Shown: piece after piece, positions 1-64,000 of the stretch
Layout of the letters: every line of letters starts with the position of its first letter
Numbering within the stretch: position 1 is the stretch's first letter
Assembly (NCBI GenBank): GCA_963674965.2
Contig: CAXXFL010000004.1
Span: forward strand, 128,001 to 192,000
Length of the DNA stretch: 64,000 bases
Direction: 5' to 3'
Source: a bacterium
GTDB taxonomy: Bacteria > RBG-13-61-14 > DATKZS01
Position numbers and translations under genes: made by a program
The notes under the pieces: generated by a model
What the model saw: only the letters and a program-made list of their open reading frames with translations
Databases searched by the model: none
Told to the model about the DNA's origin: nothing

Positions 1-2
1 GC

Positions 3-761
3 CTCGATCTTGAACCGGTCTTTCAATATTCCCAGGCACTTCTCGTCCTCGCCCGGACCCACGCGGATGACCACCACGTCGGCCCCGCTCCCGATCAGAT
101 CGTCCATGCCCCCCTCCTTGATGATCTGTCCTCGGTAGATGATGCCGATTCGGTCGCAGATAAGCTCCATCTCCCCGAGAAGGTGGCTGGACAGGAGGAT
201 GGTCGTTCCCTCCTCGCTCCGTATCCGACGGATGAGGTTTCGAACCTCCCGCATGCCCTGCGGGTCCAGACCGTTGGTGGGCTCGTCCAATATTAGCAGG
301 CGCGGCTTGTGCATAAGGGCCAGGCCAATGCCCAGCCGCTGCCGCATTCCCTGCGAGTATCCCTTGACCTTGTGGTCACCCCTTCGGCCCAGTCCCACCA
401 GCTCGAGGGTCTCCTGAATGCGGCCCTCATCCACTCCGCCCGAGAGCCGCCCGAAGAGACGAAGGTTCCTTCTTCCCGACATGTAAGGGTAAAAGGCCGG
501 GCCCTCGACCAGGGCCCCCACGTTGCGGATGGCTTCCCGGAAACGCTTTTTAACGCCGATCCCGAAAATCCTGGCCTCTCCGGCCGAGGGCTCGATGAGG
601 CCGAGCATCATGCGGATGGAGGTGGTCTTGCCGGCGCCGTTGGGTCCGATGAAACCGTAGACGTCTCCCTCATTCACCTTGAGCGACAGGTCCTTGACGG
701 CCTGCACTTCGCCGAAACGCTTGGATATATGGCTGGCCTCGAGGGCGGGCGCGTTGGACAT
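3..761 (-). CDS. ABC transporter ATP-binding protein (drug/lantibiotic-exporter type), runs off window start
   Basis: Manual translation from ATG 761: MSNAPALEASHISKRFGEVQAV..., Walker A GPNGAGKT, signature YSQGMRQR, Walker B LILDEPTNGLD, H-loop LSSH. Absent from the ORF track because its stop lies outside the window. Confidence 0.9.
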   Translation of the reverse strand, partial: MSNAPALEASHISKRFGEVQAVKDLSLKVNEGDVYGFIGPNGAGKTTSIRMMLGLIEPSAGEARIFGIGVKKRFREAIRNVGALVEGPAFYPYMSGRRNLRLFGRLSGGVDEGRIQETLELVGLGRRGDHKVKGYSQGMRQRLGIGLALMHKPRLLILDEPTNGLDPQGMREVRNLIRRIRSEEGTTILLSSHLLGEMELICDRIGIIYRGQIIKEGGMDDLIGSGADVVVIRVGPGEDEKCLGILKDRFKIE

Positions 762-892
762 GAGATACTCCTCGCGGATTAAACAATAAAAATCGAATCC
801 CTCACCTAGATGTTACATAACGATCGCTATGGATTCAATCAAGACGGATTCAGCCCGACGGGTCGCCGGTTCAAAACGGTCCCATCAGCCGA

Positions 893-2086
893 CTAGGGAA
901 GAGGAGCGGGAGGCGGCTCGCCCACCCACAAGTCCTCGGGGGGTGTCCATTTCCTCCACTCCGGATGCTGGTGTATCTCGACGGCGACCTTGATCATGGC
1001 CATGGCTCCATGAATATTGTTCGCCTTCTCCTGGTCGAGGAAATACACGTTGTAGGCCCAGAATATGGGCGACAAGGTCCCGCGGTGGGGTTGGAGGGCC
1101 CTGGTGGCCGCGCCCGTGCCGACCTCGACGGTAAAGGGCAGGAGGCCGTAGCGATGGTAAAGGTAATCGTCCATGTCGCCCAGGGTGGGATAAAGAAACA
1201 TGGCCGGCTCGACCTCGTAGGGGTCGAACTGCTCCGCCTCGTAGGCGTCGCCAAGGCGCTTGAAAAGCTCGTCGTCCGGCGTCGGCTCGATCTCCGTGCC
1301 CGGCGGATACAAAATCAACCCGCCCGTGGTGTGGTAATTGAGCGAGAGCAGGATATCGCGCTCGTCAATAAAACGGATGATCGCCGCCGTCTCCGGCTCG
1401 CTTAAGGGGAAGGGACCGCGATGGGTCTGAGACAGTTTGTTGGGGGAGCCGGCCGAGTTCTTCATCCTGGCCGGAGCGTCGCCCGGATAGGGGAAGTTCC
1501 TGTTCAGGTCCACCCCGTTCGCGTTCTTGCGGATGAAGGTGGTCACGCCCCACTTGCTCTGCATGTTGGCGGCCTTGGCCATGCCGTCGGGATTCAATAC
1601 GGGAATGAAATATATGTCCGCCGAGTCGCAGGTCCAGGTGGCGGTGGGATCGTCGCCGTATTTCCCGGCCAGATACTCGAGAAGGCCGATGACCATCTGC
1701 CCGGCCGCCATCTCGTGGGCGTGAATGTTGCCCGAGACCAGGATTTCCGGCTTGCCGCTCCCGCCGGTGGAAAGCTTGATGTACCGAAGGTCCCAGCCCC
1801 CGACGCTCGTCCCGTAGGTCCCGCCGCTAAGAAGATCGGGGTGTTCCTTCAGGAGCTCGTCCATCACCGCCTCCATCTCCCCCATGGTCCAGTAGGGGCG
1901 GAGCTTTTTATGCTTGTCCGCCCGGGCGGCCCTGGCCTCCTCTTTCTCCTTTTGCTTTTTTTCCTTCTCGATCTTTTTCAAATGTTCCCTGATCTCTTTC
2001 GAGTAGCGCCGGGCCGCCGGGGCCTCGGACGCGTACAAGCCTATCGCTACCGTTAACAGCGCCGCCATGAAAAATCTCAAATACAT
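893..2086 (-). CDS. Secreted M14 family zinc carboxypeptidase
   Basis: Signal peptide, HAHE zinc motif, RKNANGVDLNRNF, NYH, FTVEVG catalytic Glu. Confidence 0.88.
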   Translation of the reverse strand: MYLRFFMAALLTVAIGLYASEAPAARRYSKEIREHLKKIEKEKKQKEKEEARAARADKHKKLRPYWTMGEMEAVMDELLKEHPDLLSGGTYGTSVGGWDLRYIKLSTGGSGKPEILVSGNIHAHEMAAGQMVIGLLEYLAGKYGDDPTATWTCDSADIYFIPVLNPDGMAKAANMQSKWGVTTFIRKNANGVDLNRNFPYPGDAPARMKNSAGSPNKLSQTHRGPFPLSEPETAAIIRFIDERDILLSLNYHTTGGLILYPPGTEIEPTPDDELFKRLGDAYEAEQFDPYEVEPAMFLYPTLGDMDDYLYHRYGLLPFTVEVGTGAATRALQPHRGTLSPIFWAYNVYFLDQEKANNIHGAMAMIKVAVEIHQHPEWRKWTPPEDLWVGEPPPAPLP

Positions 2087-2133
2087 CTCGCTTCCTTGTC
2101 TTAATCCCTTTTACCCGCGAGGCCGGCGCCCGT

Positions 2134-3849
2134 TCACGCTTTACGCTTGGGCATGACCCCCGCCTTTTCGGCGTCGAAAACGTCCTCCGGCAACCCCAGC
2201 TTTTGCAGCTCGCTCTTTATCACCCTGTGGGTGCCGGTCTTGGGCAGGTCCTTTACGAACCGCCAGTAACGGGGCACCGCGAAGTAAGCCAGCTTGTCCT
2301 CCAGGAACTCGATAAGCTCCCCGGGCTCGACGCTCTTGCCCTCGACCAGGACCAGGCAGGCCATGATGTCCTCCTCCCCTAGATCGCTGGGAACCCCGTA
2401 TACCGCGGCCTCCTGAACCGCCGGGTGCTTGAGTATCTCGACCTCGACCTCGTAGGTCGAAACGTTCTCCCCCCGGCGCCGCATGCTCTCCGAGTCGCGG
2501 CCCACGAAATAGAAATAACCCTTTTCGTCCTGATATACAAAATCTCCCGTCCGAATCCAGCCGGACTTGACCTTCTTGCCCGTGGCGTCGTCGTTACGGA
2601 AATACTCGACCGAGCCGTCGCTTTTCGATTTGCCCTTCCTGGCCTCGAGAAGCAGCTCGCCCCGCTCGCCGGGCGGAACGTCGTTCCAGTCCTCGTCCAC
2701 CACCCGGACCTTTATGCCAAGCGGCTTGCCTATCGAGCCCTTCGGGGCGTTGCCGATGTTCATGAGCATGCCTCCGCCCCCGTCCACCGCGCCGTAGCCC
2801 TCCCAAATCTCGACGCCGAAGCGCTCCTCGAAGCCGGCCCACAACTCCGCCGGGCAGGCGCTGGTCACGATACGGTTCACGTGATGATCGCGGTCGTTGG
2901 GCTTCGCCGGCTGCTTCATCAGGATGGGGATCATGGCCCCCAGCAGGTTGAAGGTAGTGGCCTTGTAGAACCTGACCCGGTCCCAGTAGCCGCTGGCCGA
3001 GAACTTCTTGTCGAGCGCCACGGCCGCCCCTCCAGCCAGCGCCGTGGTCGAGGTGACGAAAAGGGCGTTGGCGTGATAAAGAGGAAGGCACGTGTACATT
3101 ATATCGTCCTCATCGATCATGGTCTTGGCCAGGGCCTGGACCAGGGTGAAGGTCGAGTCCCCATGCCGGTACACGACGCCCTTGGGAAGGCCCGTGGTCC
3201 CCGACGTGTACATGAGGACCGCCAGGTCGCCCGCCTCCGGCTTATAAGGCGGAGCGATGAGAGGCAGCTTCTCGTCATAGAATCCGGACAATAAGTAACC
3301 TCCCTCCGGCGTTCTCTCAGGAGGGGCCTCCTCCACGTCGTCGATAATCACGCTTTTCAGGCCCGGGACCCTGTCCCTAATCTTCTCCACGAACTCGGCC
3401 AGGGAGGGATGGACCACCATGTACTTGACCGCGGAGTTGTTCAGGATGTGAGCCAGGCCGTCGCCCCGAAGGGAAGTGTTGGTCGGAACCGCGTACATGC
3501 CCATCTTCTGCGTCGCGAAAATCACGTCGAAATAGGCCGGCTTGTTGTCCGTCATGATGGCCAGACCGTCACGGGGGACCGCGCCGATGGACATAAGTCC
3601 CTGGGCCACCCGGTTGGCGTTAAGGTTCATGTCGCGGAACGTGAACTGGTCGTCCCCGTAATAAAGGAATATCTTGTCCTTGTATTTGGCCGCCTGGCGC
3701 TCGAGTATCTCGGCCAGGTTGGCCTTGCTGGCCACGGACAGGCTTTTCTTCTTGAAGCTGTCGGCCAGGGTCTTGCCCAGGGTCCCGTATTGTATTTGCG
3801 TCGCCATTACGTTTTTGGCGAGCTTTCCCATAAACAGCGCCAGATTCAT
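2134..3849 (-). CDS. AMP-forming acyl-CoA synthetase (CaiC/long-chain-like)
   Basis: YTSGTTGLPKG, EGYG, RTGD, RRRGENVS, LPKT. Confidence 0.92.
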   Translation of the reverse strand: MNLALFMGKLAKNVMATQIQYGTLGKTLADSFKKKSLSVASKANLAEILERQAAKYKDKIFLYYGDDQFTFRDMNLNANRVAQGLMSIGAVPRDGLAIMTDNKPAYFDVIFATQKMGMYAVPTNTSLRGDGLAHILNNSAVKYMVVHPSLAEFVEKIRDRVPGLKSVIIDDVEEAPPERTPEGGYLLSGFYDEKLPLIAPPYKPEAGDLAVLMYTSGTTGLPKGVVYRHGDSTFTLVQALAKTMIDEDDIMYTCLPLYHANALFVTSTTALAGGAAVALDKKFSASGYWDRVRFYKATTFNLLGAMIPILMKQPAKPNDRDHHVNRIVTSACPAELWAGFEERFGVEIWEGYGAVDGGGGMLMNIGNAPKGSIGKPLGIKVRVVDEDWNDVPPGERGELLLEARKGKSKSDGSVEYFRNDDATGKKVKSGWIRTGDFVYQDEKGYFYFVGRDSESMRRRGENVSTYEVEVEILKHPAVQEAAVYGVPSDLGEEDIMACLVLVEGKSVEPGELIEFLEDKLAYFAVPRYWRFVKDLPKTGTHRVIKSELQKLGLPEDVFDAEKAGVMPKRKA

Positions 3850-3873
3850 AAGCTTACTCCTTTTGCCTTGACG

Positions 3874-4965
3874 TTATTGCTTCCCGATCAGTCCGTCCAC
3901 GATGGTCAGCCGCAGCCGGGAGGGAGACCCCAGAATTTCGGCCGCCTGCCGGGCGTCCCGGAGCCTTCTCTCCTGCGGGTACTCCTGGGTATAGCCGTAG
4001 CCGCCCAGGAGCTGGACCCCGTCCATGGCCGAGCGTATGGATACGTCGGCCGCCAGGATTTTCACGGCCATGGCCTCGTCCAGTCCGGCCCCGTTTCCGG
4101 CGGCCTGGATCATGGCCTGCCTGAGCGCCAGCCGCTCGGCGGCCATGGTCCCGTACATGGCGCGAAGCCCCGAGTGCTCGTGAATCATCTTCCCGCCCTG
4201 GAACCTTTCCATGCCGTACTCGATGGCGTAATCCATGGACGCCTTGAGCGTTCCCAGGCTTATGCCGGCGGCCGCGGCCATGAACTTCCCGTGCAGGGCC
4301 TCGAGGCTTTTCTCTCCCGCCATGAGAAGCGCCCCGGCCGTGACCTTCAAGTCCACGAAGTCCACGTGTCCAACCGGGCAGGAGCGAAGTCCGAGCATCT
4401 CCGACGGGGCCGGGCGAAGCTCGTCGCCGAGCTCGGCGGCGAACAGGGCGACTTCCCCCTCCAGGTCGGCGGCCACGACCGCCAGCTTGGCCGCGGGCGC
4501 GTTGGCCACCATCCGGGCCAGGCCGGACAGAACGTAGCCGCCGCCGTCCTTGATCGCGCTCGGGATTCCTTGCGGGTCGTCGGCCTGAAGATAGAGCGGA
4601 TAGGCGAGCGGGTCCTCCGAGCCGGACCCCAGGAAGGCGTCCCGAATCTCGGCCGAGCCGCCCCCCGCCAGGGCCTCCACCGCCAGGGCGTGGGCCAGAA
4701 GCCCGGCCGCGAACCCCGCGTCCACCTCGGCCACCTTCTCCAGCACCAGGGCCCAAACCCCCGCGGGCAGGCCGACGCCCCCGAAATCCTCGGGCGCCGC
4801 GAGCATGGTGAGCCCCGCGTCAAAGGCCCCCTTCATGGCGCCCCGGGCGTAATCGCCGTAGGGATACTCGTCATGCTCGTAAACGCTCTCGCGCAACTCA
4901 CGGTCGGCGAATTTCTCGGCCGTGTCCAGTATCGCCTTTATTGTCTCGTCGTCGCGGCATATCAT
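3874..4965 (-). CDS. Acyl-CoA dehydrogenase family protein, apparently lacking the catalytic Glu
   Basis: PEDFGG, MLGLRS, ERFQGGKMI, QLLGGYGY, RRLRDA; the IYEGT motif is replaced by EILGS. Confidence 0.85.
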   Translation of the reverse strand: MICRDDETIKAILDTAEKFADRELRESVYEHDEYPYGDYARGAMKGAFDAGLTMLAAPEDFGGVGLPAGVWALVLEKVAEVDAGFAAGLLAHALAVEALAGGGSAEIRDAFLGSGSEDPLAYPLYLQADDPQGIPSAIKDGGGYVLSGLARMVANAPAAKLAVVAADLEGEVALFAAELGDELRPAPSEMLGLRSCPVGHVDFVDLKVTAGALLMAGEKSLEALHGKFMAAAAGISLGTLKASMDYAIEYGMERFQGGKMIHEHSGLRAMYGTMAAERLALRQAMIQAAGNGAGLDEAMAVKILAADVSIRSAMDGVQLLGGYGYTQEYPQERRLRDARQAAEILGSPSRLRLTIVDGLIGKQ

Positions 4966-4974
4966 GTCTTACTC

Positions 4975-6414
4975 CTACATGGTGGTGTTGCGGGCGATCA
5001 AGCTGTCCCAGACGTGTTTCCGGTTGATCTGGTTGGTCCCCTCGTAAATCTGGAGCAGCTTGGCGTCGCGGAAATACTTCTCCACCCCCGAGGCCTGCTC
5101 GAGGCCCGAGGCGCCGCATATTTCCATGGCCAGGTTGGCGTTCTTCATCGCCAGGTCCGTGGCCATGTACTTGGCGGCGGAGGAATGGGCCTGGCCCCGC
5201 TGCCTTCGCCTCAGCTCGATCGAGCCCAGGGCGCCGTTGAATATTCTGGTCATGATCCTGGACCTGGCGATCCCCTGGAAGGGACTCGACATCAGCACGG
5301 CCTCGGGGGACAGCGCCTGCATCCAGACCATGGCCGGATTGGAAAGAAGGCTCATGAGGCCGTTAACCTCCTCGCACATCCCCGCCGAAAGATATAGCGC
5401 CCGACCGATCATGACGTTGGCCAGCATGTCCGCCAGTATCTGCTGCACCCACTGCTCGTCGATCAGGAAACGGCCCTTGAAGCGGGTGGTCCTGGCCGTC
5501 TCGACCGCCTTCTCGTAGGCCCCCCTGGCGCAGCCGACGCCGATGGCGGCCACCCCCACCCTCGAGGCCCCCAGCACGAAAAGGATGCGCTCGAAAAAGT
5601 CCCTGGTGTCCGTGACGATGGTGTTCTCCGCGGGAACGAAGCAGTCCTCGAACGTGAGCATCGAGGCCGGGCAGGCACGCTGGCCCATCTTATGCTCGTG
5701 CTTGACCATCTCGAAGCCCTTGTCGCCGGTCCTGACCATGGCCCCGATCCCGGTGTTGAGCGGGTCCTTGGTGTCCTTGTAGGCGCTCACCATGTGCCAG
5801 GTGGCGAAGTGGCCGGTCGAGATGAATATCTTGGTCCCGTTAATGAGGTAGCCGCCGTCAACTTTTTCCGCCGACGTATAAACCCGCGCCGAATGCATGG
5901 CGTGCTCGTCCTCCACGTCCGAGCCCGCGCTGGGCTCGGTGTGGGCCGCGCTCATCAAGATCGGCTCGCCCCGCTTCTCGCCATCCACGATCTCCTGGCT
6001 GATGCGGCCGAGAAGCTCGAGGTTCATGCCCGCGGCCATGCCGGAAAATCCCAGGTAATGGGCGCCGATTATGTTGGCCAAGCCCGTGCACGCGGCGCAC
6101 ATTTCCTCGAACATGAAGCAAAGCTCGAAGACGTCTCCTCCCCCGCCCCCGAACATGGGAGGAATTACAACCGAGAGCATCCTTTCCTCGGCCGCGCGGC
6201 GGCAGAAGTCCCAACAAAGGTAGTCGTGGTCCTCGCGGGACTTCCTGTCCACCTCGAGGGCGATCGGGCGGATGAAACGGTCAGAAAAGGAACGGAAACG
6301 CTCCACCGACTTCTCGTAACGCCTGACCCTTAAAGGATGAGTCCCGCGCATGGCCGCCAAAATGGGATAGGCGTCGTCGAAACTCATGTCCATGGGATCG
6401 ATATATCCCGTCAT
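4975..6414 (-). CDS. Acyl-CoA dehydrogenase
   Basis: TEPSAGSD, NGTKIFIS, HKMGQRA, RDAKLLQIYEGTNQI. Confidence 0.92.
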   Translation of the reverse strand: MTGYIDPMDMSFDDAYPILAAMRGTHPLRVRRYEKSVERFRSFSDRFIRPIALEVDRKSREDHDYLCWDFCRRAAEERMLSVVIPPMFGGGGGDVFELCFMFEEMCAACTGLANIIGAHYLGFSGMAAGMNLELLGRISQEIVDGEKRGEPILMSAAHTEPSAGSDVEDEHAMHSARVYTSAEKVDGGYLINGTKIFISTGHFATWHMVSAYKDTKDPLNTGIGAMVRTGDKGFEMVKHEHKMGQRACPASMLTFEDCFVPAENTIVTDTRDFFERILFVLGASRVGVAAIGVGCARGAYEKAVETARTTRFKGRFLIDEQWVQQILADMLANVMIGRALYLSAGMCEEVNGLMSLLSNPAMVWMQALSPEAVLMSSPFQGIARSRIMTRIFNGALGSIELRRRQRGQAHSSAAKYMATDLAMKNANLAMEICGASGLEQASGVEKYFRDAKLLQIYEGTNQINRKHVWDSLIARNTTM

Positions 6415-6644
6415 TGATTCCCCCCCCTGTTCGATAGATGAAAGTGAAATCTAACGATTTCCAAATAACGGCTGTTAAACGACGGTCTCTACTTCTATCA
6501 GGATGAAGACAAATAATCAATATCAACTCATGTTTTTTTTATAAAGAGAAAGACCGAGGCTTCCGATAAATCGAACTGCCCCGTCATTATCCGGGACGGC
6601 GGGCGTTGAAAAGGTGGCCGAATATTGGTACTTAATCAACTATA

Positions 6645-6881
6645 TCAAATACTTAACTCCGGAGAGGCGCCGGGTTTTCGCTTCTTCTTCATTGGGCAGT
6701 TTTTATGATCGGCCCTTTCCTCACCGTTTTTATCGACCGATAAAGAGCAGCCCGAACAACCCGAGCAAGGGTCTTTGCCCTCGTTCTTGATGGACGATCG
6801 CGCCGAAAAGAAAAGGTACGCGGCGGCAACGGCTACTATGACGAGTACTATTATGGTTTCCCACACTCGGCTACACCTCAT
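6645..6881 (-). CDS. FeoB-associated Cys-rich small membrane protein (78 aa; start could be slightly later)
   Basis: ATG 3 nt after the feoB stop; one TM helix (WETIIVLVIVAVAAAYLFF) then CSGCSGC...C. It is the tail of shadow ORF 6645..7787. Confidence 0.8.
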   Translation of the reverse strand: MRCSRVWETIIVLVIVAVAAAYLFFSARSSIKNEGKDPCSGCSGCSLSVDKNGEERADHKNCPMKKKRKPGASPELSI

Positions 6882-6883
6882 AT

Positions 6884-9007
6884 TTACGACAGGCCCAAAA
6901 GTTTTCCTCCCCACCAGACCGCCGCCGACGCCAGGTAGGCCGCGGTGGTGGTGGAGACAAGCATGAGGGCGGCCCATTTCCACGAGCCCAACTCCCGATA
7001 AGTGACGGCCACGGTGGCCATGCAGGGAGCGTAGAGGAGCACGAAGACCATCATGGCGTAGGCCCGCAGCGGGGAGAAGAAGGGGTCGGCCCGAAGCACG
7101 GCCCGCAAATCTCCCTTCTCGCCGCCGCTCTCTCCCAAGCTGTACAATGTGCTCATGGTGGAGACGACAATTTCCTTGGCCGCGAAACCGGCGAAAAGGG
7201 ATACGCCCACCTTCCAGTCGCCAAGGCCCGCCGGCTCGAGGACCGCGGCAATGCCCCGGCCGATGGTACCGGCGTAGCTGTTCTCCATCTTTTCCCTTTG
7301 CGCCGCGAGCTTTACCTCCTCCGGGGCCGACTCGAGGCCGCCGGCCTCGGCCAGGGCCTTCTCGATCTCGGGCGAGTACCGGGTCTGGCGCGGGAAATTG
7401 GAGAGGAACCACACCACCAGGGACATGGCCAGGATGATGGTGCCCGCCTTTTTTGTGTACATCCAGGCCCTCTCCCACATGTGGAGGGCCACGCTCTTGA
7501 GAGTGGGCACGCGGTAGGGCGGAAGCTCCATCACGAAGGGAGTGGGCGGCCCCTTCACCACGTAGGTCCTGAGAAGCTTGGCCATGACCATGGCCACCAC
7601 CACGCCAAGTATATACAGGGAGAACACCACGTTGCCCGCCCTGGCCGGCGGGAAGAAGGCCCCCGCCAGGAGCACGTAAACGGGAAGCCTGGCGCTGCAG
7701 CTTATAAACGGGCAGACCAGCACCGTGGTGATCCGGTCCCTTTCGTTCTCGAGTATGCGAGCGCCCATGATGGCTGGAACGTTGCACCCGAAGCCCAGGA
7801 ACATGGGTATGAAGCTCTTGCCGTGAAGACCCACCAGGTGCATGACCCTGTCCACTATAAAGGCGGCCCTGGCCATGTATCCCGAGTCCTCCATGATCGA
7901 GACCATGAGGAAAAGGATCACGATGTTGGGAAGGAAAACCATCACCCCGCCCACCCCGGCTATGGCCCCGTCAACCAGAAGCGATGACAGCATGCCGCCC
8001 GGCAAAGCGGCCGCGACCGTCCCGCCCAGGGCGGAGAAGGCCGAGTCGATCAGGTCCATGAGGGGGGCCCCCAGGGTAAAGGTCGCCTCGAAGGTGAGCC
8101 ACATGAAAAACAGGAAGATGGGAAGACCCAGAACGCGGTTGGCCAGCACCGTGTCCACTTTGTCCGTCAGGGTGCGCCTTCCCTCGACGGTCAGGCTCAC
8201 GGCCTCGGACACGGCCCCATGCACGAAACCGTAGCGGGCGTCGGCCAGAAGTATCTCGGGGTCGTCGCCTATCAGCATCCTTACCCGCTCCTGCTCGGCG
8301 TGGGCCTTCTCGAGCACGGCCACCTCGCCGGCGTCTCCCATGAAATCGACCATCTCCCCGTCGCCCTCGAGGAGCTTGATGGCCAGCCAACGGGGGTCGT
8401 ACTTTCCCTGCTTTCCTCCTTTCTCGATCTCCCTTTGGATGCTCTCGACCGACCGGTCCAGCTCGGCGCCGAACCGAACGTCGGCCGAGGGAGGAGCGCC
8501 CTCGTCGGCGATTTCCATGACTTTATCCAGGAGCCGGTCCACTCCCTCCTCCCTGTATCCCACGGTGGGAACGATAGGTAACCCGAGAAGGGTCTCGAGA
8601 TGGCCGACGTCGATCTTTATGCCGCGCTTCTTCACCTCATCCATCATGTTGAAGGCGAGGATGAGCGGTATCTTCATGGCCATGAGCTGCACGGAGAGAT
8701 AAAGGTTTCGCTCGAGGTTGCCCGCGTCCACCACCTGCACCACCACGTCCAGGTCCTCGTCGAGCAGCGCCCGCCTGGCCACCAGTTCGTCCGGCGAATA
8801 GGCCGAAAGGCTGTAGGTGCCTGGCAGGTCGATAACGTGGATGGACCTTCCTTGATACTCGGCGTCTCCCTCTTTCCTCTCGACCGTCACTCCCGGGTAG
8901 TTGCCCACGTGCTGCCGGGCCCCGGTGAGGGCGTTGAAAATGGTGGTCTTTCCGGCGTTGGGATTTCCCGCCAGCGCCAGGGTGATATTTTTTTTACGGT
9001 CTTTCAT
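6884..9007 (-). CDS. feoB: Ferrous iron transporter B
   Basis: GNPNAGKT, VGNYPGVTVE, DLPGTYSL, NMMD, GFGCNVPA, SCSARLPVY, LYAPC. Confidence 0.97.
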   Translation of the reverse strand: MKDRKKNITLALAGNPNAGKTTIFNALTGARQHVGNYPGVTVERKEGDAEYQGRSIHVIDLPGTYSLSAYSPDELVARRALLDEDLDVVVQVVDAGNLERNLYLSVQLMAMKIPLILAFNMMDEVKKRGIKIDVGHLETLLGLPIVPTVGYREEGVDRLLDKVMEIADEGAPPSADVRFGAELDRSVESIQREIEKGGKQGKYDPRWLAIKLLEGDGEMVDFMGDAGEVAVLEKAHAEQERVRMLIGDDPEILLADARYGFVHGAVSEAVSLTVEGRRTLTDKVDTVLANRVLGLPIFLFFMWLTFEATFTLGAPLMDLIDSAFSALGGTVAAALPGGMLSSLLVDGAIAGVGGVMVFLPNIVILFLMVSIMEDSGYMARAAFIVDRVMHLVGLHGKSFIPMFLGFGCNVPAIMGARILENERDRITTVLVCPFISCSARLPVYVLLAGAFFPPARAGNVVFSLYILGVVVAMVMAKLLRTYVVKGPPTPFVMELPPYRVPTLKSVALHMWERAWMYTKKAGTIILAMSLVVWFLSNFPRQTRYSPEIEKALAEAGGLESAPEEVKLAAQREKMENSYAGTIGRGIAAVLEPAGLGDWKVGVSLFAGFAAKEIVVSTMSTLYSLGESGGEKGDLRAVLRADPFFSPLRAYAMMVFVLLYAPCMATVAVTYRELGSWKWAALMLVSTTTAAYLASAAVWWGGKLLGLS

Positions 9008-9036
9008 TCATTTCTCCGTTATTGGCCGCCCTATTA

Positions 9037-9050
9037 TTAGGATATCCTAA
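9037..9050. promoter_or_regulatory. DtxR/MntR/SirR-type operator (perfect palindrome TTAGGATATCCTAA) upstream of feoB
   Basis: 14-bp palindrome matching the TTAGGnnnnCCTAA family consensus; one of three copies in the locus. Confidence 0.8.
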
Positions 9051-9072
9051 CTATGGCGCCATAAAACAAAAC

Positions 9073-9315
9073 TCACTTCTCAAGAGGCTTTACCTCGATG
9101 CCATCGGCCTCGGACCTGCGGACGCTGAGATGATAACCCATGATGTAAATCTCGATCGGATCGCCAAGTGGAGCGACCCTTTCCACCTCGAGCCGGGCCC
9201 CCGGCACCACCCCCATCTCGATAAGACGCTTCTTGATCTCGCCGATGGCGCCTATCTTTTTAATTTCAGCCGCGCCGCCAACCGGCATCTCGCTGAGAGG
9301 CATGGTTGTTTCCAT
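9073..9315 (-). CDS. feoA: FeoA
   Basis: RLIEMGVVPG, APLGDPIEI, YHLSVRRSEA. Confidence 0.95.
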   Translation of the reverse strand: METTMPLSEMPVGGAAEIKKIGAIGEIKKRLIEMGVVPGARLEVERVAPLGDPIEIYIMGYHLSVRRSEADGIEVKPLEK

Positions 9316-9350
9316 CCGTTTTATCTCCTTAATATCAATCTCTTAAATCA

Positions 9351-9728
9351 TTACGGCAGATCGTCCACCATTATCTTGGCCGCCACGCCGCAGCCAAGCG
9401 AAAGTCTCGATCCCTTTACCTCGACGATCATGGGACCGCCGTGGTTTTCAAGCACGCGAACCTCGGAGCCGGGATACATGCCCATGGCCGTAAGCTTGCT
9501 TTCCATCTTTTTACCGCCCGAACTTCGAACTATTTTTACCTTTCTTCCCGGGGCCACCGAGCAAAGGGGAAAGGCGCTTCCCAGCCGCGCCCTGGGACAG
9601 GTCTTGCATTTCTCTTTTAGGTCGCCGATGACCGTAACGCTTCCTTTTCCGGAGCCGCTTGAAATCCCAGGCTCGGCCCCCGTCACCGGGCAGGTGAAAT
9701 TATCGTCAAATTGCTTTGAATGTTTCAT
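9351..9728 (-). CDS. feoA: FeoA with Cys-containing N-terminal extension
   Basis: C-terminal KLTAMGMYPGSEV...GPMIVEVKGSRLSLG; N-terminal CPVTG...CKTCP. Confidence 0.8.
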   Translation of the reverse strand: MKHSKQFDDNFTCPVTGAEPGISSGSGKGSVTVIGDLKEKCKTCPRARLGSAFPLCSVAPGRKVKIVRSSGGKKMESKLTAMGMYPGSEVRVLENHGGPMIVEVKGSRLSLGCGVAAKIMVDDLP

Positions 9729-9741
9729 CTTCGTCTTTCAG

Positions 9742-9755
9742 TTAGTATAACCTAA
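9742..9755. promoter_or_regulatory. DtxR-type operator TTAGTATAACCTAA upstream of first feoA
   Basis: Near-match to the 9037 palindrome; overlaps a minus-strand TATACT -10-like hexamer. Confidence 0.75.
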
Positions 9756-9820
9756 ATTTCCCTTAAATAAAATGGCCCGCCGCCGGGAATTTTTCCGTCG
9801 CCGGGACTGGCCGTTTTCAT

Positions 9821-10297
9821 TCAAGATTTCCGCTCCTTTAAATATTTCCTGAACGACTCTCCTTTCAGTCTGCCGTCGTCGGGACCCATCGAGCGAAATT
9901 CCTCGAGGGCAATAAAGCGCTCGATGGCCTTGTCGCTCAGGGTATGCTCCATTTTACAGGCGTCCTCCTCGGCCACCTCCGCGTCAAGACCCAGGACCTC
10001 CTCGAGGAAACGGCGCAAAACCATATGTCTTTTCATCACTTCCTGCGCTATCTTCCGGCCCCGTTCCGTTTTCGTCACCGCGCCGTAATGGTCGTGGTCC
10101 ACCAACTCGTGCTCGACAAGGTGCTTTATCATTCCAACCACGCTGGGCCGGGTGACTTTCAGCTTTCTGGCAATGTCGCTCACCCGCACCTCGGGGCATC
10201 CCGTCTCCGCCTCGATCTCGAGGATGGCCTCGAGGTAATCCTCCATGCTCTCGGTTATTTCTTCTTTTTTGTTGTGCCTTGATTTCCTCGGACTCAA
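9821..10297 (-). CDS. DtxR/MntR family metal-dependent repressor (no C-terminal SH3/FeoA domain)
   Basis: SMEDYLEAI, RVSDIARKLKVTRPSV HTH, KRH, DACKMEH. Start reassigned to TTG 10297 after AGGGAGG because the promoter lies inside the longer ORF call. Confidence 0.9.
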   Translation of the reverse strand: MSPRKSRHNKKEEITESMEDYLEAILEIEAETGCPEVRVSDIARKLKVTRPSVVGMIKHLVEHELVDHDHYGAVTKTERGRKIAQEVMKRHMVLRRFLEEVLGLDAEVAEEDACKMEHTLSDKAIERFIALEEFRSMGPDDGRLKGESFRKYLKERKS

Positions 10298-10315
10298 TTC
10301 GACCTCCCTTGTCCC

Positions 10316-10344
10316 AATATAGTAGGATAACCTAACAATGTCAA
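10316..10344 (-). promoter_or_regulatory. sigma70 promoter of the dtxR-like gene with operator in its spacer
   Basis: Minus strand TTGACA-17nt-TATATT; the spacer contains TTAGGTTATCCTAC (10322..10335). Confidence 0.8.
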
Positions 10345-10510
10345 GCCTTTTTTGCTCATGTCCCAACGCAAATGTTTTCTCCTTTTATTACCGGCACTTC
10401 TCTGCAAAAAAGATTTCGGATTGCCTTTTTTGAATTGACGACTTTTGAATGATATGCTCGCCTTATCGTCGGAGGAACGCCATTAAACCGCTCCGGCCAA
10501 GAATAACTTA

Positions 10511-12073
10511 ATGAAACTGGCCCTTGTCACATGCCCCTTTTTCACTAACGGCGACTGGCCCCCCCTGGGACTGTCCTGTATAAACGGGGCGCTCAGGGAG
10601 GAGGGAATCGAGCCGGTCTGCTTCGACTTCAACTTTACGACCTACAAGGACAACCCCGATCTGCTCCATCTCCTCTACCACATGGTGAGCTTCGCCGGCT
10701 TGACCGACCGTGTGGTCTTCGTTCTTAGGCCAGAGTTGATCCTCAACTTCCTTTACAAGGAGGATTATCCCGATTTCAAATGGCCTCCCCTTTTCAGCGG
10801 GCCCGAGGCCGGCGCGGGGGCCATGCTCTACCTGGGCATGAAAGCCGCCGCCAGGGAACAGGCCCGGACCGTCCTGTCCCATAAGCCCGCGGCCGCGCTC
10901 TTTTCCACCTATATCAGCAACATGGCCTGGAGCCTCCTCGTCGCCAAGTGGATAAAAAAACTCAGTCCTAAGACGCCGGTCGTGTTCGGCGGCCCCGGCG
11001 TGGGGCTTCCCGAGGTCCAGACCTTCCTTTTGGCCGCGGGTTTCGTCGACGCCCTCGCCGTGGGCGAGGGAGAGATGACGGTCGCATATCTGGCTCATGA
11101 CCTGGAGGCGGCCCTGGCGGGAGACGTCCCGGGCGTGGCGGTGATGAAGCACGGAGCGGTCAAGCTCGACCCGAGACCATCGGCGCCACTCCAGGATATT
11201 CCTTTGCCCAGCTTTGCCGGGCTTCCCCTGCCCGGCCTGTCGGTCAAGGACTACGCCGCCAACCGGCCCAACAAGTACAGGACCCCATTCTTCCACGGCC
11301 TTCCGGTCTATAGCTCGCGCGGGTGCGTGAACCGCTGCGCCTATTGCTCGGAGACGGCCTACTGGAAAGGATATCGCCTCCGCGAGCCCGGGGCCGTGGT
11401 GGACGAAATACAAAGGATTTCCGAGGAGACCGGGGAGAGCCACTTCCTTTTCGGCGACAGCGCGGTCAACGGAAGGCCCGCCTGGCTGATTGATTTCCTC
11501 GAGGCGGCCTCCTCCCGGCTTGGCTATCCCAGTCTGTGCGCCTACATGATGGCCCGGCCCGAGCTTGACGCGGAGACGGCCAAGCTTATAAAGCGAGCCG
11601 GGTTCGGCCACGTGGTCCTTGGGGTGGAGACTTTTTCCGGCCGTCTTCGCCATAACATGAACAAGCGGCACGGGGATGACGAGTTATTCGACGCCATACT
11701 CAACCTGACGCGGGCCGGCGTTCACGTAAAGTCCAACTTGCTGGTGGGTTTTCCGGGCGAGACGGAGGAGGACTTCGAGGTATCCTTATCCTATATCCGA
11801 CGCTGGAGGGAAACTCCCGAGTCGGAAAAGGGCCCCGGTACCCTCTTCTGGGACGCGGGTCATCCGGTCAGGCTCGAGGCGTATTCCGATTTATACAACA
11901 ACCCGGGAAAGCACGGGATCGTCATCGAGGACTCTCCGGTCCCGCCTCTGCCGGACGGTCTGTCCCGCGTGGCCGAGGCGGCCGCCCATCTTTTTAAAAA
12001 TTGGTGCGCCCCGGGCCGGGAGGACTTGAGTCTCCGGGCGAAAATCATGCGTGAGGAAGCGGCGAGGAAGTAG
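10511..12073 (+). CDS. B12-binding domain radical SAM protein
   Basis: PPLGL, VFGGP, GEGE, SSRGCVNRCAYC (CxxxCxxC), LGVET, VGFPGET. Confidence 0.9.
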   Translation: MKLALVTCPFFTNGDWPPLGLSCINGALREEGIEPVCFDFNFTTYKDNPDLLHLLYHMVSFAGLTDRVVFVLRPELILNFLYKEDYPDFKWPPLFSGPEAGAGAMLYLGMKAAAREQARTVLSHKPAAALFSTYISNMAWSLLVAKWIKKLSPKTPVVFGGPGVGLPEVQTFLLAAGFVDALAVGEGEMTVAYLAHDLEAALAGDVPGVAVMKHGAVKLDPRPSAPLQDIPLPSFAGLPLPGLSVKDYAANRPNKYRTPFFHGLPVYSSRGCVNRCAYCSETAYWKGYRLREPGAVVDEIQRISEETGESHFLFGDSAVNGRPAWLIDFLEAASSRLGYPSLCAYMMARPELDAETAKLIKRAGFGHVVLGVETFSGRLRHNMNKRHGDDELFDAILNLTRAGVHVKSNLLVGFPGETEEDFEVSLSYIRRWRETPESEKGPGTLFWDAGHPVRLEAYSDLYNNPGKHGIVIEDSPVPPLPDGLSRVAEAAAHLFKNWCAPGREDLSLRAKIMREEAARK

Positions 12074-12092
12074 CGCCGCCCAGGGAGGACTA

Positions 12093-12866
12093 TTGAAAGA
12101 CTTGCTTGGAACTCCCTTTCCAGCGGTGGGAGTAAAGATTTATAAAATGGAGGACGAGACGGTCCCGCCCGGGGCCTTTCGTGATTACGCCGGTACATCG
12201 TATTGCGAGGCGGTTATGAGGGCGACCATGGGCGAGCCCCAACTACTCAAGCCGGGCTCGATTTCGGTGTGCCGATGGTCCCCCCCCGTGCTCGGGCTCA
12301 AGGAAGCCGAGAGCGACTTCGAGAAGGAGCGCGAGCCCAAACTTCCTTTCCTCATTTCCGCCGCGGCCGTGGCCCGTCTTGCCGATTGGCCCGCCGAGGC
12401 CGGCGACCCGGATATAGTCCTCCTCCGGGGCGAGCGCCGCTACTTCGAGAAAATCCTCGAGAAGGCCGGACCCGACGCCATCTACGACGGCGACGGATCG
12501 ATCGACAAAACCATGGTCCCCGCCCTGACGGGCAAGGGCCCCGTCCATCCGGCCAAGGCCGCCCTGGTGAAGGCGGTGAACGCCCTGCTCGACTTCATGG
12601 GCCGTTTCAAGGCATGGAACAAGCTCACGGTGTGGATGTTCAAACGGGAAGGGACAAGCCGCGTCCTCAACTGGATTCTCGACCGGGCCATGGCCAACAT
12701 GAGCATGTGCAGAAACTCGACCGTGATTCCCTATCTGACGGGAAGGATCAACGTCTCCCACTTTTGCACCGGCGGCATATCCTGGGGAAAAAACCCTCCC
12801 CATTACATGACGGGAGGAGTGCCTTTTCCGATCTATAAAAGGATCGAGTCCTCGATCGGGAAATGA
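12093..12866 (+). CDS. DUF169-like protein
   Basis: PAVGVK, SYCEAV, ISVCRWS..LGL, SMC, SHFCTG; TTG start after GGAGG. Confidence 0.65.
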   Translation: MKDLLGTPFPAVGVKIYKMEDETVPPGAFRDYAGTSYCEAVMRATMGEPQLLKPGSISVCRWSPPVLGLKEAESDFEKEREPKLPFLISAAAVARLADWPAEAGDPDIVLLRGERRYFEKILEKAGPDAIYDGDGSIDKTMVPALTGKGPVHPAKAALVKAVNALLDFMGRFKAWNKLTVWMFKREGTSRVLNWILDRAMANMSMCRNSTVIPYLTGRINVSHFCTGGISWGKNPPHYMTGGVPFPIYKRIESSIGK

Positions 12867-12955
12867 TCGTGCCGGCGTTTGCTTCTTTTCGCTTGCGCCG
12901 CGCCGTCACCTGGACTATTAATGGTTATCGAGAGTTGTATAAGGGAGGGCGCGCC

Positions 12956-13585
12956 ATGAACAAGCTTTTAATCGTTATTATTGGACTGGCCCTTGTCCTC
13001 GCGGCGGGGTGCCCGAAGAACGTGAATCCCGAGGCCCACGTTAACCGGGAAAGTCCCGCGCCGGCCCTCGCTCCTCCTCCCGCGCCGGCCAAGCCCTCCG
13101 GCGTTCCTCTCAAGACCTACCGCGACCGGGCCAATAGCTTCAGCGTCGAGCTTCCGGCCGACTGGAGGGACGTCAACGTCGCGGGGGCCTCGGGCCTCAA
13201 GTTTATCAAGGACGACAAGGGGAACGCCATCATCATCTCCGTTCAGGAAACGGGCATGGGTGAATTTCTTGACGTGGATAACCTGCCCGAGTCGGAAATA
13301 TACAACATGGTGGACATGGCCGCGGGACAAATCAAGTCGATTTACCCCGACACCGAGGTCATATCGAGGGGCGTAAGAAGCCTGGGCGGCAAAAAAGCGG
13401 GCTACGCCAATCTCCGGTCGGAATCGGAATACATGGGCATTAGGATGCCCGTGCTGCTCATGACCTACGTGACCTATCACAAGGGCAAGATGGTCTCGAT
13501 CACGGCCGGTTCCAAGGAAAGCGAGTTCAAAAGATACGCGGGTCAATTCGAATACTACGTCTCGACCTTTCGTTTCGACGACTGA
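12956..13585 (+). CDS. Lipoprotein, PsbP-like fold possible
   Basis: RBS GGAGG, lipobox LAAGC, Pro-rich linker, FSVELPADW, C-terminal TFRF. Confidence 0.7.
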   Translation: MNKLLIVIIGLALVLAAGCPKNVNPEAHVNRESPAPALAPPPAPAKPSGVPLKTYRDRANSFSVELPADWRDVNVAGASGLKFIKDDKGNAIIISVQETGMGEFLDVDNLPESEIYNMVDMAAGQIKSIYPDTEVISRGVRSLGGKKAGYANLRSESEYMGIRMPVLLMTYVTYHKGKMVSITAGSKESEFKRYAGQFEYYVSTFRFDD

Positions 13586-13612
13586 GGCCGGCTCGCGCGA
13601 GGGAGGAAATCC

Positions 13613-14653
13613 ATGGCGACAACTGGAATAGTAAGGGACGTTTTTTACACGAGGCACGACACGGGCCCGGGCCATCCCGAGTCCTCCCGCCGGCTCGACT
13701 CGATTTACGCCGAGCTTGACCGGAGAGAAATCATGGACCAGGCCCAGTCCATCGACAAGCGGGAGGCCCTGCCCGAGGAACTCATGAGAGTCCATACCCG
13801 CGAGCACGTCCAACTCGTGGCCTCGACGGCGGCCCGGACCGCGGCCTACCTGGACGGCGACACGCCCACCAGCCCGGACTCCTTCAAGGCCGCCCTCCTC
13901 GCGGCCGGCGGACTCATGAACGCGACCGACGCCGTCATCCAGGGAGACGTGAAAAACGCCTTCGCCCTGGTGCGCCCGCCGGGACACCACGCCGAAAGCT
14001 CCCAGGCCATGGGGTTCTGCCTGTTCAACAACGTGGCCGTCGCCGCCATGCACGCCATCGAGAAACGCGGCAAAAAACGCATACTGATAATCGACTGGGA
14101 CGTGCATCACGGCAACGCCACCATGCACTCCTTTTACAAGGACCCGAGGGTGATGTATTTTTCCACCCACCATTACCCCTTTTATCCGGGCACGGGCAGG
14201 TGGGACGAGATAGGCGACGGCGAGGGCAAGGGCTACACGGTCAACGTGCCCTTCCCCGGCGGCTGCGGAGACGGCGAACACGATAACGCCTTCTCGAGGA
14301 TTTTCGATCCCGTGGTGAAGGCGTACAAGCCCGACCTCATCATGGTCTCGGCCGGGTTCGACGCCCATTATCGCGACCCCCTGGGCGGGATGCGCGTGAC
14401 TGAGGAGGGCTTCCAGCGCATGACCCGCAGGGTCCTCGAGTGGGCCGACGAGTTCTCGGACGGACAGGTGGTGATGACCCTGGAGGGCGGGTACAACCTC
14501 GAGGCCCTGGCCAACTCCGTCGCCGACGTCATCGAGGTATGCATGGGCAAAAAGCAGGCGCCGGGCGGCGACCTGGACTCGACCGACGGGTTCGAGGCCG
14601 TAAGGCCCAAGGTGGCGGGGGCCTTGTCGGGCATATGGAAGGGACTGGACTAG
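13613..14653 (+). CDS. Histone deacetylase family (class II/HdaH-like) amidohydrolase
   Basis: HPES..RL, RPPGHHA, GFCLFNN, DWDVHHGN, SAGFDAH, LEGGY. Confidence 0.93.
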   Translation: MATTGIVRDVFYTRHDTGPGHPESSRRLDSIYAELDRREIMDQAQSIDKREALPEELMRVHTREHVQLVASTAARTAAYLDGDTPTSPDSFKAALLAAGGLMNATDAVIQGDVKNAFALVRPPGHHAESSQAMGFCLFNNVAVAAMHAIEKRGKKRILIIDWDVHHGNATMHSFYKDPRVMYFSTHHYPFYPGTGRWDEIGDGEGKGYTVNVPFPGGCGDGEHDNAFSRIFDPVVKAYKPDLIMVSAGFDAHYRDPLGGMRVTEEGFQRMTRRVLEWADEFSDGQVVMTLEGGYNLEALANSVADVIEVCMGKKQAPGGDLDSTDGFEAVRPKVAGALSGIWKGLD

Positions 14654-14877
14654 GGATCCGACCGCCTCAATTCAGGGTCGCCCACGCATTTTGCGTGGGT
14701 GAGCGTAGCGAACGGGCTTTTGGTCCCGGAATCGGGGGCATTTGCCGACGTTTGTTGGCGGCTTCCAAACGGCGAGGGACGATCGCGCGTTCAATTGTCG
14801 GCTTGTTTGCCGAATCGCTTCATTACCATTTAGATGACGCGACGACCCGACAAAAAGAGGCGGTCACTGGACTAGGG
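14644..14877. mobile_element. MITE-like non-coding insertion flanked by 12-bp direct repeats
   Basis: ACTGGACTAGGG at 14644-14655 and 14866-14877; inverted ends GACCGCCTC (14660-68) and GAGGCGGTC (14857-65); internal hairpins. Confidence 0.6.
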
Positions 14878-14896
14878 CCGCGTCGTTATCAGGGGA

Positions 14897-15139
14897 TCAG
14901 TCTCCGCTCCGAAACTGGCGCCAGAGCCTGTCCAGGCGGCTCGAGTAGATCATGTCGAAAAGGTCCAGGCGGTCGGGGAACATGCTCTCGCAAAGGGAGC
15001 GGACCTCGTCCACCCGGGCGGCCAGCTCGGTCCGGCTCGATATCTTGCCTTTCATCACGTCGGAGGCCACAAGGTCAACCAGCCGCCGTAGTTCCTTGGC
15101 GTTCTCCTTCTCTTTTTTCCATTCCATATATGTGGCCAT
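14897..15139 (-). CDS. Small helical hypothetical protein (80 aa)
   Basis: ATG after GGAG; LRRLVD...FPDRLDLFDMIYSSRLDRL looks like a real conserved small protein. Confidence 0.7.
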   Translation of the reverse strand: MATYMEWKKEKENAKELRRLVDLVASDVMKGKISSRTELAARVDEVRSLCESMFPDRLDLFDMIYSSRLDRLWRQFRSGD

Positions 15140-15264
15140 GCGAGGACTCCGGCGGGCCGGCCAGGGCCGATGAGGATTATTCGCGGTCCCGCCTATCCCT
15201 AGGGTAATAAAGAAAAGCGGAGGCGCCAAACAAGGCCGTCCCCGCCCGATATGCCCCGGCGGCC

Positions 15265-16119
15265 CTACTTCGAGTAGTCGTAAAAGCCCCTGCCGCTCTT
15301 GCGGCCCAGCCAGCCGGCGTCGACGTATTTCCTGAGGAGCGGGCAGGGCCTGTATTTCGAGTCGCCCAGGCCCCGGTGAAGGACCTCCATGATGGCCAGG
15401 CAGGTATCGAGACCAATAAGGTCGGCCAGGGTCAGGGGGCCCATGGGATGGTTCATGCCCAGCTTCATGACCTGGTCGATGGCCTCGACCGTGCCCACTC
15501 CCTCCATCAGGGCGTACACGGCCTCGTTGATCATGGGCATGAGAATCCGGTTGGAGATAAACCCCGGATAATCGTTGGCCTCGACCGGGACCTTGCCCAT
15601 CTTCTCCGAAAGGTCCCGCGTGAACTCGAAGGTCTCACGCGAGGTGGCGATGCCGTTGATGATCTCCACCAGCTTCATCACCGGCACCGGGTTCATGAAA
15701 TGCATGCCGATCACCTTCTCCGGCCTCACGGTCGCGGCCGCTATCCTGGTGATCGAGATCGAGGAGGTGTTGCTCGAGATAATCACGCCGGGCTTCACTA
15801 TCTTGTCCAGGCCCTCGAAAACCTTAAGCTTGATCGAAAGGTCCTCCGATACCGCCTCGACCGCGAAGTCCACCTCCGCGAAGGCCTCGAGGGAATCGGC
15901 CAGGGAAATCCGGCCCAGGACCTCGTTCTTTTGGTCCTCCGTGATCTTCTCCTTTTTCACCTGGCGGTCCAGGTTCCTCGAGATCACGGACTTGCCCCGT
16001 TCCGCCAACTCGAGGGAAACGTCGCTCATCACCACGCTGAAGCCCGTCTGCGCCGCCACCTGGGCTATGCCGTTGCCCATCTGGCCCGAGCCGATTACGC
16101 CGAATTGCTCGATGTTCAT
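15265..16119 (-). CDS. hbd: 3-hydroxybutyryl-CoA dehydrogenase
   Basis: [56 protein letters not shown]. Confidence 0.93.
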
Positions 16120-16269
16120 CTCGTCTTCCTCCTCAAATCAGATCGTAACATTGTCGTTGAAAGGACTCGGCCATGCAAGCCGTAAGAGTTAACGCCCCAG
16201 AGCCACGCGGCCCGCGTATACCGCAAAGCCCGGGCAAGGCCGCCGCTCTTTTTCCGCGTCCCGTCCTGA

Positions 16270-17250
16270 TCAGAATCCCTTGTACTCCGGATGCTCGTCC
16301 CTGGTGACACGGGTGGCGTCGAGCACTATCTCCTTGGGGCCGGCGCCGCCGTTCAATATCTTCACCGCCTCCTCAATGGCCTCCTTGGCCCCGTTCTGGT
16401 AAACGAAGGTGGCGTCGAGCTTGCCCGCCCTGATCATGTCCACCGCCTCTCCCTGGCCGTCGATGCCCACGAAGACCATGTCCTTTTCCCGGCCCACCGC
16501 CTCGGCCGAGAGGAAGGCCCCGATGGCCATCTCGTCGTTGTGAGCGTAAACCGCGTCTATGTGGTCGTGGGCCTGGAGGGCGTTGTCCATTATCTGCTTG
16601 GCCGGCGTCCGCTTGTAGTCACCCGACTGGTCCACGATGACCTCGATCTCGGGATGCTTCGCGATGACCTCGTGGAAGCCGTCGTGCCGCTCCTGGGTGG
16701 GCGTCGCTCCCAGGATGCCCTGGATTTCGACTATCTTGCCCTTGCCGCCCAGCTTCTCGGCCATGTACTCGCCGGCGGCCCGCCCGATCTCGAGGTTCGA
16801 GGCCCCGATAAAGGTGGTGTACTTGTCGCCCAGGACCTTTCTGTCAAGCACGATCACCGGGATGCCGCGGTCATGGGCCTTGGCCACGGCCTCCGTGAGG
16901 GGCGCCGCCTCCCGCGGGCTGATGATTAGGAGGTCCACCCCCTTGACGATGAAGTTCTCCACGTCCGCTATCTGCTTGGCGTTGCGGTTCTCCCCGTTGG
17001 CCACGATCAACTTGACGCCCAGAGCCTCGTCGGCGGCCGCCTTTAACTGGTTGTTCATGTTGATCCGCCAGGGGTCCTCGAAGGTGCTCTGGGAAAAGCC
17101 GATCAAAAAGGACTTCTTCGCCGGGGCGGGCGCCGCTTCCGATTTATCGGCGCCTTGCTTCCCCTTGTCCTCACCCTTGCATGAGTAGGCCGAAAAAGCG
17201 GCCAGGCCGATGAATAAAAAGCCAATAATGAGAGTCCTGATTTTCCTCAT
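16270..17250 (-). CDS. Sugar ABC transporter substrate-binding lipoprotein (RbsB/YtfQ-like)
   Basis: Lipobox AYSC, IGFSQ, GIPVIVLDR, ERHDGF, AHNDEMAIGA, VGIDG. Confidence 0.9.
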   Translation of the reverse strand: MRKIRTLIIGFLFIGLAAFSAYSCKGEDKGKQGADKSEAAPAPAKKSFLIGFSQSTFEDPWRINMNNQLKAAADEALGVKLIVANGENRNAKQIADVENFIVKGVDLLIISPREAAPLTEAVAKAHDRGIPVIVLDRKVLGDKYTTFIGASNLEIGRAAGEYMAEKLGGKGKIVEIQGILGATPTQERHDGFHEVIAKHPEIEVIVDQSGDYKRTPAKQIMDNALQAHDHIDAVYAHNDEMAIGAFLSAEAVGREKDMVFVGIDGQGEAVDMIRAGKLDATFVYQNGAKEAIEEAVKILNGGAGPKEIVLDATRVTRDEHPEYKGF

Positions 17251-17300
17251 GGTAATGCCTCCTTGCCGGTCGGTATTGCTTTCTAAGACGCGGGACTATT

Positions 17301-18032
17301 TTATGGCCCCGGCGGCGGCGCGTCAAAGATATTCGGGAACTCCTCGTCCTCGAACCCCTTGGGCATCATGCCCCTGGTAAGGTAATAATAAAAAACCACC
17401 AAGGTCGCGTCCACCGGGACCATTATAATGAAAAGGGAGTACTGATACATGGAAACGACAAGGGACGATTTGTCGCTTGCCTCCATAATGAAACTCACGG
17501 CCAATACGGGCAACGCGTTAATCAGGCAGATAACGGCCGTGGGCAAGAGAAGGGAAAGAAGGAGAGCCAGGTTGCGCTTAAAGGCGTCCCGAAGGCCCCG
17601 CCTCTCGAAAAGGATAACCAATTCCATGTAGGGCAAAAGGAAAACGAACAAAGGATATATTAAGAATAGAAGCCCTCCAAAGTAGAAAAAATTTATGAGA
17701 AAATGGTAAGCGAAAAACACGCCGAAAACGGGACGAAGCCAAATAAAAAAGTCCCTCCAGCCCTTCTTCTCGCCACGAAGCCGCGACCATACGACGAAAA
17801 AGAAAAGGGAACTGAAGATCGAGTCCATGGCCGCGTGCAGGGGGATATACAAGACGGCGATGAAGGACAGGTTTTCCTCGCCACCGATTTCCCTGGCCAT
17901 ATCGAGGACGTCCTTGAGGGACTGGTCCAGCCCGAACTGGCAGCCGAGGTAGGCCACCATTACGGCAAGGATGGGCCAGGAGTTGGCCAGAACGAAAAGC
18001 GCCGTCCTGGCCAGGGTCCTGAGAGCGGCCAT
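17301..18032 (-). CDS. Hypothetical multi-pass membrane protein
   Basis: About 5-6 hydrophobic segments; starts 2 nt after the permease stop. Confidence 0.7.
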   Translation of the reverse strand: MAALRTLARTALFVLANSWPILAVMVAYLGCQFGLDQSLKDVLDMAREIGGEENLSFIAVLYIPLHAAMDSIFSSLFFFVVWSRLRGEKKGWRDFFIWLRPVFGVFFAYHFLINFFYFGGLLFLIYPLFVFLLPYMELVILFERRGLRDAFKRNLALLLSLLLPTAVICLINALPVLAVSFIMEASDKSSLVVSMYQYSLFIIMVPVDATLVVFYYYLTRGMMPKGFEDEEFPNIFDAPPPGP

Positions 18033-18034
18033 GG

Positions 18035-19231
18035 TCAGTCGCGCTCCTTTTGGAGAAGGACCGCCAGGATGATGATGGCGCCCTTTAACACGCGCTGGAG
18101 GTTGGGATCGACCCCCCGCAGGCCCAGAGCGTTGTTGAGCACCCCGATAATCAAGGCGCCGATGAGGGTCCCGCCTATTCCACCCCTTCCACCCATGAGG
18201 CTGGTCCCGCCTATGACCACGGCGGCGATGGCGTCAAGCTCGAAACCCACCCCGTCGTCGGGGCGTCCCGCGTTCTGAATGGACGTGTAGATCATGGCCG
18301 CCACTCCGCAGAGGGCGCCGCAAAGCGTGTAAACGAGTATCTTCACCCGCGCCGCCGGCACTCCCGCCAGCATGGCCGCCGGCTCGTTCGAGCCCACGGC
18401 GTAGACGAAGCGGCCGAACCTGGTCCGAGTCAGGATGAAGTAGCCCGCGGCGGCCGCGGCGAGAAAGATAATGCCGGGCCAGGGAATCTTGACGACGGCC
18501 AGGTCGAGGTCCTTGCCCAGGGCCGCGAAGGCCTCCGGCTGATCCCCGTAAACGTCGATGCCTCTTCCGCCGGTCCAGAGGAAGGCCAGTCCCCTGGCCA
18601 CGCTCATCATGGCCAGGGTCACGATAAAAGGCTGTATCTGGGCCATCTCCAGGCGGGGCGGGCGGGTCTTGGCGAGCTTGGCCTTGAGCCGGAGGAAAAC
18701 CCAGCCGGGAAGAGACTTCGAGTAGGTGATGAAAAAACCGTTCGCCAAACCCAGCGCCGCTCCAGCGGCGACCCCCGCCGAGAACACCAGGGCCGCGTAA
18801 ACGGCCGAGCCGCCCGGCGAGCTCTCGATAAGGTAGGCCGCCACCACGGAGGAAAAGGCGAGCAGGGACCCGACGGAAAGGTCTATCCCGGCGGTGATGA
18901 TCACGAAGGTCATGCCCACGGCCAGTATGCCGTAATGAGCGTTTTGCCTGAGGATGTTTCCCAGGTTCTCGGGCTTGAAAAAGGCGTGGAGTATCCTTTC
19001 CTCCGGCTCCACGAACAGGTCCCAGAACGCGGTGAGGAGCATGGCCATCCCGATGAGGACCGCCAGGGGAAGGAGCTTCTCGCGGGCCTTGTCCAGGTTT
19101 GACGGCCCGCCGGCGGGGAGATCGATGGAAACCGTTTTTTCTTCAGGTTCTTTCATCTTCTTCGTCCGATTATTGGAGGTCATGCCATGAAAACGATTAT
19201 AGATACTATCAGCGAGGCGCAAAGCGGTCAA
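18035..19231 (-). CDS. Sugar ABC transporter permease (RbsC-like); true start probably later
   Basis: GMTFVIITAGIDLSVGS, PFIVTL, TRFGR..YAVGSN, ELDAIAAVVIGGTSL.GG.G. Confidence 0.92.
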   Translation of the reverse strand: MTALRLADSIYNRFHGMTSNNRTKKMKEPEEKTVSIDLPAGGPSNLDKAREKLLPLAVLIGMAMLLTAFWDLFVEPEERILHAFFKPENLGNILRQNAHYGILAVGMTFVIITAGIDLSVGSLLAFSSVVAAYLIESSPGGSAVYAALVFSAGVAAGAALGLANGFFITYSKSLPGWVFLRLKAKLAKTRPPRLEMAQIQPFIVTLAMMSVARGLAFLWTGGRGIDVYGDQPEAFAALGKDLDLAVVKIPWPGIIFLAAAAAGYFILTRTRFGRFVYAVGSNEPAAMLAGVPAARVKILVYTLCGALCGVAAMIYTSIQNAGRPDDGVGFELDAIAAVVIGGTSLMGGRGGIGGTLIGALIIGVLNNALGLRGVDPNLQRVLKGAIIILAVLLQKERD

Positions 19232-19357
19232 AGCGCCATCTTTAGGGGACGAAAATTTTTTTTAATAACGCCTCATCTCAAGAGAACTCTCCCGGCGATC
19301 GAGTTGTCTTTAGAATATGTAAAGAAAGGAAAACCATAGTAAGATTGAATTTCATTC

Positions 19358-19386
19358 TTGACGGGAAGAGATAGCGTGCTTATCAT
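19358..19386 (+). promoter_or_regulatory. Probable sigma70 promoter of the MoxR/Bat operon
   Basis: TTGACG-17nt-TATCAT. Confidence 0.55.
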
Positions 19387-19530
19387 TTTACCCGTATTTT
19401 TTACGGCTTTTTTCAGCCGGGATGAATGGCCTGAATCCTGGGCCCTCGTTCCCGGCCTGGAAAAACGATCGGCACGGCGCGAAAAAACTTCTCGGAAAGG
19501 AAATATAAGCCAACGGGTTGATTGCGAAAG

Positions 19531-20592
19531 ATGAGCCGAAGCAGTCGTCATATTTTACTTTTAATAACGTTACTGGCCGCCCAACTGGCCGGCGCGGCGG
19601 CGATGGGCCAGATGGAGCTTCCGCCCCCCAATCTCGGGTCTCCTCCAGCGCGAGGCGATAAGGACCATCCCCAAGTATCCGGAAACTCGGGCCAGGCCCC
19701 GGGCGACTCGGCCCAGATTCCGTTTAAGCCCCCGCCCGAAGTAAGCGTCAGCGCCCGTCTCGACCGGACCCATGTCCCCAGGGACGAAAGCTTAAGTCTC
19801 ATTATTACTCTCGAGTGGACCGAGAGCGCCCTCGAGGTCAATCCTCCTCTCGAGTTCGATTTCCCCGACCCGCCCTCCGGCGAGGGCTTGACGTTGTTTG
19901 CCAACCGGCTTTACTCGGTAACCGAGCTTAAAAAGAACTCGGTCACGGTTACCCGGACATACGAGTACGAGTTTCGCGCCGACGTGGAGGGAGAGACTAA
20001 AGTCGGCCCCGTGTCCATCGCTTATAAAAGGACAGGATCGGAAGAAGCCAGGGACCTCGAGACCCAGCCCCTGCCCGTGACCGTTACCGCGCCCCGGCTG
20101 AGGCTGGGGAAAGCCGTAAAGAGCGGCCCCGGCCTGGCCGTAATTATCGTGGCTCTTGTCGCGGCCGTCGCGGGCCTGGTTGTCTCGATCGTCCGGGCCC
20201 GGCGAAAAAAACTCGAGGCTGAAAGACCGGTCGCGCCGGAAAAGACGGTCCACGACGAGGCGGCGGAGGGCCTTCTCGCGGCGGACCGACTTCGCATGGC
20301 CGGGAGAAACGACGAGTATATGAACGCGGTCCAGGCCGCGGTGAAAAGATACGTCCGGGACGCCTTCGGCAAGCGCGCCCGGACCGCGGACGAGGAAAAA
20401 CTGGCGGCCCTGGTCGCCTCGAGACTGGGCGAGGAATGGAACGAGGGGCTGGCGGACTTCTTCCGGGTGGCCGGTGAGGTCAGGTTCTCGGGCCGCGAGC
20501 CGACGCGCGAGGAAATGGACAAGGTCATGGCCTTTGCCCGCTCCCTGGTGGCCCGGGCCAAGGCGGAAACGGAGACTTCAGGCGGCGCCTGA
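19531..20592 (+). CDS. BatD-like exported membrane-anchored protein
   Basis: Signal peptide, VSARLDRT Ig-like domain, TM helix, C-terminal helical domain with EVRFS. Confidence 0.65.
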   Translation: MSRSSRHILLLITLLAAQLAGAAAMGQMELPPPNLGSPPARGDKDHPQVSGNSGQAPGDSAQIPFKPPPEVSVSARLDRTHVPRDESLSLIITLEWTESALEVNPPLEFDFPDPPSGEGLTLFANRLYSVTELKKNSVTVTRTYEYEFRADVEGETKVGPVSIAYKRTGSEEARDLETQPLPVTVTAPRLRLGKAVKSGPGLAVIIVALVAAVAGLVVSIVRARRKKLEAERPVAPEKTVHDEAAEGLLAADRLRMAGRNDEYMNAVQAAVKRYVRDAFGKRARTADEEKLAALVASRLGEEWNEGLADFFRVAGEVRFSGREPTREEMDKVMAFARSLVARAKAETETSGGA

Positions 20593-20647
20593 GCGGCGGC
20601 ATACATAAATCGGCGTCTGAAAAATACCGAACGGGGGAGAGAGAAAA

Positions 20648-21637
20648 ATGACGATGGAAATGCGGGAGATTCAAGACAAGGTCCAGGAACAAAGCAAGTT
20701 CGTGGACGCGGTCCTGGGCGAGGCCGGAAAGGTTATCGTTGGGCAGCGGCGCATGCTCGAGCGTCTTCTGATAGCCCTTCTCGCCGACGGTCACGTTTTG
20801 TTGGAGGGCGTTCCCGGGCTGGCCAAGACCCTGACCATCCGGACGCTGTCGGACGTGATAAGGACGAGCTTTCGGCGCATCCAGTTCACTCCCGACCTTT
20901 TGCCCGCGGATATAGTTGGCACCCTGATCTACGACCCTCGCGAGGGTACCTTCACGCCGAAAAAGGGGCCCATCTTCGCGAACCTTATTTTGGCGGACGA
21001 GATCAACCGGGCCCCGGCCAAGGTCCAGAGCGCCCTGCTCGAGGCCATGGCCGAGCGTCAGGTGACCATCGGCGACGCGACCTATAGGCTGGACGAGCCT
21101 TTTCTGGTGATGGCCACTCAGAACCCGATCGAACAGGAGGGCACTTATCCTCTTCCCGAGGCCCAGGTGGACAGGTTCATGCTCAAGGTCGTGGTCGATT
21201 ATCCGGACAAGAAAGAGGAACTGGAGATCATGGAGCGGATGGCGGGCGAGGCCGCCCCCAAGGCGAGCCAGGTCATAGGGCCGGAGGATATCATCGCGGC
21301 GCGCGAGGCCGTGCGCGCCATTTACGTTGACCCGAAGATCAAGCAATACATAGTCGACGTGGTCTTCGCCACCAGGGACCCGGCCTCCCACGGGCTGAAG
21401 GAAATGGCGGGAATGATCGCCTACGGCGCCAGTCCCCGCGCCTCGATTTACCTCAACCTGGCGGCCAAGGCCCATGCTTTTCTAAGGCGCCGGGGCTACG
21501 TGACCCCGGAGGACGTCAAGGCCGTCGGGCTGGACGTCCTCCGCCATCGCGTGATCGTGACCTACGAGGCCGAGGCGGAGGAAATAACGAGCGACGCCGT
21601 GGTGCGCCGGGTTTTCGACAACGTGGAGATACCGTAA
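20648..21637 (+). CDS. moxR: MoxR family AAA+ ATPase
   Basis: LEGVPGLAKT, RIQFTPDLLPAD, LADEINRAPAKVQSALLEAM, ATQNPIEQEGTYPLPEAQ.DRF. Confidence 0.96.
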   Translation: MTMEMREIQDKVQEQSKFVDAVLGEAGKVIVGQRRMLERLLIALLADGHVLLEGVPGLAKTLTIRTLSDVIRTSFRRIQFTPDLLPADIVGTLIYDPREGTFTPKKGPIFANLILADEINRAPAKVQSALLEAMAERQVTIGDATYRLDEPFLVMATQNPIEQEGTYPLPEAQVDRFMLKVVVDYPDKKEELEIMERMAGEAAPKASQVIGPEDIIAAREAVRAIYVDPKIKQYIVDVVFATRDPASHGLKEMAGMIAYGASPRASIYLNLAAKAHAFLRRRGYVTPEDVKAVGLDVLRHRVIVTYEAEAEEITSDAVVRRVFDNVEIP

Positions 21638-21648
21638 GGAACAAATCC

Positions 21649-22566
21649 ATGGCTCTCGAGCAAAGACATGAGGCGGGGCCGGGGGGCGAGGAGTCGATCC
21701 GCGACGTCCTTAAAAAGGTCCGCCGCGTCGAGATAGCCACCAGGAGGGTGGTCAACGAGGTCATGGCCGGCCAGTACCACAGCGTGTTCAAGGGCCGGGG
21801 CATGGAGTTCGCCGAGGTGCGCGAATACCAGCCGGGCGACGACGCCAGGATCATCGACTGGAACGTGACCGCGAGGGCGGGGACCCCCTTCGTCAAGATA
21901 TTCCATGAAGAGCGCGAGTTGACCGTGATACTGATGGTCGACGCCAGCTCGTCTCTTTTCTTCGGCACCCGGGACAGGACCAAGGCGGATTTGGCCGCCG
22001 AGCTTTGCGCGCTTCTGGCCTTCTCGGCCATCCAGAACAACGACCGGGTGGGGCTCATCATATTCACGGACAAGGTCGAGCGGGCCATACCTCCTAAAAA
22101 GGGAAGAAAACACGTGCTCCGCATCATCCGGGAGGCCATGTTCTTTCGGCCCCGCGGCAAGGAGACCGACGTCGAGGCCGCTCTCGAGTACTTGTCGCGA
22201 GTATATAAAAGGAAAGCCGTGGTCTTCCTCATTTCCGACTTCATGGCTGAGGGATACGAGAAGGCCATGCGGATAGCCGGCAAGCGCCACGACCTTATCG
22301 CCGTGCCCCTTTCCGACCCTCGGGAGCTCGAGCTCGAGCCCGCGGGCCTGGTCGAGCTCGAGGACGCGGAAACGGGCCGGACCATGACGGTCGACACCAA
22401 CGACGAGAGGACGAGACAATTGTTCAAGGAAATGGGCATGGGCCATGAAAGGGACCTTGAAAGCGCGTTTCGGTCGGCGGACCTGGACGCCATACCCATA
22501 AGGGCCGGAGAGCCTTACGAGAAGTCCTTGATCAAGTTTTTCAGGACCAGGGCAAGGAGGACGTAA
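21649..22566 (+). CDS. DUF58 VWA-like protein
   Basis: GRGMEFAEVREYQPGDD.R.IDWNVTAR, EERE, DASSS, NDRVG, ISDF. Confidence 0.93.
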   Translation: MALEQRHEAGPGGEESIRDVLKKVRRVEIATRRVVNEVMAGQYHSVFKGRGMEFAEVREYQPGDDARIIDWNVTARAGTPFVKIFHEERELTVILMVDASSSLFFGTRDRTKADLAAELCALLAFSAIQNNDRVGLIIFTDKVERAIPPKKGRKHVLRIIREAMFFRPRGKETDVEAALEYLSRVYKRKAVVFLISDFMAEGYEKAMRIAGKRHDLIAVPLSDPRELELEPAGLVELEDAETGRTMTVDTNDERTRQLFKEMGMGHERDLESAFRSADLDAIPIRAGEPYEKSLIKFFRTRARRT

Positions 22567-23435
22567 TGGCCGATGAAAGAGACCAAAAAGGAAAACAAGA
22601 GGAAAAAACGGATATAAAGGCCGAGTCCTCCTGGATAAGCGCGTCGAATATAATAATCCTGACCCTGCTTTTGGGGATAGTGGTGCTCGTCTATATCGAG
22701 ATCGGCTCGGTGTATAAACCGGATGGGGAAGGGTCCATGATCGCGGCTTCCGCCCTCGAGTCAAGGGGCCTTTTCAAGGCGGCCCTCGACGAGTACGACC
22801 GCTACCGGTCCATGACGACCATGAGCAGAAAGGAAGAAGCCGAGCTTTTATACAAGCAGGGAAAACTGGCGGAGGACAAACTTAACGACTGGGACCGGGC
22901 CCTCGCCTATTACACCGTGGCCAACGTTTACTTTCCCGAGGCCGGATGGTCGTCCGACCTGGGAAAAAGGAGCGTGGCCTGCATGCAGAAAATGGGGGAT
23001 TCGAAAAGAGCTCAGTCCCTGCTGGTCCAGCTTACGGACGAGAACGAGCCGGTCCTACCCAGGGAGATCGGGGACGAGCAAAGCCCGGTGGTGGCCGTGC
23101 TTGACGGAAGGAGCGTGAGGTGGTCCGAGGTCGAGTCCGCCTTGTCGGTTGAGTACCAGGATCACGATACCGATGACCCCGAGGTCAGGAAAAAAATGGT
23201 GAGGAGCTACGTATTCGTCTGGATGGCCGCGATGGAGGCCAAGCGGTCGGATATCGACTCCGAGCCCAAGGTGATAGTCGCCATGGAGCAGGCCCAGCGC
23301 TCGGCCTTGGCCCAGGCCTGGATGGGACGAGAGTTTAAAGGAACGGCCAAGGAGGATAACCTTGAGGAGCTATGGAATACGCTGACCAAGATTCATGGAG
23401 CGAGGATTTTCGATGGAGCTATCTCGGCGCCATAA
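22566..23435 (+). CDS. Membrane-anchored TPR protein with SurA/PpiC N-terminal-like region
   Basis: N-terminal TM, TPR-like helices, then VVAVLDGRSVRWSEV...EAKRSDIDSEP. Confidence 0.6.
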   Translation: MADERDQKGKQEEKTDIKAESSWISASNIIILTLLLGIVVLVYIEIGSVYKPDGEGSMIAASALESRGLFKAALDEYDRYRSMTTMSRKEEAELLYKQGKLAEDKLNDWDRALAYYTVANVYFPEAGWSSDLGKRSVACMQKMGDSKRAQSLLVQLTDENEPVLPREIGDEQSPVVAVLDGRSVRWSEVESALSVEYQDHDTDDPEVRKKMVRSYVFVWMAAMEAKRSDIDSEPKVIVAMEQAQRSALAQAWMGREFKGTAKEDNLEELWNTLTKIHGARIFDGAISAP

Positions 23436-24510
23436 ATTAGCACCGCTATTTGTGATGGTCGCCTGGGCCGCCATCCTCGCGGCGCGGACCGTCCTGGCCG
23501 CGGGGCCGTCTCTTCCCCCGTCGCCGGGAGTGCAACCGGCGCCGGTTCCGCGAATTCCAGGCGGACTGGCGGGAGACGAGGGCGCCCGGATATCGACCCG
23601 GCTGGATAAGTGCGTCATCCGGGTGGGAGACGAGATCGAGTACTCCCTCTCGGTCGAGGTCCCGCCGGGATGGAACGTCACCATGGCCCATCCCGGGGCC
23701 CAGCTCGGAAGGTTCCTTATCCGGGATTACAGCTTCCCCGACGAAAGGGAAGAAGAAAAAAACTGGACCGAATCCATTGGCCAAACGCTGGCCAAAATAA
23801 GCGGGGCATCCGGCCTGGCCGGCGGAGTCAGGCGGGACTTTCGCTTTACCATAACCTCCTACGAGACGGGTGACCTTGATATTCCGCCCTTGCCCATCGT
23901 GGTGGCGGGACCGGACGGGGTCCCCCATTACCTTTTCGCCGAGTCGGCCAAGGTAAGGGTCGCCCCCGTCACCAACCCCGAGGACCTGACCATAAAGGAC
24001 ATAAAGCCCCCAATGGAAATCCCCATCAACTACAAGCCTTATCTTGCCTGGCTTCTCGTTCCCATACTTATTATCGCCGCCGCCATTTTTGCCCTTTGGC
24101 GGCTGCGGAGGCCGGCCGAGGCCGACCTGGAACTCCCGGACCTGAGACCCGCCCACGTCATCGCCCTCGAGGAACTGTCGGAACTGGAAAAAGACGATCT
24201 CATCGCGAGCGGGGAATTCGAGAGGTTCTATACCAGGCTCTCCTGGATACTGCGCAAGTACGTGGCCCTGAGGTTCGGCGTATTCGCCCTCGAGTACACC
24301 ACGGGCGAGATTTGCTCGGTGCTTTCCAGGATGGAGTTGACCCTCTCGGGCCATGAGAAGATAAAGGAACTCCTCGAGGAGTCGGACCAGGTCAAGTTCG
24401 CCCGGGCCGAGCCGGGCATCGAGGAGAGAAACTCGGCCATCGAACGGACAAGGAGAATAGTCGAGGAAACCATGGAAAGAATCGAGGACGAAGGGAGGGC
24501 GGCGGCGTGA
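23395..24510 (+). CDS. Bat-operon exported protein (BatD/DUF4381-like)
   Basis: Signal, Ig-like domain, IKDIKPP, TM, IALEEL, FYTRLS.ILR.Y, TTGE, DQVKFA. Confidence 0.75.
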   Translation: MERGFSMELSRRHKLAPLFVMVAWAAILAARTVLAAGPSLPPSPGVQPAPVPRIPGGLAGDEGARISTRLDKCVIRVGDEIEYSLSVEVPPGWNVTMAHPGAQLGRFLIRDYSFPDEREEEKNWTESIGQTLAKISGASGLAGGVRRDFRFTITSYETGDLDIPPLPIVVAGPDGVPHYLFAESAKVRVAPVTNPEDLTIKDIKPPMEIPINYKPYLAWLLVPILIIAAAIFALWRLRRPAEADLELPDLRPAHVIALEELSELEKDDLIASGEFERFYTRLSWILRKYVALRFGVFALEYTTGEICSVLSRMELTLSGHEKIKELLEESDQVKFARAEPGIEERNSAIERTRRIVEETMERIEDEGRAAA

Positions 24511-25511
24511 TATTTCGTTTCCTCCATCCCTGGTTCCTGGTCGGCCTGGCCCTTTTGCCCGTCCTTTATCTCGCCTACAAATGGATCGACGCTCGGGCAA
24601 GGGCCAGGATCGTCTTTTCCGACGTGTCGCTTTTCAAGGACATTCCTCCCTCGCCAAGGGTGGTCCTCCGTCACGCGCCCATGGCGGCGCGGCTCGCGGC
24701 GCTGGGCCTTCTCGCCGTGGCCGTAGCCCGGCCGCAGTATGGAAACAGGACCCAGGAAATCAAGTCCAAGGGCATCGACATAATGATGGTCCTGGACGTG
24801 TCCGGCTCGATGCGCGAGAAGGACCTGGAGCCCACCAGGCTGGAGGCGGCCAAAAGAGTGATCCAGAGGTTTATCGACGGCCGCGAGAAGGGGCTTCAGA
24901 ACGACAGGATCGGCCTGGTGGCCTTTTCCCGCATAGCCCTCACCCGCTGTCCCCTGACCGTGGACTATACCATCTTGAAGAAGATCACCGCCTCCCTCGA
25001 CTACGCCAGGAGGGAGTTCGACGGCACCGCCATCGGCTCGGGACTGGCCACGGCCGTGGCCAGGCTGAAGGACTCGGAGGCCAAAAGCAAGGTCGTCATC
25101 CTGGTAACGGACGGCCAGAACAACGCCGGGGAGTACGATCCGCTCACGGCGGCCAGGATAGCCCAGGCCCTGGGAGTAAGGGTATACACGATCGGCGTCG
25201 TGCCCACCAGTTCCATGCGCCAGATATCGGACGCCATCTTCGGCGTCTCCTTTCAGATGGCCGCCAGCGACGTGGACGAGACCCAGATGAAGCAAATCGC
25301 CGAAATGACCGGGGGGAAATATTTCAAGGCCGAGGACGCGAAGGGCCTTATAAAAATCTTCGCCGAGATCGACAAGCTGGAAAAAACCGAGGTCAAGGTC
25401 AAGGAGTTTTACAGGTACTCGGAGGCTTTCGCGCCCTGGGCCGCGCTGGCCTTCATCGCCGTCCTTACCGAGACGTTCATCAGCCGGACGGTGCTTCGGA
25501 GGATACCGTGA
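24507..25511 (+). CDS. batA: BatA-like VWA protein
   Basis: FLHPW, ARPQ, MIDAS DVSGSM, DRIGLVAF, GTAIG, TDG.NNAG. Confidence 0.9.
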   Translation: MIFRFLHPWFLVGLALLPVLYLAYKWIDARARARIVFSDVSLFKDIPPSPRVVLRHAPMAARLAALGLLAVAVARPQYGNRTQEIKSKGIDIMMVLDVSGSMREKDLEPTRLEAAKRVIQRFIDGREKGLQNDRIGLVAFSRIALTRCPLTVDYTILKKITASLDYARREFDGTAIGSGLATAVARLKDSEAKSKVVILVTDGQNNAGEYDPLTAARIAQALGVRVYTIGVVPTSSMRQISDAIFGVSFQMAASDVDETQMKQIAEMTGGKYFKAEDAKGLIKIFAEIDKLEKTEVKVKEFYRYSEAFAPWAALAFIAVLTETFISRTVLRRIP

Positions 25512-25524
25512 TGGAGAACGGCAA

Positions 25525-26541
25525 ATGAACTTCGCTCATCCCGGCGTCCTTTATCTGCTCCTCCTGGTCCCGGCCCTGGCCCTGGCGCTTATATTCTCCG
25601 CCCGGGCCGCCAAAAGGGCGCTGGCCAGGTTCGGAAACCCCGAGCTGCTGGAAAGGGCGGGCATGGCCGTGTCCGGACGGGCCAGGCTCCTCAAGGCCTC
25701 GAGCCTTTTAGCGGCGGTCTCCCTTTTGATAGTGGCGCTGGCCGGACCCCGGTGGGGGGCAACGCGGGAGAAAATCGAGCGCAAGGGAGTGGACGTGGTC
25801 ATCGCCATGGACACCTCGAAGTCGATGCTGGCCCAGGACGTGGCGCCCTCCCGCCTTGCCAAGTCCAAGCTGGCCGTCGAGAAGCTGGTGGACATGATGA
25901 GGGGAGACAGGGTGGGCCTGGTGGCCTACGCGGGGGCCGCCTTTACCATGTGTCCACTCACTCTCGACTACGGGGCGGTGAAGATGTTCCTGGACATTAT
26001 CGACGTCAATACCGTGCCCGACCCGGGGACCGACATAGCCGACGCGCTGAGACAGGCGGGGCAAAACTTCGAGGACGAGACGGAAAAGTTCAAGGTGATT
26101 ATACTCATCTCGGACGGCGAGGACCTTGAGAGCGAGGGAAAGGACGACCCGGTCAAGGAGGCCGAGGAACTGGCCGATCGCGGAGTTATCATATATACGG
26201 TGGGCGTGGGCGAGACGAGGGGGGCCTCGATCCCGGTCGAGACCCCCGGCGGCGTGGTGGACAAGGTCGACCGTTCCGGCAACGTGGTAATAACACGGCT
26301 GGATGAGGACTCTCTCCGCAAGATAGCCCTCGCGGGCGGGGGAAAGTACAAGCGGCTCGATAACCGGGCGAGCGGGGAAGAGCTGGCGGACATATACAAA
26401 TCCATCGCCGGCATGGAGAAGAAGACCTTCGAGGAGGACTACAGGGTGAGCTATGAGGAAAGGTTCCAGTGGTTCCTGGGCGCCGCCTTTATCCTTTTGG
26501 CCCTCGAGCTGGTCATACCTGACGGGCGGAGAAGAAAATGA
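25525..26541 (+). CDS. batB: BatB-like VWA protein
   Basis: FAHP, LAGPRWG, DTSKSMLAQDVAPSRL, DRVGLV, SDGED. Confidence 0.9.
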   Translation: MNFAHPGVLYLLLLVPALALALIFSARAAKRALARFGNPELLERAGMAVSGRARLLKASSLLAAVSLLIVALAGPRWGATREKIERKGVDVVIAMDTSKSMLAQDVAPSRLAKSKLAVEKLVDMMRGDRVGLVAYAGAAFTMCPLTLDYGAVKMFLDIIDVNTVPDPGTDIADALRQAGQNFEDETEKFKVIILISDGEDLESEGKDDPVKEAEELADRGVIIYTVGVGETRGASIPVETPGGVVDKVDRSGNVVITRLDEDSLRKIALAGGGKYKRLDNRASGEELADIYKSIAGMEKKTFEEDYRVSYEERFQWFLGAAFILLALELVIPDGRRRK

Positions 26542-27449
26542 GGAATTTAATTATATCGGTCGCCGCGGGCGCGGTCCTTTTTGCCTCGCTTTCGCCTTTC
26601 GCCGGGGCGAGGGGAGAGGATAAGTCCGGCCTTATCGACTCGATCAAGGCCAACGCCGCCTCGAGGGAGGGGAACGCCCTCTACCACGAGGGCAAGTACG
26701 ATCCCAGCCGCGCGTCCTACCTTAGGGCCGGCAACATGGCGCCCGAGAAGAGTGAGGACGCCCGCCGCCTCGGCTACAACGTGGGCGCGACCTATTACAA
26801 GGAGGGCAGGTACGACGAGGCGGAGAAGGAGTTCCAGGCCGCGGCCATGGCCGAGGACGAAAAGCTCCGCGAGGCCGCCCATTACGGGCTGGGGAACGTG
26901 TATTTCAATAAAGGGCTCGAGGCCCAGGATATCGAGATTTTAAAGAAGTCGGTGGAAGAATACACCAAGGCCCTCGAGATAAACCCGGACGACGAGCAGG
27001 CCAAGTTCAACATCGAGGTGGTCAGAAGACATATAAAACTGGAACAGGAGAAACAAAAAAACCAACCGAATACCTGCCCGAACAAGAAAGAAGAACAAAA
27101 ACAACAAGGCCAGGAACGGAAGGATCAAAACCAGCAGCAAAACGCCTCCCAGCAACAACGGACGAGCGAAGACGATAAAAAGGAAGAGGGCGAGAAAAAG
27201 GACGAGGATAAGAAAAACGAGGAGGGTAAGGAAGAACAAAAGGATATGACGGCCGGCCAGGACGGCGACACCTCCCAGCAACCTCCCCCGGAGTCCGCGA
27301 AGCCCAAGCAGGGGGAAAAGGCGCCCGAGGAGTTGAGCAAGGAGGAAGCGAAAAGACTTCTGCAGGCGATCGAGCAGCACGAGAAGGAGAACATGAAGAA
27401 GATCACGGCCGGCAGGCCGACGCCGGCGGGCAAGGAGAAGGACTGGTGA
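26538..27449 (+). CDS. batC: BatC-like TPR protein with Q/E/K-rich linker
   Basis: GN.LY, YNVG..YY, YGLGN, ALEINPDD, low-complexity region, EEAKRLL, terminal KDW. Confidence 0.85.
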   Translation: MRNLIISVAAGAVLFASLSPFAGARGEDKSGLIDSIKANAASREGNALYHEGKYDPSRASYLRAGNMAPEKSEDARRLGYNVGATYYKEGRYDEAEKEFQAAAMAEDEKLREAAHYGLGNVYFNKGLEAQDIEILKKSVEEYTKALEINPDDEQAKFNIEVVRRHIKLEQEKQKNQPNTCPNKKEEQKQQGQERKDQNQQQNASQQQRTSEDDKKEEGEKKDEDKKNEEGKEEQKDMTAGQDGDTSQQPPPESAKPKQGEKAPEELSKEEAKRLLQAIEQHEKENMKKITAGRPTPAGKEKDW

Positions 27450-29227
27450 CAAGGCGGATATCAATATTTTTGCTCGCGCTTGTTTTCCCGCTTATGGCCC
27501 TGGCCGACCCGGCCAAGTTGACGGTCGAGGCTGACAGGACCAGCGTCACGGTCGGGGAGAGAATCAATCTAACCGTCACCCTGGAGGGAGACGGAGTGAA
27601 ATACGGCTCCCCTTTCCAGCTACCCGACCTCTCTCCATACCTCACGCTGGTGGGACAGCGCGGGCCATTTTCGGAAAGCTCGACGACTATAATTAACGGC
27701 AGGATGGAACGGTCGGCCAAGGTTTCCATAACCTACCAGTTCGAGGCCAGGAAGGCGGGCACGATAAAAATCCCTCCCCTCAGCTATCCGGTGGAAAACC
27801 GGACCGCGCGATCGAACCCGATCGAGATAGCCATATCCGACGCGGTCCGGCCAACGGTCATCGAGGGCGATACGGGATGGCGTCCCCCCTCGGACCCCTA
27901 CGTTCGGGTCGAGCTCGACAAGGACGAGGCTTACGTGGGAGAACAAATAGTCGCCACCGTCTACCTTTATTATAGAAACGACTTTATCAACCCCGAGCTG
28001 GCGCCGATCGACACGGGAACGGACTTTATCGAGTCGAAACTGGGATACGCCACCTCGCTGGACCCCAAAACGGAGACTTTCGGCGGCGAGAGATGGAAGG
28101 TGGCCTATTTATATTCCCAGGCCCTGTTCCCCATCAAGGCCGGTGAGGCGCTTATAAGGCCCGTGACCTTCAAGTATTTCGTGGCCACGGGAAGAAGGAG
28201 CTTCTTCGGTCCCGTCACTGAGGGCTACGCGGTCAGTTCCGACCCCATCAAAATCAAGATCAAGCCCTTGCCGGTGGCGGGAAGGCCCGCGGACTTCGAG
28301 GGCGAGGTGGGCAGTTTCGATATCAAGGTTACTCCGTCCTTTGGAAGTCTCAAGGCCAACGAGCAGTTCAAGTTCACGGTCTCGATCGAGGGCACGGGCC
28401 ACATGGACTACATATCCAAGCCCCGGTTCGAGCCGCCAGAGGGTTTCGACCTCTACACGGAGGGCGTGGAAAAGGACTACCTCAAGGACAAAGGCAGGGC
28501 GGTGGGCAGGCGGCGCTTCAAGATGATACTCGTTCCCCACAAAGAGGGCAAGCACGTTCTTCCTCCCTTTACCCTGTCCTATTTCGATCCCGAGTCGGGC
28601 CAATATAAAACCGCCAAAAGTCCCGGCGTCAGGCTGATGGTTTCTCCGGGCGACAAGTCGTCCGAGCCTCTCCCACTGGCCGCGTCCGAGCCGGAGGTGA
28701 TATCGGCGGTGGGGGCGGACCTTCGCTACGTCAAGCCCGATCTGGACGAATATGACGGAAGCGTCGGGTGGCTCGGTTACTCGCCGGCCTTCGCGGCGGC
28801 CCAGCTCGCTCCGGCGGCGGCCGTGCTGGCGTCGATCTTTCTGAGAAGGAGAAAGGACAAGCTGCGCCATGACGTGGCTTTTGCCAGGCGTCTTCGCGCG
28901 AACAAGGAAAGCGCAAGGGCCATGCGCGAGGCCCGAGCCGCCCTGGCCAAGGGGGACTCGGCCCAGGCCTGCGCGGACGTGTACAGGGCCCTGGCCGGTT
29001 TCGTCTCGGACAACCTGAACCTGGCCGAGGCGGGACTCACCGCGGCCGAGGTGACCGACGCCCTTCTCGAGGCCGGGGCCTCGGAGGAGGCCGTCGAGCT
29101 GACGCGGGAGCTGCTTGGAAGCTGCGACATGGCGCGGTTCGGCCTTGGCGAGGGGACGGACGCTCGATCGATCGTCGATAAGGGAGAAGCGCTTCTGGCG
29201 AGGCTGGCGAAGGAGACCAGGCAATGA
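27446..29227 (+). CDS. batD: BatD-like protein
   Basis: Signal, three Ig-like repeats, YVGEQ, PLP...F.G.VG.F, YFDP, TM. Confidence 0.85.
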   Translation: MTRRISIFLLALVFPLMALADPAKLTVEADRTSVTVGERINLTVTLEGDGVKYGSPFQLPDLSPYLTLVGQRGPFSESSTTIINGRMERSAKVSITYQFEARKAGTIKIPPLSYPVENRTARSNPIEIAISDAVRPTVIEGDTGWRPPSDPYVRVELDKDEAYVGEQIVATVYLYYRNDFINPELAPIDTGTDFIESKLGYATSLDPKTETFGGERWKVAYLYSQALFPIKAGEALIRPVTFKYFVATGRRSFFGPVTEGYAVSSDPIKIKIKPLPVAGRPADFEGEVGSFDIKVTPSFGSLKANEQFKFTVSIEGTGHMDYISKPRFEPPEGFDLYTEGVEKDYLKDKGRAVGRRRFKMILVPHKEGKHVLPPFTLSYFDPESGQYKTAKSPGVRLMVSPGDKSSEPLPLAASEPEVISAVGADLRYVKPDLDEYDGSVGWLGYSPAFAAAQLAPAAAVLASIFLRRRKDKLRHDVAFARRLRANKESARAMREARAALAKGDSAQACADVYRALAGFVSDNLNLAEAGLTAAEVTDALLEAGASEEAVELTRELLGSCDMARFGLGEGTDARSIVDKGEALLARLAKETRQ

Positions 29228-29991
29228 AAAGGACGGCAAATCTTATTCTCGCGCTCCTGGCCGCCATCATAATGCCTTTATCCGCGGGGGCCTCCTCGGC
29301 GGCGGCCCGCTACAACCATGGCAACGAGCTTTACAAGGCGGGGGAATACGCCAAGGCGGCCGAGGAGTATAACAAGGCCATCGAGGAGGGCGGCGCCAAC
29401 GCCATGGCCTATTACAACCTGGGAAACGCCAGGCTCAAATCGGGCGACCTGGGACGGGCCGTCATGGCCTATCTCAAGGCCAAAGAACTGGCGCCCCGCG
29501 ACCCGGATATTGAGTACAACCTGGATTACGCCAGGGGCCTGGTCAAAACCCAGCTTCCGCCGCTCGAGCGCGGTCCTTTTAGCAAGGCCTTCTTCTGGGT
29601 CCTTAACCTCTTCTCGGCCAATGGATGGACCGCGATCGCCGCGGTGATTTACTGGGCCGCGGCCGCGGCCGGGGTCTGGTTCGCCGTTTCCCGGGGCCGC
29701 GGAGGCAAGGAGGCGGCCAAGCCGGTCCTTTATACCCTGCTGGCGCTGTCGGCCATGGCCCTGGTTTTCACGGCCGTTCGCGTAAAGCTCGACGTTCTGA
29801 CGCCCCGGGCCGTGATCCTGGCGGACAAGGTCTCGGCCCTGTCGGGACCGGGCGACAACAACAAGGTCCTCTTCGAGACGTCCGAGGGGGTCGAGGTGGT
29901 GGTGGGCCAGTGCGATCAGGGCTGGTGCGAGGTCTCGGCGGCCGGCGGCTTCAGGGGATGGGTCAAGGCCGATTCTTTCGAGAGGCTATAG
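29224..29991 (+). CDS. batE: BatE-like TPR + SH3 protein
   Basis: GNELY, YYNLGNA, APRDPDIEYNL, two TM, SH3-like SGPG...EG...W...GWV. Confidence 0.85.
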   Translation: MKRTANLILALLAAIIMPLSAGASSAAARYNHGNELYKAGEYAKAAEEYNKAIEEGGANAMAYYNLGNARLKSGDLGRAVMAYLKAKELAPRDPDIEYNLDYARGLVKTQLPPLERGPFSKAFFWVLNLFSANGWTAIAAVIYWAAAAAGVWFAVSRGRGGKEAAKPVLYTLLALSAMALVFTAVRVKLDVLTPRAVILADKVSALSGPGDNNKVLFETSEGVEVVVGQCDQGWCEVSAAGGFRGWVKADSFERL

Positions 29992-30669
29992 CTCGAAGCG
30001 GTGATAGTATTCCTTTCCCAATAACCTCATCACCACGCCCACCCATATCATGGGCTTTCTCGAGATAAGCATCTGGCTGGCGTGCGATCTGAGCGCCAGC
30101 ATCTTGACGGGGTATACCTTCCTGATATCCAGCGCGTGAGTCGGCTCCAAAAGGTCCCGGCCCAGCATAAGTTTCCCGATCCAGCGGGGGGCGGTCACCA
30201 TGAACAGGCGCTTTACTCCCGCGGCCCTGGCGGCCTCGGCCGCGGCCGCCGAGCAGGCCAGGTGATCGGGATGGCCCGTAATCCCGTCGGGACCGTAAGT
30301 TACGACCACGTCCGCTTTCCTCGACTTCATGAACTCCTCCAGCCTCGAGGCGAGTTCTCCCTTGGCAAGCCCGGACAGGCCCTGGTCCTCATAGTCCCAG
30401 ATGGCGGCCTCATCAACGCCCAGTATCGAGGTCGAGGCGTAGTATTCGCGCTCCCGCACTATGGTCTCCCGTTCCTCCGGCAGGCCGACCAGGGGAAGGG
30501 CCCCGCTCTTCCCGCCCTTGGTCAGGCAAAGGGACACGCGCCTTACATCGGGCGACCCCGCGTATAAGGCCAGGGTGGCCCCGGCGGCGAAGCTCTCGTC
30601 GTCGGGGTGAGGAAAGACGGTTACCAGGGTAAGTGGTTTTTCCAGGCCGGCTAATAGATCGCTATCCAT
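29986..30669 (-). CDS. PIG-L family deacetylase
   Basis: PHPDDE, LT.G, GITGHPDH, K..AL..HASQ. Confidence 0.88.
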   Translation of the reverse strand: MDSDLLAGLEKPLTLVTVFPHPDDESFAAGATLALYAGSPDVRRVSLCLTKGGKSGALPLVGLPEERETIVREREYYASTSILGVDEAAIWDYEDQGLSGLAKGELASRLEEFMKSRKADVVVTYGPDGITGHPDHLACSAAAAEAARAAGVKRLFMVTAPRWIGKLMLGRDLLEPTHALDIRKVYPVKMLALRSHASQMLISRKPMIWVGVVMRLLGKEYYHRFEL

Positions 30670-31975
30670 TGTCATCCTCCCGCGAGGATTGGTTCTTTTC
30701 CTTCTCTTTATCGTCTTCTTCCTCGCTGATTTCCTTTTCGCTCTCCTCCTCGTCGGGGTTATCGATACCCGAGCGGTCCAGGCCCTCTCCCACGGATTTG
30801 ATGTATTTGCCGTGGGCGCTTAAAAGGACCAGGCACGCTCCGGTGGGACAAAGGAAGCGGCACCAGAAACGTTTCACGAAAAGCGAGGAGAGCAATACGA
30901 CCAAGATGAAAGCCCAGGCCACCTTGGAGGTCGTCCTCCCAAAGAGGTGGCCGAACGGCTCGATCTCGGCGAAAGAGGAAAGGCCAAGCCCGAAGAAACC
31001 AACGACCGAGATGAAGAGCACCGCGAAACGAAGTTTCCTGGCCGCCAGGAAAAGGGAAGGCGAGACCTTCCACCGCCGGAAGCCCAGACGCGAGAGAAGC
31101 TCCTGAAGCGCGCCAAAGGGACATGCGTACCCGCACCAGACGGGGCCCCATATAATCGTGGTACCCACCACGAAGACGCAAAGCACCGCCGCGACCGCCG
31201 CGCCCGGCCCCGGGAAGTTACCCGACAATAACTGGAAGGAATGGAGCAGCGTGTAAGGCGTCATGGCGAAAAGACCGATGAGCAATATAGACGCCGTCCA
31301 GGCCGCCTCCTTTTTATACTTTTTCGGCCACCGCCCGAATCGGGCGTAAAGGGCCAGGGCCAGGGCCACCAGGACGGCGAGGACCTTGGGCCGGGTCAGG
31401 GACCGCCGCCAGGACGGGGTCTCGGGAGCGGCCACCTTGAGACCGAACAGCCTCGATCCAGCCAGAGCCGCCGCCGCGGCCACGTCGTCTCGAATGGCCT
31501 GGCTGGTTATGCTGGCGCCGGTGACGGTATCTATTTTATCGAAGCCATCCTTGACGTTGGCGTTCTTGAGGCGGGCCAGGAACCCGTCGCCGATGACCCT
31601 TTGCATGTACTCCGGGGTCTCGCGATGGTCGATCACCGTGACCGACTTGATATTGCCCTCCGAGTCGATTACCACCATCGAGCTTATCTGGTCCACGTAG
31701 CCCTTGACGGCGGGGTCAAGCTCCGCGGTCATGACCACCGCCGCCTCTTTCCCGTCCGCCGTCCCTAGATAATGGGGAATGGGAGAGTCCATCTTGACGG
31801 CGTCGATCTCGGCGGGGAACGCGTCTCGAAGCTCCGAGAGGGTCGGCTCGGCGCGGACTCCTTTTTCCTTGACAGCCAGGTTATACCTTACTATCAGGCC
31901 CAGGCCGATAATAAGGAGAATGGCCCCGACCGCCGTCCAGGCCCGATTTTTCCCGTCTCCTTTTTTGTCCTTCAT
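30662..31975 (-). CDS. FMN-binding + NosR/PceC-type 4Fe-4S membrane protein
   Basis: H.ETP, DTVTGASITS flavinylation motif, WCGYACPFGALQE, RFWCRFLCPTGA. Confidence 0.85.
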   Translation of the reverse strand: MKDKKGDGKNRAWTAVGAILLIIGLGLIVRYNLAVKEKGVRAEPTLSELRDAFPAEIDAVKMDSPIPHYLGTADGKEAAVVMTAELDPAVKGYVDQISSMVVIDSEGNIKSVTVIDHRETPEYMQRVIGDGFLARLKNANVKDGFDKIDTVTGASITSQAIRDDVAAAAALAGSRLFGLKVAAPETPSWRRSLTRPKVLAVLVALALALYARFGRWPKKYKKEAAWTASILLIGLFAMTPYTLLHSFQLLSGNFPGPGAAVAAVLCVFVVGTTIIWGPVWCGYACPFGALQELLSRLGFRRWKVSPSLFLAARKLRFAVLFISVVGFFGLGLSSFAEIEPFGHLFGRTTSKVAWAFILVVLLSSLFVKRFWCRFLCPTGACLVLLSAHGKYIKSVGEGLDRSGIDNPDEEESEKEISEEEDDKEKEKNQSSREDDNG

Positions 31976-31987
31976 CTCGCGCGGTCC

Positions 31988-34621
31988 TTACATCATGGAC
32001 AGAGGGTCGCGGTCGACCTCGACAAGCGTTCCCCCGGGAGGCGCCTTGCCCGCGTACCTCTCGAGTACGACCCTTAAAAAGGCGCCCATGCAGGCGGGGG
32101 AGTCCGCCTTGACCAGCGCCATCCACCTGGACTTCCCCCTGATCCGGGCGATGGGCGCGGGGGCCGGGCCGAGGACTTTGGTCTTGCCGGAAAATGCCTT
32201 GAGACCGGCCGCGCTTTTGGCGGCCCGGCCCAAAAGCTGGGCCGCCCGCTTGGCCGCCTCGGGGCTTCGGCCGGAAATCCTGATATTCGCGAGCCTGCAA
32301 AAGGGAGGATATAGCATGGCCTTCCTGATCTCCATCTCCCGAGCGTAAAAGCCCTCGTAGTCCTGGCTCACGGCGTGGACTATGGCGTAGTTATCGGGCT
32401 GGAACGTCTGGATGATCACGCGTCCGGGTTTCTCGCCCCTTCCGGCCCGGCCAGCCACCTGGGTCAGGGTCTGGAAGGTCCTTTCCGCCGCCCGGAAGTC
32501 GGGCATGTTAAGGCTCAGGTCCGCCAGGATTACGCCCACCAGGGTCACTCCCGGAAAGTCGTGACCCTTGGCCACCATCTGGGTGCCGATCACTATATCC
32601 ACCCGGCCCCTCGAGACGCGGTCGAGACAGTCGAACCAGCTTTCCTTGCCGGACATCGAGTCCGAGTCCATCCGCAGTATACGGGCCCCGGGAAACTCCA
32701 CGGATATGGTCTTTTCCATAAGCTCCGTGCCCGTGCCCAGGGCCGCGGTCCTTACGCCCCTGCAGGAAGGGCACACCTCGGGGACGTCCATATGGTAGCC
32801 GCAGTAATGGCATAAGAGGTATCCGTCCCGGCCTGGCTCGCCGTAAAAGGAATCCACCTTGGCCGCGGAGCGCGACTCGTGATGGACAAGGGACACCTCG
32901 CAATTGGGACAGACCAGCCTCGAGCCGCAATCGAGACAAAGCAAAAAGGACGACACGCCGCGCCGGTTGAGAAAGAGTATGGTCTGATCGCCGGCCTCGA
33001 GGTTCTCGGCCAGGGCCTTCCGAAGGCGGTCGGATATGAGGGCGGAACCTATCAGCTTGTCCCTTTCCTTGACCCGGTCCAGGGCGCCGCTCGAGTCCCG
33101 GTCGCCATCGTCTTCCTCCTCCGCCGGTTTTCCTCCCGACCTCATGTCCACTATCTCGACCTCGGGAAGCGGCCTCGAGTCAACCCTTTTATCCAGCACG
33201 GCGCGCTTGTGGCCGCCCTCGATTCCGCTCCGGAAGCGGGCCTCGAGGGAAGGCGTGGCCGAGCCCAGGACCGCCACCGCCCCTTCCCGCTTGGCCCGCA
33301 TCAGGGCCAGGTCCCGGCCGTTGTACATGAAGCCGCGGTCCTGCTTATAGGCGGACTCCTGCTCCTCGTCCACCACGATGACGCCCAGGTCGGCGGCGGG
33401 CGCGAAGACGGCGGAGCGGGCCCCGATCACCACCCTGGCCTCGCCTCTTTTTATTCGCCACCACTCGTCGTGTCGCTCACCCGGCCCGAGGCCACTGTGG
33501 AGGACGGCTATCTTGTCGGCCGGAAAGCGCTGGGTAAACCGGCAAATAAGCTGCGGGGTAAGGGCTATCTCCGGGGCAAGAAGTATCGAGCCGAGACCCT
33601 TTTTAAAGGCCGCCTCGATCAGCCTCAAGTAAACCTCGGTCTTGCCCGAGCCGGTCACTCCCTGGAGGAGGAAGGAGGTGAACTCGCGCCGGCCGAGGGC
33701 TTTAATGAACTCCCCGGCCGCCTTTTCCTGGCCGGGCATGAGCTTTTCCGGAGGCGGAGACATCTGGAGTGGCCGGGAGAAGGGGTCCCTCCGAACGGGA
33801 ACGTCCTCGACGGTCACGGTACCGTCCGCCGTCAGGGGCCTTATCAGTCGGCCGGGGTCTTTGAATGACTCCTTCAGCGCCGAGAAGGAGGTGGGACCGT
33901 TTTGCCCGAGATAGTCCAATAGCCTGGCCCGCTCGGGGGCACGGCGGCGGAGCTTTTTCATCTCCTCTCCCGGGGGTCTGGCCGCGAGACTGACTTCCTT
34001 TTCGGTTTTTTCCCTGACCCGGGGGCCTCCCATCTTTTGAAGACGCTCGATATACCCGGCTTTGACGAGCCGGGCCACTCTCGATTCCGGGATGGAGCCA
34101 AGGGAGCTGCTGAGGTCGTCGGGCAAGGCCTCGCCCGTCTCGGCCAGATATTCGAGAAGTTTTAAGTCGTCCCCTTTTAGGGAGGACGCGTTTTTATGTC
34201 CTTCTTCCCGCCCCTTGGGTTTTAAAATGGCGCTTTGGCCCTTGTCGGTAATGGCCAGCACTCCCTTGGATTTGAGGTTGATGCCCGAAGGCAGGGCCGT
34301 CTTGATGACCTCGGCCAGGGGGCAAAGGTAATAGGAGGAGGCCCACTTGAAAATCTCGAGCATGGTTTCATTGAAAAGAGGGGTTGAGTCTAAAACTTCT
34401 ATGACGGGCCTTAGCTTGTCCTGAGGGACCTCGGATGCATCGGGGAAACCGACCGCGTAGCCGGTGACCTTTCTTTTTCCGAGAGGCACGACGACCCTCA
34501 TTCCCTTTTGCAGGAAAGGGAAATCCCCGTAGGGAAAAAGATAGGTCAGGGTCCCCTCGATGCGGGCGTCCACCGCCACTTCCACCATGCGAGGATCGTT
34601 TGGGCCAGATACGGGTTCCAT
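31988..34621 (-). CDS. priA: Primosomal protein N'
   Basis: GVTGSGKTEVY, PEIALTPQ, GARSA, DEEQ, GSATPS, four CxxC, GTQMVAKG, QVAGRAGR. Confidence 0.97.
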   Translation of the reverse strand: MEPVSGPNDPRMVEVAVDARIEGTLTYLFPYGDFPFLQKGMRVVVPLGKRKVTGYAVGFPDASEVPQDKLRPVIEVLDSTPLFNETMLEIFKWASSYYLCPLAEVIKTALPSGINLKSKGVLAITDKGQSAILKPKGREEGHKNASSLKGDDLKLLEYLAETGEALPDDLSSSLGSIPESRVARLVKAGYIERLQKMGGPRVREKTEKEVSLAARPPGEEMKKLRRRAPERARLLDYLGQNGPTSFSALKESFKDPGRLIRPLTADGTVTVEDVPVRRDPFSRPLQMSPPPEKLMPGQEKAAGEFIKALGRREFTSFLLQGVTGSGKTEVYLRLIEAAFKKGLGSILLAPEIALTPQLICRFTQRFPADKIAVLHSGLGPGERHDEWWRIKRGEARVVIGARSAVFAPAADLGVIVVDEEQESAYKQDRGFMYNGRDLALMRAKREGAVAVLGSATPSLEARFRSGIEGGHKRAVLDKRVDSRPLPEVEIVDMRSGGKPAEEEDDGDRDSSGALDRVKERDKLIGSALISDRLRKALAENLEAGDQTILFLNRRGVSSFLLCLDCGSRLVCPNCEVSLVHHESRSAAKVDSFYGEPGRDGYLLCHYCGYHMDVPEVCPSCRGVRTAALGTGTELMEKTISVEFPGARILRMDSDSMSGKESWFDCLDRVSRGRVDIVIGTQMVAKGHDFPGVTLVGVILADLSLNMPDFRAAERTFQTLTQVAGRAGRGEKPGRVIIQTFQPDNYAIVHAVSQDYEGFYAREMEIRKAMLYPPFCRLANIRISGRSPEAAKRAAQLLGRAAKSAAGLKAFSGKTKVLGPAPAPIARIRGKSRWMALVKADSPACMGAFLRVVLERYAGKAPPGGTLVEVDRDPLSMM

Positions 34622-35063
34622 AAAAAATACCTGGTCGCCTATTGTATTACGAAAAGCTCATTTTGTGTAAGCCGGGCGAACGATCGAGAAGCCCCCACAA
34701 GGGCAAGACATTAATATATAATTATATCAATGCTTTGCGAATAATTATTCCGTAATAAGTTTTCCTTTTGTCTTGGGCCTGTGGCCTTGCTCGTTTGCTT
34801 TTCCCAAATGACGGCCATGGCGGAGTCGCATAATCAAGCGATCGAAAAAAAACGCGATTTGTCTTTTCGTTGTTTTGGAACATTTGACTAATCAAGGTTG
34901 TCGGAATATTCTGTTGTTTCACTAACATATCTTGATCCGGGAGGGGGCGGGCCCTAGTGTATTAGACCGGTAATTTTATTAAAACAGTAATTATTTTTAA
35001 ACGCTTAAATGGACGGGACTCCTTTGGCCTTCCGTCCGAAAAATTAATTCAGAGGCGATAAAG

Positions 35064-36104
35064 ATGATTGAGGTAGAAGGAATCAGCAAGAGTTTCGGCG
35101 TGGTCAAGGCGGTTGACGACGTCAGCTTCAAGGTGGGCAAAGGGGAGGTCGTGGGTTTCGTTGGTCCCAACGGCGCCGGCAAGAGCACGGTGATGAGGAT
35201 ACTGACCTGCTACCTTCCGCCCGACGCGGGGGAAGCGAAGATAGCGGGCCTCGACGTTTTCGACGACTCGCTCGAGGTCCGAAGCAAAATCGGCTACCTG
35301 CCCGAGAACGCCCCCCTTTACCTGGACATGGAAGTGGACGACTTCCTGGACTACGTGGCCTCCATCCGGGGCATGAAAGGCCAGGAAAAGACCGAGGCCA
35401 TCGGGAGGGTGATAGCGCAAACGGGCCTGGCCGACGTCCTGAAAAAAAGGATCGGCGAGCTCAGCAAGGGCTACCGCCAAAGGGTGGGACTGGCCCAGGC
35501 GCTTATCCACGACCCGGAGATACTCATCCTCGACGAGCCGACCTCGGGTCTTGACCCCATCCAGATCAAGAACTTCAGGGGCATGATCCGGGACCTGGCC
35601 AAGGACAAGACCATCATCCTCTCCACCCACATCCTGTCCGAGGTCGAGGCCGCCTGCGAGAGCGTGATCATGATAAACCGCGGCAGGATCGTGGCCCGGG
35701 GCAACGTCGAGTCCCTCAAAAGTAAAAGCGCCCGGAGGAATTTTCACCTCATGCTGGCCCGGGGCCCTCGCGAGAAGATCGAGAGCTCCCTCAAGACCCT
35801 CGACGACGTCAAGGGATTTACCCTGCTCGGCGAGGAGAGCGGGCTCCTGCGCTATGAGGTCGAGGCCCGGGACGGCGTAGCTTTAGGAGAGCAGCTTTAC
35901 AGGTTGGCGGCGGACGGCCAGTTCTCCCTGGCCGAACTGAAAAGGGACGAGGTGGACCTGGAGGGCGTTTTCGCCGAGCTGGTGGCCGGAGACGAGGAAT
36001 TCCTGGCCCAGCGCCGCAAAGAGCGGGAGCTGGCCGAGGCCGAGGAGAATGAGGTGGGATCGGACGGCGATGAAGACGAAGAGGAGGAGACCGATGAGGA
36101 TTGA
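35064..36104 (+). CDS. ABC ATPase, GldA-like
   Basis: GPNGAGKST, GYLPE, LSKGYRQRVG, ILDEPT, STH; acidic C-tail. Confidence 0.92.
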   Translation: MIEVEGISKSFGVVKAVDDVSFKVGKGEVVGFVGPNGAGKSTVMRILTCYLPPDAGEAKIAGLDVFDDSLEVRSKIGYLPENAPLYLDMEVDDFLDYVASIRGMKGQEKTEAIGRVIAQTGLADVLKKRIGELSKGYRQRVGLAQALIHDPEILILDEPTSGLDPIQIKNFRGMIRDLAKDKTIILSTHILSEVEAACESVIMINRGRIVARGNVESLKSKSARRNFHLMLARGPREKIESSLKTLDDVKGFTLLGEESGLLRYEVEARDGVALGEQLYRLAADGQFSLAELKRDEVDLEGVFAELVAGDEEFLAQRRKERELAEAEENEVGSDGDEDEEEETDED

Positions 36105-36149
36105 CGGCGGTCCGAGCGGCAATTCGGTTGTCCGGGAGGTACGGGCAAG

Positions 36150-36872
36150 ATGATTCGAGTCTGGGCGATTTTCAAAAGAGAGTTCATGGGGTATTTCAAC
36201 TCCCTGGTGGCCTACTTTTTCCTTGTCCTTTTCTTCCTGGCCGTGAACATGATTTTTATCCGGCTCAGCTTCTTCCAGACGCGGGTGGCGAACATGAAGG
36301 ACTACTTCGAGTTCTTCAAGATGGCCATGTGGCTTTTCCTTCCCGCGATCACCATGAAGATGTGGGCCGAGGAGAAGAAGATGGGGACCCTCGAGTTGCT
36401 CATGACCATGCCGGTCAAGGACGGCGAGGCCGTTTTAGGCAAGTTCATGGCCAGCCTGGGCTTTCTGGCCCTGGCCCTTGTCCTTTCCTTCTTGACCATA
36501 CCCGTGGCCATCGAGATGGCTGGAGATCCCGACTGGGGACCCATAATCGGCGGATACCTGGGACTGTTACTGCTGGGGGCGACCCTTATCTCCATCGGAC
36601 TGGCCATCTCCAGCATGACCGAGAACCAGTTCATAGCCTTCATCCTGACCAGCATCATCACGCTGGTCCTCATGGCCTGCTATGAGCTCAGCCAGCTTAC
36701 GCCTCTTCCCTCCTGGTTGTCCACCTTTATCATGTTCATCGACGCGGGCGAGCATTACACTAACTTCTCGAGGGGCATCATAGACAGCCGCGACCTGATT
36801 TATTATCTGTCGATCATCGGGCTAGCCCTTTTCCTTAATTACCGGGCCGTGACCAGCCGGCGGTGGAAGTGA
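36150..36872 (+). CDS. ABC-2 permease, GldF-like
   Basis: KREF.GYF.S, PAITM..WAEEK..GTLELL.T.P, ENQ..A, G..D.RD..YY. Confidence 0.9.
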   Translation: MIRVWAIFKREFMGYFNSLVAYFFLVLFFLAVNMIFIRLSFFQTRVANMKDYFEFFKMAMWLFLPAITMKMWAEEKKMGTLELLMTMPVKDGEAVLGKFMASLGFLALALVLSFLTIPVAIEMAGDPDWGPIIGGYLGLLLLGATLISIGLAISSMTENQFIAFILTSIITLVLMACYELSQLTPLPSWLSTFIMFIDAGEHYTNFSRGIIDSRDLIYYLSIIGLALFLNYRAVTSRRWK

Positions 36873-36885
36873 GGGGGGAATAGTT

Positions 36886-38532
36886 ATGGCTCATAAAAAA
36901 AGCGTGGCTTATAACACCGGGTCGCTCATTTTGCTCGTGGCGGTAATCGGGGCCGTCTTCGTGGTTAACTTTCTTTCCGACAAGGGATTTACCCGGATCG
37001 ACCTTACCCGCAACAAGCAATTCACCTTGAGCGACTCGACCAAGAAACTGCTCAAGGACCTGCCCGACATCGTAAACGTAAGGGCGGTTTACAGCTCGAA
37101 TATACCGGCGCCCTGGAACCAGGTCACGGGAGAGGTCCAGGACCTTTTGCGCGAGTATAAAGCCAACGGCAAGGGCAAGTTCGTTCTCAAGATGGAGGAC
37201 CCGGTGGGCGACGCCGAGCTTCAGGAAGACCTGGGCAAGATCGGCATAAACCCCGTGGCCCTTCCCGTAAGAGGGCTTGACCAGGCCTCGACCATAAAAA
37301 TCTGGGCCGCCATCTATATTCAATACAGGGACAAGTCCGAGACCATTCCCTACGCCTTCTCGACCGAGACCCTCGAGTACGACCTGACCACGGCCATCGA
37401 CCGGCTGACCTCGAACGAGCTGGTCGAGGTCGGCCTGTACAACGCCGACGGCCCTCAGCGCAACCTTATGGATGAATTCGGGACCCTGACCGACGCCCTC
37501 AAAAAGAGCTACCAGGTGGTCGAGGTCCCGAATGAAGAGGGCAAGATCGGCGACGCGGTCAAGGTGCTGCTGGTTATAAGCCCCTTCGGCGCGACCGACG
37601 TGGACCTCTACAATATCGACCAGTTCATCATGCGGGGCGGCAAGGCCATCTTCCTGGTGGACGGCGCCAGGGTCATCCTTCAGCCCGGCCAGTTCGGCAC
37701 GCCCATGCCCTTTTACGCCATGGCCATGAACGAGCAAATGGACTCGATAGGCGGAATGCTCCAGCATTATGGAGTAAAACGCAACTACGACCTGGTCCAG
37801 GACAAGCCCTTCATGGACTACCCGGTTCTGGGCCCGCTTGGCCGCGAGTACCCGCTTTTTCCGGTCATCGAGCTGACGGGAGAGGGCAAGGAGGAAAACC
37901 CCATTACCCAGGGGCTGGACTTCCTGGTCTTCACCTGGGCCAGCTCGCTTGACGTATCGGGCGCTCCCGACTCGGTCAAGGTCACCAGGCTGGCGGTCAC
38001 CTCCAAGGACTCCTGGATACAGGCGGGCCAGCAGCTCATGGTCGATCCCATGACCGAGGCCATGCCCCCCCTCCCGATCGGGGGAATGGGCCCGGCGAAA
38101 AGGGACCTGGCCGTCCTGCTCTCGGGCAAGTTCAAGAGCTATTTCGAGGGCAAACCCGCGCCCACGCCGGAGGAGGGCGACTCGGTGGCCCCTCCCGACC
38201 AGTCGGCCAGAAGCGACGAGAGCCCGGAAACGGACGTCATGGTGGTGGGCTGCTCCCAGTTCGTGTCCAACAACGTGCCCATCGACGTCTCGCATAACGT
38301 CGGATTCATCGTCAGCGCCGTCGATTGGATGGCCGGCGGCAAGAAGCTGTCGGACATCAGGAAACGCAACGTGAGCGCCAAGCCCATCGACGACCTGACC
38401 ATTGGCAAGGCCGTCATGATCGGCCTGGTGATGCCCCTTCTCGCCCCGGCCCTGGTGGTGGTCTTCGGCCTGGCCAGGTACGGAGTAAGAATGGGAAGAC
38501 AGAAAAAATTCCTGGAGAGCGTCGAGCCATGA
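36886..38532 (+). CDS. GldG-like ABC auxiliary protein
   Basis: RIDLT....TLS.ST, LL.EY, EYDLT, IDQFIMRGG, VDW, C-terminal TM. Confidence 0.88.
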   Translation: MAHKKSVAYNTGSLILLVAVIGAVFVVNFLSDKGFTRIDLTRNKQFTLSDSTKKLLKDLPDIVNVRAVYSSNIPAPWNQVTGEVQDLLREYKANGKGKFVLKMEDPVGDAELQEDLGKIGINPVALPVRGLDQASTIKIWAAIYIQYRDKSETIPYAFSTETLEYDLTTAIDRLTSNELVEVGLYNADGPQRNLMDEFGTLTDALKKSYQVVEVPNEEGKIGDAVKVLLVISPFGATDVDLYNIDQFIMRGGKAIFLVDGARVILQPGQFGTPMPFYAMAMNEQMDSIGGMLQHYGVKRNYDLVQDKPFMDYPVLGPLGREYPLFPVIELTGEGKEENPITQGLDFLVFTWASSLDVSGAPDSVKVTRLAVTSKDSWIQAGQQLMVDPMTEAMPPLPIGGMGPAKRDLAVLLSGKFKSYFEGKPAPTPEEGDSVAPPDQSARSDESPETDVMVVGCSQFVSNNVPIDVSHNVGFIVSAVDWMAGGKKLSDIRKRNVSAKPIDDLTIGKAVMIGLVMPLLAPALVVVFGLARYGVRMGRQKKFLESVEP

Positions 38533-39599
38533 AACCGAAAAACGCGATAATCCTGTTGGCCATCGTGGCGGCCCTGATCGGGGCCATCGCGATCTACGAG
38601 TTGGGCATAAAGCCCTCGGGCGAGGAAAAGGAGAAAAAGGACCTCTTACTGTTCCCGGACCTTGACCTCGAGTCGGCGGACGCGATCGAGATCAAGTCGG
38701 GCGACACGGCCGTCACCCTGGTCAAGGCGGGCGACACGGCCTGGGCCATCCAGGGCGACGGGTTTAACGCCGACCCCGACGCGGTGCAAAAGGCCCTGGA
38801 CAAGCTTAAGGAATTGAAGGCCGCCAACGTGACCTCCCGCTCCAAGGACAGCCACGCCGATCTCGGGGTGGACGAGAAGGGGACCCAGGTCAAGGCCAAG
38901 GCCGGCGACAAGACCCTGGCCGCCCTGGTGGTGGGAGAGCAGGGAACGAGCTACGCCACGAGCTTCGTAAGGAAGCTCGACTCCGATGACGTCTACATGA
39001 TCTACGACAACGTAAAGAACGTCTTTACGGCGAAGCCCGAGACCTGGCGCGACAAAAGGATATTCGGGGCCGAGCTTGACGAGGTGGTCGAGATCACCCT
39101 CTACCAGAGGCCGGAAAGCCAGGAAGGCGACACGGGAGCGGCCGCCGCTGACGGCGACACGGCCGAGAAGGGGCCCGCCGACTACGTCGAGTCCCATTTC
39201 AAGAAGAACGACAAGGACGAGTGGGTCAAGGTCGAGGAGGGGACGACCGCGGAAACGGCTTTCCCCGAAGCGGACTCGATCGCCCGGGCCCTCGCCACCA
39301 TGCGCGCCTCGGGGTTTGACGACAAGATCGGCTTGAAGGACGCCGGACTCGATCCCCCCTCCAAGAAGGCCGCGTTCAAATTAAAGGACGGAAGGACCTA
39401 CGCCCTGCACGTGGGCAAGGAGGAGGAGTCGAAATATTTCGTCAGCCGGCCGGACAAGGGCAAGGTGCTTTTAGTCTACCGCTATAACGTAAGCAACGCC
39501 TTCAAGGACAAAAAGGAGGAGAAAAAGGAGGCTCCCGGCATGGGTTTCGATCCCGGCTCGCTCCTCCCCCCTCCATCTTTGGGACCGGAAAACGAATAA
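38529..39599 (+). CDS. DUF4340 domain protein
   Basis: ATGA overlap with the gldG-like gene, N-terminal TM, repeated domains, WRDK, GLDPP. Confidence 0.8.
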   Translation: MKPKNAIILLAIVAALIGAIAIYELGIKPSGEEKEKKDLLLFPDLDLESADAIEIKSGDTAVTLVKAGDTAWAIQGDGFNADPDAVQKALDKLKELKAANVTSRSKDSHADLGVDEKGTQVKAKAGDKTLAALVVGEQGTSYATSFVRKLDSDDVYMIYDNVKNVFTAKPETWRDKRIFGAELDEVVEITLYQRPESQEGDTGAAAADGDTAEKGPADYVESHFKKNDKDEWVKVEEGTTAETAFPEADSIARALATMRASGFDDKIGLKDAGLDPPSKKAAFKLKDGRTYALHVGKEEESKYFVSRPDKGKVLLVYRYNVSNAFKDKKEEKKEAPGMGFDPGSLLPPPSLGPENE

Positions 39600-39616
39600 C
39601 CCCTTCCCGCCAAACC

Positions 39617-39656
39617 ACGCGCCTGGATCCGACGCAAAAAGGCCCAGGCGCGTTTT
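39617..39656 (+). terminator. Probable intrinsic terminator of the Gld-type operon
   Basis: ACGCGCCTGG...CCAGGCGCGT followed by a short T run. Confidence 0.5.
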
Positions 39657-39749
39657 ACATTATCATGGATTGCCCTGGCCGTTGCATAAACTTGGAGCCT
39701 GGTCTACCCTCATGGGCAAATATTCATTTTAGCAAAAAGGAGTGGCGCC

Positions 39750-40214
39750 ATGCCAAGGGTGGATATCGATCGGGAGTCGCCCGATTTCGCGATCCCCGAC
39801 CATGAGGGACGGGAAGTAAGGCTTTCCGATTTTCGGGGCCGGCCCGTGGTAATAATCTTCAATCGGGGCTTTGTCTGACCCTTCTGCCGCAGGCACATGG
39901 CGCAGTTGCGCCAAGACAAGGACAAGTTCGAGGAGCGCGGGGCCCAGGTCATCGCCATCGGTCCGGAGAAGCCCCGGGACTTCGCCAAGTTCTGGGTCTC
40001 CCACGACATGCCCTTTATTGGCGTCCCCGACCCGGAACACAAGGTGGCCGACCTTTTCGGGCAGGAGTTCAAGCTGTTCAAACTCGGCCGCATGCCCGCC
40101 CAGGTGGTGGTGGATAAAAAGGGAATCATCCGCTTCGCCCATTACGGATCATCCATGGCCGACGTCCCCGAGAACAAGGAGATTCTAGAGATCATCGACC
40201 AAATGGAGGATTAG
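39750..40214 (+). CDS. Selenocysteine-containing peroxiredoxin-like (AhpC/TSA) protein, 154 aa, Sec43 in UxxC
   Basis: AAGGAG RBS, ATG 39750, MPRVDIDRESPDFAIPDHEGREVRLSDFRGRPVVIIFNRGFV-TGA(39876)-PFCRRHMAQL... in frame with ORF 39897..40214; downstream hairpin. Confidence 0.9.
39898..39913 (+). promoter_or_regulatory. Putative bacterial SECIS hairpin
   Basis: TGGCGCA-GT-TGCGCCA perfect stem beginning 19 nt after the UGA, GU in the apical loop. Confidence 0.7.
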
Positions 40215-40518
40215 GCGGGAAACGCTTTATCTTCCATCAAGAGGATAGTTCCAATATCCGGTTACCCATGCCATCCATACGGCGCAAATCTCCGGGTTGG
40301 CGGCATTAGTATCCGGGTGACGCGGTTTCAATACTACTGATGCCTTAACCTATGTTTTTTAATAAATCTCAGTAATCTCATAGAATGGGAGACCGAAAAA
40401 TTCCTTGCAAAGGCGGATGAAGTCGGGATCGAGGCCATTATGCCGGCCGCCTATGTAATTTTTCCGCCGTCGAACTCCAGGGCAAATCTAAACGTCAATC
40501 CCCCTGGCACTACCGCGC

Positions 40519-40776
40519 TTATTGGTCTCCAAAACCCCTTAACCTCGACCGGCGGATTTGTAAAATCGAATAGGCGACCAAGCGGAGGTTGGCGTGACGC
40601 TTGATGGCATAGACCACCAAGGTCCGCTCCGGCTTCATCTCGACGTCGTCGGTGGTGAAAAGCACGTTCATTTCGCCGAGGGTGGCGCTGGGGACCATCA
40701 CCCTGACGAAGGCCTTGATGGCGGCGGTCTTGCCGCAATTCCTGGCCTTGATTTTTTCGCGCTTCGATCTTTTCAA
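40519..40776 (-). pseudogene. Possible degraded transposase fragment
   Basis: VLFTTDDVEMKPERTLVVYAIKRH loosely resembles the L.STD.....I...Y..RW segment of IS4-superfamily transposases; sits in an otherwise gene-free 800 bp. Confidence 0.25.
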
Positions 40777-40945
40777 CCACGGTCGTTGTGGGCCGTACTT
40801 TTTGCCCCGCTTGGGAGGACGTCCCGGTCGGGATAAATGGGGATAACCTCAACTTGGGACCCCATAGTATGCCCATCAAACTCCCCATCTAATAATGGGG
40901 CCAAGGCAAGGCGCGTCCCGTTTTGGGCGGCAACGCTTCAAGCTA

Positions 40946-40974
40946 TTGACATTTGTCATGTATATTAATAGAGT
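40946..40974 (+). promoter_or_regulatory. sigma70 promoter with overlapping palindrome
   Basis: TTGACA-17nt-TAGAGT; TGACA-TT-TGTCA overlaps the -35. Confidence 0.55.
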
Positions 40975-41021
40975 TAACTAGTATGATCTTTCAATTGAGG
41001 ACACGGCTCAGGAGGGAAGAT

Positions 41022-41948
41022 ATGTCGAAAAAATCGATTATTATTGCAATGGCCTGCTTCCTGTGGATTTCTTCCATCGGCGGTTGCCCCCGCGGCAAGG
41101 ACCCCAGCGGCAACGAGCCGCCCGAGGTGCAAAAGGTCACCATCTCCCCCAAGTCCGCCATGCCCGGTACCGTGCTTCGCTGCTCGGCCACCCTCTTCGA
41201 TCAAGAGGGAGACGCGGTGGACCTTGCCTACGAATGGTACGTGAACGGTACCCTGATCCCGGAGGCCAAGGGAATCGATTTCGACACCAACGATTACGTT
41301 GCCGGAGACAAGATTTACGCCAAGGTCTGTCCCAGGGAAAAGGAGTCGGGCCGGACGGGAAAGTGCGACGAATCCACCAAAATCACCCTGGGGGAACTGC
41401 CCTCGTTGACGTTAAAAGGGGTACGCATCGAGCCCGAGCAGATTACGATAGCCGCCGACGCTGAAGCGGTGGTCGATTACGGCGACTTGGACGAAATGGA
41501 CGTGGACGACATATATTACCAGTGGTACGTGAACGGCCAGCTCCTTGAGGACCTGGATGAGTTCGAGTCGACCCTGTCCACGGACTACTTTGCCACGGGC
41601 GATAAAATCCAGGTCAAGGTTTGCACGGACGGGGCCTTCGACAGCGGGACCACCACCGCTTCCGCCATCTACACCGTGCTAAACAAGCCACCGGTGTTCG
41701 TGGGAGACGCGGAGTTGGAATGGGACGGGGAAACCCTTTATCTTACCCTCGAGGCCGAGGACCCGGAGGGGGACGACCTCGAGTGGGTCCTTTTCGCGGG
41801 GCCGCCGGGGGCTTACATCGAGGACGGGGTGGTGTATATCGACCGCGCCAAGGTCAAGCCGGGAAAGTATCGGCTCGAGGTCGGGGTTTCGGACGAGTAC
41901 ACCAAGGACTACAGCCGATATAAATCCACAATAACGGTCCCCAAATAA
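41022..41948 (+). CDS. Lipoprotein with repeated Ig-like domains
   Basis: Lipobox IGGC; repeated Y.WYVNG...GDKI..KVC units; DQEGD/DPEGD motifs. Confidence 0.8.
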   Translation: MSKKSIIIAMACFLWISSIGGCPRGKDPSGNEPPEVQKVTISPKSAMPGTVLRCSATLFDQEGDAVDLAYEWYVNGTLIPEAKGIDFDTNDYVAGDKIYAKVCPREKESGRTGKCDESTKITLGELPSLTLKGVRIEPEQITIAADAEAVVDYGDLDEMDVDDIYYQWYVNGQLLEDLDEFESTLSTDYFATGDKIQVKVCTDGAFDSGTTTASAIYTVLNKPPVFVGDAELEWDGETLYLTLEAEDPEGDDLEWVLFAGPPGAYIEDGVVYIDRAKVKPGKYRLEVGVSDEYTKDYSRYKSTITVPK

Positions 41949-41971
41949 ACCGCGGCCGCCGCGGCCGATCG

Positions 41972-42007
41972 GCGCCCTCGGCGGACGCGAGGGCGCTTTT
42001 TATTTTT
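41972..42007 (+). terminator. Intrinsic terminator
   Basis: GCGCCCTCG-7nt-CGAGGGCGC then T-rich tail. Confidence 0.75.
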
Positions 42008-42730
42008 TCACTCCCGGTATTTCTCGCCGGCCTTGTACATTTCCAGTCTCTCTTTCGCTCCCTCGGCGTGTTCCGTCATCTGCATGGGAACGGCCTTGGA
42101 CTGGTACTCGACCGCCTTTTGGAAATCACCGATCTCGGCGTAGGCGGCGGCCAGGGTATCGACCACGGCCGCGTTTTGCCACTTGGTTATTTCACAGGCC
42201 CTTTTCGCCATCTCGACCGCTCTTACCCCATCCCTCATGGAGTCCTGGGAGGAAGTGGCCAGGAGCCAGGCGAGGTCGTTCAGGCAACCGGACTGCTTGT
42301 CGTTAATCTCGACGCACCTTTCGAGGTTCGCTTTGGTTTCCTCCATATTACCCTTTTTCCTGAAAACATATGCGCGAGAAAGGTAAGATATCTCATTTCG
42401 AGGATTCATCTCGATCATCTTCTCGGCGTCCTCCATGGCTTCATCCAGCCGGCCCGTCTCGATCCTGGCCCCGCATCTGCCGTGATAGGCCAAAAAGAAA
42501 TCCGGCTTGTATTCCATGGCCTTTGTAAACTCCTTTTCCGCTTTCTCGAACTCCTTTTTGCCAAGCAGCTCGAAGCCTTTTTTCGCGTGCCAATCGGCAA
42601 TTTTTCCCCTTGCCTCTTCAGGTGACGGCGGAAGGCAGGAGGAGACAATAGTAAAGATCAAAAGCAGAATTATTAGAAAGCCGAGGTTTCCCAAACCCTT
42701 TCGTAACGAGATTGTTGCATTGCCTTTCAT
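42008..42730 (-). CDS. TPR lipoprotein
   Basis: VSSC lipobox, TPRs, NDLAWLLAT...A...A.RACE...DTLAAAYAE.GDF. Confidence 0.88.
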   Translation of the reverse strand: MKGNATISLRKGLGNLGFLIILLLIFTIVSSCLPPSPEEARGKIADWHAKKGFELLGKKEFEKAEKEFTKAMEYKPDFFLAYHGRCGARIETGRLDEAMEDAEKMIEMNPRNEISYLSRAYVFRKKGNMEETKANLERCVEINDKQSGCLNDLAWLLATSSQDSMRDGVRAVEMAKRACEITKWQNAAVVDTLAAAYAEIGDFQKAVEYQSKAVPMQMTEHAEGAKERLEMYKAGEKYRE

Positions 42731-42953
42731 TATATCCTCCCCGCTTGTCCGCCTTGGAATAATTACCTTTTCCTCAGTCCCATATTTTTATTACGCCCGC
42801 CGCGAGTTTTCAAATCGCGCCGCCTCTTTTTACTTAAGCCATGGGGACTCTTCTTTTAACTTGCAATCTAATTCCAATGTTGCTAGATTTATGCGGTCGG
42901 CAAGGGGCCATCTATAAAGGCCATGTTTAATCGATCGAACAAGGAGGACATTG

Positions 42954-43169
42954 ATGACCGAAAGCACCTACAAGATTATTGAATTGGTTGGAAGCAGCCC
43001 GAAATCCTGGGAAGAAGCCGCCTCGAACGCCATCGCCACCGCCTCGAAGAGCTTAAGGGACCTTCGCATCGCGGAGATTTCGGAACTCGATCTTAAAATC
43101 GAGGACGGAAAGGTTATGGCATACAGGGCCAGGGTTAAAGTAAGCTTCAAATACGTTGGCAAAGAATAA
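42954..43169 (+). CDS. Dodecin (flavin/CoA-binding)
   Basis: YKIIELVGSS..SWEEA...AI..ASKSLR, YRARVKVSF; RBS AGGAGG. Confidence 0.93.
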   Translation: MTESTYKIIELVGSSPKSWEEAASNAIATASKSLRDLRIAEISELDLKIEDGKVMAYRARVKVSFKYVGKE

Positions 43170-43193
43170 TCCAATACTCGATCGAAGTCGCGG

Positions 43194-43221
43194 CGGGCAA
43201 GATGTTTTTGCCCGTTTTTTT
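43194..43221 (+). terminator. Intrinsic terminator after dodecin
   Basis: CGGGCAA-7nt-TTGCCCG-TTTTTTT. Confidence 0.75.
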
Positions 43222-43451
43222 ATTTGACGTCCCGATCGAAATCATCGCCTTTGCGTCTTTTGATTGAAGACCCATGAATCGGTTCCAAGTATGAAAGACT
43301 CGAAAACCCAAGGGCCATGTCCGCTGAAAATAAAATTAAACCAACGATTTCAATAAAATGCATGATCTTCCCCGACTCCGATAAGCGCGTTAAGACGGAA
43401 TAAGTTGAAAACCGGCGGAAGCTCATTTGTCATTTGGCCTCCAGCGCTTGG

Positions 43452-43480
43452 TTGACATATTCCCTATTTGGGATTATCAT
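43452..43480 (+). promoter_or_regulatory. sigma70 promoter of tRNA-Lys
   Basis: TTGACA-17nt-TATCAT, 26 nt before the tRNA. Confidence 0.75.
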
Positions 43481-43506
43481 AGTTATTCACGTCAAACAAA
43501 ACATAT

Positions 43507-43582
<76 letters not shown>

Positions 43583-43932
43583 TTTATGACGGTTTGCGGA
43601 CATGGGTCCGTTCGGCAAAGAATACCAGATTTCCACTGTCAACCTATCGTGAATCAGGATCTTCCCCACCATGGACACCCCGAGGATAACGTCGTTTGGA
43701 CTCCCGGCTCCGCCTGGAGAACTCTCGCGGTCCTGAAAGCCGAGCCACGAAAGACCGCCGCCAAACGGGAAAAATGAAAAACGGGGCTTTATGACTTTAT
43801 AATCTCGCGTCACAAGCAGGACCGAACCTGATGGCAAGAAGGGCGAAGGAAGGAGACATATTCCCGCTACGCTCTTTGAGTCTCGTGGTGATATCTTTGA
43901 TTAGATCAGGGGCCGATTCGAAGGCGCCGGAG

Positions 43933-44466
43933 TTACCCGTCCGTGCCGATAAGCTTCATGCCCGTTTTGTTTCTTTTGGCCAGTTCCTGGTAGATTTTCT
44001 TGCCCCAGGTCCATATCTGGCGGTCCAGGTCCCTGATCGGGCCCTTGACCTCGACGGGCACGCCGTGGGCTATGACCTCGGGCGGGACTTCCTGTTTCGA
44101 GCGGACCAGTCCCATCTCCCCGATGATGGTCCATTTGCCCACCTTGGCGTAGTCGCTGACGGTGGAGCGCATGCCGAGCACGGCGTAGTCGTCAATAAAG
44201 GCGTTGTGGATCATGGCCCCGTGTCCGACGGTGACCTCGCGTCCAAAGGTCGTCTTGTCGTTGGGCCGGGCGTGAACGATGACGCCCTCCTCGATGGCGG
44301 TGCCTTCGCCTATCTCGATGGTCCCGTAGTCTCCGCGGAGGATGGCGCCCCACCCGACGTAGCAATGGGGGCCCACGCGCACGTCTCCTATCAGCGTGGC
44401 GGTGGGAGCGATCCAGGCCGTGGGATCGATTTGGGGAACTCTTCCCTCGAAATCGTAAATCGGCAT
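43933..44466 (-). CDS. Gamma carbonic anhydrase family hexapeptide-repeat protein
   Basis: IAPTA.LIGDV, GAILRGD, three His (IVH, VGHG, MIHN). Confidence 0.92.
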   Translation of the reverse strand: MPIYDFEGRVPQIDPTAWIAPTATLIGDVRVGPHCYVGWGAILRGDYGTIEIGEGTAIEEGVIVHARPNDKTTFGREVTVGHGAMIHNAFIDDYAVLGMRSTVSDYAKVGKWTIIGEMGLVRSKQEVPPEVIAHGVPVEVKGPIRDLDRQIWTWGKKIYQELAKRNKTGMKLIGTDG

Positions 44467-44493
44467 TTTATAAAGGGCCCGACCGGTCCCAGG

Positions 44494-44634
44494 TCAGGAT
44501 TCTTTCGCGGCTTCCGGGTCAAGAGGGAAAGAAGGCGTCGAGCCCTCCCGCCTAAGTATGCGTTTTTTCCCGCGGTTCTTCTTGTGACGCCTCATGGCGC
44601 GGCGGGCCTTGGTGAATTTTGCGTTGCTTGCCAT
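44494..44634 (-). CDS. Small basic protein (46 aa)
   Basis: AAGGAG RBS, MASNAKFTKARRAMRRHKKNRGKKRILRREGSTPSFPLDPEAAKES*; below the ORF-track cutoff. Confidence 0.75.
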   Translation of the reverse strand: MASNAKFTKARRAMRRHKKNRGKKRILRREGSTPSFPLDPEAAKES

Positions 44635-44819
44635 TTGTATACTCCTTCTCGGGCGCAAAAGTACGCCTCGAATTTTCCATTCAAGTTTTCAGAGTATATC
44701 ACGGAGTTCCAAAAGTTTCCAGGCCTTGTCCGTCACCAAAGAAAAATACGAGGTGAAAGCGTGGATCGCCGCCGACAAAGCGCCTCGCGCCCCGCCCCCG
44801 GCGCAAGGCCCTACGGGCG

Positions 44820-45197
44820 CTAGGCCCGATCGTTTTTTTTCAATACCTCGAGGACCTTCTCCTTTAATTTGTCCAGGCGGCCGTTCTTTTCAATAAAGGC
44901 GTCGGCGTTTTTTACCAAGGGATCGTCCTTGTACTCGACCAGCGAGGTATAGACGATTACGGGAACGCGGTTCCTTGACGCCTTGAGCCGCTCGAGCACG
45001 GTCAGCCCGTCCACGATCTGCACGAAAATATCCATTATCAGTAGGTCGGGCGGGATATCGGAGTTCACCATGTTGAGGATTTCTCTTCCGTCCTTGGCCA
45101 GGCGCACGTTGTAGCCCTCGGCCGCGAATTCCTTCTTCATAAACTCTCTAATATTGGCGTTACGGTCTCCAATCAGAATGGTCGTTTTCTTTTCCAT
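44820..45197 (-). CDS. Single-domain response regulator (atypical acidic pocket)
   Basis: LIGDRN, DLLIMD, DGL, YTS, FIEK. Confidence 0.85.
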   Translation of the reverse strand: MEKKTTILIGDRNANIREFMKKEFAAEGYNVRLAKDGREILNMVNSDIPPDLLIMDIFVQIVDGLTVLERLKASRNRVPVIVYTSLVEYKDDPLVKNADAFIEKNGRLDKLKEKVLEVLKKNDRA

Positions 45198-45232
45198 GGC
45201 GGAGGACCTCCTGCCACCTCGAAAAAAATTTA

Positions 45233-45248
45233 TGCAATACCGGCGCCC
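45233..45248 (-). promoter_or_regulatory. Possible sigma54 promoter for the receiver gene
   Basis: Minus strand GGGCGCCGGTATTGCA = GG-N10-GC with TTGCA, 35 nt upstream of the ATG. Confidence 0.4.
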
Positions 45249-45588
45249 GGCAAGAACGGGAAAAGAGAGTACGCAAAAACGCGGGGATAGGAGCGTAAAG
45301 GATTTCCGAGCCGGGGGAGAAAGAAAATGTGCTTTAAAAATGCCAATATTTTTTCCATCCTGTAAATTTATTTTTTTGCTTTAATGTTCGTTTAATCTTC
45401 CTTTGACCATGGCGCGCGAAAGCCGGCCCATGCCTTTTTCAAAAGCAGTTGGCGAGGCGTTTTTCGCGAGTCTATAGAACTGAAATATAAGCGAAATATC
45501 TCGCGTAAAATATTAATTTATTAAGTCTTCATCCGTCATTTCCGGGTATGGTTTTTGCCTTATTCCAAAATGGAGAAGGATGAATTAA

Positions 45589-47652
45589 ATGAAGGGAAAA
45601 AAAACCGACTGGGCCCCGCTGGAGAAGATGGGCCTCTACAGGATTTTTCCCATCCACCGCCTTCCGGTGTCGGTGGGCATGAAAATCCTCTTCATCTTGA
45701 TGCTGATAGTAGTGTTGGGTTCCTTCGTCACCTTGCGGCTCAGCCTGAGGCTTATTTACGACAACATCTGGCGAGAGGCCCAGAACAAACTTCATAACGA
45801 CCTTAAAACGGCCCGCATGATGTACGACGGCGCTCTGATGGACGTGGACAGGGTGGTTGACTTCACGGCCAACCGCTTTTTCCTGATGGAGGGCATCGAG
45901 AGCGGCGGTCTGGAAGACTTGAAAGTACAACTCGAGAAAATCCGGCGGGACCGGGGCCTGGACGTTTTCACCCTGGTCGATAACGAGGGGGTGGTCATTT
46001 TACGGACCGCCGCCCCCTACTCGGTGGGTGACAACGTGAGCAACGACCCGATCGTTCACTCGGCCCTGTCCGGCCACAAGGCCTCGGGCACGGTGGTCAT
46101 GACCCGCGAGCGACTGAAGCTGGAGGGTGAAGAACTCGTCATCAGGGCCCACGTTAACGTCAAGCCCACCAAGAACGCCCTGCCCGGCGCGCTCGAGGTG
46201 GTGGACTCTGGCATGCTGCTGATGGCGGCTTACCCGGTTTATTCCCGCCATGGAGTTAAGCTGGGGGCGCTCTACGGCGCTAGGCTTCTAAATAACGATA
46301 CCGTCCTGGTCGACTCGATCATGGCCCAGATGTTCCCCGGTTCCCAGGAGCAAATAAACCTGGCCATGGTTTCGATTTTCTTTTGGGACGTCCGCGCCTC
46401 GACCAGTCTTCGCTTCTCGAACGGCAACCGGGCCGCGGGCTCTCTGATGTACGGCGAGGTTAGCGAGGCGGTCCTTAAAAACGGTCAGAACTGGGTGGGC
46501 ACCTCGTGGGTGGTCCAGGACTGGTACTTCGCCGCCTACGAGCCGATCAGGGACCCCGACGGCAAGGTGATAGGTTCCCTGGGCATCGGGCTTTGGAAAA
46601 GCCCCTTCATCGCCATCCGCGACAACTTCGTCAGTCGTTACGTCAAGATATCCCTGGTGGCCCTGGCCATAGTCCTGGTATTGGGCTTTATCTTTTCCCG
46701 CATGTTGACCAAGCCTTTGCGCGAGTTGGCCAAGGCGAGCCACGAGCTGGCCAAGGGGAAACTGGACTTCAGGGTCAAGATCAAGGCCGGGCGAGACGAG
46801 ATAAGAGAGCTGGAGTTGGCCTTCAACCTCATGGCCAACAACCTCAATACCATCATGCAGGAAAGACAAAAGCTGACCGACGAGCTTCGCGACCTTAACG
46901 ACAGGTACATGGAGCTTCTGGGCTTCGCCTCCCACGAGATCAAGGGACCGGTGGGAGTGATAGCGGTCACGGTCGAGAACCTGCGGAAGAACGGGTCCCA
47001 TTTGAGGGATGACGCCTTCGAGAAAATCCTCGACCGTCTGGACAGAAACGTGTCCTATATCTCCTCGATGAGCGACAAGTACCTCCATTACTCGAAGATC
47101 GAGTCCGGCCAGCTCAAGCTTTACAAGACCGAGACCAAGATACTCTCCGAGATCATCGAGCCGGCGGTGGAGGGCGAGCAAAAGCCCATCCTCGAGAAGA
47201 AGATGGAGGTCGAGATCGAGAACGCTGAGGAGATGGCCGACCTGACTCTATACGTCGATCCCGAGATGACGCGAGTAATTTTTTCCAACCTCATCTCGAA
47301 CGCCGTCAAGTACGGGTACCAGGGAGGATACATCAGGATAGGGTGCGTGGAGACGGAGGAATCCTACGTCTTCAACGTGAAGAACAACGGGGAGGGCATA
47401 CCGCCGGACGAGATTGGATTGATATTCAAGAAGTTCCGGCGTCTCGAGTCGGCCCGGAAGAAGCAGAAGGGCACCGGACTGGGCCTTTTCATCACTCGGG
47501 AGATAGTCGAGCTTCACGGAGGCAGGATCAGGGCGGAGTCGGAGCCGGGAAAGTGGGCCAACTTCATCTTCGAGCTGCCCAAGTCCAGCGTTAACCCCTC
47601 GGTGCACGACAAGGGGAACAAGGTCCAGGGGGAGGAACTCTGGGGGTATTGA
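45589..47652 (+). CDS. Cache-domain/HAMP sensor histidine kinase
   Basis: TM-periplasmic Cache-TM, HAMP (DEI.EL..AFN.M), H-box SHEIKGP, NLISNAVKY, GEGIP, GTGLGL. Confidence 0.93.
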   Translation: MKGKKTDWAPLEKMGLYRIFPIHRLPVSVGMKILFILMLIVVLGSFVTLRLSLRLIYDNIWREAQNKLHNDLKTARMMYDGALMDVDRVVDFTANRFFLMEGIESGGLEDLKVQLEKIRRDRGLDVFTLVDNEGVVILRTAAPYSVGDNVSNDPIVHSALSGHKASGTVVMTRERLKLEGEELVIRAHVNVKPTKNALPGALEVVDSGMLLMAAYPVYSRHGVKLGALYGARLLNNDTVLVDSIMAQMFPGSQEQINLAMVSIFFWDVRASTSLRFSNGNRAAGSLMYGEVSEAVLKNGQNWVGTSWVVQDWYFAAYEPIRDPDGKVIGSLGIGLWKSPFIAIRDNFVSRYVKISLVALAIVLVLGFIFSRMLTKPLRELAKASHELAKGKLDFRVKIKAGRDEIRELELAFNLMANNLNTIMQERQKLTDELRDLNDRYMELLGFASHEIKGPVGVIAVTVENLRKNGSHLRDDAFEKILDRLDRNVSYISSMSDKYLHYSKIESGQLKLYKTETKILSEIIEPAVEGEQKPILEKKMEVEIENAEEMADLTLYVDPEMTRVIFSNLISNAVKYGYQGGYIRIGCVETEESYVFNVKNNGEGIPPDEIGLIFKKFRRLESARKKQKGTGLGLFITREIVELHGGRIRAESEPGKWANFIFELPKSSVNPSVHDKGNKVQGEELWGY

Positions 47653-47700
47653 ATCGGCGAGCGTTTACCACGTCCGCTTCCGGATCAAGGAGGTCATGAA

Positions 47701-48090
47701 ATGGCAAAGAGAATCTTACTGGTGGATGACGACCGCGACATGGTCGAGACCCTTACCGAGAGCCTGCAGGCCGAGGGCTTCGAGGTGCTCGCGGCCTATG
47801 ATGGGGTCCAGTGCATGGACATGGTCAAAAGGGGCAAGCCCGACCTGATCGTGCTTGACGTGATGATGCCCAACAAGCACGGTTACCAGGCCGCCAAGGA
47901 ACTGGAAGGCGACGAGTTCAGTCACATCCCGCTCATCATGCTCACGGGCGTGGCCGAGCACCTTCGAGAGACCAAGTACTCCCACGCCCAGGCCCTGGAG
48001 TGCCAGGCTGACGACTTTATCAGCAAGCCCCTCAAATTCGAGGTCCTTTTGAAAAGTATAAGGAGGCTTCTTAAAAACGGCGGGAAGTAA
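47701..48090 (+). CDS. Single-domain response regulator
   Basis: LVDDD, LDVMMP, MLT, FISKP. Confidence 0.93.
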   Translation: MAKRILLVDDDRDMVETLTESLQAEGFEVLAAYDGVQCMDMVKRGKPDLIVLDVMMPNKHGYQAAKELEGDEFSHIPLIMLTGVAEHLRETKYSHAQALECQADDFISKPLKFEVLLKSIRRLLKNGGK

Positions 48091-48110
48091 CAAAGCAAAG
48101 AGAGGTGAAC

Positions 48111-49334
48111 ATGAGTAGTAACTCTGGGCGGGGATGGACGGTAGTTTTTTCAGGCATGGGAATCAACCTCGCGCTCGGGGTGCTGTACACCTGGAGCGTG
48201 ATCTCGAAGAAAATCCCCGACGACTGGGGATGGAGCGAGTCGGACCGGGCGCTTCCCTATACGATCGCCTGTCTGATCTTCGCCTTTATGATGGTCCCGG
48301 CGGGCAAGCTGCAGGACCGCTTCGGGCCGAGGGTGGTAGCCGCGCTGGGAGGGCTTTTAACGGGCGTGGGCATGGTCCTGGCTGGAGCGTTCACGGACCT
48401 GTGGATTTTTATTTTAGGCTTTGGGGTCCTGGCGGGGACCGGCATCGGGTTCGGCTACGCCGCCGCCACCCCGCCGGCGGTCAAGTGGTTCCCGCCGGCG
48501 AGGACGGGAATGATCGCGGGAATAGTGGTTTCCGGGTTCGGGCTGGCCTCGGTATATATATCGCCGCTGGCCAATTACCTGATCGACGCGAGGGGCGTTG
48601 GCCCGGCCATGACCATATTGGGGATCGCCTTTTTGGTCGTGGTCGTGGGACTGGCCCAGCTTCTGCGCAATCCTCCCGCCCTGGGCCCGAGGGAGAAGGC
48701 GGCTTCCACGGCGGCCGACGAGGACTATACGGCCTCCCAAATGCTGAGGACGGCCCCCTTTTACATGCTGTGGCTGATGTACGCCTTTAACGCGGGGGCG
48801 GGCCTTATGATAATCGGCAAGCTGGCCAAGCTGGTCGAGGTCCAGGCCAACTTCAAGGCGGGCTTCATCCTGGTGGCGCTTCTGGCCATAGGCAACGCGG
48901 GCGGACGGCTGCTGGCCGGGTCGCTCTCGGACAAGATGGGAAGGATCGCCATCCTCAGGGTATTCACCGCCTTTCAGTGCGTGCTCATGTTCCTCATGCC
49001 CTTCATGGACAACTGGGTCGTCATGGTCGTTTTTTCCATGTGCATGGGCATGAACTACGGGTCGAACCTTTCGCTTTTCCCGTCGATCACCAAGGATTAT
49101 TACGGACTTAAAAATTTCGGGGTCAATTACGGCGCCTTGTTCACGGCCTGGGGCGCCGGGTCCATACTGGCGCTGGTGGCGGGAAAAATCTACGACCTGC
49201 ACGGAAGGTTCGACTACGCGCTCTACGTGGCGGGGGCGCTACTTGTCGTGACGCTGGCCTTGTCTTTCTTCGTGAAAAAGCCGGAGGAGATATCGGGCGC
49301 CATGCCCCACGCAAGACCGAGCGGGGCGGCCTGA
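48111..49334 (+). CDS. OFA family MFS transporter (oxalate/formate antiporter-like, likely monocarboxylate)
   Basis: LGVLYTWS, G.LQDRFGPR, KWFP...G...G, NAGGR, KNFGVNYG. Confidence 0.9.
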   Translation: MSSNSGRGWTVVFSGMGINLALGVLYTWSVISKKIPDDWGWSESDRALPYTIACLIFAFMMVPAGKLQDRFGPRVVAALGGLLTGVGMVLAGAFTDLWIFILGFGVLAGTGIGFGYAAATPPAVKWFPPARTGMIAGIVVSGFGLASVYISPLANYLIDARGVGPAMTILGIAFLVVVVGLAQLLRNPPALGPREKAASTAADEDYTASQMLRTAPFYMLWLMYAFNAGAGLMIIGKLAKLVEVQANFKAGFILVALLAIGNAGGRLLAGSLSDKMGRIAILRVFTAFQCVLMFLMPFMDNWVVMVVFSMCMGMNYGSNLSLFPSITKDYYGLKNFGVNYGALFTAWGAGSILALVAGKIYDLHGRFDYALYVAGALLVVTLALSFFVKKPEEISGAMPHARPSGAA

Positions 49335-49454
49335 CCGGCCATAAAGATATGGGAGATGACGAGACCCGGTTAAAGGGGCGCGGGGAAACACAAGGAGAGG
49401 CGCGAGGGGAAGTATTTTTTCGCGCCGCTTTGCCAAGGGAAAAGGAGGCAAGTG

Positions 49455-51446
49455 ATGAACGATGCAAAACGAGAAGAGGTAAAAAAAGAGATAGTCTCCA
49501 TGGCGATCGAGGACAGGGTTTTCGAGGTGTCGAAAACGATCCAAAAGGACGCCTATATAAACTCCATGGCCCAATACGAGGCCATGTACAAGGAATCGCT
49601 GGAAAAGCCCGACGTCTTCTGGGGGCGTCTGGCCGAGCAGTTTTTATGCTGGGAAAAGAAATGGGACAAGGTCTTCGAGTGGGAGGACAAGGCCCAGGCG
49701 AAATTCAAGTGGTTCTCGGGAGGCAAGCTGAACGTTTCGGTCAACTGCCTGGACCGGCAGATCAAGACGTGGCGCAAGAACAAGGCCGCCCTTATCTGGG
49801 AGGGAGACGAGCCGGGGACCGACCGGACCCTGACCTATCTCGACCTGTACAGGGAGGTCAACAAGTTCGCCAACGTTCTTAAAAAGCACGGCGTGAAAAA
49901 AGGAGACAGGGTGGCCGTCTACCTGGGCATGATCCCCGAGCTGCCCATCACCATGCTGGCCTGCGCCCGGATCGGGGCCGTCCACAGCGTGGTTTTCGGC
50001 GGGTTTTCCGCGGACGCCTTGCGCGACCGAGTGCTCGACAGCCAGTGCAAGGCCCTGGTCACGGCGGACGCCGGCTACCGGGGTTCGAGGACCGTGCCCC
50101 TCAAGGCCGGCGCCGACGCGGCCCTCGAGGGGGCCAAGTGCGTGGAAAAGGTCATCGTGGTCAACCGGGCGAACCAGAAGGTGGCCATGAAGGAGGGACG
50201 CGACTTCTGGTGGCACGAGGAAATGAAAAAGGCCGAGCCCTTCTGCGAGCCCGAGGTCATGGACGCGGAGGACCCGCTTTTCATACTCTATACCTCAGGG
50301 TCCACGGGCAAACCCAAGGGGGTCCTCCACACCACGGCCGGGTACCTCCTCTACGTGGCCGCGACCCTCAAGTGGTGCTTCGACGTCAAGGACGAGGACA
50401 CCTGGTGGTGCACCGCCGACATCGGGTGGGTCACGGGACACAGCTACATCGTGTATGGCCCTCTTTGCATCGGGGCCACGTCGGTAATGTTCGAGGGGGT
50501 GCCCTCCTATCCCGACCCCGGCCGCTTCTGGGACGTGGCGCAAAAATTCCACGTCAACCAGTTCTATACCGCGCCCACCGCCATCAGGGCCCTGATGCGG
50601 GAGGGAAACGAGTGGCCCAGGAAGTACGACCTCTCCTCCATCCGCGTGCTGGGAAGCGTGGGCGAGCCCATCAACCCCGAGGCCTGGATGTGGTACCATG
50701 AGAATATCGGCCGCGATGACGTTCCCATCGTGGACACCTTCTGGCAGACCGAGACCGGTGGATTCGTCATCACGCCCCTGCCCGGGGCCATGAAGCTTAA
50801 GCCCGGCAGCGCCACGCGTCCCTTCTTCGGCGTGGAATGCGAGGTGCTCCGCAAGGATGGCTCGCGGTGCGGCGAGAACGAGGGCGGGTCACTGGTCATG
50901 CTTCGGCCCTGGCCCGGCCTTATGCGCACCGTATACGGGGACCATGAGCGCTTCATTCAGCAATACTGGCAAATGTTCCCCGGTAAATACAACACCGGCG
51001 ACGGCGCGCGCGTGGACAAGGACGGGTATTTCTGGCTGATGGGCCGCATAGACGACGTCATCAACGTCTCGGGCCACAGGCTGGGAACGGCCGAGGTCGA
51101 GTCCGCCCTCGTCGCCCATCCCTCGGTGGCCGAGTCGGCCGTGGTCGGAATGCCCCACGACTTGAAGGGCCAGGGCATCTACGCCTTCGTGACCCTCAAG
51201 ACCGGGGTTGCCCCCACTGAGGAACTGAAAAAGGAACTGGCCAAACACGTGAGAAAGGAAATAGGACCCATAGCCACGCCGGATAAAATACAGTTCGCCG
51301 ATGCTCTGCCCAAGACCAGGTCGGGCAAGATCATGCGGCGCATCCTCAGGAAGATAGCGGAAGGCAGGGTGGGGGAGCTGGGCGACACCACGACCCTGGC
51401 CGACCCCGCGGTGGTGGACGCCCTCGTGAAGGGGGCCGCCGATTGA
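49455..51446 (+). CDS. acs: Acetyl-CoA synthetase (AMP-forming)
   Basis: [55 protein letters not shown]. Confidence 0.97.
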
Positions 51447-51472
51447 CCACCATCTCCGGGGAAGGGTGAAAT

Positions 51473-52609
51473 ATGCGCTCGGCCTTTATATATAATGAGC
51501 GGATGGGCGGCTTCAAGCTCGGGCGGGACCATCCTTACGATCCCGCCCGAATAACCAGGGTGTACGATCTGTGCCGCCGCCGCGGGCTTTTCAACCGGGA
51601 CGGCCTGAGGGTCGTCTCGCCCAGGCCCCTGGATATAAAAGACTTCTACGAGGTCCACGAGCCCGTGTACCTCGAGACCCTGATAACCGCCGACGAGTCC
51701 GGCTTCGAGCCGTGGATGCTGAAGTTCGGCCTGGGCACGGAGGACTGCCCGGTATTTCCGGGGCTTTTGGAGTTCCTCATGCTTTGCGCCGGGGCCACCA
51801 TCGAGGCGGGAACATGGGTGATGGACGCGGGATACGATTTCGCCTTCAACCCGCTGGGAGGTTTCCATCACGCGGGGCGGACCCAGGCCGAGGGGTTCTG
51901 TTACGTGAACGACGTCTGCCTGATCGCCCGCCGCTGGGCCGACCGCGGTTTCAGGGTGATGATCGTGGACGTGGACGCCCACCACGGCAACGGCGACCAG
52001 GACTTTTTTTACGACGATCCCCGCGTTTTCACCTTGAGCTTCCACGAGTCGGGCAAGACGCTTTATCCCTTTGGGGGAGAAGTCACCGAGATTGGAAGGG
52101 GACCGGGACTCGGGTATAACGTCAACGTGCCCATGCCGGCCGGAAGCGACGACGAAATATTCGACTTCGCCTTTAACGAGGTCTTTCCTCCCTTGATCGA
52201 GGCTTTCTCACCCGACGTCGCGATCGGAATCATGGGGGTAGATACCTTCGCGACCGATCCCCTTACCAACCTCAAGATGACCAACAACTCATACATCCGG
52301 GCGGCCAAAAAAATCCAGCGCCTGTCTCCCCGCTGGATAGCTCTCGGGGCCGGCGGATACAACATGGACAACGTGATTCGAAGCTGGACTCTTTTATGGG
52401 CCGCCGCGAACGGCCTGGACAAGGGAGACGACGCCATGGAGACCCTGGGAGGGACCTTCATGCGGGACATGGACCTTGGCGTCTCGAGCCTTCGCGACAT
52501 GGCCGCCAGGAACTCGGGTCCGGAAAAAACCGAAATATTCAGGCAAGTGAAAGAAGAGGTGGTATATATTAAAGATAAGGTCTTCCCCCTGGTGGGGGCG
52601 CTCGCGTAA
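51473..52609 (+). CDS. acuC: AcuC-like (class I HDAC) protein deacetylase
   Basis: HPY.P.R, GLGTEDCPVF, GGFHHA, GFCYVND, DVDAHHGNG, DPLT.L, GAGGY. Confidence 0.88.
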   Translation: MRSAFIYNERMGGFKLGRDHPYDPARITRVYDLCRRRGLFNRDGLRVVSPRPLDIKDFYEVHEPVYLETLITADESGFEPWMLKFGLGTEDCPVFPGLLEFLMLCAGATIEAGTWVMDAGYDFAFNPLGGFHHAGRTQAEGFCYVNDVCLIARRWADRGFRVMIVDVDAHHGNGDQDFFYDDPRVFTLSFHESGKTLYPFGGEVTEIGRGPGLGYNVNVPMPAGSDDEIFDFAFNEVFPPLIEAFSPDVAIGIMGVDTFATDPLTNLKMTNNSYIRAAKKIQRLSPRWIALGAGGYNMDNVIRSWTLLWAAANGLDKGDDAMETLGGTFMRDMDLGVSSLRDMAARNSGPEKTEIFRQVKEEVVYIKDKVFPLVGALA

Positions 52610-52613
52610 AAGG

Positions 52614-54521
52614 ATGAAGGAAAATGTCGCGCATCGGGAAAAGGTCCAGGAATCGAGCAAGGACTGGCGAGGCCAGTACGAGATGGCCAAAACCACGCCC
52701 GCGGAAGCCATCCGTAATATCAAGCGGGGCGACCGCATCTTCATCGGCACGGGCTGCGGCGAGCCCCAGGCCCTGGTCAAGGCCCTGATCGAGAGCCAGT
52801 CGGGCATAGAGGACGCCGAGATATTCCACCTTTTAAGCCTGGGAGTGGCCGCTTACACCGAGCCACGCTTCAACACTATTTTCCGGCACAACTCCTTTTT
52901 TATCGGGCCGGCCTCCAGGGAGGCGGTATGGGAAGGGCGAGCGGATTATATACCCATCATGCTCTCGGACATTCCCGGCCTCTTCCGGGAGGGAAGGCTC
53001 CCGATCGACGCCGCCCTTATCCAGGTGGCCCCGCCGGACAAGCACGGCTTCTGCCCCTACGGCGTGTCGGTGGATATTGTCAAGGCGGCGGCGGAGACGG
53101 CCGAGTTGGTGATAGCCCAGGTCAATCCGCTGATGCCGCGCACCCTGGGGGACAGCTACGTGCACGTCGGCGATATCGACCTGGTAGTGGAACTGGAGGA
53201 GCCCATACTCGAGTGGACCTATCCCAAACCCGAGGAGGTCCACCTGCAAGTGGCCAGGAACGTGGCCCGCCTGGTCACCGACGAGGCCACGCTCCAGATG
53301 GGCATCGGTACCATACCCAACGCCGTGCTCGGGTTCCTCAAGGACAGGCAAGACCTGGGAGTGCATACCGAGGTCTTCTCCGACGGGCTGATAGACCTCA
53401 TCGAGGCCGGGGCCGTTACCTGCGCCAAGAAGTCGATTCATCCAGGCATGATCGTCTCCTCCTTTTGCATGGGCACGAGGAAGCTCTACGACTATATCGA
53501 CGATAACCCCTTTTTCGAGTTCCATCCCACGGATTATTGCAACAACCCCTCGATCATCGCCCGAAACGACCGGCTCACCGCCATTAACGTGGCCCTCGAG
53601 GTCGATCTCACGGGCCAGGTCAACGCCGACTCCCTGGGCTTTCGCTTCTACTCCGGCATCGGGGGGCAGGCCGACTTCATACGAGGAGCGGCCCTCTCGA
53701 AAAAGGGAAAGCCCATTATCGCCATGCCCTCCACCACTTTGGACGGCAAGCACAGCCGCATAGTGCCCACCCTGACCGAGGGCTCGGGCGTGGTCACCAC
53801 CCGAGGCGACGTGCATTACGTGGTGACCGAGTACGGGTCCGCCTACCTGCATGGCAAGAACATACGGGACCGGGCCATGGCGCTTATAAGCATCGCCCAT
53901 CCCGACGTGAGGCACGACCTCATCCAGTTCGCCAAGCACAAGAAGTATATATATCCGGACGAGCTGATGCCTCTCGGACACGGCGTGGTCTATCCGGAGG
54001 AGCTGGAGACGGTATTCAAGACCAGGGAAAAGGGAGAAGTCTTCATCTGGCCGGTCAGGCCCGCGGACGAGAGCCGGGTAAGGGACATGTTCTACGAATT
54101 GTCCGAGCAGAGCGTTTACCTTCGCTTTTTCGGACAGGTCAAAACCATGCCTCACGAGAAGGCCCAGCTTATGGTCAACCTGGACTACCAGGACAAGATG
54201 GCCATCGGCGCCTACGTGGGCGAGCATCCGCAATTCAAAATGGTGGCGCTCGCCCAGTACGTTCGCGATCCCAATTCCAACATGGCCGAGCCCGCCGTCC
54301 TGGTTGACGACGCGTGGCACAACCAGGGACTGGGGCGCTTCCTGTTCCAGTATCTCATCCGCGTGGCCAGGCAAAAGGGAGTCGAGGGCTTCTACGCGGA
54401 GGTCCTGCCCGAGAACAAGGGCATGGCGCATATTATCGAAAACTGCGGATACAAAACCTCCACCAAAATCGAGGAAGACGTCTACTTCTATGAAATAAGG
54501 TTCGAAAAACCCGAGGAATAG
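52614..54521 (+). CDS. Acetyl-CoA hydrolase/CoA-transferase fused to C-terminal GNAT acetyltransferase
   Basis: LQMGIGTIP, LGVHTEVFSDG, DLTGQV, SGIGGQADF, VVTEYG; then LSEQSVYLRFF, AEPAVLV...QGLG, EVLPEN..M. Confidence 0.92.
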   Translation: MKENVAHREKVQESSKDWRGQYEMAKTTPAEAIRNIKRGDRIFIGTGCGEPQALVKALIESQSGIEDAEIFHLLSLGVAAYTEPRFNTIFRHNSFFIGPASREAVWEGRADYIPIMLSDIPGLFREGRLPIDAALIQVAPPDKHGFCPYGVSVDIVKAAAETAELVIAQVNPLMPRTLGDSYVHVGDIDLVVELEEPILEWTYPKPEEVHLQVARNVARLVTDEATLQMGIGTIPNAVLGFLKDRQDLGVHTEVFSDGLIDLIEAGAVTCAKKSIHPGMIVSSFCMGTRKLYDYIDDNPFFEFHPTDYCNNPSIIARNDRLTAINVALEVDLTGQVNADSLGFRFYSGIGGQADFIRGAALSKKGKPIIAMPSTTLDGKHSRIVPTLTEGSGVVTTRGDVHYVVTEYGSAYLHGKNIRDRAMALISIAHPDVRHDLIQFAKHKKYIYPDELMPLGHGVVYPEELETVFKTREKGEVFIWPVRPADESRVRDMFYELSEQSVYLRFFGQVKTMPHEKAQLMVNLDYQDKMAIGAYVGEHPQFKMVALAQYVRDPNSNMAEPAVLVDDAWHNQGLGRFLFQYLIRVARQKGVEGFYAEVLPENKGMAHIIENCGYKTSTKIEEDVYFYEIRFEKPEE

Positions 54522-54750
54522 CCGGGAAAGACCGAAGAAGCGCTCGCAAATAAAGCGCTCATTTCACTTTGCCAAGAGCGTCGACTAACGCTCGAAATAA
54601 AACAGCCTCATCGAAAGGTCCGAATATTATTCCAGGCAATTGGATGCTTTTCTTCATCAAAGTAGTTTCCGGGGCGGGCCGCCGTTTGTCCGCCGTCTGG
54701 CCGACCTGATATAATCGGACTTGATAAAAGGAGGGATAAGGGGCGGACGA

Positions 54751-55278
54751 ATGAAGAAGATAGGCGCCAAAGGGCAGAGGTGGCTTAAAGGTTTTCACCT
54801 GGCGGCGGTGAGCTCATGGGTGGGAGGAGCGGTTTCCCTGCTGTCCCTGTATTTCCTCAAGGACGGGGTCCATGACGCGGGCGTACTGTATGGAATCAAC
54901 CAAAGCGTCCACCACGTGGACATGATGGTGGTGGTCATTCCGGGGGCTTTCGGCTGCCTGATCACGGGCCTTCTTTACGGCGTCTTTACCAGGTGGGGAT
55001 TTTTCCGGCACGGCTGGCTTATATACAAATGGGCCATAACCGTCCTCGCCATACTTTTCGGGACCTTTTTTCTGGGGCCATGGGAAACGCGGATGATGGA
55101 AATCTCGGGCAAGCTCGGCATGGCCGCTCTCGAGAACGGAGAATATCTTTACAACCAGCGCATGAACCTCATCTTCGGCGCCGTCCAGACCATGGTCCTT
55201 GTGGTCACGATCTTTATTTCCATTTTTAAGCCATGGAAAAACATCGGCACAAAACAAAAAAACAATTCGCCCGATTGA
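54751..55278 (+). CDS. DUF2269-like membrane protein
   Basis: KGFHL....WVGG, ITG, WGFFRH.W...KW, ISIFKPW. Confidence 0.75.
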   Translation: MKKIGAKGQRWLKGFHLAAVSSWVGGAVSLLSLYFLKDGVHDAGVLYGINQSVHHVDMMVVVIPGAFGCLITGLLYGVFTRWGFFRHGWLIYKWAITVLAILFGTFFLGPWETRMMEISGKLGMAALENGEYLYNQRMNLIFGAVQTMVLVVTIFISIFKPWKNIGTKQKNNSPD

Positions 55279-55295
55279 CTTTTATGGAGGAAAAG

Positions 55296-56837
55296 ATGCC
55301 CCGTACTTTACAAGCAGCCGCTCTTTTGGCCGTTATTTTATTGCTTGCCGCCGCCGGCTTCGGGATTGATAAGAGTCGGGACGAGCCCTTTTCCATGCCC
55401 GAGGTGCAAAAACCAGCCTTTCAGGACCGGGATTTTAACGTCGTCGATTTCGGCGCGACGCCCGGCGGCAAAACGAAAAACACGCGGGCCTTCTCGCGGG
55501 CCATCCAGGCTTGCGTGGACGCGGGCGGCGGACGCGTGGTGGTTCCCCCCGGCAAATGGCTGTCGGGACCCATTCACCTCGAGAGCAAGGTGAACCTCCA
55601 TCTTGAAAAAGGAGCCACCATCTTATTCAGCTCCGATCCAGACGATTATCTGCCCCCCGTCTTCACCAGGTGGGAGGGAGTCGAGTGCTACAATTACTCA
55701 GCCCTTGTCTACGCCAACGGGGCCGAGAACGTGGCCATAACCGGGGAGGGGACGCTGGACGGACAAGGGGTGAATTGGTGGCCATGGAAAGCTAAGCAAA
55801 AAGAGGCCGTTAGGCGCCTTTACGAGCAGGGCGCCCGGGACGTTCCAGTAAAAGAGAGGATATTCGGAACCAAAGAGGACGCCCTTCGGCCCTCCCTGGT
55901 CCAATTCATTAACTGCAAAAAAGTTTTGCTCGAGGGCGTGACCACCAAGGACTCTCCCTTTTGGACGAACCATTTCGTCTACTGCGAGAACGTGACGGTC
56001 AGGGGAATCACGGTCCTGGCCCCGAGCTGGTCGCCCAACACGGACGGAATCAACCTGGACTCGACGCGAAACGCCGCGGTCAGCGGCGCCTATATATCGG
56101 TAGGAGACGACGCGGTGTGCGTCAAGTCGGGCCGTAACCGGGACGGAATCCGAGTGGGCGTTCCCACCAGAAACGTCCTTATCGAGAAGGTCACGGTGGA
56201 CAAGGCCCATGGCGGCTTCGTGGTGGGAAGCGAGACCTCGGGGGGCATCGAGAACGTCATGGCCCGGGGCAGCCGATATCTCGATAGCGCCAGAGGGGTA
56301 AGAATTAAATCCAAGCGCGGCCGGGGAGGGTACGTAAGGAACGTCTTCGTGGAGGACACGGTGATTGAAAAGGCCTCGGAGAAGGCCATCGAGATTACGA
56401 TGAACTATTCATTTTCCTACGGGGAAATGTCCGAGGCCGTTCCCCTGTTCGAAAACATCCGGATAAACGGTCTGCGTTGCGGCCTGGCCGGAAAAGCCGC
56501 GGAGGTAGTGGGACTTGCCGACTCGAAAATAATAGGTCTAACTCTTTCCAATATCGAGATTAATTCCGCGCGGGGAATGAATATTTCCGAGACGGGCGGC
56601 CTTACTCTTGACAATGTTAAAGTTAATCGGGCGCTGGGTCCGGCTATCACCCTGGAGAACTGTGAGAACGCGGTGATCAGGAATGGTACTTTTTTTACCG
56701 CTTCCGAATATCTGAGAGTCACGGGACCGTCGAGCGCGAATATCCGGGTAATCGCCCTCGACGAGACGCGGGCGAAGAAAGCCATCTCTCAGGGAAAATC
56801 CACGCCCAAGGAGGCCGTAATCATTACAAAACCCTGA
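55296..56837 (+). CDS. Secreted GH28 (exo-)polygalacturonase
   Basis: Signal peptide, NTDG, GDD, AHGG, RIK. Confidence 0.93.
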   Translation: MPRTLQAAALLAVILLLAAAGFGIDKSRDEPFSMPEVQKPAFQDRDFNVVDFGATPGGKTKNTRAFSRAIQACVDAGGGRVVVPPGKWLSGPIHLESKVNLHLEKGATILFSSDPDDYLPPVFTRWEGVECYNYSALVYANGAENVAITGEGTLDGQGVNWWPWKAKQKEAVRRLYEQGARDVPVKERIFGTKEDALRPSLVQFINCKKVLLEGVTTKDSPFWTNHFVYCENVTVRGITVLAPSWSPNTDGINLDSTRNAAVSGAYISVGDDAVCVKSGRNRDGIRVGVPTRNVLIEKVTVDKAHGGFVVGSETSGGIENVMARGSRYLDSARGVRIKSKRGRGGYVRNVFVEDTVIEKASEKAIEITMNYSFSYGEMSEAVPLFENIRINGLRCGLAGKAAEVVGLADSKIIGLTLSNIEINSARGMNISETGGLTLDNVKVNRALGPAITLENCENAVIRNGTFFTASEYLRVTGPSSANIRVIALDETRAKKAISQGKSTPKEAVIITKP

Positions 56838-56972
56838 AAAGAGAGCCGGAGGGAAGATAAACGGCGTTTGTTTGGAAACGTATTTACCATTGTCCATTGA
56901 CTCGATCTCCCTTTACATTAACGCGGCGCTCATGATAAAATTCATAGTCTTAAAAACTCCGAGGAGGCGATA

Positions 56973-57845
56973 ATGTTTAGGGGAATATTTACCGCTTTGG
57001 TAACTCCGCTCAAAGACGGAAAGATTGACGAGGAATGCCTGGGCAATCTCGTCGATTGGCAGATAGATAATGGCATACACGGCCTGGTACCCTCGGGCAC
57101 CACCGGCGAAAGCGCGACCTTGAGCCACGAGGAGCACGGACAGGTCATCGACATCGTGGTCAAACGGGCGGCGGGAAGGGTACCCGTCGTCGCCGGCACC
57201 GGCAGCAACAGCACCTGGGAGGCCATCGAGCTGACCAAGCACGCCAAGGAGGCCGGGGCCGACGCTTCCCTCCAGATAACGCCCTACTATAACCGCCCGA
57301 CCCAGGAGGGACTTTACCGGCACTTCGAGGCCGTGGCCAAGGAAGTGGACATCCCCATAATCCTTTACAACGTGCCGGGCCGAACGGGCGTGAATATGCA
57401 GCCCGAAACGGTGGCCCGCCTCTCGAAGATCGATAACATAGTGGGACTTAAGGACGCGGCCGGCAGCGTCAAGCAGACCCTGGACACGGTTACCGCCTGC
57501 GGCGACAACTTCGCCGTCTTGTCGGGGGACGACTTCGCGAACCTCAGCGTGCTGGTCTCGGGAGGAACGGGCGCGATTTCGGTCTCCGCCAACGTGGCCC
57601 CCCGGCCACTGGTGGATTTCTACCAGGCCTGGGAGGCGGGCGAAATTAAAAAAGCGTGCGAGGCTCAAAGAAAACTGCACGAGCTCAACCGCTGCATGTT
57701 CCTCGAGACCAACCCCATTCCCGTCAAGTACGCGGTCCATCTTCTCGGGCTTTGCGGGGACGAGATTCGGCCGCCCATGACCGTACTGGACGAGAAATTC
57801 AGGCCCAGGCTCAAACAGGCCCTGCAAGAACTTGGACTCATGTGA
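56973..57845 (+). CDS. dapA: 4-hydroxy-tetrahydrodipicolinate synthase
   Basis: GTTGES, PYYN, LYNVPGRT, GLKDA, SGDD, ETNPIPVK. Confidence 0.97.
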   Translation: MFRGIFTALVTPLKDGKIDEECLGNLVDWQIDNGIHGLVPSGTTGESATLSHEEHGQVIDIVVKRAAGRVPVVAGTGSNSTWEAIELTKHAKEAGADASLQITPYYNRPTQEGLYRHFEAVAKEVDIPIILYNVPGRTGVNMQPETVARLSKIDNIVGLKDAAGSVKQTLDTVTACGDNFAVLSGDDFANLSVLVSGGTGAISVSANVAPRPLVDFYQAWEAGEIKKACEAQRKLHELNRCMFLETNPIPVKYAVHLLGLCGDEIRPPMTVLDEKFRPRLKQALQELGLM

Positions 57846-58663
57846 TGGGCACTCCCGTTAAAGTAGTCATTACCGGCGCGGCCGGCAGGATGGGCAGGAT
57901 GCTGGTCTCGGCGGCATGCGCTTTCGAGGGGACCAAGGTGGGCGGCGCGACCGAGATTCCCGGCCACAAGATGATAGGCGAGGACGCCGGGACCCTGGCG
58001 GGTCAGGGCGAATTGGGAGTCAAGATCGTTCCCGATCTTAAAATTGCGCTCGAGGGGGCCGACGTGGTCGTGGATTTTACTTCCATCGAGTCGAGCCCCA
58101 TTCACGCCGGGATTTGCGCCGAGGCCCGCGTGCCCATAGTGATCGGGACCACGGGCCTGCCCGAGAAGTCGCGCGAGGAGATAGCGGGCCTGGCCGGCGC
58201 CATACCCATCGTTATGACGCCCAACATGAGCGTGGGAGTGAACCTTCTTTTCCACCTGGTGGACAAGGTGGCCGGGATATTGGGCGAGGGCTTCGACGTC
58301 GAGATCGTCGAGACTCACCACCGGATGAAAAAGGACTCGCCCTCGGGCACGGCCTGCCGGCTGGGCGAGATCGCGGCGGCGGCGCGGGGCTATTCCTATC
58401 CCGAGGACGTAAGGTTCGAAAGGCATGGCATAATTGGCGAGCGTCCCGTTCGCCAGATAGGCATACAGACCTTAAGGGGCGGAGACGTGGTAGGCGAGCA
58501 TACGGTCATGTTCGCGGGAGAGGGGGAGAGGATCGAGCTGATCCACAGGGCCCACGGCAGGAACACCTTCGCCATGGGCGCCATGAGGGCGGCCGTTTGG
58601 GTCGCCTCGAGAGGACCGGGGCTCTACGACATGAGCGACGTCTTGGGCCTGAAAGAACTCTGA
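57845..58663 (+). CDS. dapB: 4-hydroxy-tetrahydrodipicolinate reductase
   Basis: GAAGRMG, DFT, GTTG, ETHHRMKKDSPSGTA, RGGDVVGEH; TGATG overlap with dapA. Confidence 0.97.
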   Translation: MGTPVKVVITGAAGRMGRMLVSAACAFEGTKVGGATEIPGHKMIGEDAGTLAGQGELGVKIVPDLKIALEGADVVVDFTSIESSPIHAGICAEARVPIVIGTTGLPEKSREEIAGLAGAIPIVMTPNMSVGVNLLFHLVDKVAGILGEGFDVEIVETHHRMKKDSPSGTACRLGEIAAAARGYSYPEDVRFERHGIIGERPVRQIGIQTLRGGDVVGEHTVMFAGEGERIELIHRAHGRNTFAMGAMRAAVWVASRGPGLYDMSDVLGLKEL

Positions 58664-58693
58664 AGGTTTTTCCGGAATTCCGGGAGTTCATGC

Positions 58694-59479
58694 ATGGAAG
58701 AAAAACCGCGATTCTCGGCGCGAATAAAATCAATACTTTTATTCTTGGCGATACTCTTGTTCTCTTTTCCCGCCGGGTCTCGCCAGCCCATCGAGCTTTC
58801 CTATAACTGGAGAGTCGGACAGCGCCTCGAGTACTCCATGTACGTGGTGGGAAACGTTACCGACTCGGCCTCGGGAAGAAGAGATATAAGGATCGAGTTC
58901 GACGATAAATGGGAAGTGATCAAGGCGGCCGACGACCGCGGATACTTCACCGTATCGGAAAAGGCGTATAACTTCAGGGGAGAGGACTTTGACCTCGCCA
59001 GCTTCGCCGTCCCTCCTCGCGACTCGGGAATCGAAAGGCTCATAGACCGGCTCGGAAGAGTCGACGCCATCCAGGGCGTGTCTTACGGCGCAAGGTACAG
59101 GATACTGCCCCTCATGATGCCCGAAACGCCCATCGCGGCCCAGGAAAAATGGGTGGTCAATAAAGACCTGGACCTGCCTTTGCTGAATGAAAAGGTTACC
59201 GGCAAGCTGGCCACCGTGTACACCTTCGTGGACGTCTACCCGAATTACAAGATGCGCGGACGAGACTGCGCCCGGATCAAGGTCGAGGCGAACTATCAAT
59301 ACGAGTCGCCCGACGGGGACAAGGGAGTAGTGGGAAGGTTCCATGGACGCCTCTTCTTCGACCTGATCGAGAGGAGGGTCGTCGATTACGAGATCACCGA
59401 GCAGAGAAACGAGTTCGTGAGGTCGCTGGGAGCTCAGCGGACCACCAACCTCCAGGTAACGGCCATAAGCGACAATTGA
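58694..59479 (+). CDS. Hypothetical exported beta-rich protein
   Basis: Signal-like N-terminus, clean ORF following dapB. Confidence 0.65.
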   Translation: MEEKPRFSARIKSILLFLAILLFSFPAGSRQPIELSYNWRVGQRLEYSMYVVGNVTDSASGRRDIRIEFDDKWEVIKAADDRGYFTVSEKAYNFRGEDFDLASFAVPPRDSGIERLIDRLGRVDAIQGVSYGARYRILPLMMPETPIAAQEKWVVNKDLDLPLLNEKVTGKLATVYTFVDVYPNYKMRGRDCARIKVEANYQYESPDGDKGVVGRFHGRLFFDLIERRVVDYEITEQRNEFVRSLGAQRTTNLQVTAISDN

Positions 59480-59495
59480 ACCCGGCCGCCGGAGG

Positions 59496-62240
59496 TCAGG
59501 AAAAATTGCCGCGCCCGCGAGCAAGAAAACTCGCGCCGATGGATAATAGGCCGGCCAGTCCAGCCCAAACGCCAACTCGGAAGGAATAAGGACGGTAAAG
59601 GAACTCGACCCGGGCCTTGCCGTCGGGAACTTCAACCGCCCGAAAAGCATGATTGGCCCGAATGATCCTCGCGTCCTTACCCTCCACCTTGGCCGCCCAT
59701 CCCGGATAGTAGGCGTCGGAAAGAACCAGGAGCACGGGACCCTCGCCGTCGGTATCCACCACCACTCTTTGATGGCCGTATTCCACAACGCGGGCTTTGG
59801 CCAGGTCTTGTTTGCCGGGTTTGACCAAAGTTACGTCCGAGGCGGAGACCGCCGCGTATAGCCTGGCTCCTCCCAGTTCGACCATCCTCCGGAGAGTCTC
59901 GTGGGGACCGTTAACGAGAGAGACCCGGCCGGCCACATAGGCCCGGGGCCAGGCGGCGCCGTTCTCGTAAACCCTTATGCCGTTCTGGAAGGAGTCCTCC
60001 ATGATCGGCTCGTCCCTGCCCACTCGAGGGTCGCCCCAGAGGGCCCAGTCGTTATCGCCCGTTTTGCCGGGCAAGGTGGAAAAAGACATCCGGTCACGCT
60101 CGAGGTCGTATACGTCGGCGGATTTCCACGAGTCGTCCGACGGCCGTCTCGGGTCAAGGTACCGGCACCAGCCAAGGGTCGGGTCCCTGCCTTCCCCGAT
60201 CAGGGTGAACCAGACGCCGTCTCCAGGCTTATCCTTGATAGACGGGTCCACGCCTCCGGAGACCAGGACGGGCATCCTTTTCTTTTGCCGGTTAAAGCTG
60301 GTCGTTTTTAGGGTCCTGGCGTTGAGTCTCCACTTGGAGGGCGGGTGAGCGAACAAACAGTCGCGAAGGTCTCCGTTTATCTCCACTCGCTTCTTCCCCG
60401 AGTAAAGAGGGCCAGGGGCAATAAGCTGCCCCGTTTCCAGTATCCAATCGACGGTCTGGTTTTCCGGTTGTCTTCTTTTCGTGAGCTGGTACCTGATACC
60501 GGCCATGTCCCGGAGAGTCAGCCACTTTATCTGGAAGGGCATCCGCAGCGAGTGATACTTCATGAAATGGGCGTATAGCTCATCGCCTTTCAAAAACGTC
60601 ATGGCCCAGAATATGTCGGCGCTTTCCCGTAAGATAAGGGCCTCGGCCACTCCCACGTCGTTGACCGGGGCCACGGCCCCCATGTTGGAGACGAAAACCT
60701 CCTCGTCCGCCGCCACGCGGGCGAGAGGATGGTCCAACGCGATCTCGCGAAGGGGACGAAAGTCCCGTTTAGCCGCGTTCCAGAAAATAAAGGCATGGTT
60801 GACGGATGACGCCGCCACCAGCTCGATGGCCACGATGGCCGTGAGGGACCATGTCCGATAAGCGCCAAGGCGGCGGAAACTGAAGCCCGCTTTCCGCGAG
60901 GGACGAAGAGGAAACAAGCCGATTGCGGCCGCGCACGCGCAAAGCGTCAAAGCGGTCAGCAAGGCGCCGTTCATGAAAGGGGCCTTCTCCGCTCCGGCCA
61001 GGTCCGAGAAGCGTACTCGAGCCAGGATGGTCAGGAAGGCGACGACGACGGCCGCCGCCGGCAAGAGCAGACTCGAGCCGCGCCTTCTAAGCCCATCCGC
61101 TGTCTTGCCCGCCAGGATGGCGGCGGAAAAGGCGATCAGGGGCTGAGTGTACTTGATATAGGTAAGCTGATCGAGCCCGGGCAGGCTAGCGATCAGACTG
61201 AAAGGAGGCAGGGCGAAAATGACGCCCATCGAGGCGATCATGGCCGAGGCGAAAAATGCGTCCGTCCTGGTCCTCGGCCGCGCGGCGGCGGCCAGGGCCA
61301 AAACTAGGACCATGGACCCGATGTAAGGGAAGAGCTTCACCAGCTCGACGCTGGACAGGGCCTGGTTCAGGGGGCCGTAAAAACCGGGGGCCGCGGCCGT
61401 TATGGCGCCGGCGGCGGGAACGCTGGCCGCGCCAATGGCCGCCGTGTGAAAGTTCCAGGCCTTGGAGACGAACTCCAGGAAGGGAAGTGCTTGGGGAAGA
61501 CAGATTAAGCCGGCCGCTACGGCCGCGGCCGCGAGGCGCATGATCTGTCCCCGCCTCCACGAGTGGGAAACCTTCACGAAGAACATGCCGTAAGCGAAAC
61601 CGAAGGCCAGGGTGAACGCGGCCGATCCGGGCTGTCCGCCCAGCGCGATAAGCGCGATCGCCAGGATGGTCAGGAGGAACTCCCTCGTGCCTCCTTTTTT
61701 CGCCAGCGCGTCGACGGCGATAAACAGGAAGGGAATGAGAACGTCGATGGCCACGTTAAGGTCGGCGACATACTGGACGAGGTAGCCGGTCAAGGCGAAG
61801 GCGGCCGAGGAAAGGAACGACGCGGCTTTGCCCGCGCCGATTCTTCTGGAGAACAGGAACGTTCCCCATCCGGCCAGTACCAGCCTGCCGATGAGAAAGG
61901 GGACCATGGCTTTCTCGAGGGGCAGGACGAGCATCGCGGCCATGAGAGGCGAGAGGCACGCGGACTGATAATTGGCCAGGAGAGGGCAGCCGAAAAGGTT
62001 GTAGGAGTTCCAAAGGGGAAAAAACCCGCTTCTCCAGCTCTCGATCTCAATCCTCGACCAGGGGAACCAGCCGATGGTCGGGTAAATGTCCCTGTAGGTC
62101 TTGAAGAAAAGGTCGGAGCCGGAAAAAAGCTCGTTCCTGAACGCCGCCGCCAACAGCAGGGAGAGTCCGGCTATTACGAGAGCGTGGTCAAGAAAGCCGT
62201 CGCGTCCGCGAGACGTCGGCGAGTATTTTCTCATGGCCAT
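59496..62240 (-). CDS. YfhO family (GT-C-like) membrane protein
   Basis: PLWN....G.PLLAN.Q, many TM, WPRAY, LVLSDAYYPGW.A.V, AN.AFRAV, YRP. Confidence 0.88.
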   Translation of the reverse strand: MAMRKYSPTSRGRDGFLDHALVIAGLSLLLAAAFRNELFSGSDLFFKTYRDIYPTIGWFPWSRIEIESWRSGFFPLWNSYNLFGCPLLANYQSACLSPLMAAMLVLPLEKAMVPFLIGRLVLAGWGTFLFSRRIGAGKAASFLSSAAFALTGYLVQYVADLNVAIDVLIPFLFIAVDALAKKGGTREFLLTILAIALIALGGQPGSAAFTLAFGFAYGMFFVKVSHSWRRGQIMRLAAAAVAAGLICLPQALPFLEFVSKAWNFHTAAIGAASVPAAGAITAAAPGFYGPLNQALSSVELVKLFPYIGSMVLVLALAAAARPRTRTDAFFASAMIASMGVIFALPPFSLIASLPGLDQLTYIKYTQPLIAFSAAILAGKTADGLRRRGSSLLLPAAAVVVAFLTILARVRFSDLAGAEKAPFMNGALLTALTLCACAAAIGLFPLRPSRKAGFSFRRLGAYRTWSLTAIVAIELVAASSVNHAFIFWNAAKRDFRPLREIALDHPLARVAADEEVFVSNMGAVAPVNDVGVAEALILRESADIFWAMTFLKGDELYAHFMKYHSLRMPFQIKWLTLRDMAGIRYQLTKRRQPENQTVDWILETGQLIAPGPLYSGKKRVEINGDLRDCLFAHPPSKWRLNARTLKTTSFNRQKKRMPVLVSGGVDPSIKDKPGDGVWFTLIGEGRDPTLGWCRYLDPRRPSDDSWKSADVYDLERDRMSFSTLPGKTGDNDWALWGDPRVGRDEPIMEDSFQNGIRVYENGAAWPRAYVAGRVSLVNGPHETLRRMVELGGARLYAAVSASDVTLVKPGKQDLAKARVVEYGHQRVVVDTDGEGPVLLVLSDAYYPGWAAKVEGKDARIIRANHAFRAVEVPDGKARVEFLYRPYSFRVGVWAGLAGLLSIGASFLARGRGNFS

Positions 62241-62317
62241 GATAAAATCTTAGCCCGGCGCCGTGCTCCGATCAATATTGTCGGGACCGGCTGTCGGTAC
62301 CGGTTGTCGGTGCCGGG

Positions 62318-63148
62318 CTACTCCTTTTTATTCTTTCCGAACAGGACCTCCATGAACTTTCCGGCGGCCAGTTCCATCATGACCTGCCTGGGCACGCAGT
62401 GCTGGGGTGCGAAGGTCCGGATGTATTCGATCTCCTCTTCCGTCGGGGTGGGCGGCGGCTTGATGGGGTCGGCCACTTTCAGGTCCCAGGGGACCTTGGC
62501 CTTGATATCTTCCGCGGTGAAGCCGGGGAGGAGACTCTCGAGGTAAATCTCCTTGGTGACCTTGTCGAAGCGGAAGATGCCCTCCGTGCTGATCAGCATG
62601 GTGGGACCGCTTCCCTTGGGGAAAAGGCCCGAGTCGTCCCTTTCGCTCCCGCCGCCGAGATAGCCCGGCGAGGTGAAGTAATCGAGCTTCTCCACGAACT
62701 CGCCGTTCCTAAGGGTCAGGATGGTCTCCTGGGCGTAGGCGATGAAGTCGGGCGCGCCGCCCGCGCCGGTCAGCCTCATGCCGGTGGTGGGTCCTCCCTC
62801 CATGAAGGAGGTGTTGAGGTTGCCGTACCTGTCCACCTGCCCCACCCCCAGTATGGCCTTGTCCACGAAGCCCCGGTAATTGATGGTGGTGAAGGTATTG
62901 AACAGGTCCTCGGCGCAGGCGAAGCCGCGAAGGCACATGACGTCCGCGATGTGGTTGGGCGGGACCTGGGGCTCGAAGTCGATGATCCCCGCCTCGGTCA
63001 TGAGCACGCAGTTGGGCGCGTTAATGGCCTTGGCCAGGCCGCCGGCCGTGGTGGGAAGACCCACGCCAAGGATGACCTTGTCGCCGTCCTTGATCTCGCG
63101 CGCCACCGCGATGATCATGAGTTCCTCTTTAGTCGCTTTTTTCGACAT
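62318..63148 (-). CDS. Family I CoA-transferase subunit B (GctB/PcaJ-like)
   Basis: AREI.DG, GVGLP, catalytic TEAG, QVDRYGNLN, GAGGA, DYFTSPG. Confidence 0.9.
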   Translation of the reverse strand: MSKKATKEELMIIAVAREIKDGDKVILGVGLPTTAGGLAKAINAPNCVLMTEAGIIDFEPQVPPNHIADVMCLRGFACAEDLFNTFTTINYRGFVDKAILGVGQVDRYGNLNTSFMEGGPTTGMRLTGAGGAPDFIAYAQETILTLRNGEFVEKLDYFTSPGYLGGGSERDDSGLFPKGSGPTMLISTEGIFRFDKVTKEIYLESLLPGFTAEDIKAKVPWDLKVADPIKPPPTPTEEEIEYIRTFAPQHCVPRQVMMELAAGKFMEVLFGKNKKE

Positions 63149-63998
63149 CTATCAAAAACCCCCTTTCCTCGAGGATATTCTCGATCTCTTGTCTGGTCTT
63201 GCCCCAGTACCTCATCTTGCCCTCCTCGTCCCACATGGAGTCGAAGGCCGCGCCGTAGTCCGCCGGAGCCGAGTAATAAGGCCGGGCCATGAGGGCGTCC
63301 AGGCTTTTCTTGCCGAACTTCCGGACGTAGCGCTCGATATAGGACGCCCGGTCCTCCACGCCGTAGACCCACTCGTCCATCCAGGCCATGAAGCCCTCCT
63401 CCGTCTTGTTGGCCATGTCGGCCAGGGACCAGAAAAGAACGTCCAGGTTGTAGCAGCCCGAAAGCTCGGCGGGATGGGCCCCAAGCGGCTCCTCGATGAC
63501 CGCGTCCACCCGGAAGCCGGGAACGATGGTGTTGTGGGGACTGCTCTTGACAATGTCCTCGTGGACGATCTCCTCGCAGCTCACGATCACCTTCTTGCTG
63601 GCAAGGCAAGCCCACTTGACCGACCCCAGGGCCCCCCAGTACTGGGCGTTCCCGTGCCTGTCGGCCCGCTGGACGTGAACGACGCACACGTCGGGGTTGA
63701 CGCCCTGGACCACGGGTATGGGCTTTTTGGTATAAGGGCACTCGACCACCCGGAACTTGTCCTCCCCCATGAAGTCACGGACCTTGAACACGTCCGAGGT
63801 CATGATCGCCGGAAGCACGGGCATAAAGGAATAGCCCATGGCCCCGGCCGTGAGCATGGCGTTGTAGGTGAAGTTCGAGAAATCCTCGGCCCGAACCTTG
63901 CCCGCCCGCTGGCGGCGCTCGAGCATGCTGCCGCCCGAGCGGCCGCCCGAGCGAAGGCAATAGGTCAGCACCGCCCGGTCCACGCAGCCGCCGGCAAT
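63129..63998 (-). CDS. Family I CoA-transferase subunit A (GctA/PcaI-like), 5' end outside window
   Basis: Open to the edge; AGAMG..F.P, PDV..VHVQRAD..GN, EEIV, GAHP. Confidence 0.9.
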   Translation of the reverse strand: MAGGCVDRAVLTYCLRSGGRSGGSMLERRQRAGKVRAEDFSNFTYNAMLTAGAMGYSFMPVLPAIMTSDVFKVRDFMGEDKFRVVECPYTKKPIPVVQGVNPDVCVVHVQRADRHGNAQYWGALGSVKWACLASKKVIVSCEEIVHEDIVKSSPHNTIVPGFRVDAVIEEPLGAHPAELSGCYNLDVLFWSLADMANKTEEGFMAWMDEWVYGVEDRASYIERYVRKFGKKSLDALMARPYYSAPADYGAAFDSMWDEEGKMRYWGKTRQEIENILEERGFLIDVEKSD

Positions 63999-64000
63999 GA

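What the first reader, a model, noticed from the sequence alone, without database searches (positions are those of the whole stretch)
45589..54521. Self-contained acetate switch: sensor, transporter, Acs, deacetylase and a CoA-transferase::GNAT fusion in one run
Seen: six co-directional, closely spaced genes (Cache kinase, lone receiver, OFA transporter, acs, acuC-like, CoA-transferase-GNAT). Acs keeps the acetylatable Lys of PKTRSGK. The fusion keeps the catalytic Glu (GVHTEVFSDG) and the GxGG motif, and its GNAT resembles the Pat-type acetyltransferase domain. Established: Acs is switched off by GNAT acetylation (Pat/AcuA) and on by CobB/AcuC. Inference: here the writer's regulatory module is a CoA-transferase domain, which could sense the acyl-CoA/acetate ratio or itself activate acetate without ATP while shutting off the ATP-costly Acs. 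I know of no biochemical characterisation of this arrangement. Best candidate for an undescribed system in this window.
Basis: partly seen in the sequence, partly recalled or inferred. Interest (0 to 1): 0.75.

Follow-up and report, generated by a model that had tools for sequence, protein, structure and literature searches.

The report
Acs operon with unclassified acetylation writer
An acetyl-CoA synthetase gene sits in one run with a deacetylase and an unstudied but widespread protein that joins a CoA-transferase to a Pat-type protein acetyltransferase, which probably switches the synthetase off and on by acetylating one lysine.

Summary
In detail: six co-directional genes with gaps of 4-117 nt: Cache histidine kinase, lone receiver, SfMCT-family MFS carrier, Acs (PKTRSGK, K626), class-I HDAC-type deacetylase, and a 4-hydroxybutyrate-CoA-transferase-like domain fused to a Pat-type GNAT.

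The fusion is a large family: at least 597 reference species, bacteria and archaea; 13 of 13 genomes held for this phylum and 6 of 108 outside it. This scan had noted it at least 8 times on other DNA. Four literature searches, two reviews and the 2025 PatZ paper describe no such architecture.

Linkage to acs/acuC is recurrent but partial. Of 89 loci, 55 have Acd, an AMP-forming acyl-CoA synthetase or an HDAC within three genes (Acd 36, HDAC 22, AMP-forming synthetases 15, of which 12 bona fide Acs). The commonest partner is ADP-forming Acd, not Acs.

The six-gene run is not conserved. Same-family relatives read Acd-HDAC-fusion, and one has HK-receiver-Acs elsewhere.

New here: seven archaeal sequences (mostly Asgard-labelled) have lost the CoA-transferase catalytic Glu and GxGG but keep the GNAT; acs is the divergent neighbour in 6 of 7.

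A complex model puts K626 in the GNAT active site (0.73; best control 0.00; 4U5Y is a solved precedent).

Verdict: probable reversible Acs acetylation module; new variant of a known kind.

The parts
45589..47652 (+). Sensor histidine kinase, 687 aa: periplasmic single-Cache (sCache_3_3) region, HAMP, HisKA, HATPase_c. Its ligand is unknown.
   Evidence: Pfam; no NCBIfam equivalog reached its cut-off. A 63%-identical ortholog in relative G003 lies in the order HK-receiver-Acs. Two 36% homologs in G006 and G008 have no acs beside them.
47701..48090 (+). Stand-alone receiver (REC) protein, 129 aa, with no DNA-binding or other output domain.
   Evidence: Response_reg is the only Pfam domain. The DVU0259/DivK-type model scores 73.9 bits, below its cut-off of 160. 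A 57%-identical ortholog lies between the kinase and acs in G003.
48105..49334 (+). MFS monocarboxylate carrier of the SfMCT (bacterial SLC16-like) family, 409 aa. The substrate is undecided: acetate by context, L-lactate by family.
   Evidence: NCBIfam SfMCT 411 bits against a cut-off of 320. E = 1.5e-47 to SfMCT 6g9x. By my reading of that alignment, the equivalents of Y119, N276, R280 and Y331 are kept and the L145/F335 pair is swapped to F/L. Homologs lie directly beside acs in 7 of the 11 survey loci that have one.
49452..51446 (+). AMP-forming acetyl-CoA synthetase, 664 aa, with the acetylatable lysine K626 (codon 51327-51329) in PKTRSGK.
   Evidence: TIGR02188 1018 bits against a cut-off of 725. 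The motif is invariant in 12 Acs sequences linked to fusions or to the kinase. It is one of two full Acs paralogs in the genome; the other is 71% identical and lies elsewhere.
51473..52609 (+). Zn-dependent class-I-type (AcuC/HDLP-like) lysine deacetylase, 378 aa. It ends 4 nt before the fusion's start.
   Evidence: Hist_deacetyl 257 bits. Best solved relatives are Clr6, HDAC1/2/8 and HDLP, with E = 1e-57 to 1e-50. GGFHHA, DVDAHHGNG and GAGGY are present. The same HDAC-then-fusion order occurs in 7 of 12 class relatives.
52614..54521 (+). CoA-transferase::Pat-type GNAT fusion, 635 aa.
   Evidence: Pfam and NCBIfam. AF2 model: mean pLDDT 83, pTM 0.77. Family of at least 597 reference species.
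52686..53939 (+). CoA-transferase half (residues about 25-442), 4-hydroxybutyrate / butyryl-CoA:acetate CoA-transferase-like. Catalytic E253 is at 53370-53372 and GIGGQ at 53655-53669.
   Evidence: E = 7e-145 to 9vag. Foldseek TM 0.92-0.94 to 3gk7, 2oas and RipA. Among 90 family members, E253 is kept in 81 and G351 in 83. The butyryl-CoA:acetate equivalog model scores 325 bits, below its cut-off of 675.
53991..54503 (+). Pat-type GNAT module (residues about 460-630). Catalytic E559 is at 54288-54290 and the acetyl-CoA P-loop HNQGLG at 54318-54335.
   Evidence: The module aligns end to end with PatZ 710-878, with E559 opposite E809. TM 0.94 and rmsd 1.6 A to the S. lividans Pat GNAT of complex 4U5Y. 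R504 and N601 are kept in 90 of 90 family members; E559 in 86 of 90, with Asp in the other 4.

Best explanation
The last three genes form a reversible lysine-acetylation module for acetate activation. The GNAT half of the fusion transfers the acetyl group of acetyl-CoA to K626 of the adjacent Acs, the lysine needed for adenylate formation, and so shuts off the ATP-costly enzyme. The class-I HDAC-type enzyme encoded just upstream of the fusion removes the acetyl group.

The CoA-transferase half occupies the place that the catalytically dead ADP-forming-synthetase-like domain holds in classic Pat/PatZ. It is an acyl-CoA-binding module that gates or scaffolds the GNAT. In this protein its catalytic site is intact, so it may also turn over (acyl-CoA + acetate <-> acid + acetyl-CoA).

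The three upstream genes are a separate module placed next to it in this genome: a Cache kinase, a lone receiver and a monocarboxylate carrier, tied to acs.

Shown here: the domain identities, residue conservation, gene linkage and the compatibility of the docking model. Inferred: the acetylation of K626, its reversal by the HDAC, the allosteric role of the transferase half, and the cargo of the carrier.
For: 1. The GNAT is Pat-type over its whole length. It matches PatZ 9it0 (E = 9e-17), the S. lividans Pat GNAT 4nxy/4u5y, mycobacterial Pat and Sulfolobus Pat. It has TM 0.94 to the GNAT chain of the solved Pat-Acs complex 4U5Y. E559 aligns with the catalytic E809 of PatZ (passages of PMC12184503).

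2. GNAT residues are tightly kept in 90 family members: R504 and N601 in 90 of 90, E559 in 86 with Asp in 4.

3. Linkage. Of 80 survey loci, a bona fide Acs (over 600 bits) lies within 10 kb in 19, an HDAC in 20, either in 31 and both in 8. Of the 33 loci with at least 9 kb on both sides, 16 have either. Every complete bona fide linked Acs keeps PKTRSGK.

4. The HDAC-fusion pair is tight. The gap is 4 nt here. The same order occurs in 7 of 12 class relatives, and the HDAC lies directly downstream on the same strand in 10 further survey loci.

5. Natural experiment. Seven archaeal sequences (six labelled Promethearchaeota or Hermodarchaeota, one 'uncultured archaeon') form one clade (SH-aLRT 100). 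They carry H for E253 and E or D for G351 but keep all GNAT residues. In 6 of the 7, acs is the immediate divergent neighbour at 263-300 bp; the seventh has only 256 bp of upstream sequence. So the tie to Acs does not need CoA-transferase catalysis.

6. The complex model of Acs 533-664 with GNAT 456-635 scores 0.73, 0.73 and 0.67 in three runs; the best of 3 controls is 0.00. That mark was reached by 116 of 157 solved complexes and by 2 of 215 mismatched pairs. The runs share at least 88% of their contacts, and the partner's pLDDT is at least 87. K626 touches GNAT residues 504-506, 561 and 596, and residues 622-624 touch E559.

7. The fusion is the only multidomain Pat-type acetyltransferase in this genome. 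The one other Pat-like GNAT is a frame of about 199 aa, and none of the four ATP-grasp_5 proteins matches the GNAT.

8. No genome in the 121-genome sample has both the fusion and a Pat-GNAT frame of 895 aa or more.
Against: 1. No biochemistry exists for any member. Target, donor and direction are all inferred.

2. The commonest neighbour family-wide is Acd (36 of 89 loci), not Acs. AMP-forming synthetases are in 15 of 89, of which only 12 are bona fide Acs. 34 of 89 loci have none of Acd, Acs or HDAC within three genes.

3. In the four same-family relatives acs is not beside the pair; Acd is. Adjacency to Acs is therefore a recent, single-lineage feature here.

4. The transferase site is kept in 81 of 90 members, and that half is more conserved than the GNAT (58% against 39% mean identity to the window). 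This is unlike the dead regulatory domain of PatZ, and argues that the half is a working enzyme rather than only a sensor.

5. The dead-site clade is one evolutionary event, so it counts as one observation.

6. The docking pass may reflect the model's memory of 4U5Y (caveat stated).

7. The genome also has two sirtuins, a second HDAC and a second Acs. Eraser and target assignments are therefore not exclusive.

8. The non-co-occurrence with classic-Pat-sized frames (6 and 8 genomes of 108) is too small a sample to be significant. The N-terminal parts of those 8 frames were not checked.
Confidence: 0.58

Rival explanations
1. The fusion is first of all a working metabolic CoA-transferase, moving CoA between acetate and a C3-C4 acyl-CoA such as butyryl- or 4-hydroxybutyryl-CoA. 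It cooperates with Acd or Acs in acetate cycling. The GNAT is a feedback appendage that reports the enzyme's own turnover. This is the first reader's second option: acetate is activated without ATP while Acs is shut off.
For: The catalytic Glu is kept in 81 of 90 members and GxGG in 83 of 90. The transferase half is the better conserved one (58% against 39%). It is 42-45% identical to solved 4-hydroxybutyrate CoA-transferases, with TM 0.92-0.94. The most frequent neighbour is Acd, directly upstream on the same strand. An acetate-cycling pair of CoA-transferase plus ADP-forming synthetase would conserve ATP (the pathway logic is my inference).
Against: The archaeal dead-site clade keeps the fusion and its acs neighbour without the catalytic Glu or the GxGG motif. 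The protein misses the butyryl-CoA:acetate equivalog cut-off (325 bits against 675). On the tree, fused domains are separated from the 7 stand-alone enzymes sampled (SH-aLRT 91), which suggests a specialised lineage. The genome has a separate stand-alone paralog (36% identity).
Confidence: 0.22
2. The family's real target or partner is the ADP-forming acyl-CoA synthetase Acd. The GNAT either acetylates Acd, or works with Acd in trans as a split version of Pat, whose regulatory domain is Acd-like. Adjacency to Acs in this window would then be secondary.
For: Acd is within three genes in 36 of 89 loci. It is at position -1 in 25 and on the same strand in 34; Pfam architecture. All four same-family relatives read Acd-HDAC-fusion. 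PatZ's regulatory domain is built of Acd-like domains (passages of PMC12184503).
Against: In this window no Acd is adjacent; the best ortholog (52%) is on another contig. Acs replaces it in exactly that slot, and the archaeal dead-site clade pairs with Acs alone. Acs carries the known Pat recognition motif and docks with K626 in the active site. I did not search for, and do not know of, evidence that Acd is regulated by acetylation.
Confidence: 0.13
3. The six genes are a chance juxtaposition with no shared regulation, or the GNAT acylates a small molecule or the fusion itself rather than Acs.
For: The six-gene order is found in 0 of 12 class relatives. No RNA data could be obtained. No promoter or regulatory RNA signal was found.
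Against: acs, HDAC and Acd genes recur beside the fusion in unrelated phyla and in archaea: 55 of 89 loci. The gaps are 4-117 nt, with no + strand terminator-like site from 46687 to 54956. The GNAT's closest relatives are all protein acetyltransferases.
Confidence: 0.07

Closest known systems
Type I protein lysine acetyltransferase Pat / PatZ (YfiQ) of Salmonella enterica and E. coli (PDB 9it0, 9isq), with CobB
   Same: A C-terminal Pat-type GNAT of about 170 residues with the same catalytic Glu and P-loop. A large N-terminal module from an acyl-CoA-handling enzyme family. Acs as the classic target. In PatZ, acetyl-CoA bound in the regulatory domain activates the GNAT (passages of PMC12184503).
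   Different: The N-terminal module is a family-I-type CoA-transferase (AcetylCoA_hydro fold), not an ADP-forming acyl-CoA-synthetase-like module, and here it keeps its catalytic residues. The linked eraser is a Zn-dependent HDAC, not a sirtuin. The architecture is absent from the type I-V schemes (passages).
AcsA-AcuA-AcuC system of Bacillus subtilis
   Same: acs is encoded beside its acetyltransferase and a class-I HDAC-type deacetylase. The logic is feedback inactivation of Acs by acetyl-CoA-dependent acetylation (abstracts of PMC11255334 and PMC11910552 in the listing; AcuC as class I / cluster 2c in passages of PMC11532494).
   Different: AcuA is a small stand-alone GNAT not closely related to Pat GNATs, and it is not among the solved-structure matches. 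No AcuB was looked for here. In B. subtilis acs is divergent from acuABC (abstract of PMC13121692, listing), whereas here the genes are co-directional. The writer here carries a 440-residue CoA-transferase.
4-hydroxybutyrate CoA-transferase (AbfT, 3gk7; 2oas; 9vag) and butyryl-CoA:acetate CoA-transferase / RipA (3qli)
   Same: Same fold (TM 0.92-0.94), 37-45% identity, with the HTE catalytic Glu and the GGQ motif aligned.
   Different: Those enzymes are stand-alone proteins of about 430-450 aa. This one has a 190-residue linker plus GNAT. It scores below the NCBIfam equivalog cut-off. Its clade is separated from the 7 stand-alone homologs sampled.
Type III acetyltransferases (mycobacterial cAMP-Pat 4ava/4orf; ACT-GNAT; NADP-GNAT MxKat)
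   Same: An N-terminal metabolite-responsive module followed by a C-terminal Pat-type GNAT that acts on Acs or relatives. The GNAT matches the mycobacterial Pat model at E = 1.2e-20.
   Different: Their modules are small ligand-binding domains without catalysis (passages). Here the module is a whole enzyme.
SfMCT, the L-lactate/H+ symporter of Syntrophobacter fumaroxidans (6g9x)
   Same: The window's MFS protein passes the curated family cut-off. It keeps the equivalents of Y119, N276, R280 and Y331.
   Different: The match is distant (E = 1.5e-47). By my reading of the alignment, the L145/F335 pair is swapped. SfMCT was not competed by acids shorter than three carbons, whereas this gene and its homologs sit beside acs.

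Membership tests
Pat-type (type I/II/III) GNAT protein lysine acetyltransferases | GNAT catalytic module homologous to the Pat/PatZ GNAT over its full length | tested here: met
   Residues 460-628 align with PatZ 710-878 (E = 9e-17), with SlPat 20-188 and with MsPat/MtPat. Foldseek TM 0.94 to 4u5y_A.
Pat-type (type I/II/III) GNAT protein lysine acetyltransferases | Catalytic glutamate (PatZ E809 / SlPat E123) and acetyl-CoA P-loop (PatZ G822-G824) | tested here: met
   E559 is aligned to E809. GLG 572-574 is aligned to the GLG of PatZ, and the residue roles come from passages of PMC12184503. E559 is kept in 86 of 90 family members and G572 in 88 of 90.
Pat-type (type I/II/III) GNAT protein lysine acetyltransferases | Acetylates the active-site lysine of AMP-forming acyl-CoA synthetases | not testable with these tools
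   There is only a model: ipSAE 0.73 against 0.00 for the best control, with K626 in the active site. A like complex (4U5Y) is solved, so the pass may be from memory.
Type I Pat/PatZ specifically | N-terminal ADP-forming acyl-CoA-synthetase-like regulatory domain (CoA_binding_2, Succ_CoA_lig, ATP-grasp_5) | tested here: not met
   The N-terminal 440 residues are AcetylCoA_hydro + AcetylCoA_hyd_C. It is therefore not a type I Pat.
AcetylCoA_hydro-type CoA-transferases (4-hydroxybutyrate / butyryl-CoA:acetate) | Both halves of the fold, the catalytic Glu that forms the CoA thioester, and the GxGG motif | tested here: met
   PF02550 111.7 bits and PF13336 219.2 bits. HTE253 and GIGGQ align with 9vag, 3eh7, 2oas and 3gk7. 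That this Glu is the catalytic one is recalled; PDB entry titles name RipA E249 mutants and an AarC glutamyl-CoA thioester adduct.
AcetylCoA_hydro-type CoA-transferases (4-hydroxybutyrate / butyryl-CoA:acetate) | Score over the curated equivalog cut-off (TIGR03948 butyryl-CoA:acetate CoA-transferase) | tested here: not met
   325.5 bits against a cut-off of 674.8. The substrate cannot be assigned.
AcetylCoA_hydro-type CoA-transferases (4-hydroxybutyrate / butyryl-CoA:acetate) | CoA-transferase activity | not testable with these tools
Seven family members have lost the Glu.
[quoted passage not shown] | Equivalog score and the acetylatable Lys in PX4GK | tested here: met
   TIGR02188 1018.4 bits against a cut-off of 724.95. 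PKTRSGK with K626.
Class I (cluster 2, AcuC/HDLP-type) Zn-dependent lysine deacetylases | HDAC fold with the His-His pair, the Asp-His-Asp metal site and the catalytic Tyr in GGY | tested here: met
   PF00850 256.7 bits. GGFHHA at residue 129, DVDAHHGNG at 166 and GAGGY at 292. Best solved hits are class I enzymes and HDLP. The residue roles are recalled from HDAC8/HDLP literature.
Class I (cluster 2, AcuC/HDLP-type) Zn-dependent lysine deacetylases | Membership of the AcuC sub-cluster (2c/2d) and deacetylation of Acs | not tested
   No AcuC sequence was compared directly, and no NCBIfam model matched. The class assignment rests on best hits and on passages of PMC11532494.
SfMCT-type L-lactate MFS transporters | Curated family score | tested here: met
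   NF049980 411.1 bits against a cut-off of 320.
SfMCT-type L-lactate MFS transporters | Substrate-site residues Y119, L145, N276, R280, Y331, F335 | tested here: inconclusive
   Four of the six are identical. L145 is F and F335 is L, by my reading of the alignment; the residue list is from passages. Specificity is not predictable.
Classical two-component transcription control | Response regulator with a DNA-binding output domain | tested here: not met
   The receiver is REC only, 129 aa. The upstream divergent gene 44820-45197 is also REC only.

The most novel reading that the evidence does not exclude
The CoA-transferase half is not a passive ligand sensor. It would be a working ping-pong enzyme whose covalent state, Glu253-CoA thioester versus free Glu, reports the ratio of acyl-CoA to free short-chain acid, and which gates or feeds the GNAT next to it. 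The fusion would then be a protein-acylating writer controlled by catalysis rather than by binding. It might also choose the acyl group (acetyl, propionyl, butyryl or lactyl) that is put on K626 of Acs, or on Acd, according to which acid the cell is taking up. The class-I HDAC would act as a broad deacylase. If so, this is a sixth, widespread type of prokaryotic lysine acyltransferase, present in Asgard archaea, that links fermentation-acid pools directly to the ATP cost of acetate activation.
Probability: 0.22. Interest if true: 0.82.

Novelty: new variant of a known kind. Interest (0 to 1): 0.6.

Why it matters
Reversible acetylation of Acs is the textbook case of metabolic control by protein acetylation in prokaryotes. 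The writers are classified into five types by what is fused to the GNAT.

This architecture is missing from that scheme. It was found in at least 597 reference species, in 13 of 13 genomes held for this phylum, and in 6 of 108 sampled genomes outside it. Classic-Pat-sized frames were found in 8 of the same 108 genomes. It also occurs in Asgard and other archaea.

It differs in kind from the known regulatory modules, because the partner is a whole enzyme with an intact active site acting on the same metabolite pool: acetate, acyl-CoA and acetyl-CoA.

This window offers a compact test bed, since target (Acs), eraser (HDAC) and writer are encoded in a row. The family also contains a natural catalytic-dead lineage, which allows the sensing and catalytic roles to be separated.

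It is not categorically new. The logic of writer, eraser and Acs lysine is established, and every claim here about activity is inference.

Tried and rejected
- Expression: the look-up of sequencing runs listed no RNA holder, only two runs of one study kept as contigs. I did not lay reads, because contigs cannot show transcripts. Co-transcription stays untested.
- Regulatory signals: the sigma-70 and terminator scan showed no excess over shuffles. The sigma-54 consensus gave 14 matches against 17.9 expected, none on the + strand upstream of the cluster. The Rfam scan of 44500-55500 gave one sub-threshold hit, JA03 at 26 bits against 44.
- Kinase linkage: the sensor region found homologs in only 3 of the 12 other genomes held for the phylum. 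Only the closest one is beside acs, so a conserved sensor-acs unit beyond one family was not shown.
- The idea that the fusion excludes classic Pat: no co-occurrence was seen, but the numbers are too small to test.
- The idea that fused and stand-alone transferases interleave, which would mean repeated fusion or fission: rejected on this sample, with 1 change on the tree and SH-aLRT 91. Only 7 stand-alone sequences were included, and two long-branch warnings were given.
- The Acs-like 93-codon frame on contig C3 was considered as a possible decoy peptide. It is a relic of the last 66 or so codons with no upstream part.
- Supplements of the PatZ paper (SI Fig. S14, the distribution of GNAT types) were not read. 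They may list further architectures.

Full report
**1. What is there**

Six ORFs lie head to tail on the + strand at exactly the coordinates given, with gaps of 48, 14, 117, 26 and 4 nt. Pfam and NCBIfam give:

| Coordinates | Product | Key evidence |
|---|---|---|
| 45589-47652 | Histidine kinase | sCache_3_3, HAMP, HisKA, HATPase_c |
| 47701-48090 | Receiver, 129 aa | No output domain |
| 48105-49334 | MFS carrier | SfMCT L-lactate family, 411 bits against cut-off 320; oxalate/formate subfamily 252 against 375 |
| 49452-51446 | Acs | TIGR02188, 1018 bits against 725; PKTRSGK with K626 |
| 51473-52609 | Deacetylase | Hist_deacetyl; GGFHHA, DVDAHHGNG and GAGGY present |
| 52614-54521 | Fusion, 635 aa | AcetylCoA_hydro, AcetylCoA_hyd_C and a GNAT |

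No + strand terminator-like site lies between 46687 and 54956, and the promoter and terminator counts do not exceed shuffles.

The collection's own gene call for the fusion is 612 aa, starting at M24. W18 and Y22 are nearly invariant in the family, and solved transferases align from residue 15-17. I therefore keep the 635-aa frame.

**2. The two halves of the fusion**

Residues about 25-442 are closest to solved 4-hydroxybutyrate CoA-transferases: 9vag at E = 7e-145, then 3eh7, 2oas and 3gk7. Yersinia RipA also matches. HTE253 and GIGGQ are aligned. The AF2 model (mean pLDDT 83, pTM 0.77) superposes on 3gk7, 2oas and RipA with TM 0.92-0.94. The protein does not reach the butyryl-CoA:acetate equivalog cut-off (325 bits against 675), so no substrate can be named.

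Residues about 460-630 align end to end with the GNAT of E. coli PatZ (710-878, E = 9e-17), the S. lividans Pat GNAT, mycobacterial Pat and Sulfolobus Pat. They superpose on the GNAT chain of 4U5Y, the solved Pat GNAT-Acs C-terminal domain complex (TM 0.94, rmsd 1.6 A). E559 stands opposite PatZ E809, which the PatZ paper calls the key catalytic residue. GLG 572-574 stands opposite its P-loop (passages of PMC12184503).

**3. How common it is, and whether it is known**

All 120 best hits of the protein search are 612-716 aa. 119 of them list the GNAT Pfam family beside the two transferase families, and the source names span many phyla.

They include Asgard, Bathyarchaeia, Thermoplasmata and methanogen-related archaea.

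In a sample of 121 genomes, the results were as follows:
- 13 of 13 genomes of the window's phylum have the fusion. None has a Pat-type GNAT in a frame of 800 aa or more.
- Of the 108 other genomes, 6 have full-length fusions, two of them with two copies.
- 8 of the 108 have a Pat-type GNAT in frames of 895-992 aa, the size of classic Pat. I did not verify their N-terminal parts.
- 2 of the 108 have it only in frames of about 200 aa.

I found no description in print. Four full-text searches returned nothing on it. Passages of two reviews (PMC6456759; PMC8556138) and of the 2025 PatZ structure paper (PMC12184503) list only ADP-forming-synthetase-like, cAMP, ACT and NADP modules. They contain no mention of a CoA-transferase module. 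I did not read that paper's supplements.

This scan had already noted the same family at least eight times in other genomes, with the same reading. I treated those notes as leads and re-tested their claims here.

**4.

By tblastn in the 80 survey loci (up to 10 kb each side where the contig allows):
- A bona fide Acs (over 600 bits, 53-71% identical) is present in 19.
- An HDAC is present in 20.
- Either is present in 31, and both in 8.
- Among the 33 loci with at least 9 kb on both sides: Acs 10, HDAC 11, either 16, both 5.

For one- to three-copy genes in genomes of 3-6 Mb, I estimate chance adjacency at about 1%. That figure is my own estimate, not a computed control.

An unbiased clustering of all ORFs within three genes of the fusion used 89 loci (78 survey loci plus 11 relatives). 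Three loci were dropped because the ORF caller did not recover the fusion frame (L043, L047, L093). The results:

| Neighbour | Loci (of 89) | Notes |
|---|---|---|
| ADP-forming acyl-CoA synthetase (Acd) | 36 | Position -1 in 25; same strand in 34 |
| HDAC | 22 | |
| AMP-forming acyl-CoA synthetases | 15 | 12 bona fide Acs; 3 distant ones at 26-28% identity |
| MFS carrier | 6 | |
| Pta/Ack-type fusion | 3 | |
| DRTGG/AAA_26 protein | 3 | |
| At least one of Acd, Acs, HDAC | 55 | |
| None of the three | 34 | |

So the linkage is real and centred on the acetate/acetyl-CoA node. It is partial, however, and Acs is not the commonest partner.

**5. The six-gene run is not conserved**

All 12 other genomes of the class have a full-length fusion. 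The HDAC lies directly upstream on the same strand in 7 of them: 4 of 4 from the same family, and 3 from a second family. acs, the MFS gene, the kinase and the receiver are beside it in 0 of 12.

The four same-family relatives read Acd-HDAC-fusion. This genome's best Acd ortholog (52%) is on another contig.

The kinase's sensor region has homologs in 3 of the 12 other phylum genomes. In G003 (63% identical) the order is kinase-receiver-Acs (76% identical) at a locus separate from that genome's Acd-HDAC-fusion. The two 36% homologs have no acs nearby.

The window is therefore best read as two modules brought together, [kinase-receiver-(MFS)-Acs] and [HDAC-fusion], with Acs standing where Acd stands in the relatives.

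An unrelated lineage (L049) has REC-CBS, Acs, MFS (59% identical), Acd, the fusion, a kinase and an NtrC-type regulator in one run. Comparable clusters have therefore been assembled more than once, from different regulatory parts.

**6. A natural experiment on the transferase half**

I examined 90 near-full-length, stop-free fusions: 89 from loci plus the window. Three of the 92 loci were dropped as partial.

| Residue | Conservation among 90 |
|---|---|
| E253 (transferase) | E in 81, H in 7, D in 2 |
| G351 (transferase) | G in 83, E in 6, D in 1 |
| R504 (GNAT) | 90 of 90 |
| N601 (GNAT) | 90 of 90 |
| E559 (GNAT) | E in 86, D in 4 |

The seven H253 sequences are the same seven that lack G351, and they also have S for T252. 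All seven are archaeal: six are labelled Promethearchaeota or Hermodarchaeota and one 'uncultured archaeon'. They form one clade with SH-aLRT 100.

In 6 of the 7, acs is the immediate divergent neighbour at 263-300 bp. The seventh locus has only 256 bp upstream. So where transferase catalysis has been given up, the fusion, its GNAT residues and its tie to Acs persist.

This is my strongest argument that the conserved job of the protein is the GNAT's, with Acs as a target, and that the transferase half can serve without turnover. It is one evolutionary event, so it counts once.

Against a purely passive role elsewhere: the site is intact in 81 of 90 members, and the transferase half is the better conserved one (58% against 39% mean identity to the window).

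On a quick IQ-TREE of the transferase domain (LG+G4, 97 rows), the 7 genuinely stand-alone homologs sampled fall on one side of a branch from all 90 fused ones (SH-aLRT 91, 1 change; long-branch warnings apply). This is compatible with a single old fusion.

**7. Docking**

I modelled Acs residues 533-664 with GNAT residues 456-635, each with its own alignment. The scores were 0.73, 0.73 and 0.67, and the best of three controls was 0.00. That mark was reached by 116 of 157 solved complexes and by 2 of 215 mismatched pairs. The runs agree in at least 88% of their contacts, and the partner's pLDDT is at least 87.

K626 contacts GNAT residues 504-506, 561 and 596, and residues 622-624 contact E559.

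Because 4U5Y is a solved complex of the same kind, this shows likeness to the known binding mode. It does not show that this pair binds.

**8. Genome context**

The genome (6.5 Mb, 7 contigs) also has:
- a second Acs (71% identical), beside a transposase gene;
- a third, more distant synthetase (37%);
- a relic of the last 66 or so codons of another acs;
- a second HDAC inside the window (13670-14515, 31% identical);
- two sirtuins and one acetate kinase;
- four ATP-grasp_5 proteins, none with a Pat GNAT;
- one stand-alone Pat-like GNAT in a frame of about 199 aa.

The fusion is thus the only multidomain Pat-type writer, but the erasers and targets are not unique.

**9. The transporter and the sensor**

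SfMCT, the characterised member of the carrier's family, transports L-lactate. Among linear acids only propionate and butyrate competed, and the authors conclude that at least three carbons are needed (passages of PMC6573034).

The window's protein keeps the equivalents of Y119, N276, R280 and Y331. L145 and F335 are swapped, by my reading of the alignment.

Homologs lie directly beside acs in 7 of the 11 survey loci that have one. Acetate is therefore a fair guess by association, but it is in tension with the family's measured specificity. The substrate stays open.

The receiver has no output domain. No sigma-54 or other signal was found, and no RNA data were available. How the kinase acts on the operon is unknown.

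**10. Verdict**

The best-supported reading (confidence 0.58) is a reversible acetylation module for Acs. The fusion's GNAT writes on K626, the class-I HDAC erases, and the transferase half plays the part of PatZ's regulatory domain while possibly still being an enzyme.

The rivals are:
- a primarily metabolic CoA-transferase with a feedback GNAT (0.22);
- Acd rather than Acs as the family's main partner (0.13);
- no functional link (0.07).

Relative to what is known, this is a new variant of a known kind: a Pat-type writer with an unclassified, enzyme-sized partner domain.

For this window, the particular interest is that target, eraser and writer are encoded in a row. The 'self-contained switch' with its own sensor and transporter is not a conserved unit.

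Noticed in passing
window 13670-14515 (+): A second HDAC-family gene (31% identical to the one in the cluster; open frame of 355 aa) lies about 32 kb upstream in the same window. Its neighbours and role were not examined.
   Followed up: no
window 44820-45197 (-): A second stand-alone receiver gene (125 aa, REC only) is transcribed divergently from the kinase, 391 nt upstream of it. Beside it, at 43831-44823 (+), is a 330-aa ORF with no Pfam or NCBIfam match. Two lone receivers therefore flank one kinase.
   Followed up: no
G000:C3:412033-412221 (-), locus L100:1534-1722: A relic of an acs gene: only the last 66 or so codons remain, 76% identical to Acs 598-660. PKTRSGK is intact, there is no upstream part, and there are stop codons just before it. 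It sits next to an Old-Yellow-Enzyme/pyridine-nucleotide oxidoreductase-like gene.
   Followed up: partly
G000, many contigs: The genome holds at least 12 frames of about 470-590 aa that match only the N-terminal (CoA-binding plus ligase) half of Acd at 31-40% identity, besides three full-length Acd-like genes. This is an unusually large set of Acd-alpha-like paralogs.
   Followed up: no
L089:1922-3037 (-), with similar genes in L090, L091 and two other loci: In five loci, including three genomes of a related family, a 371-aa protein with a C-terminal GNAT (Acetyltransf_1) follows the fusion directly on the same strand. That gives HDAC, fusion and a second GNAT in a row.
   Followed up: no
L082:13467-14705 (-), with similar genes in three other loci: A 412-aa small-GTPase-like protein (Gtr1/RagA, Arf) recurs three genes downstream of the fusion in four loci. 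I did not check which lineages these loci come from.
   Followed up: no
L084 (Desulfoferrobacter suflitae DRH4) and L075: Two bacterial fusions have Asp instead of Glu at the transferase catalytic position and Lys for N93, but keep GxGG. One is from a cultured strain, which could serve for experiments.
   Followed up: no
window 54721-55278, 55233-56837, 56973-57845 (+): Directly downstream of the cluster lie a weak HemJ/UPF0093-like membrane protein, a GH28 galacturonidase-like enzyme and DapA. A promoter-like site at 54686-54715 precedes them. They appear unrelated to the finding and mark its 3' boundary.
   Followed up: no
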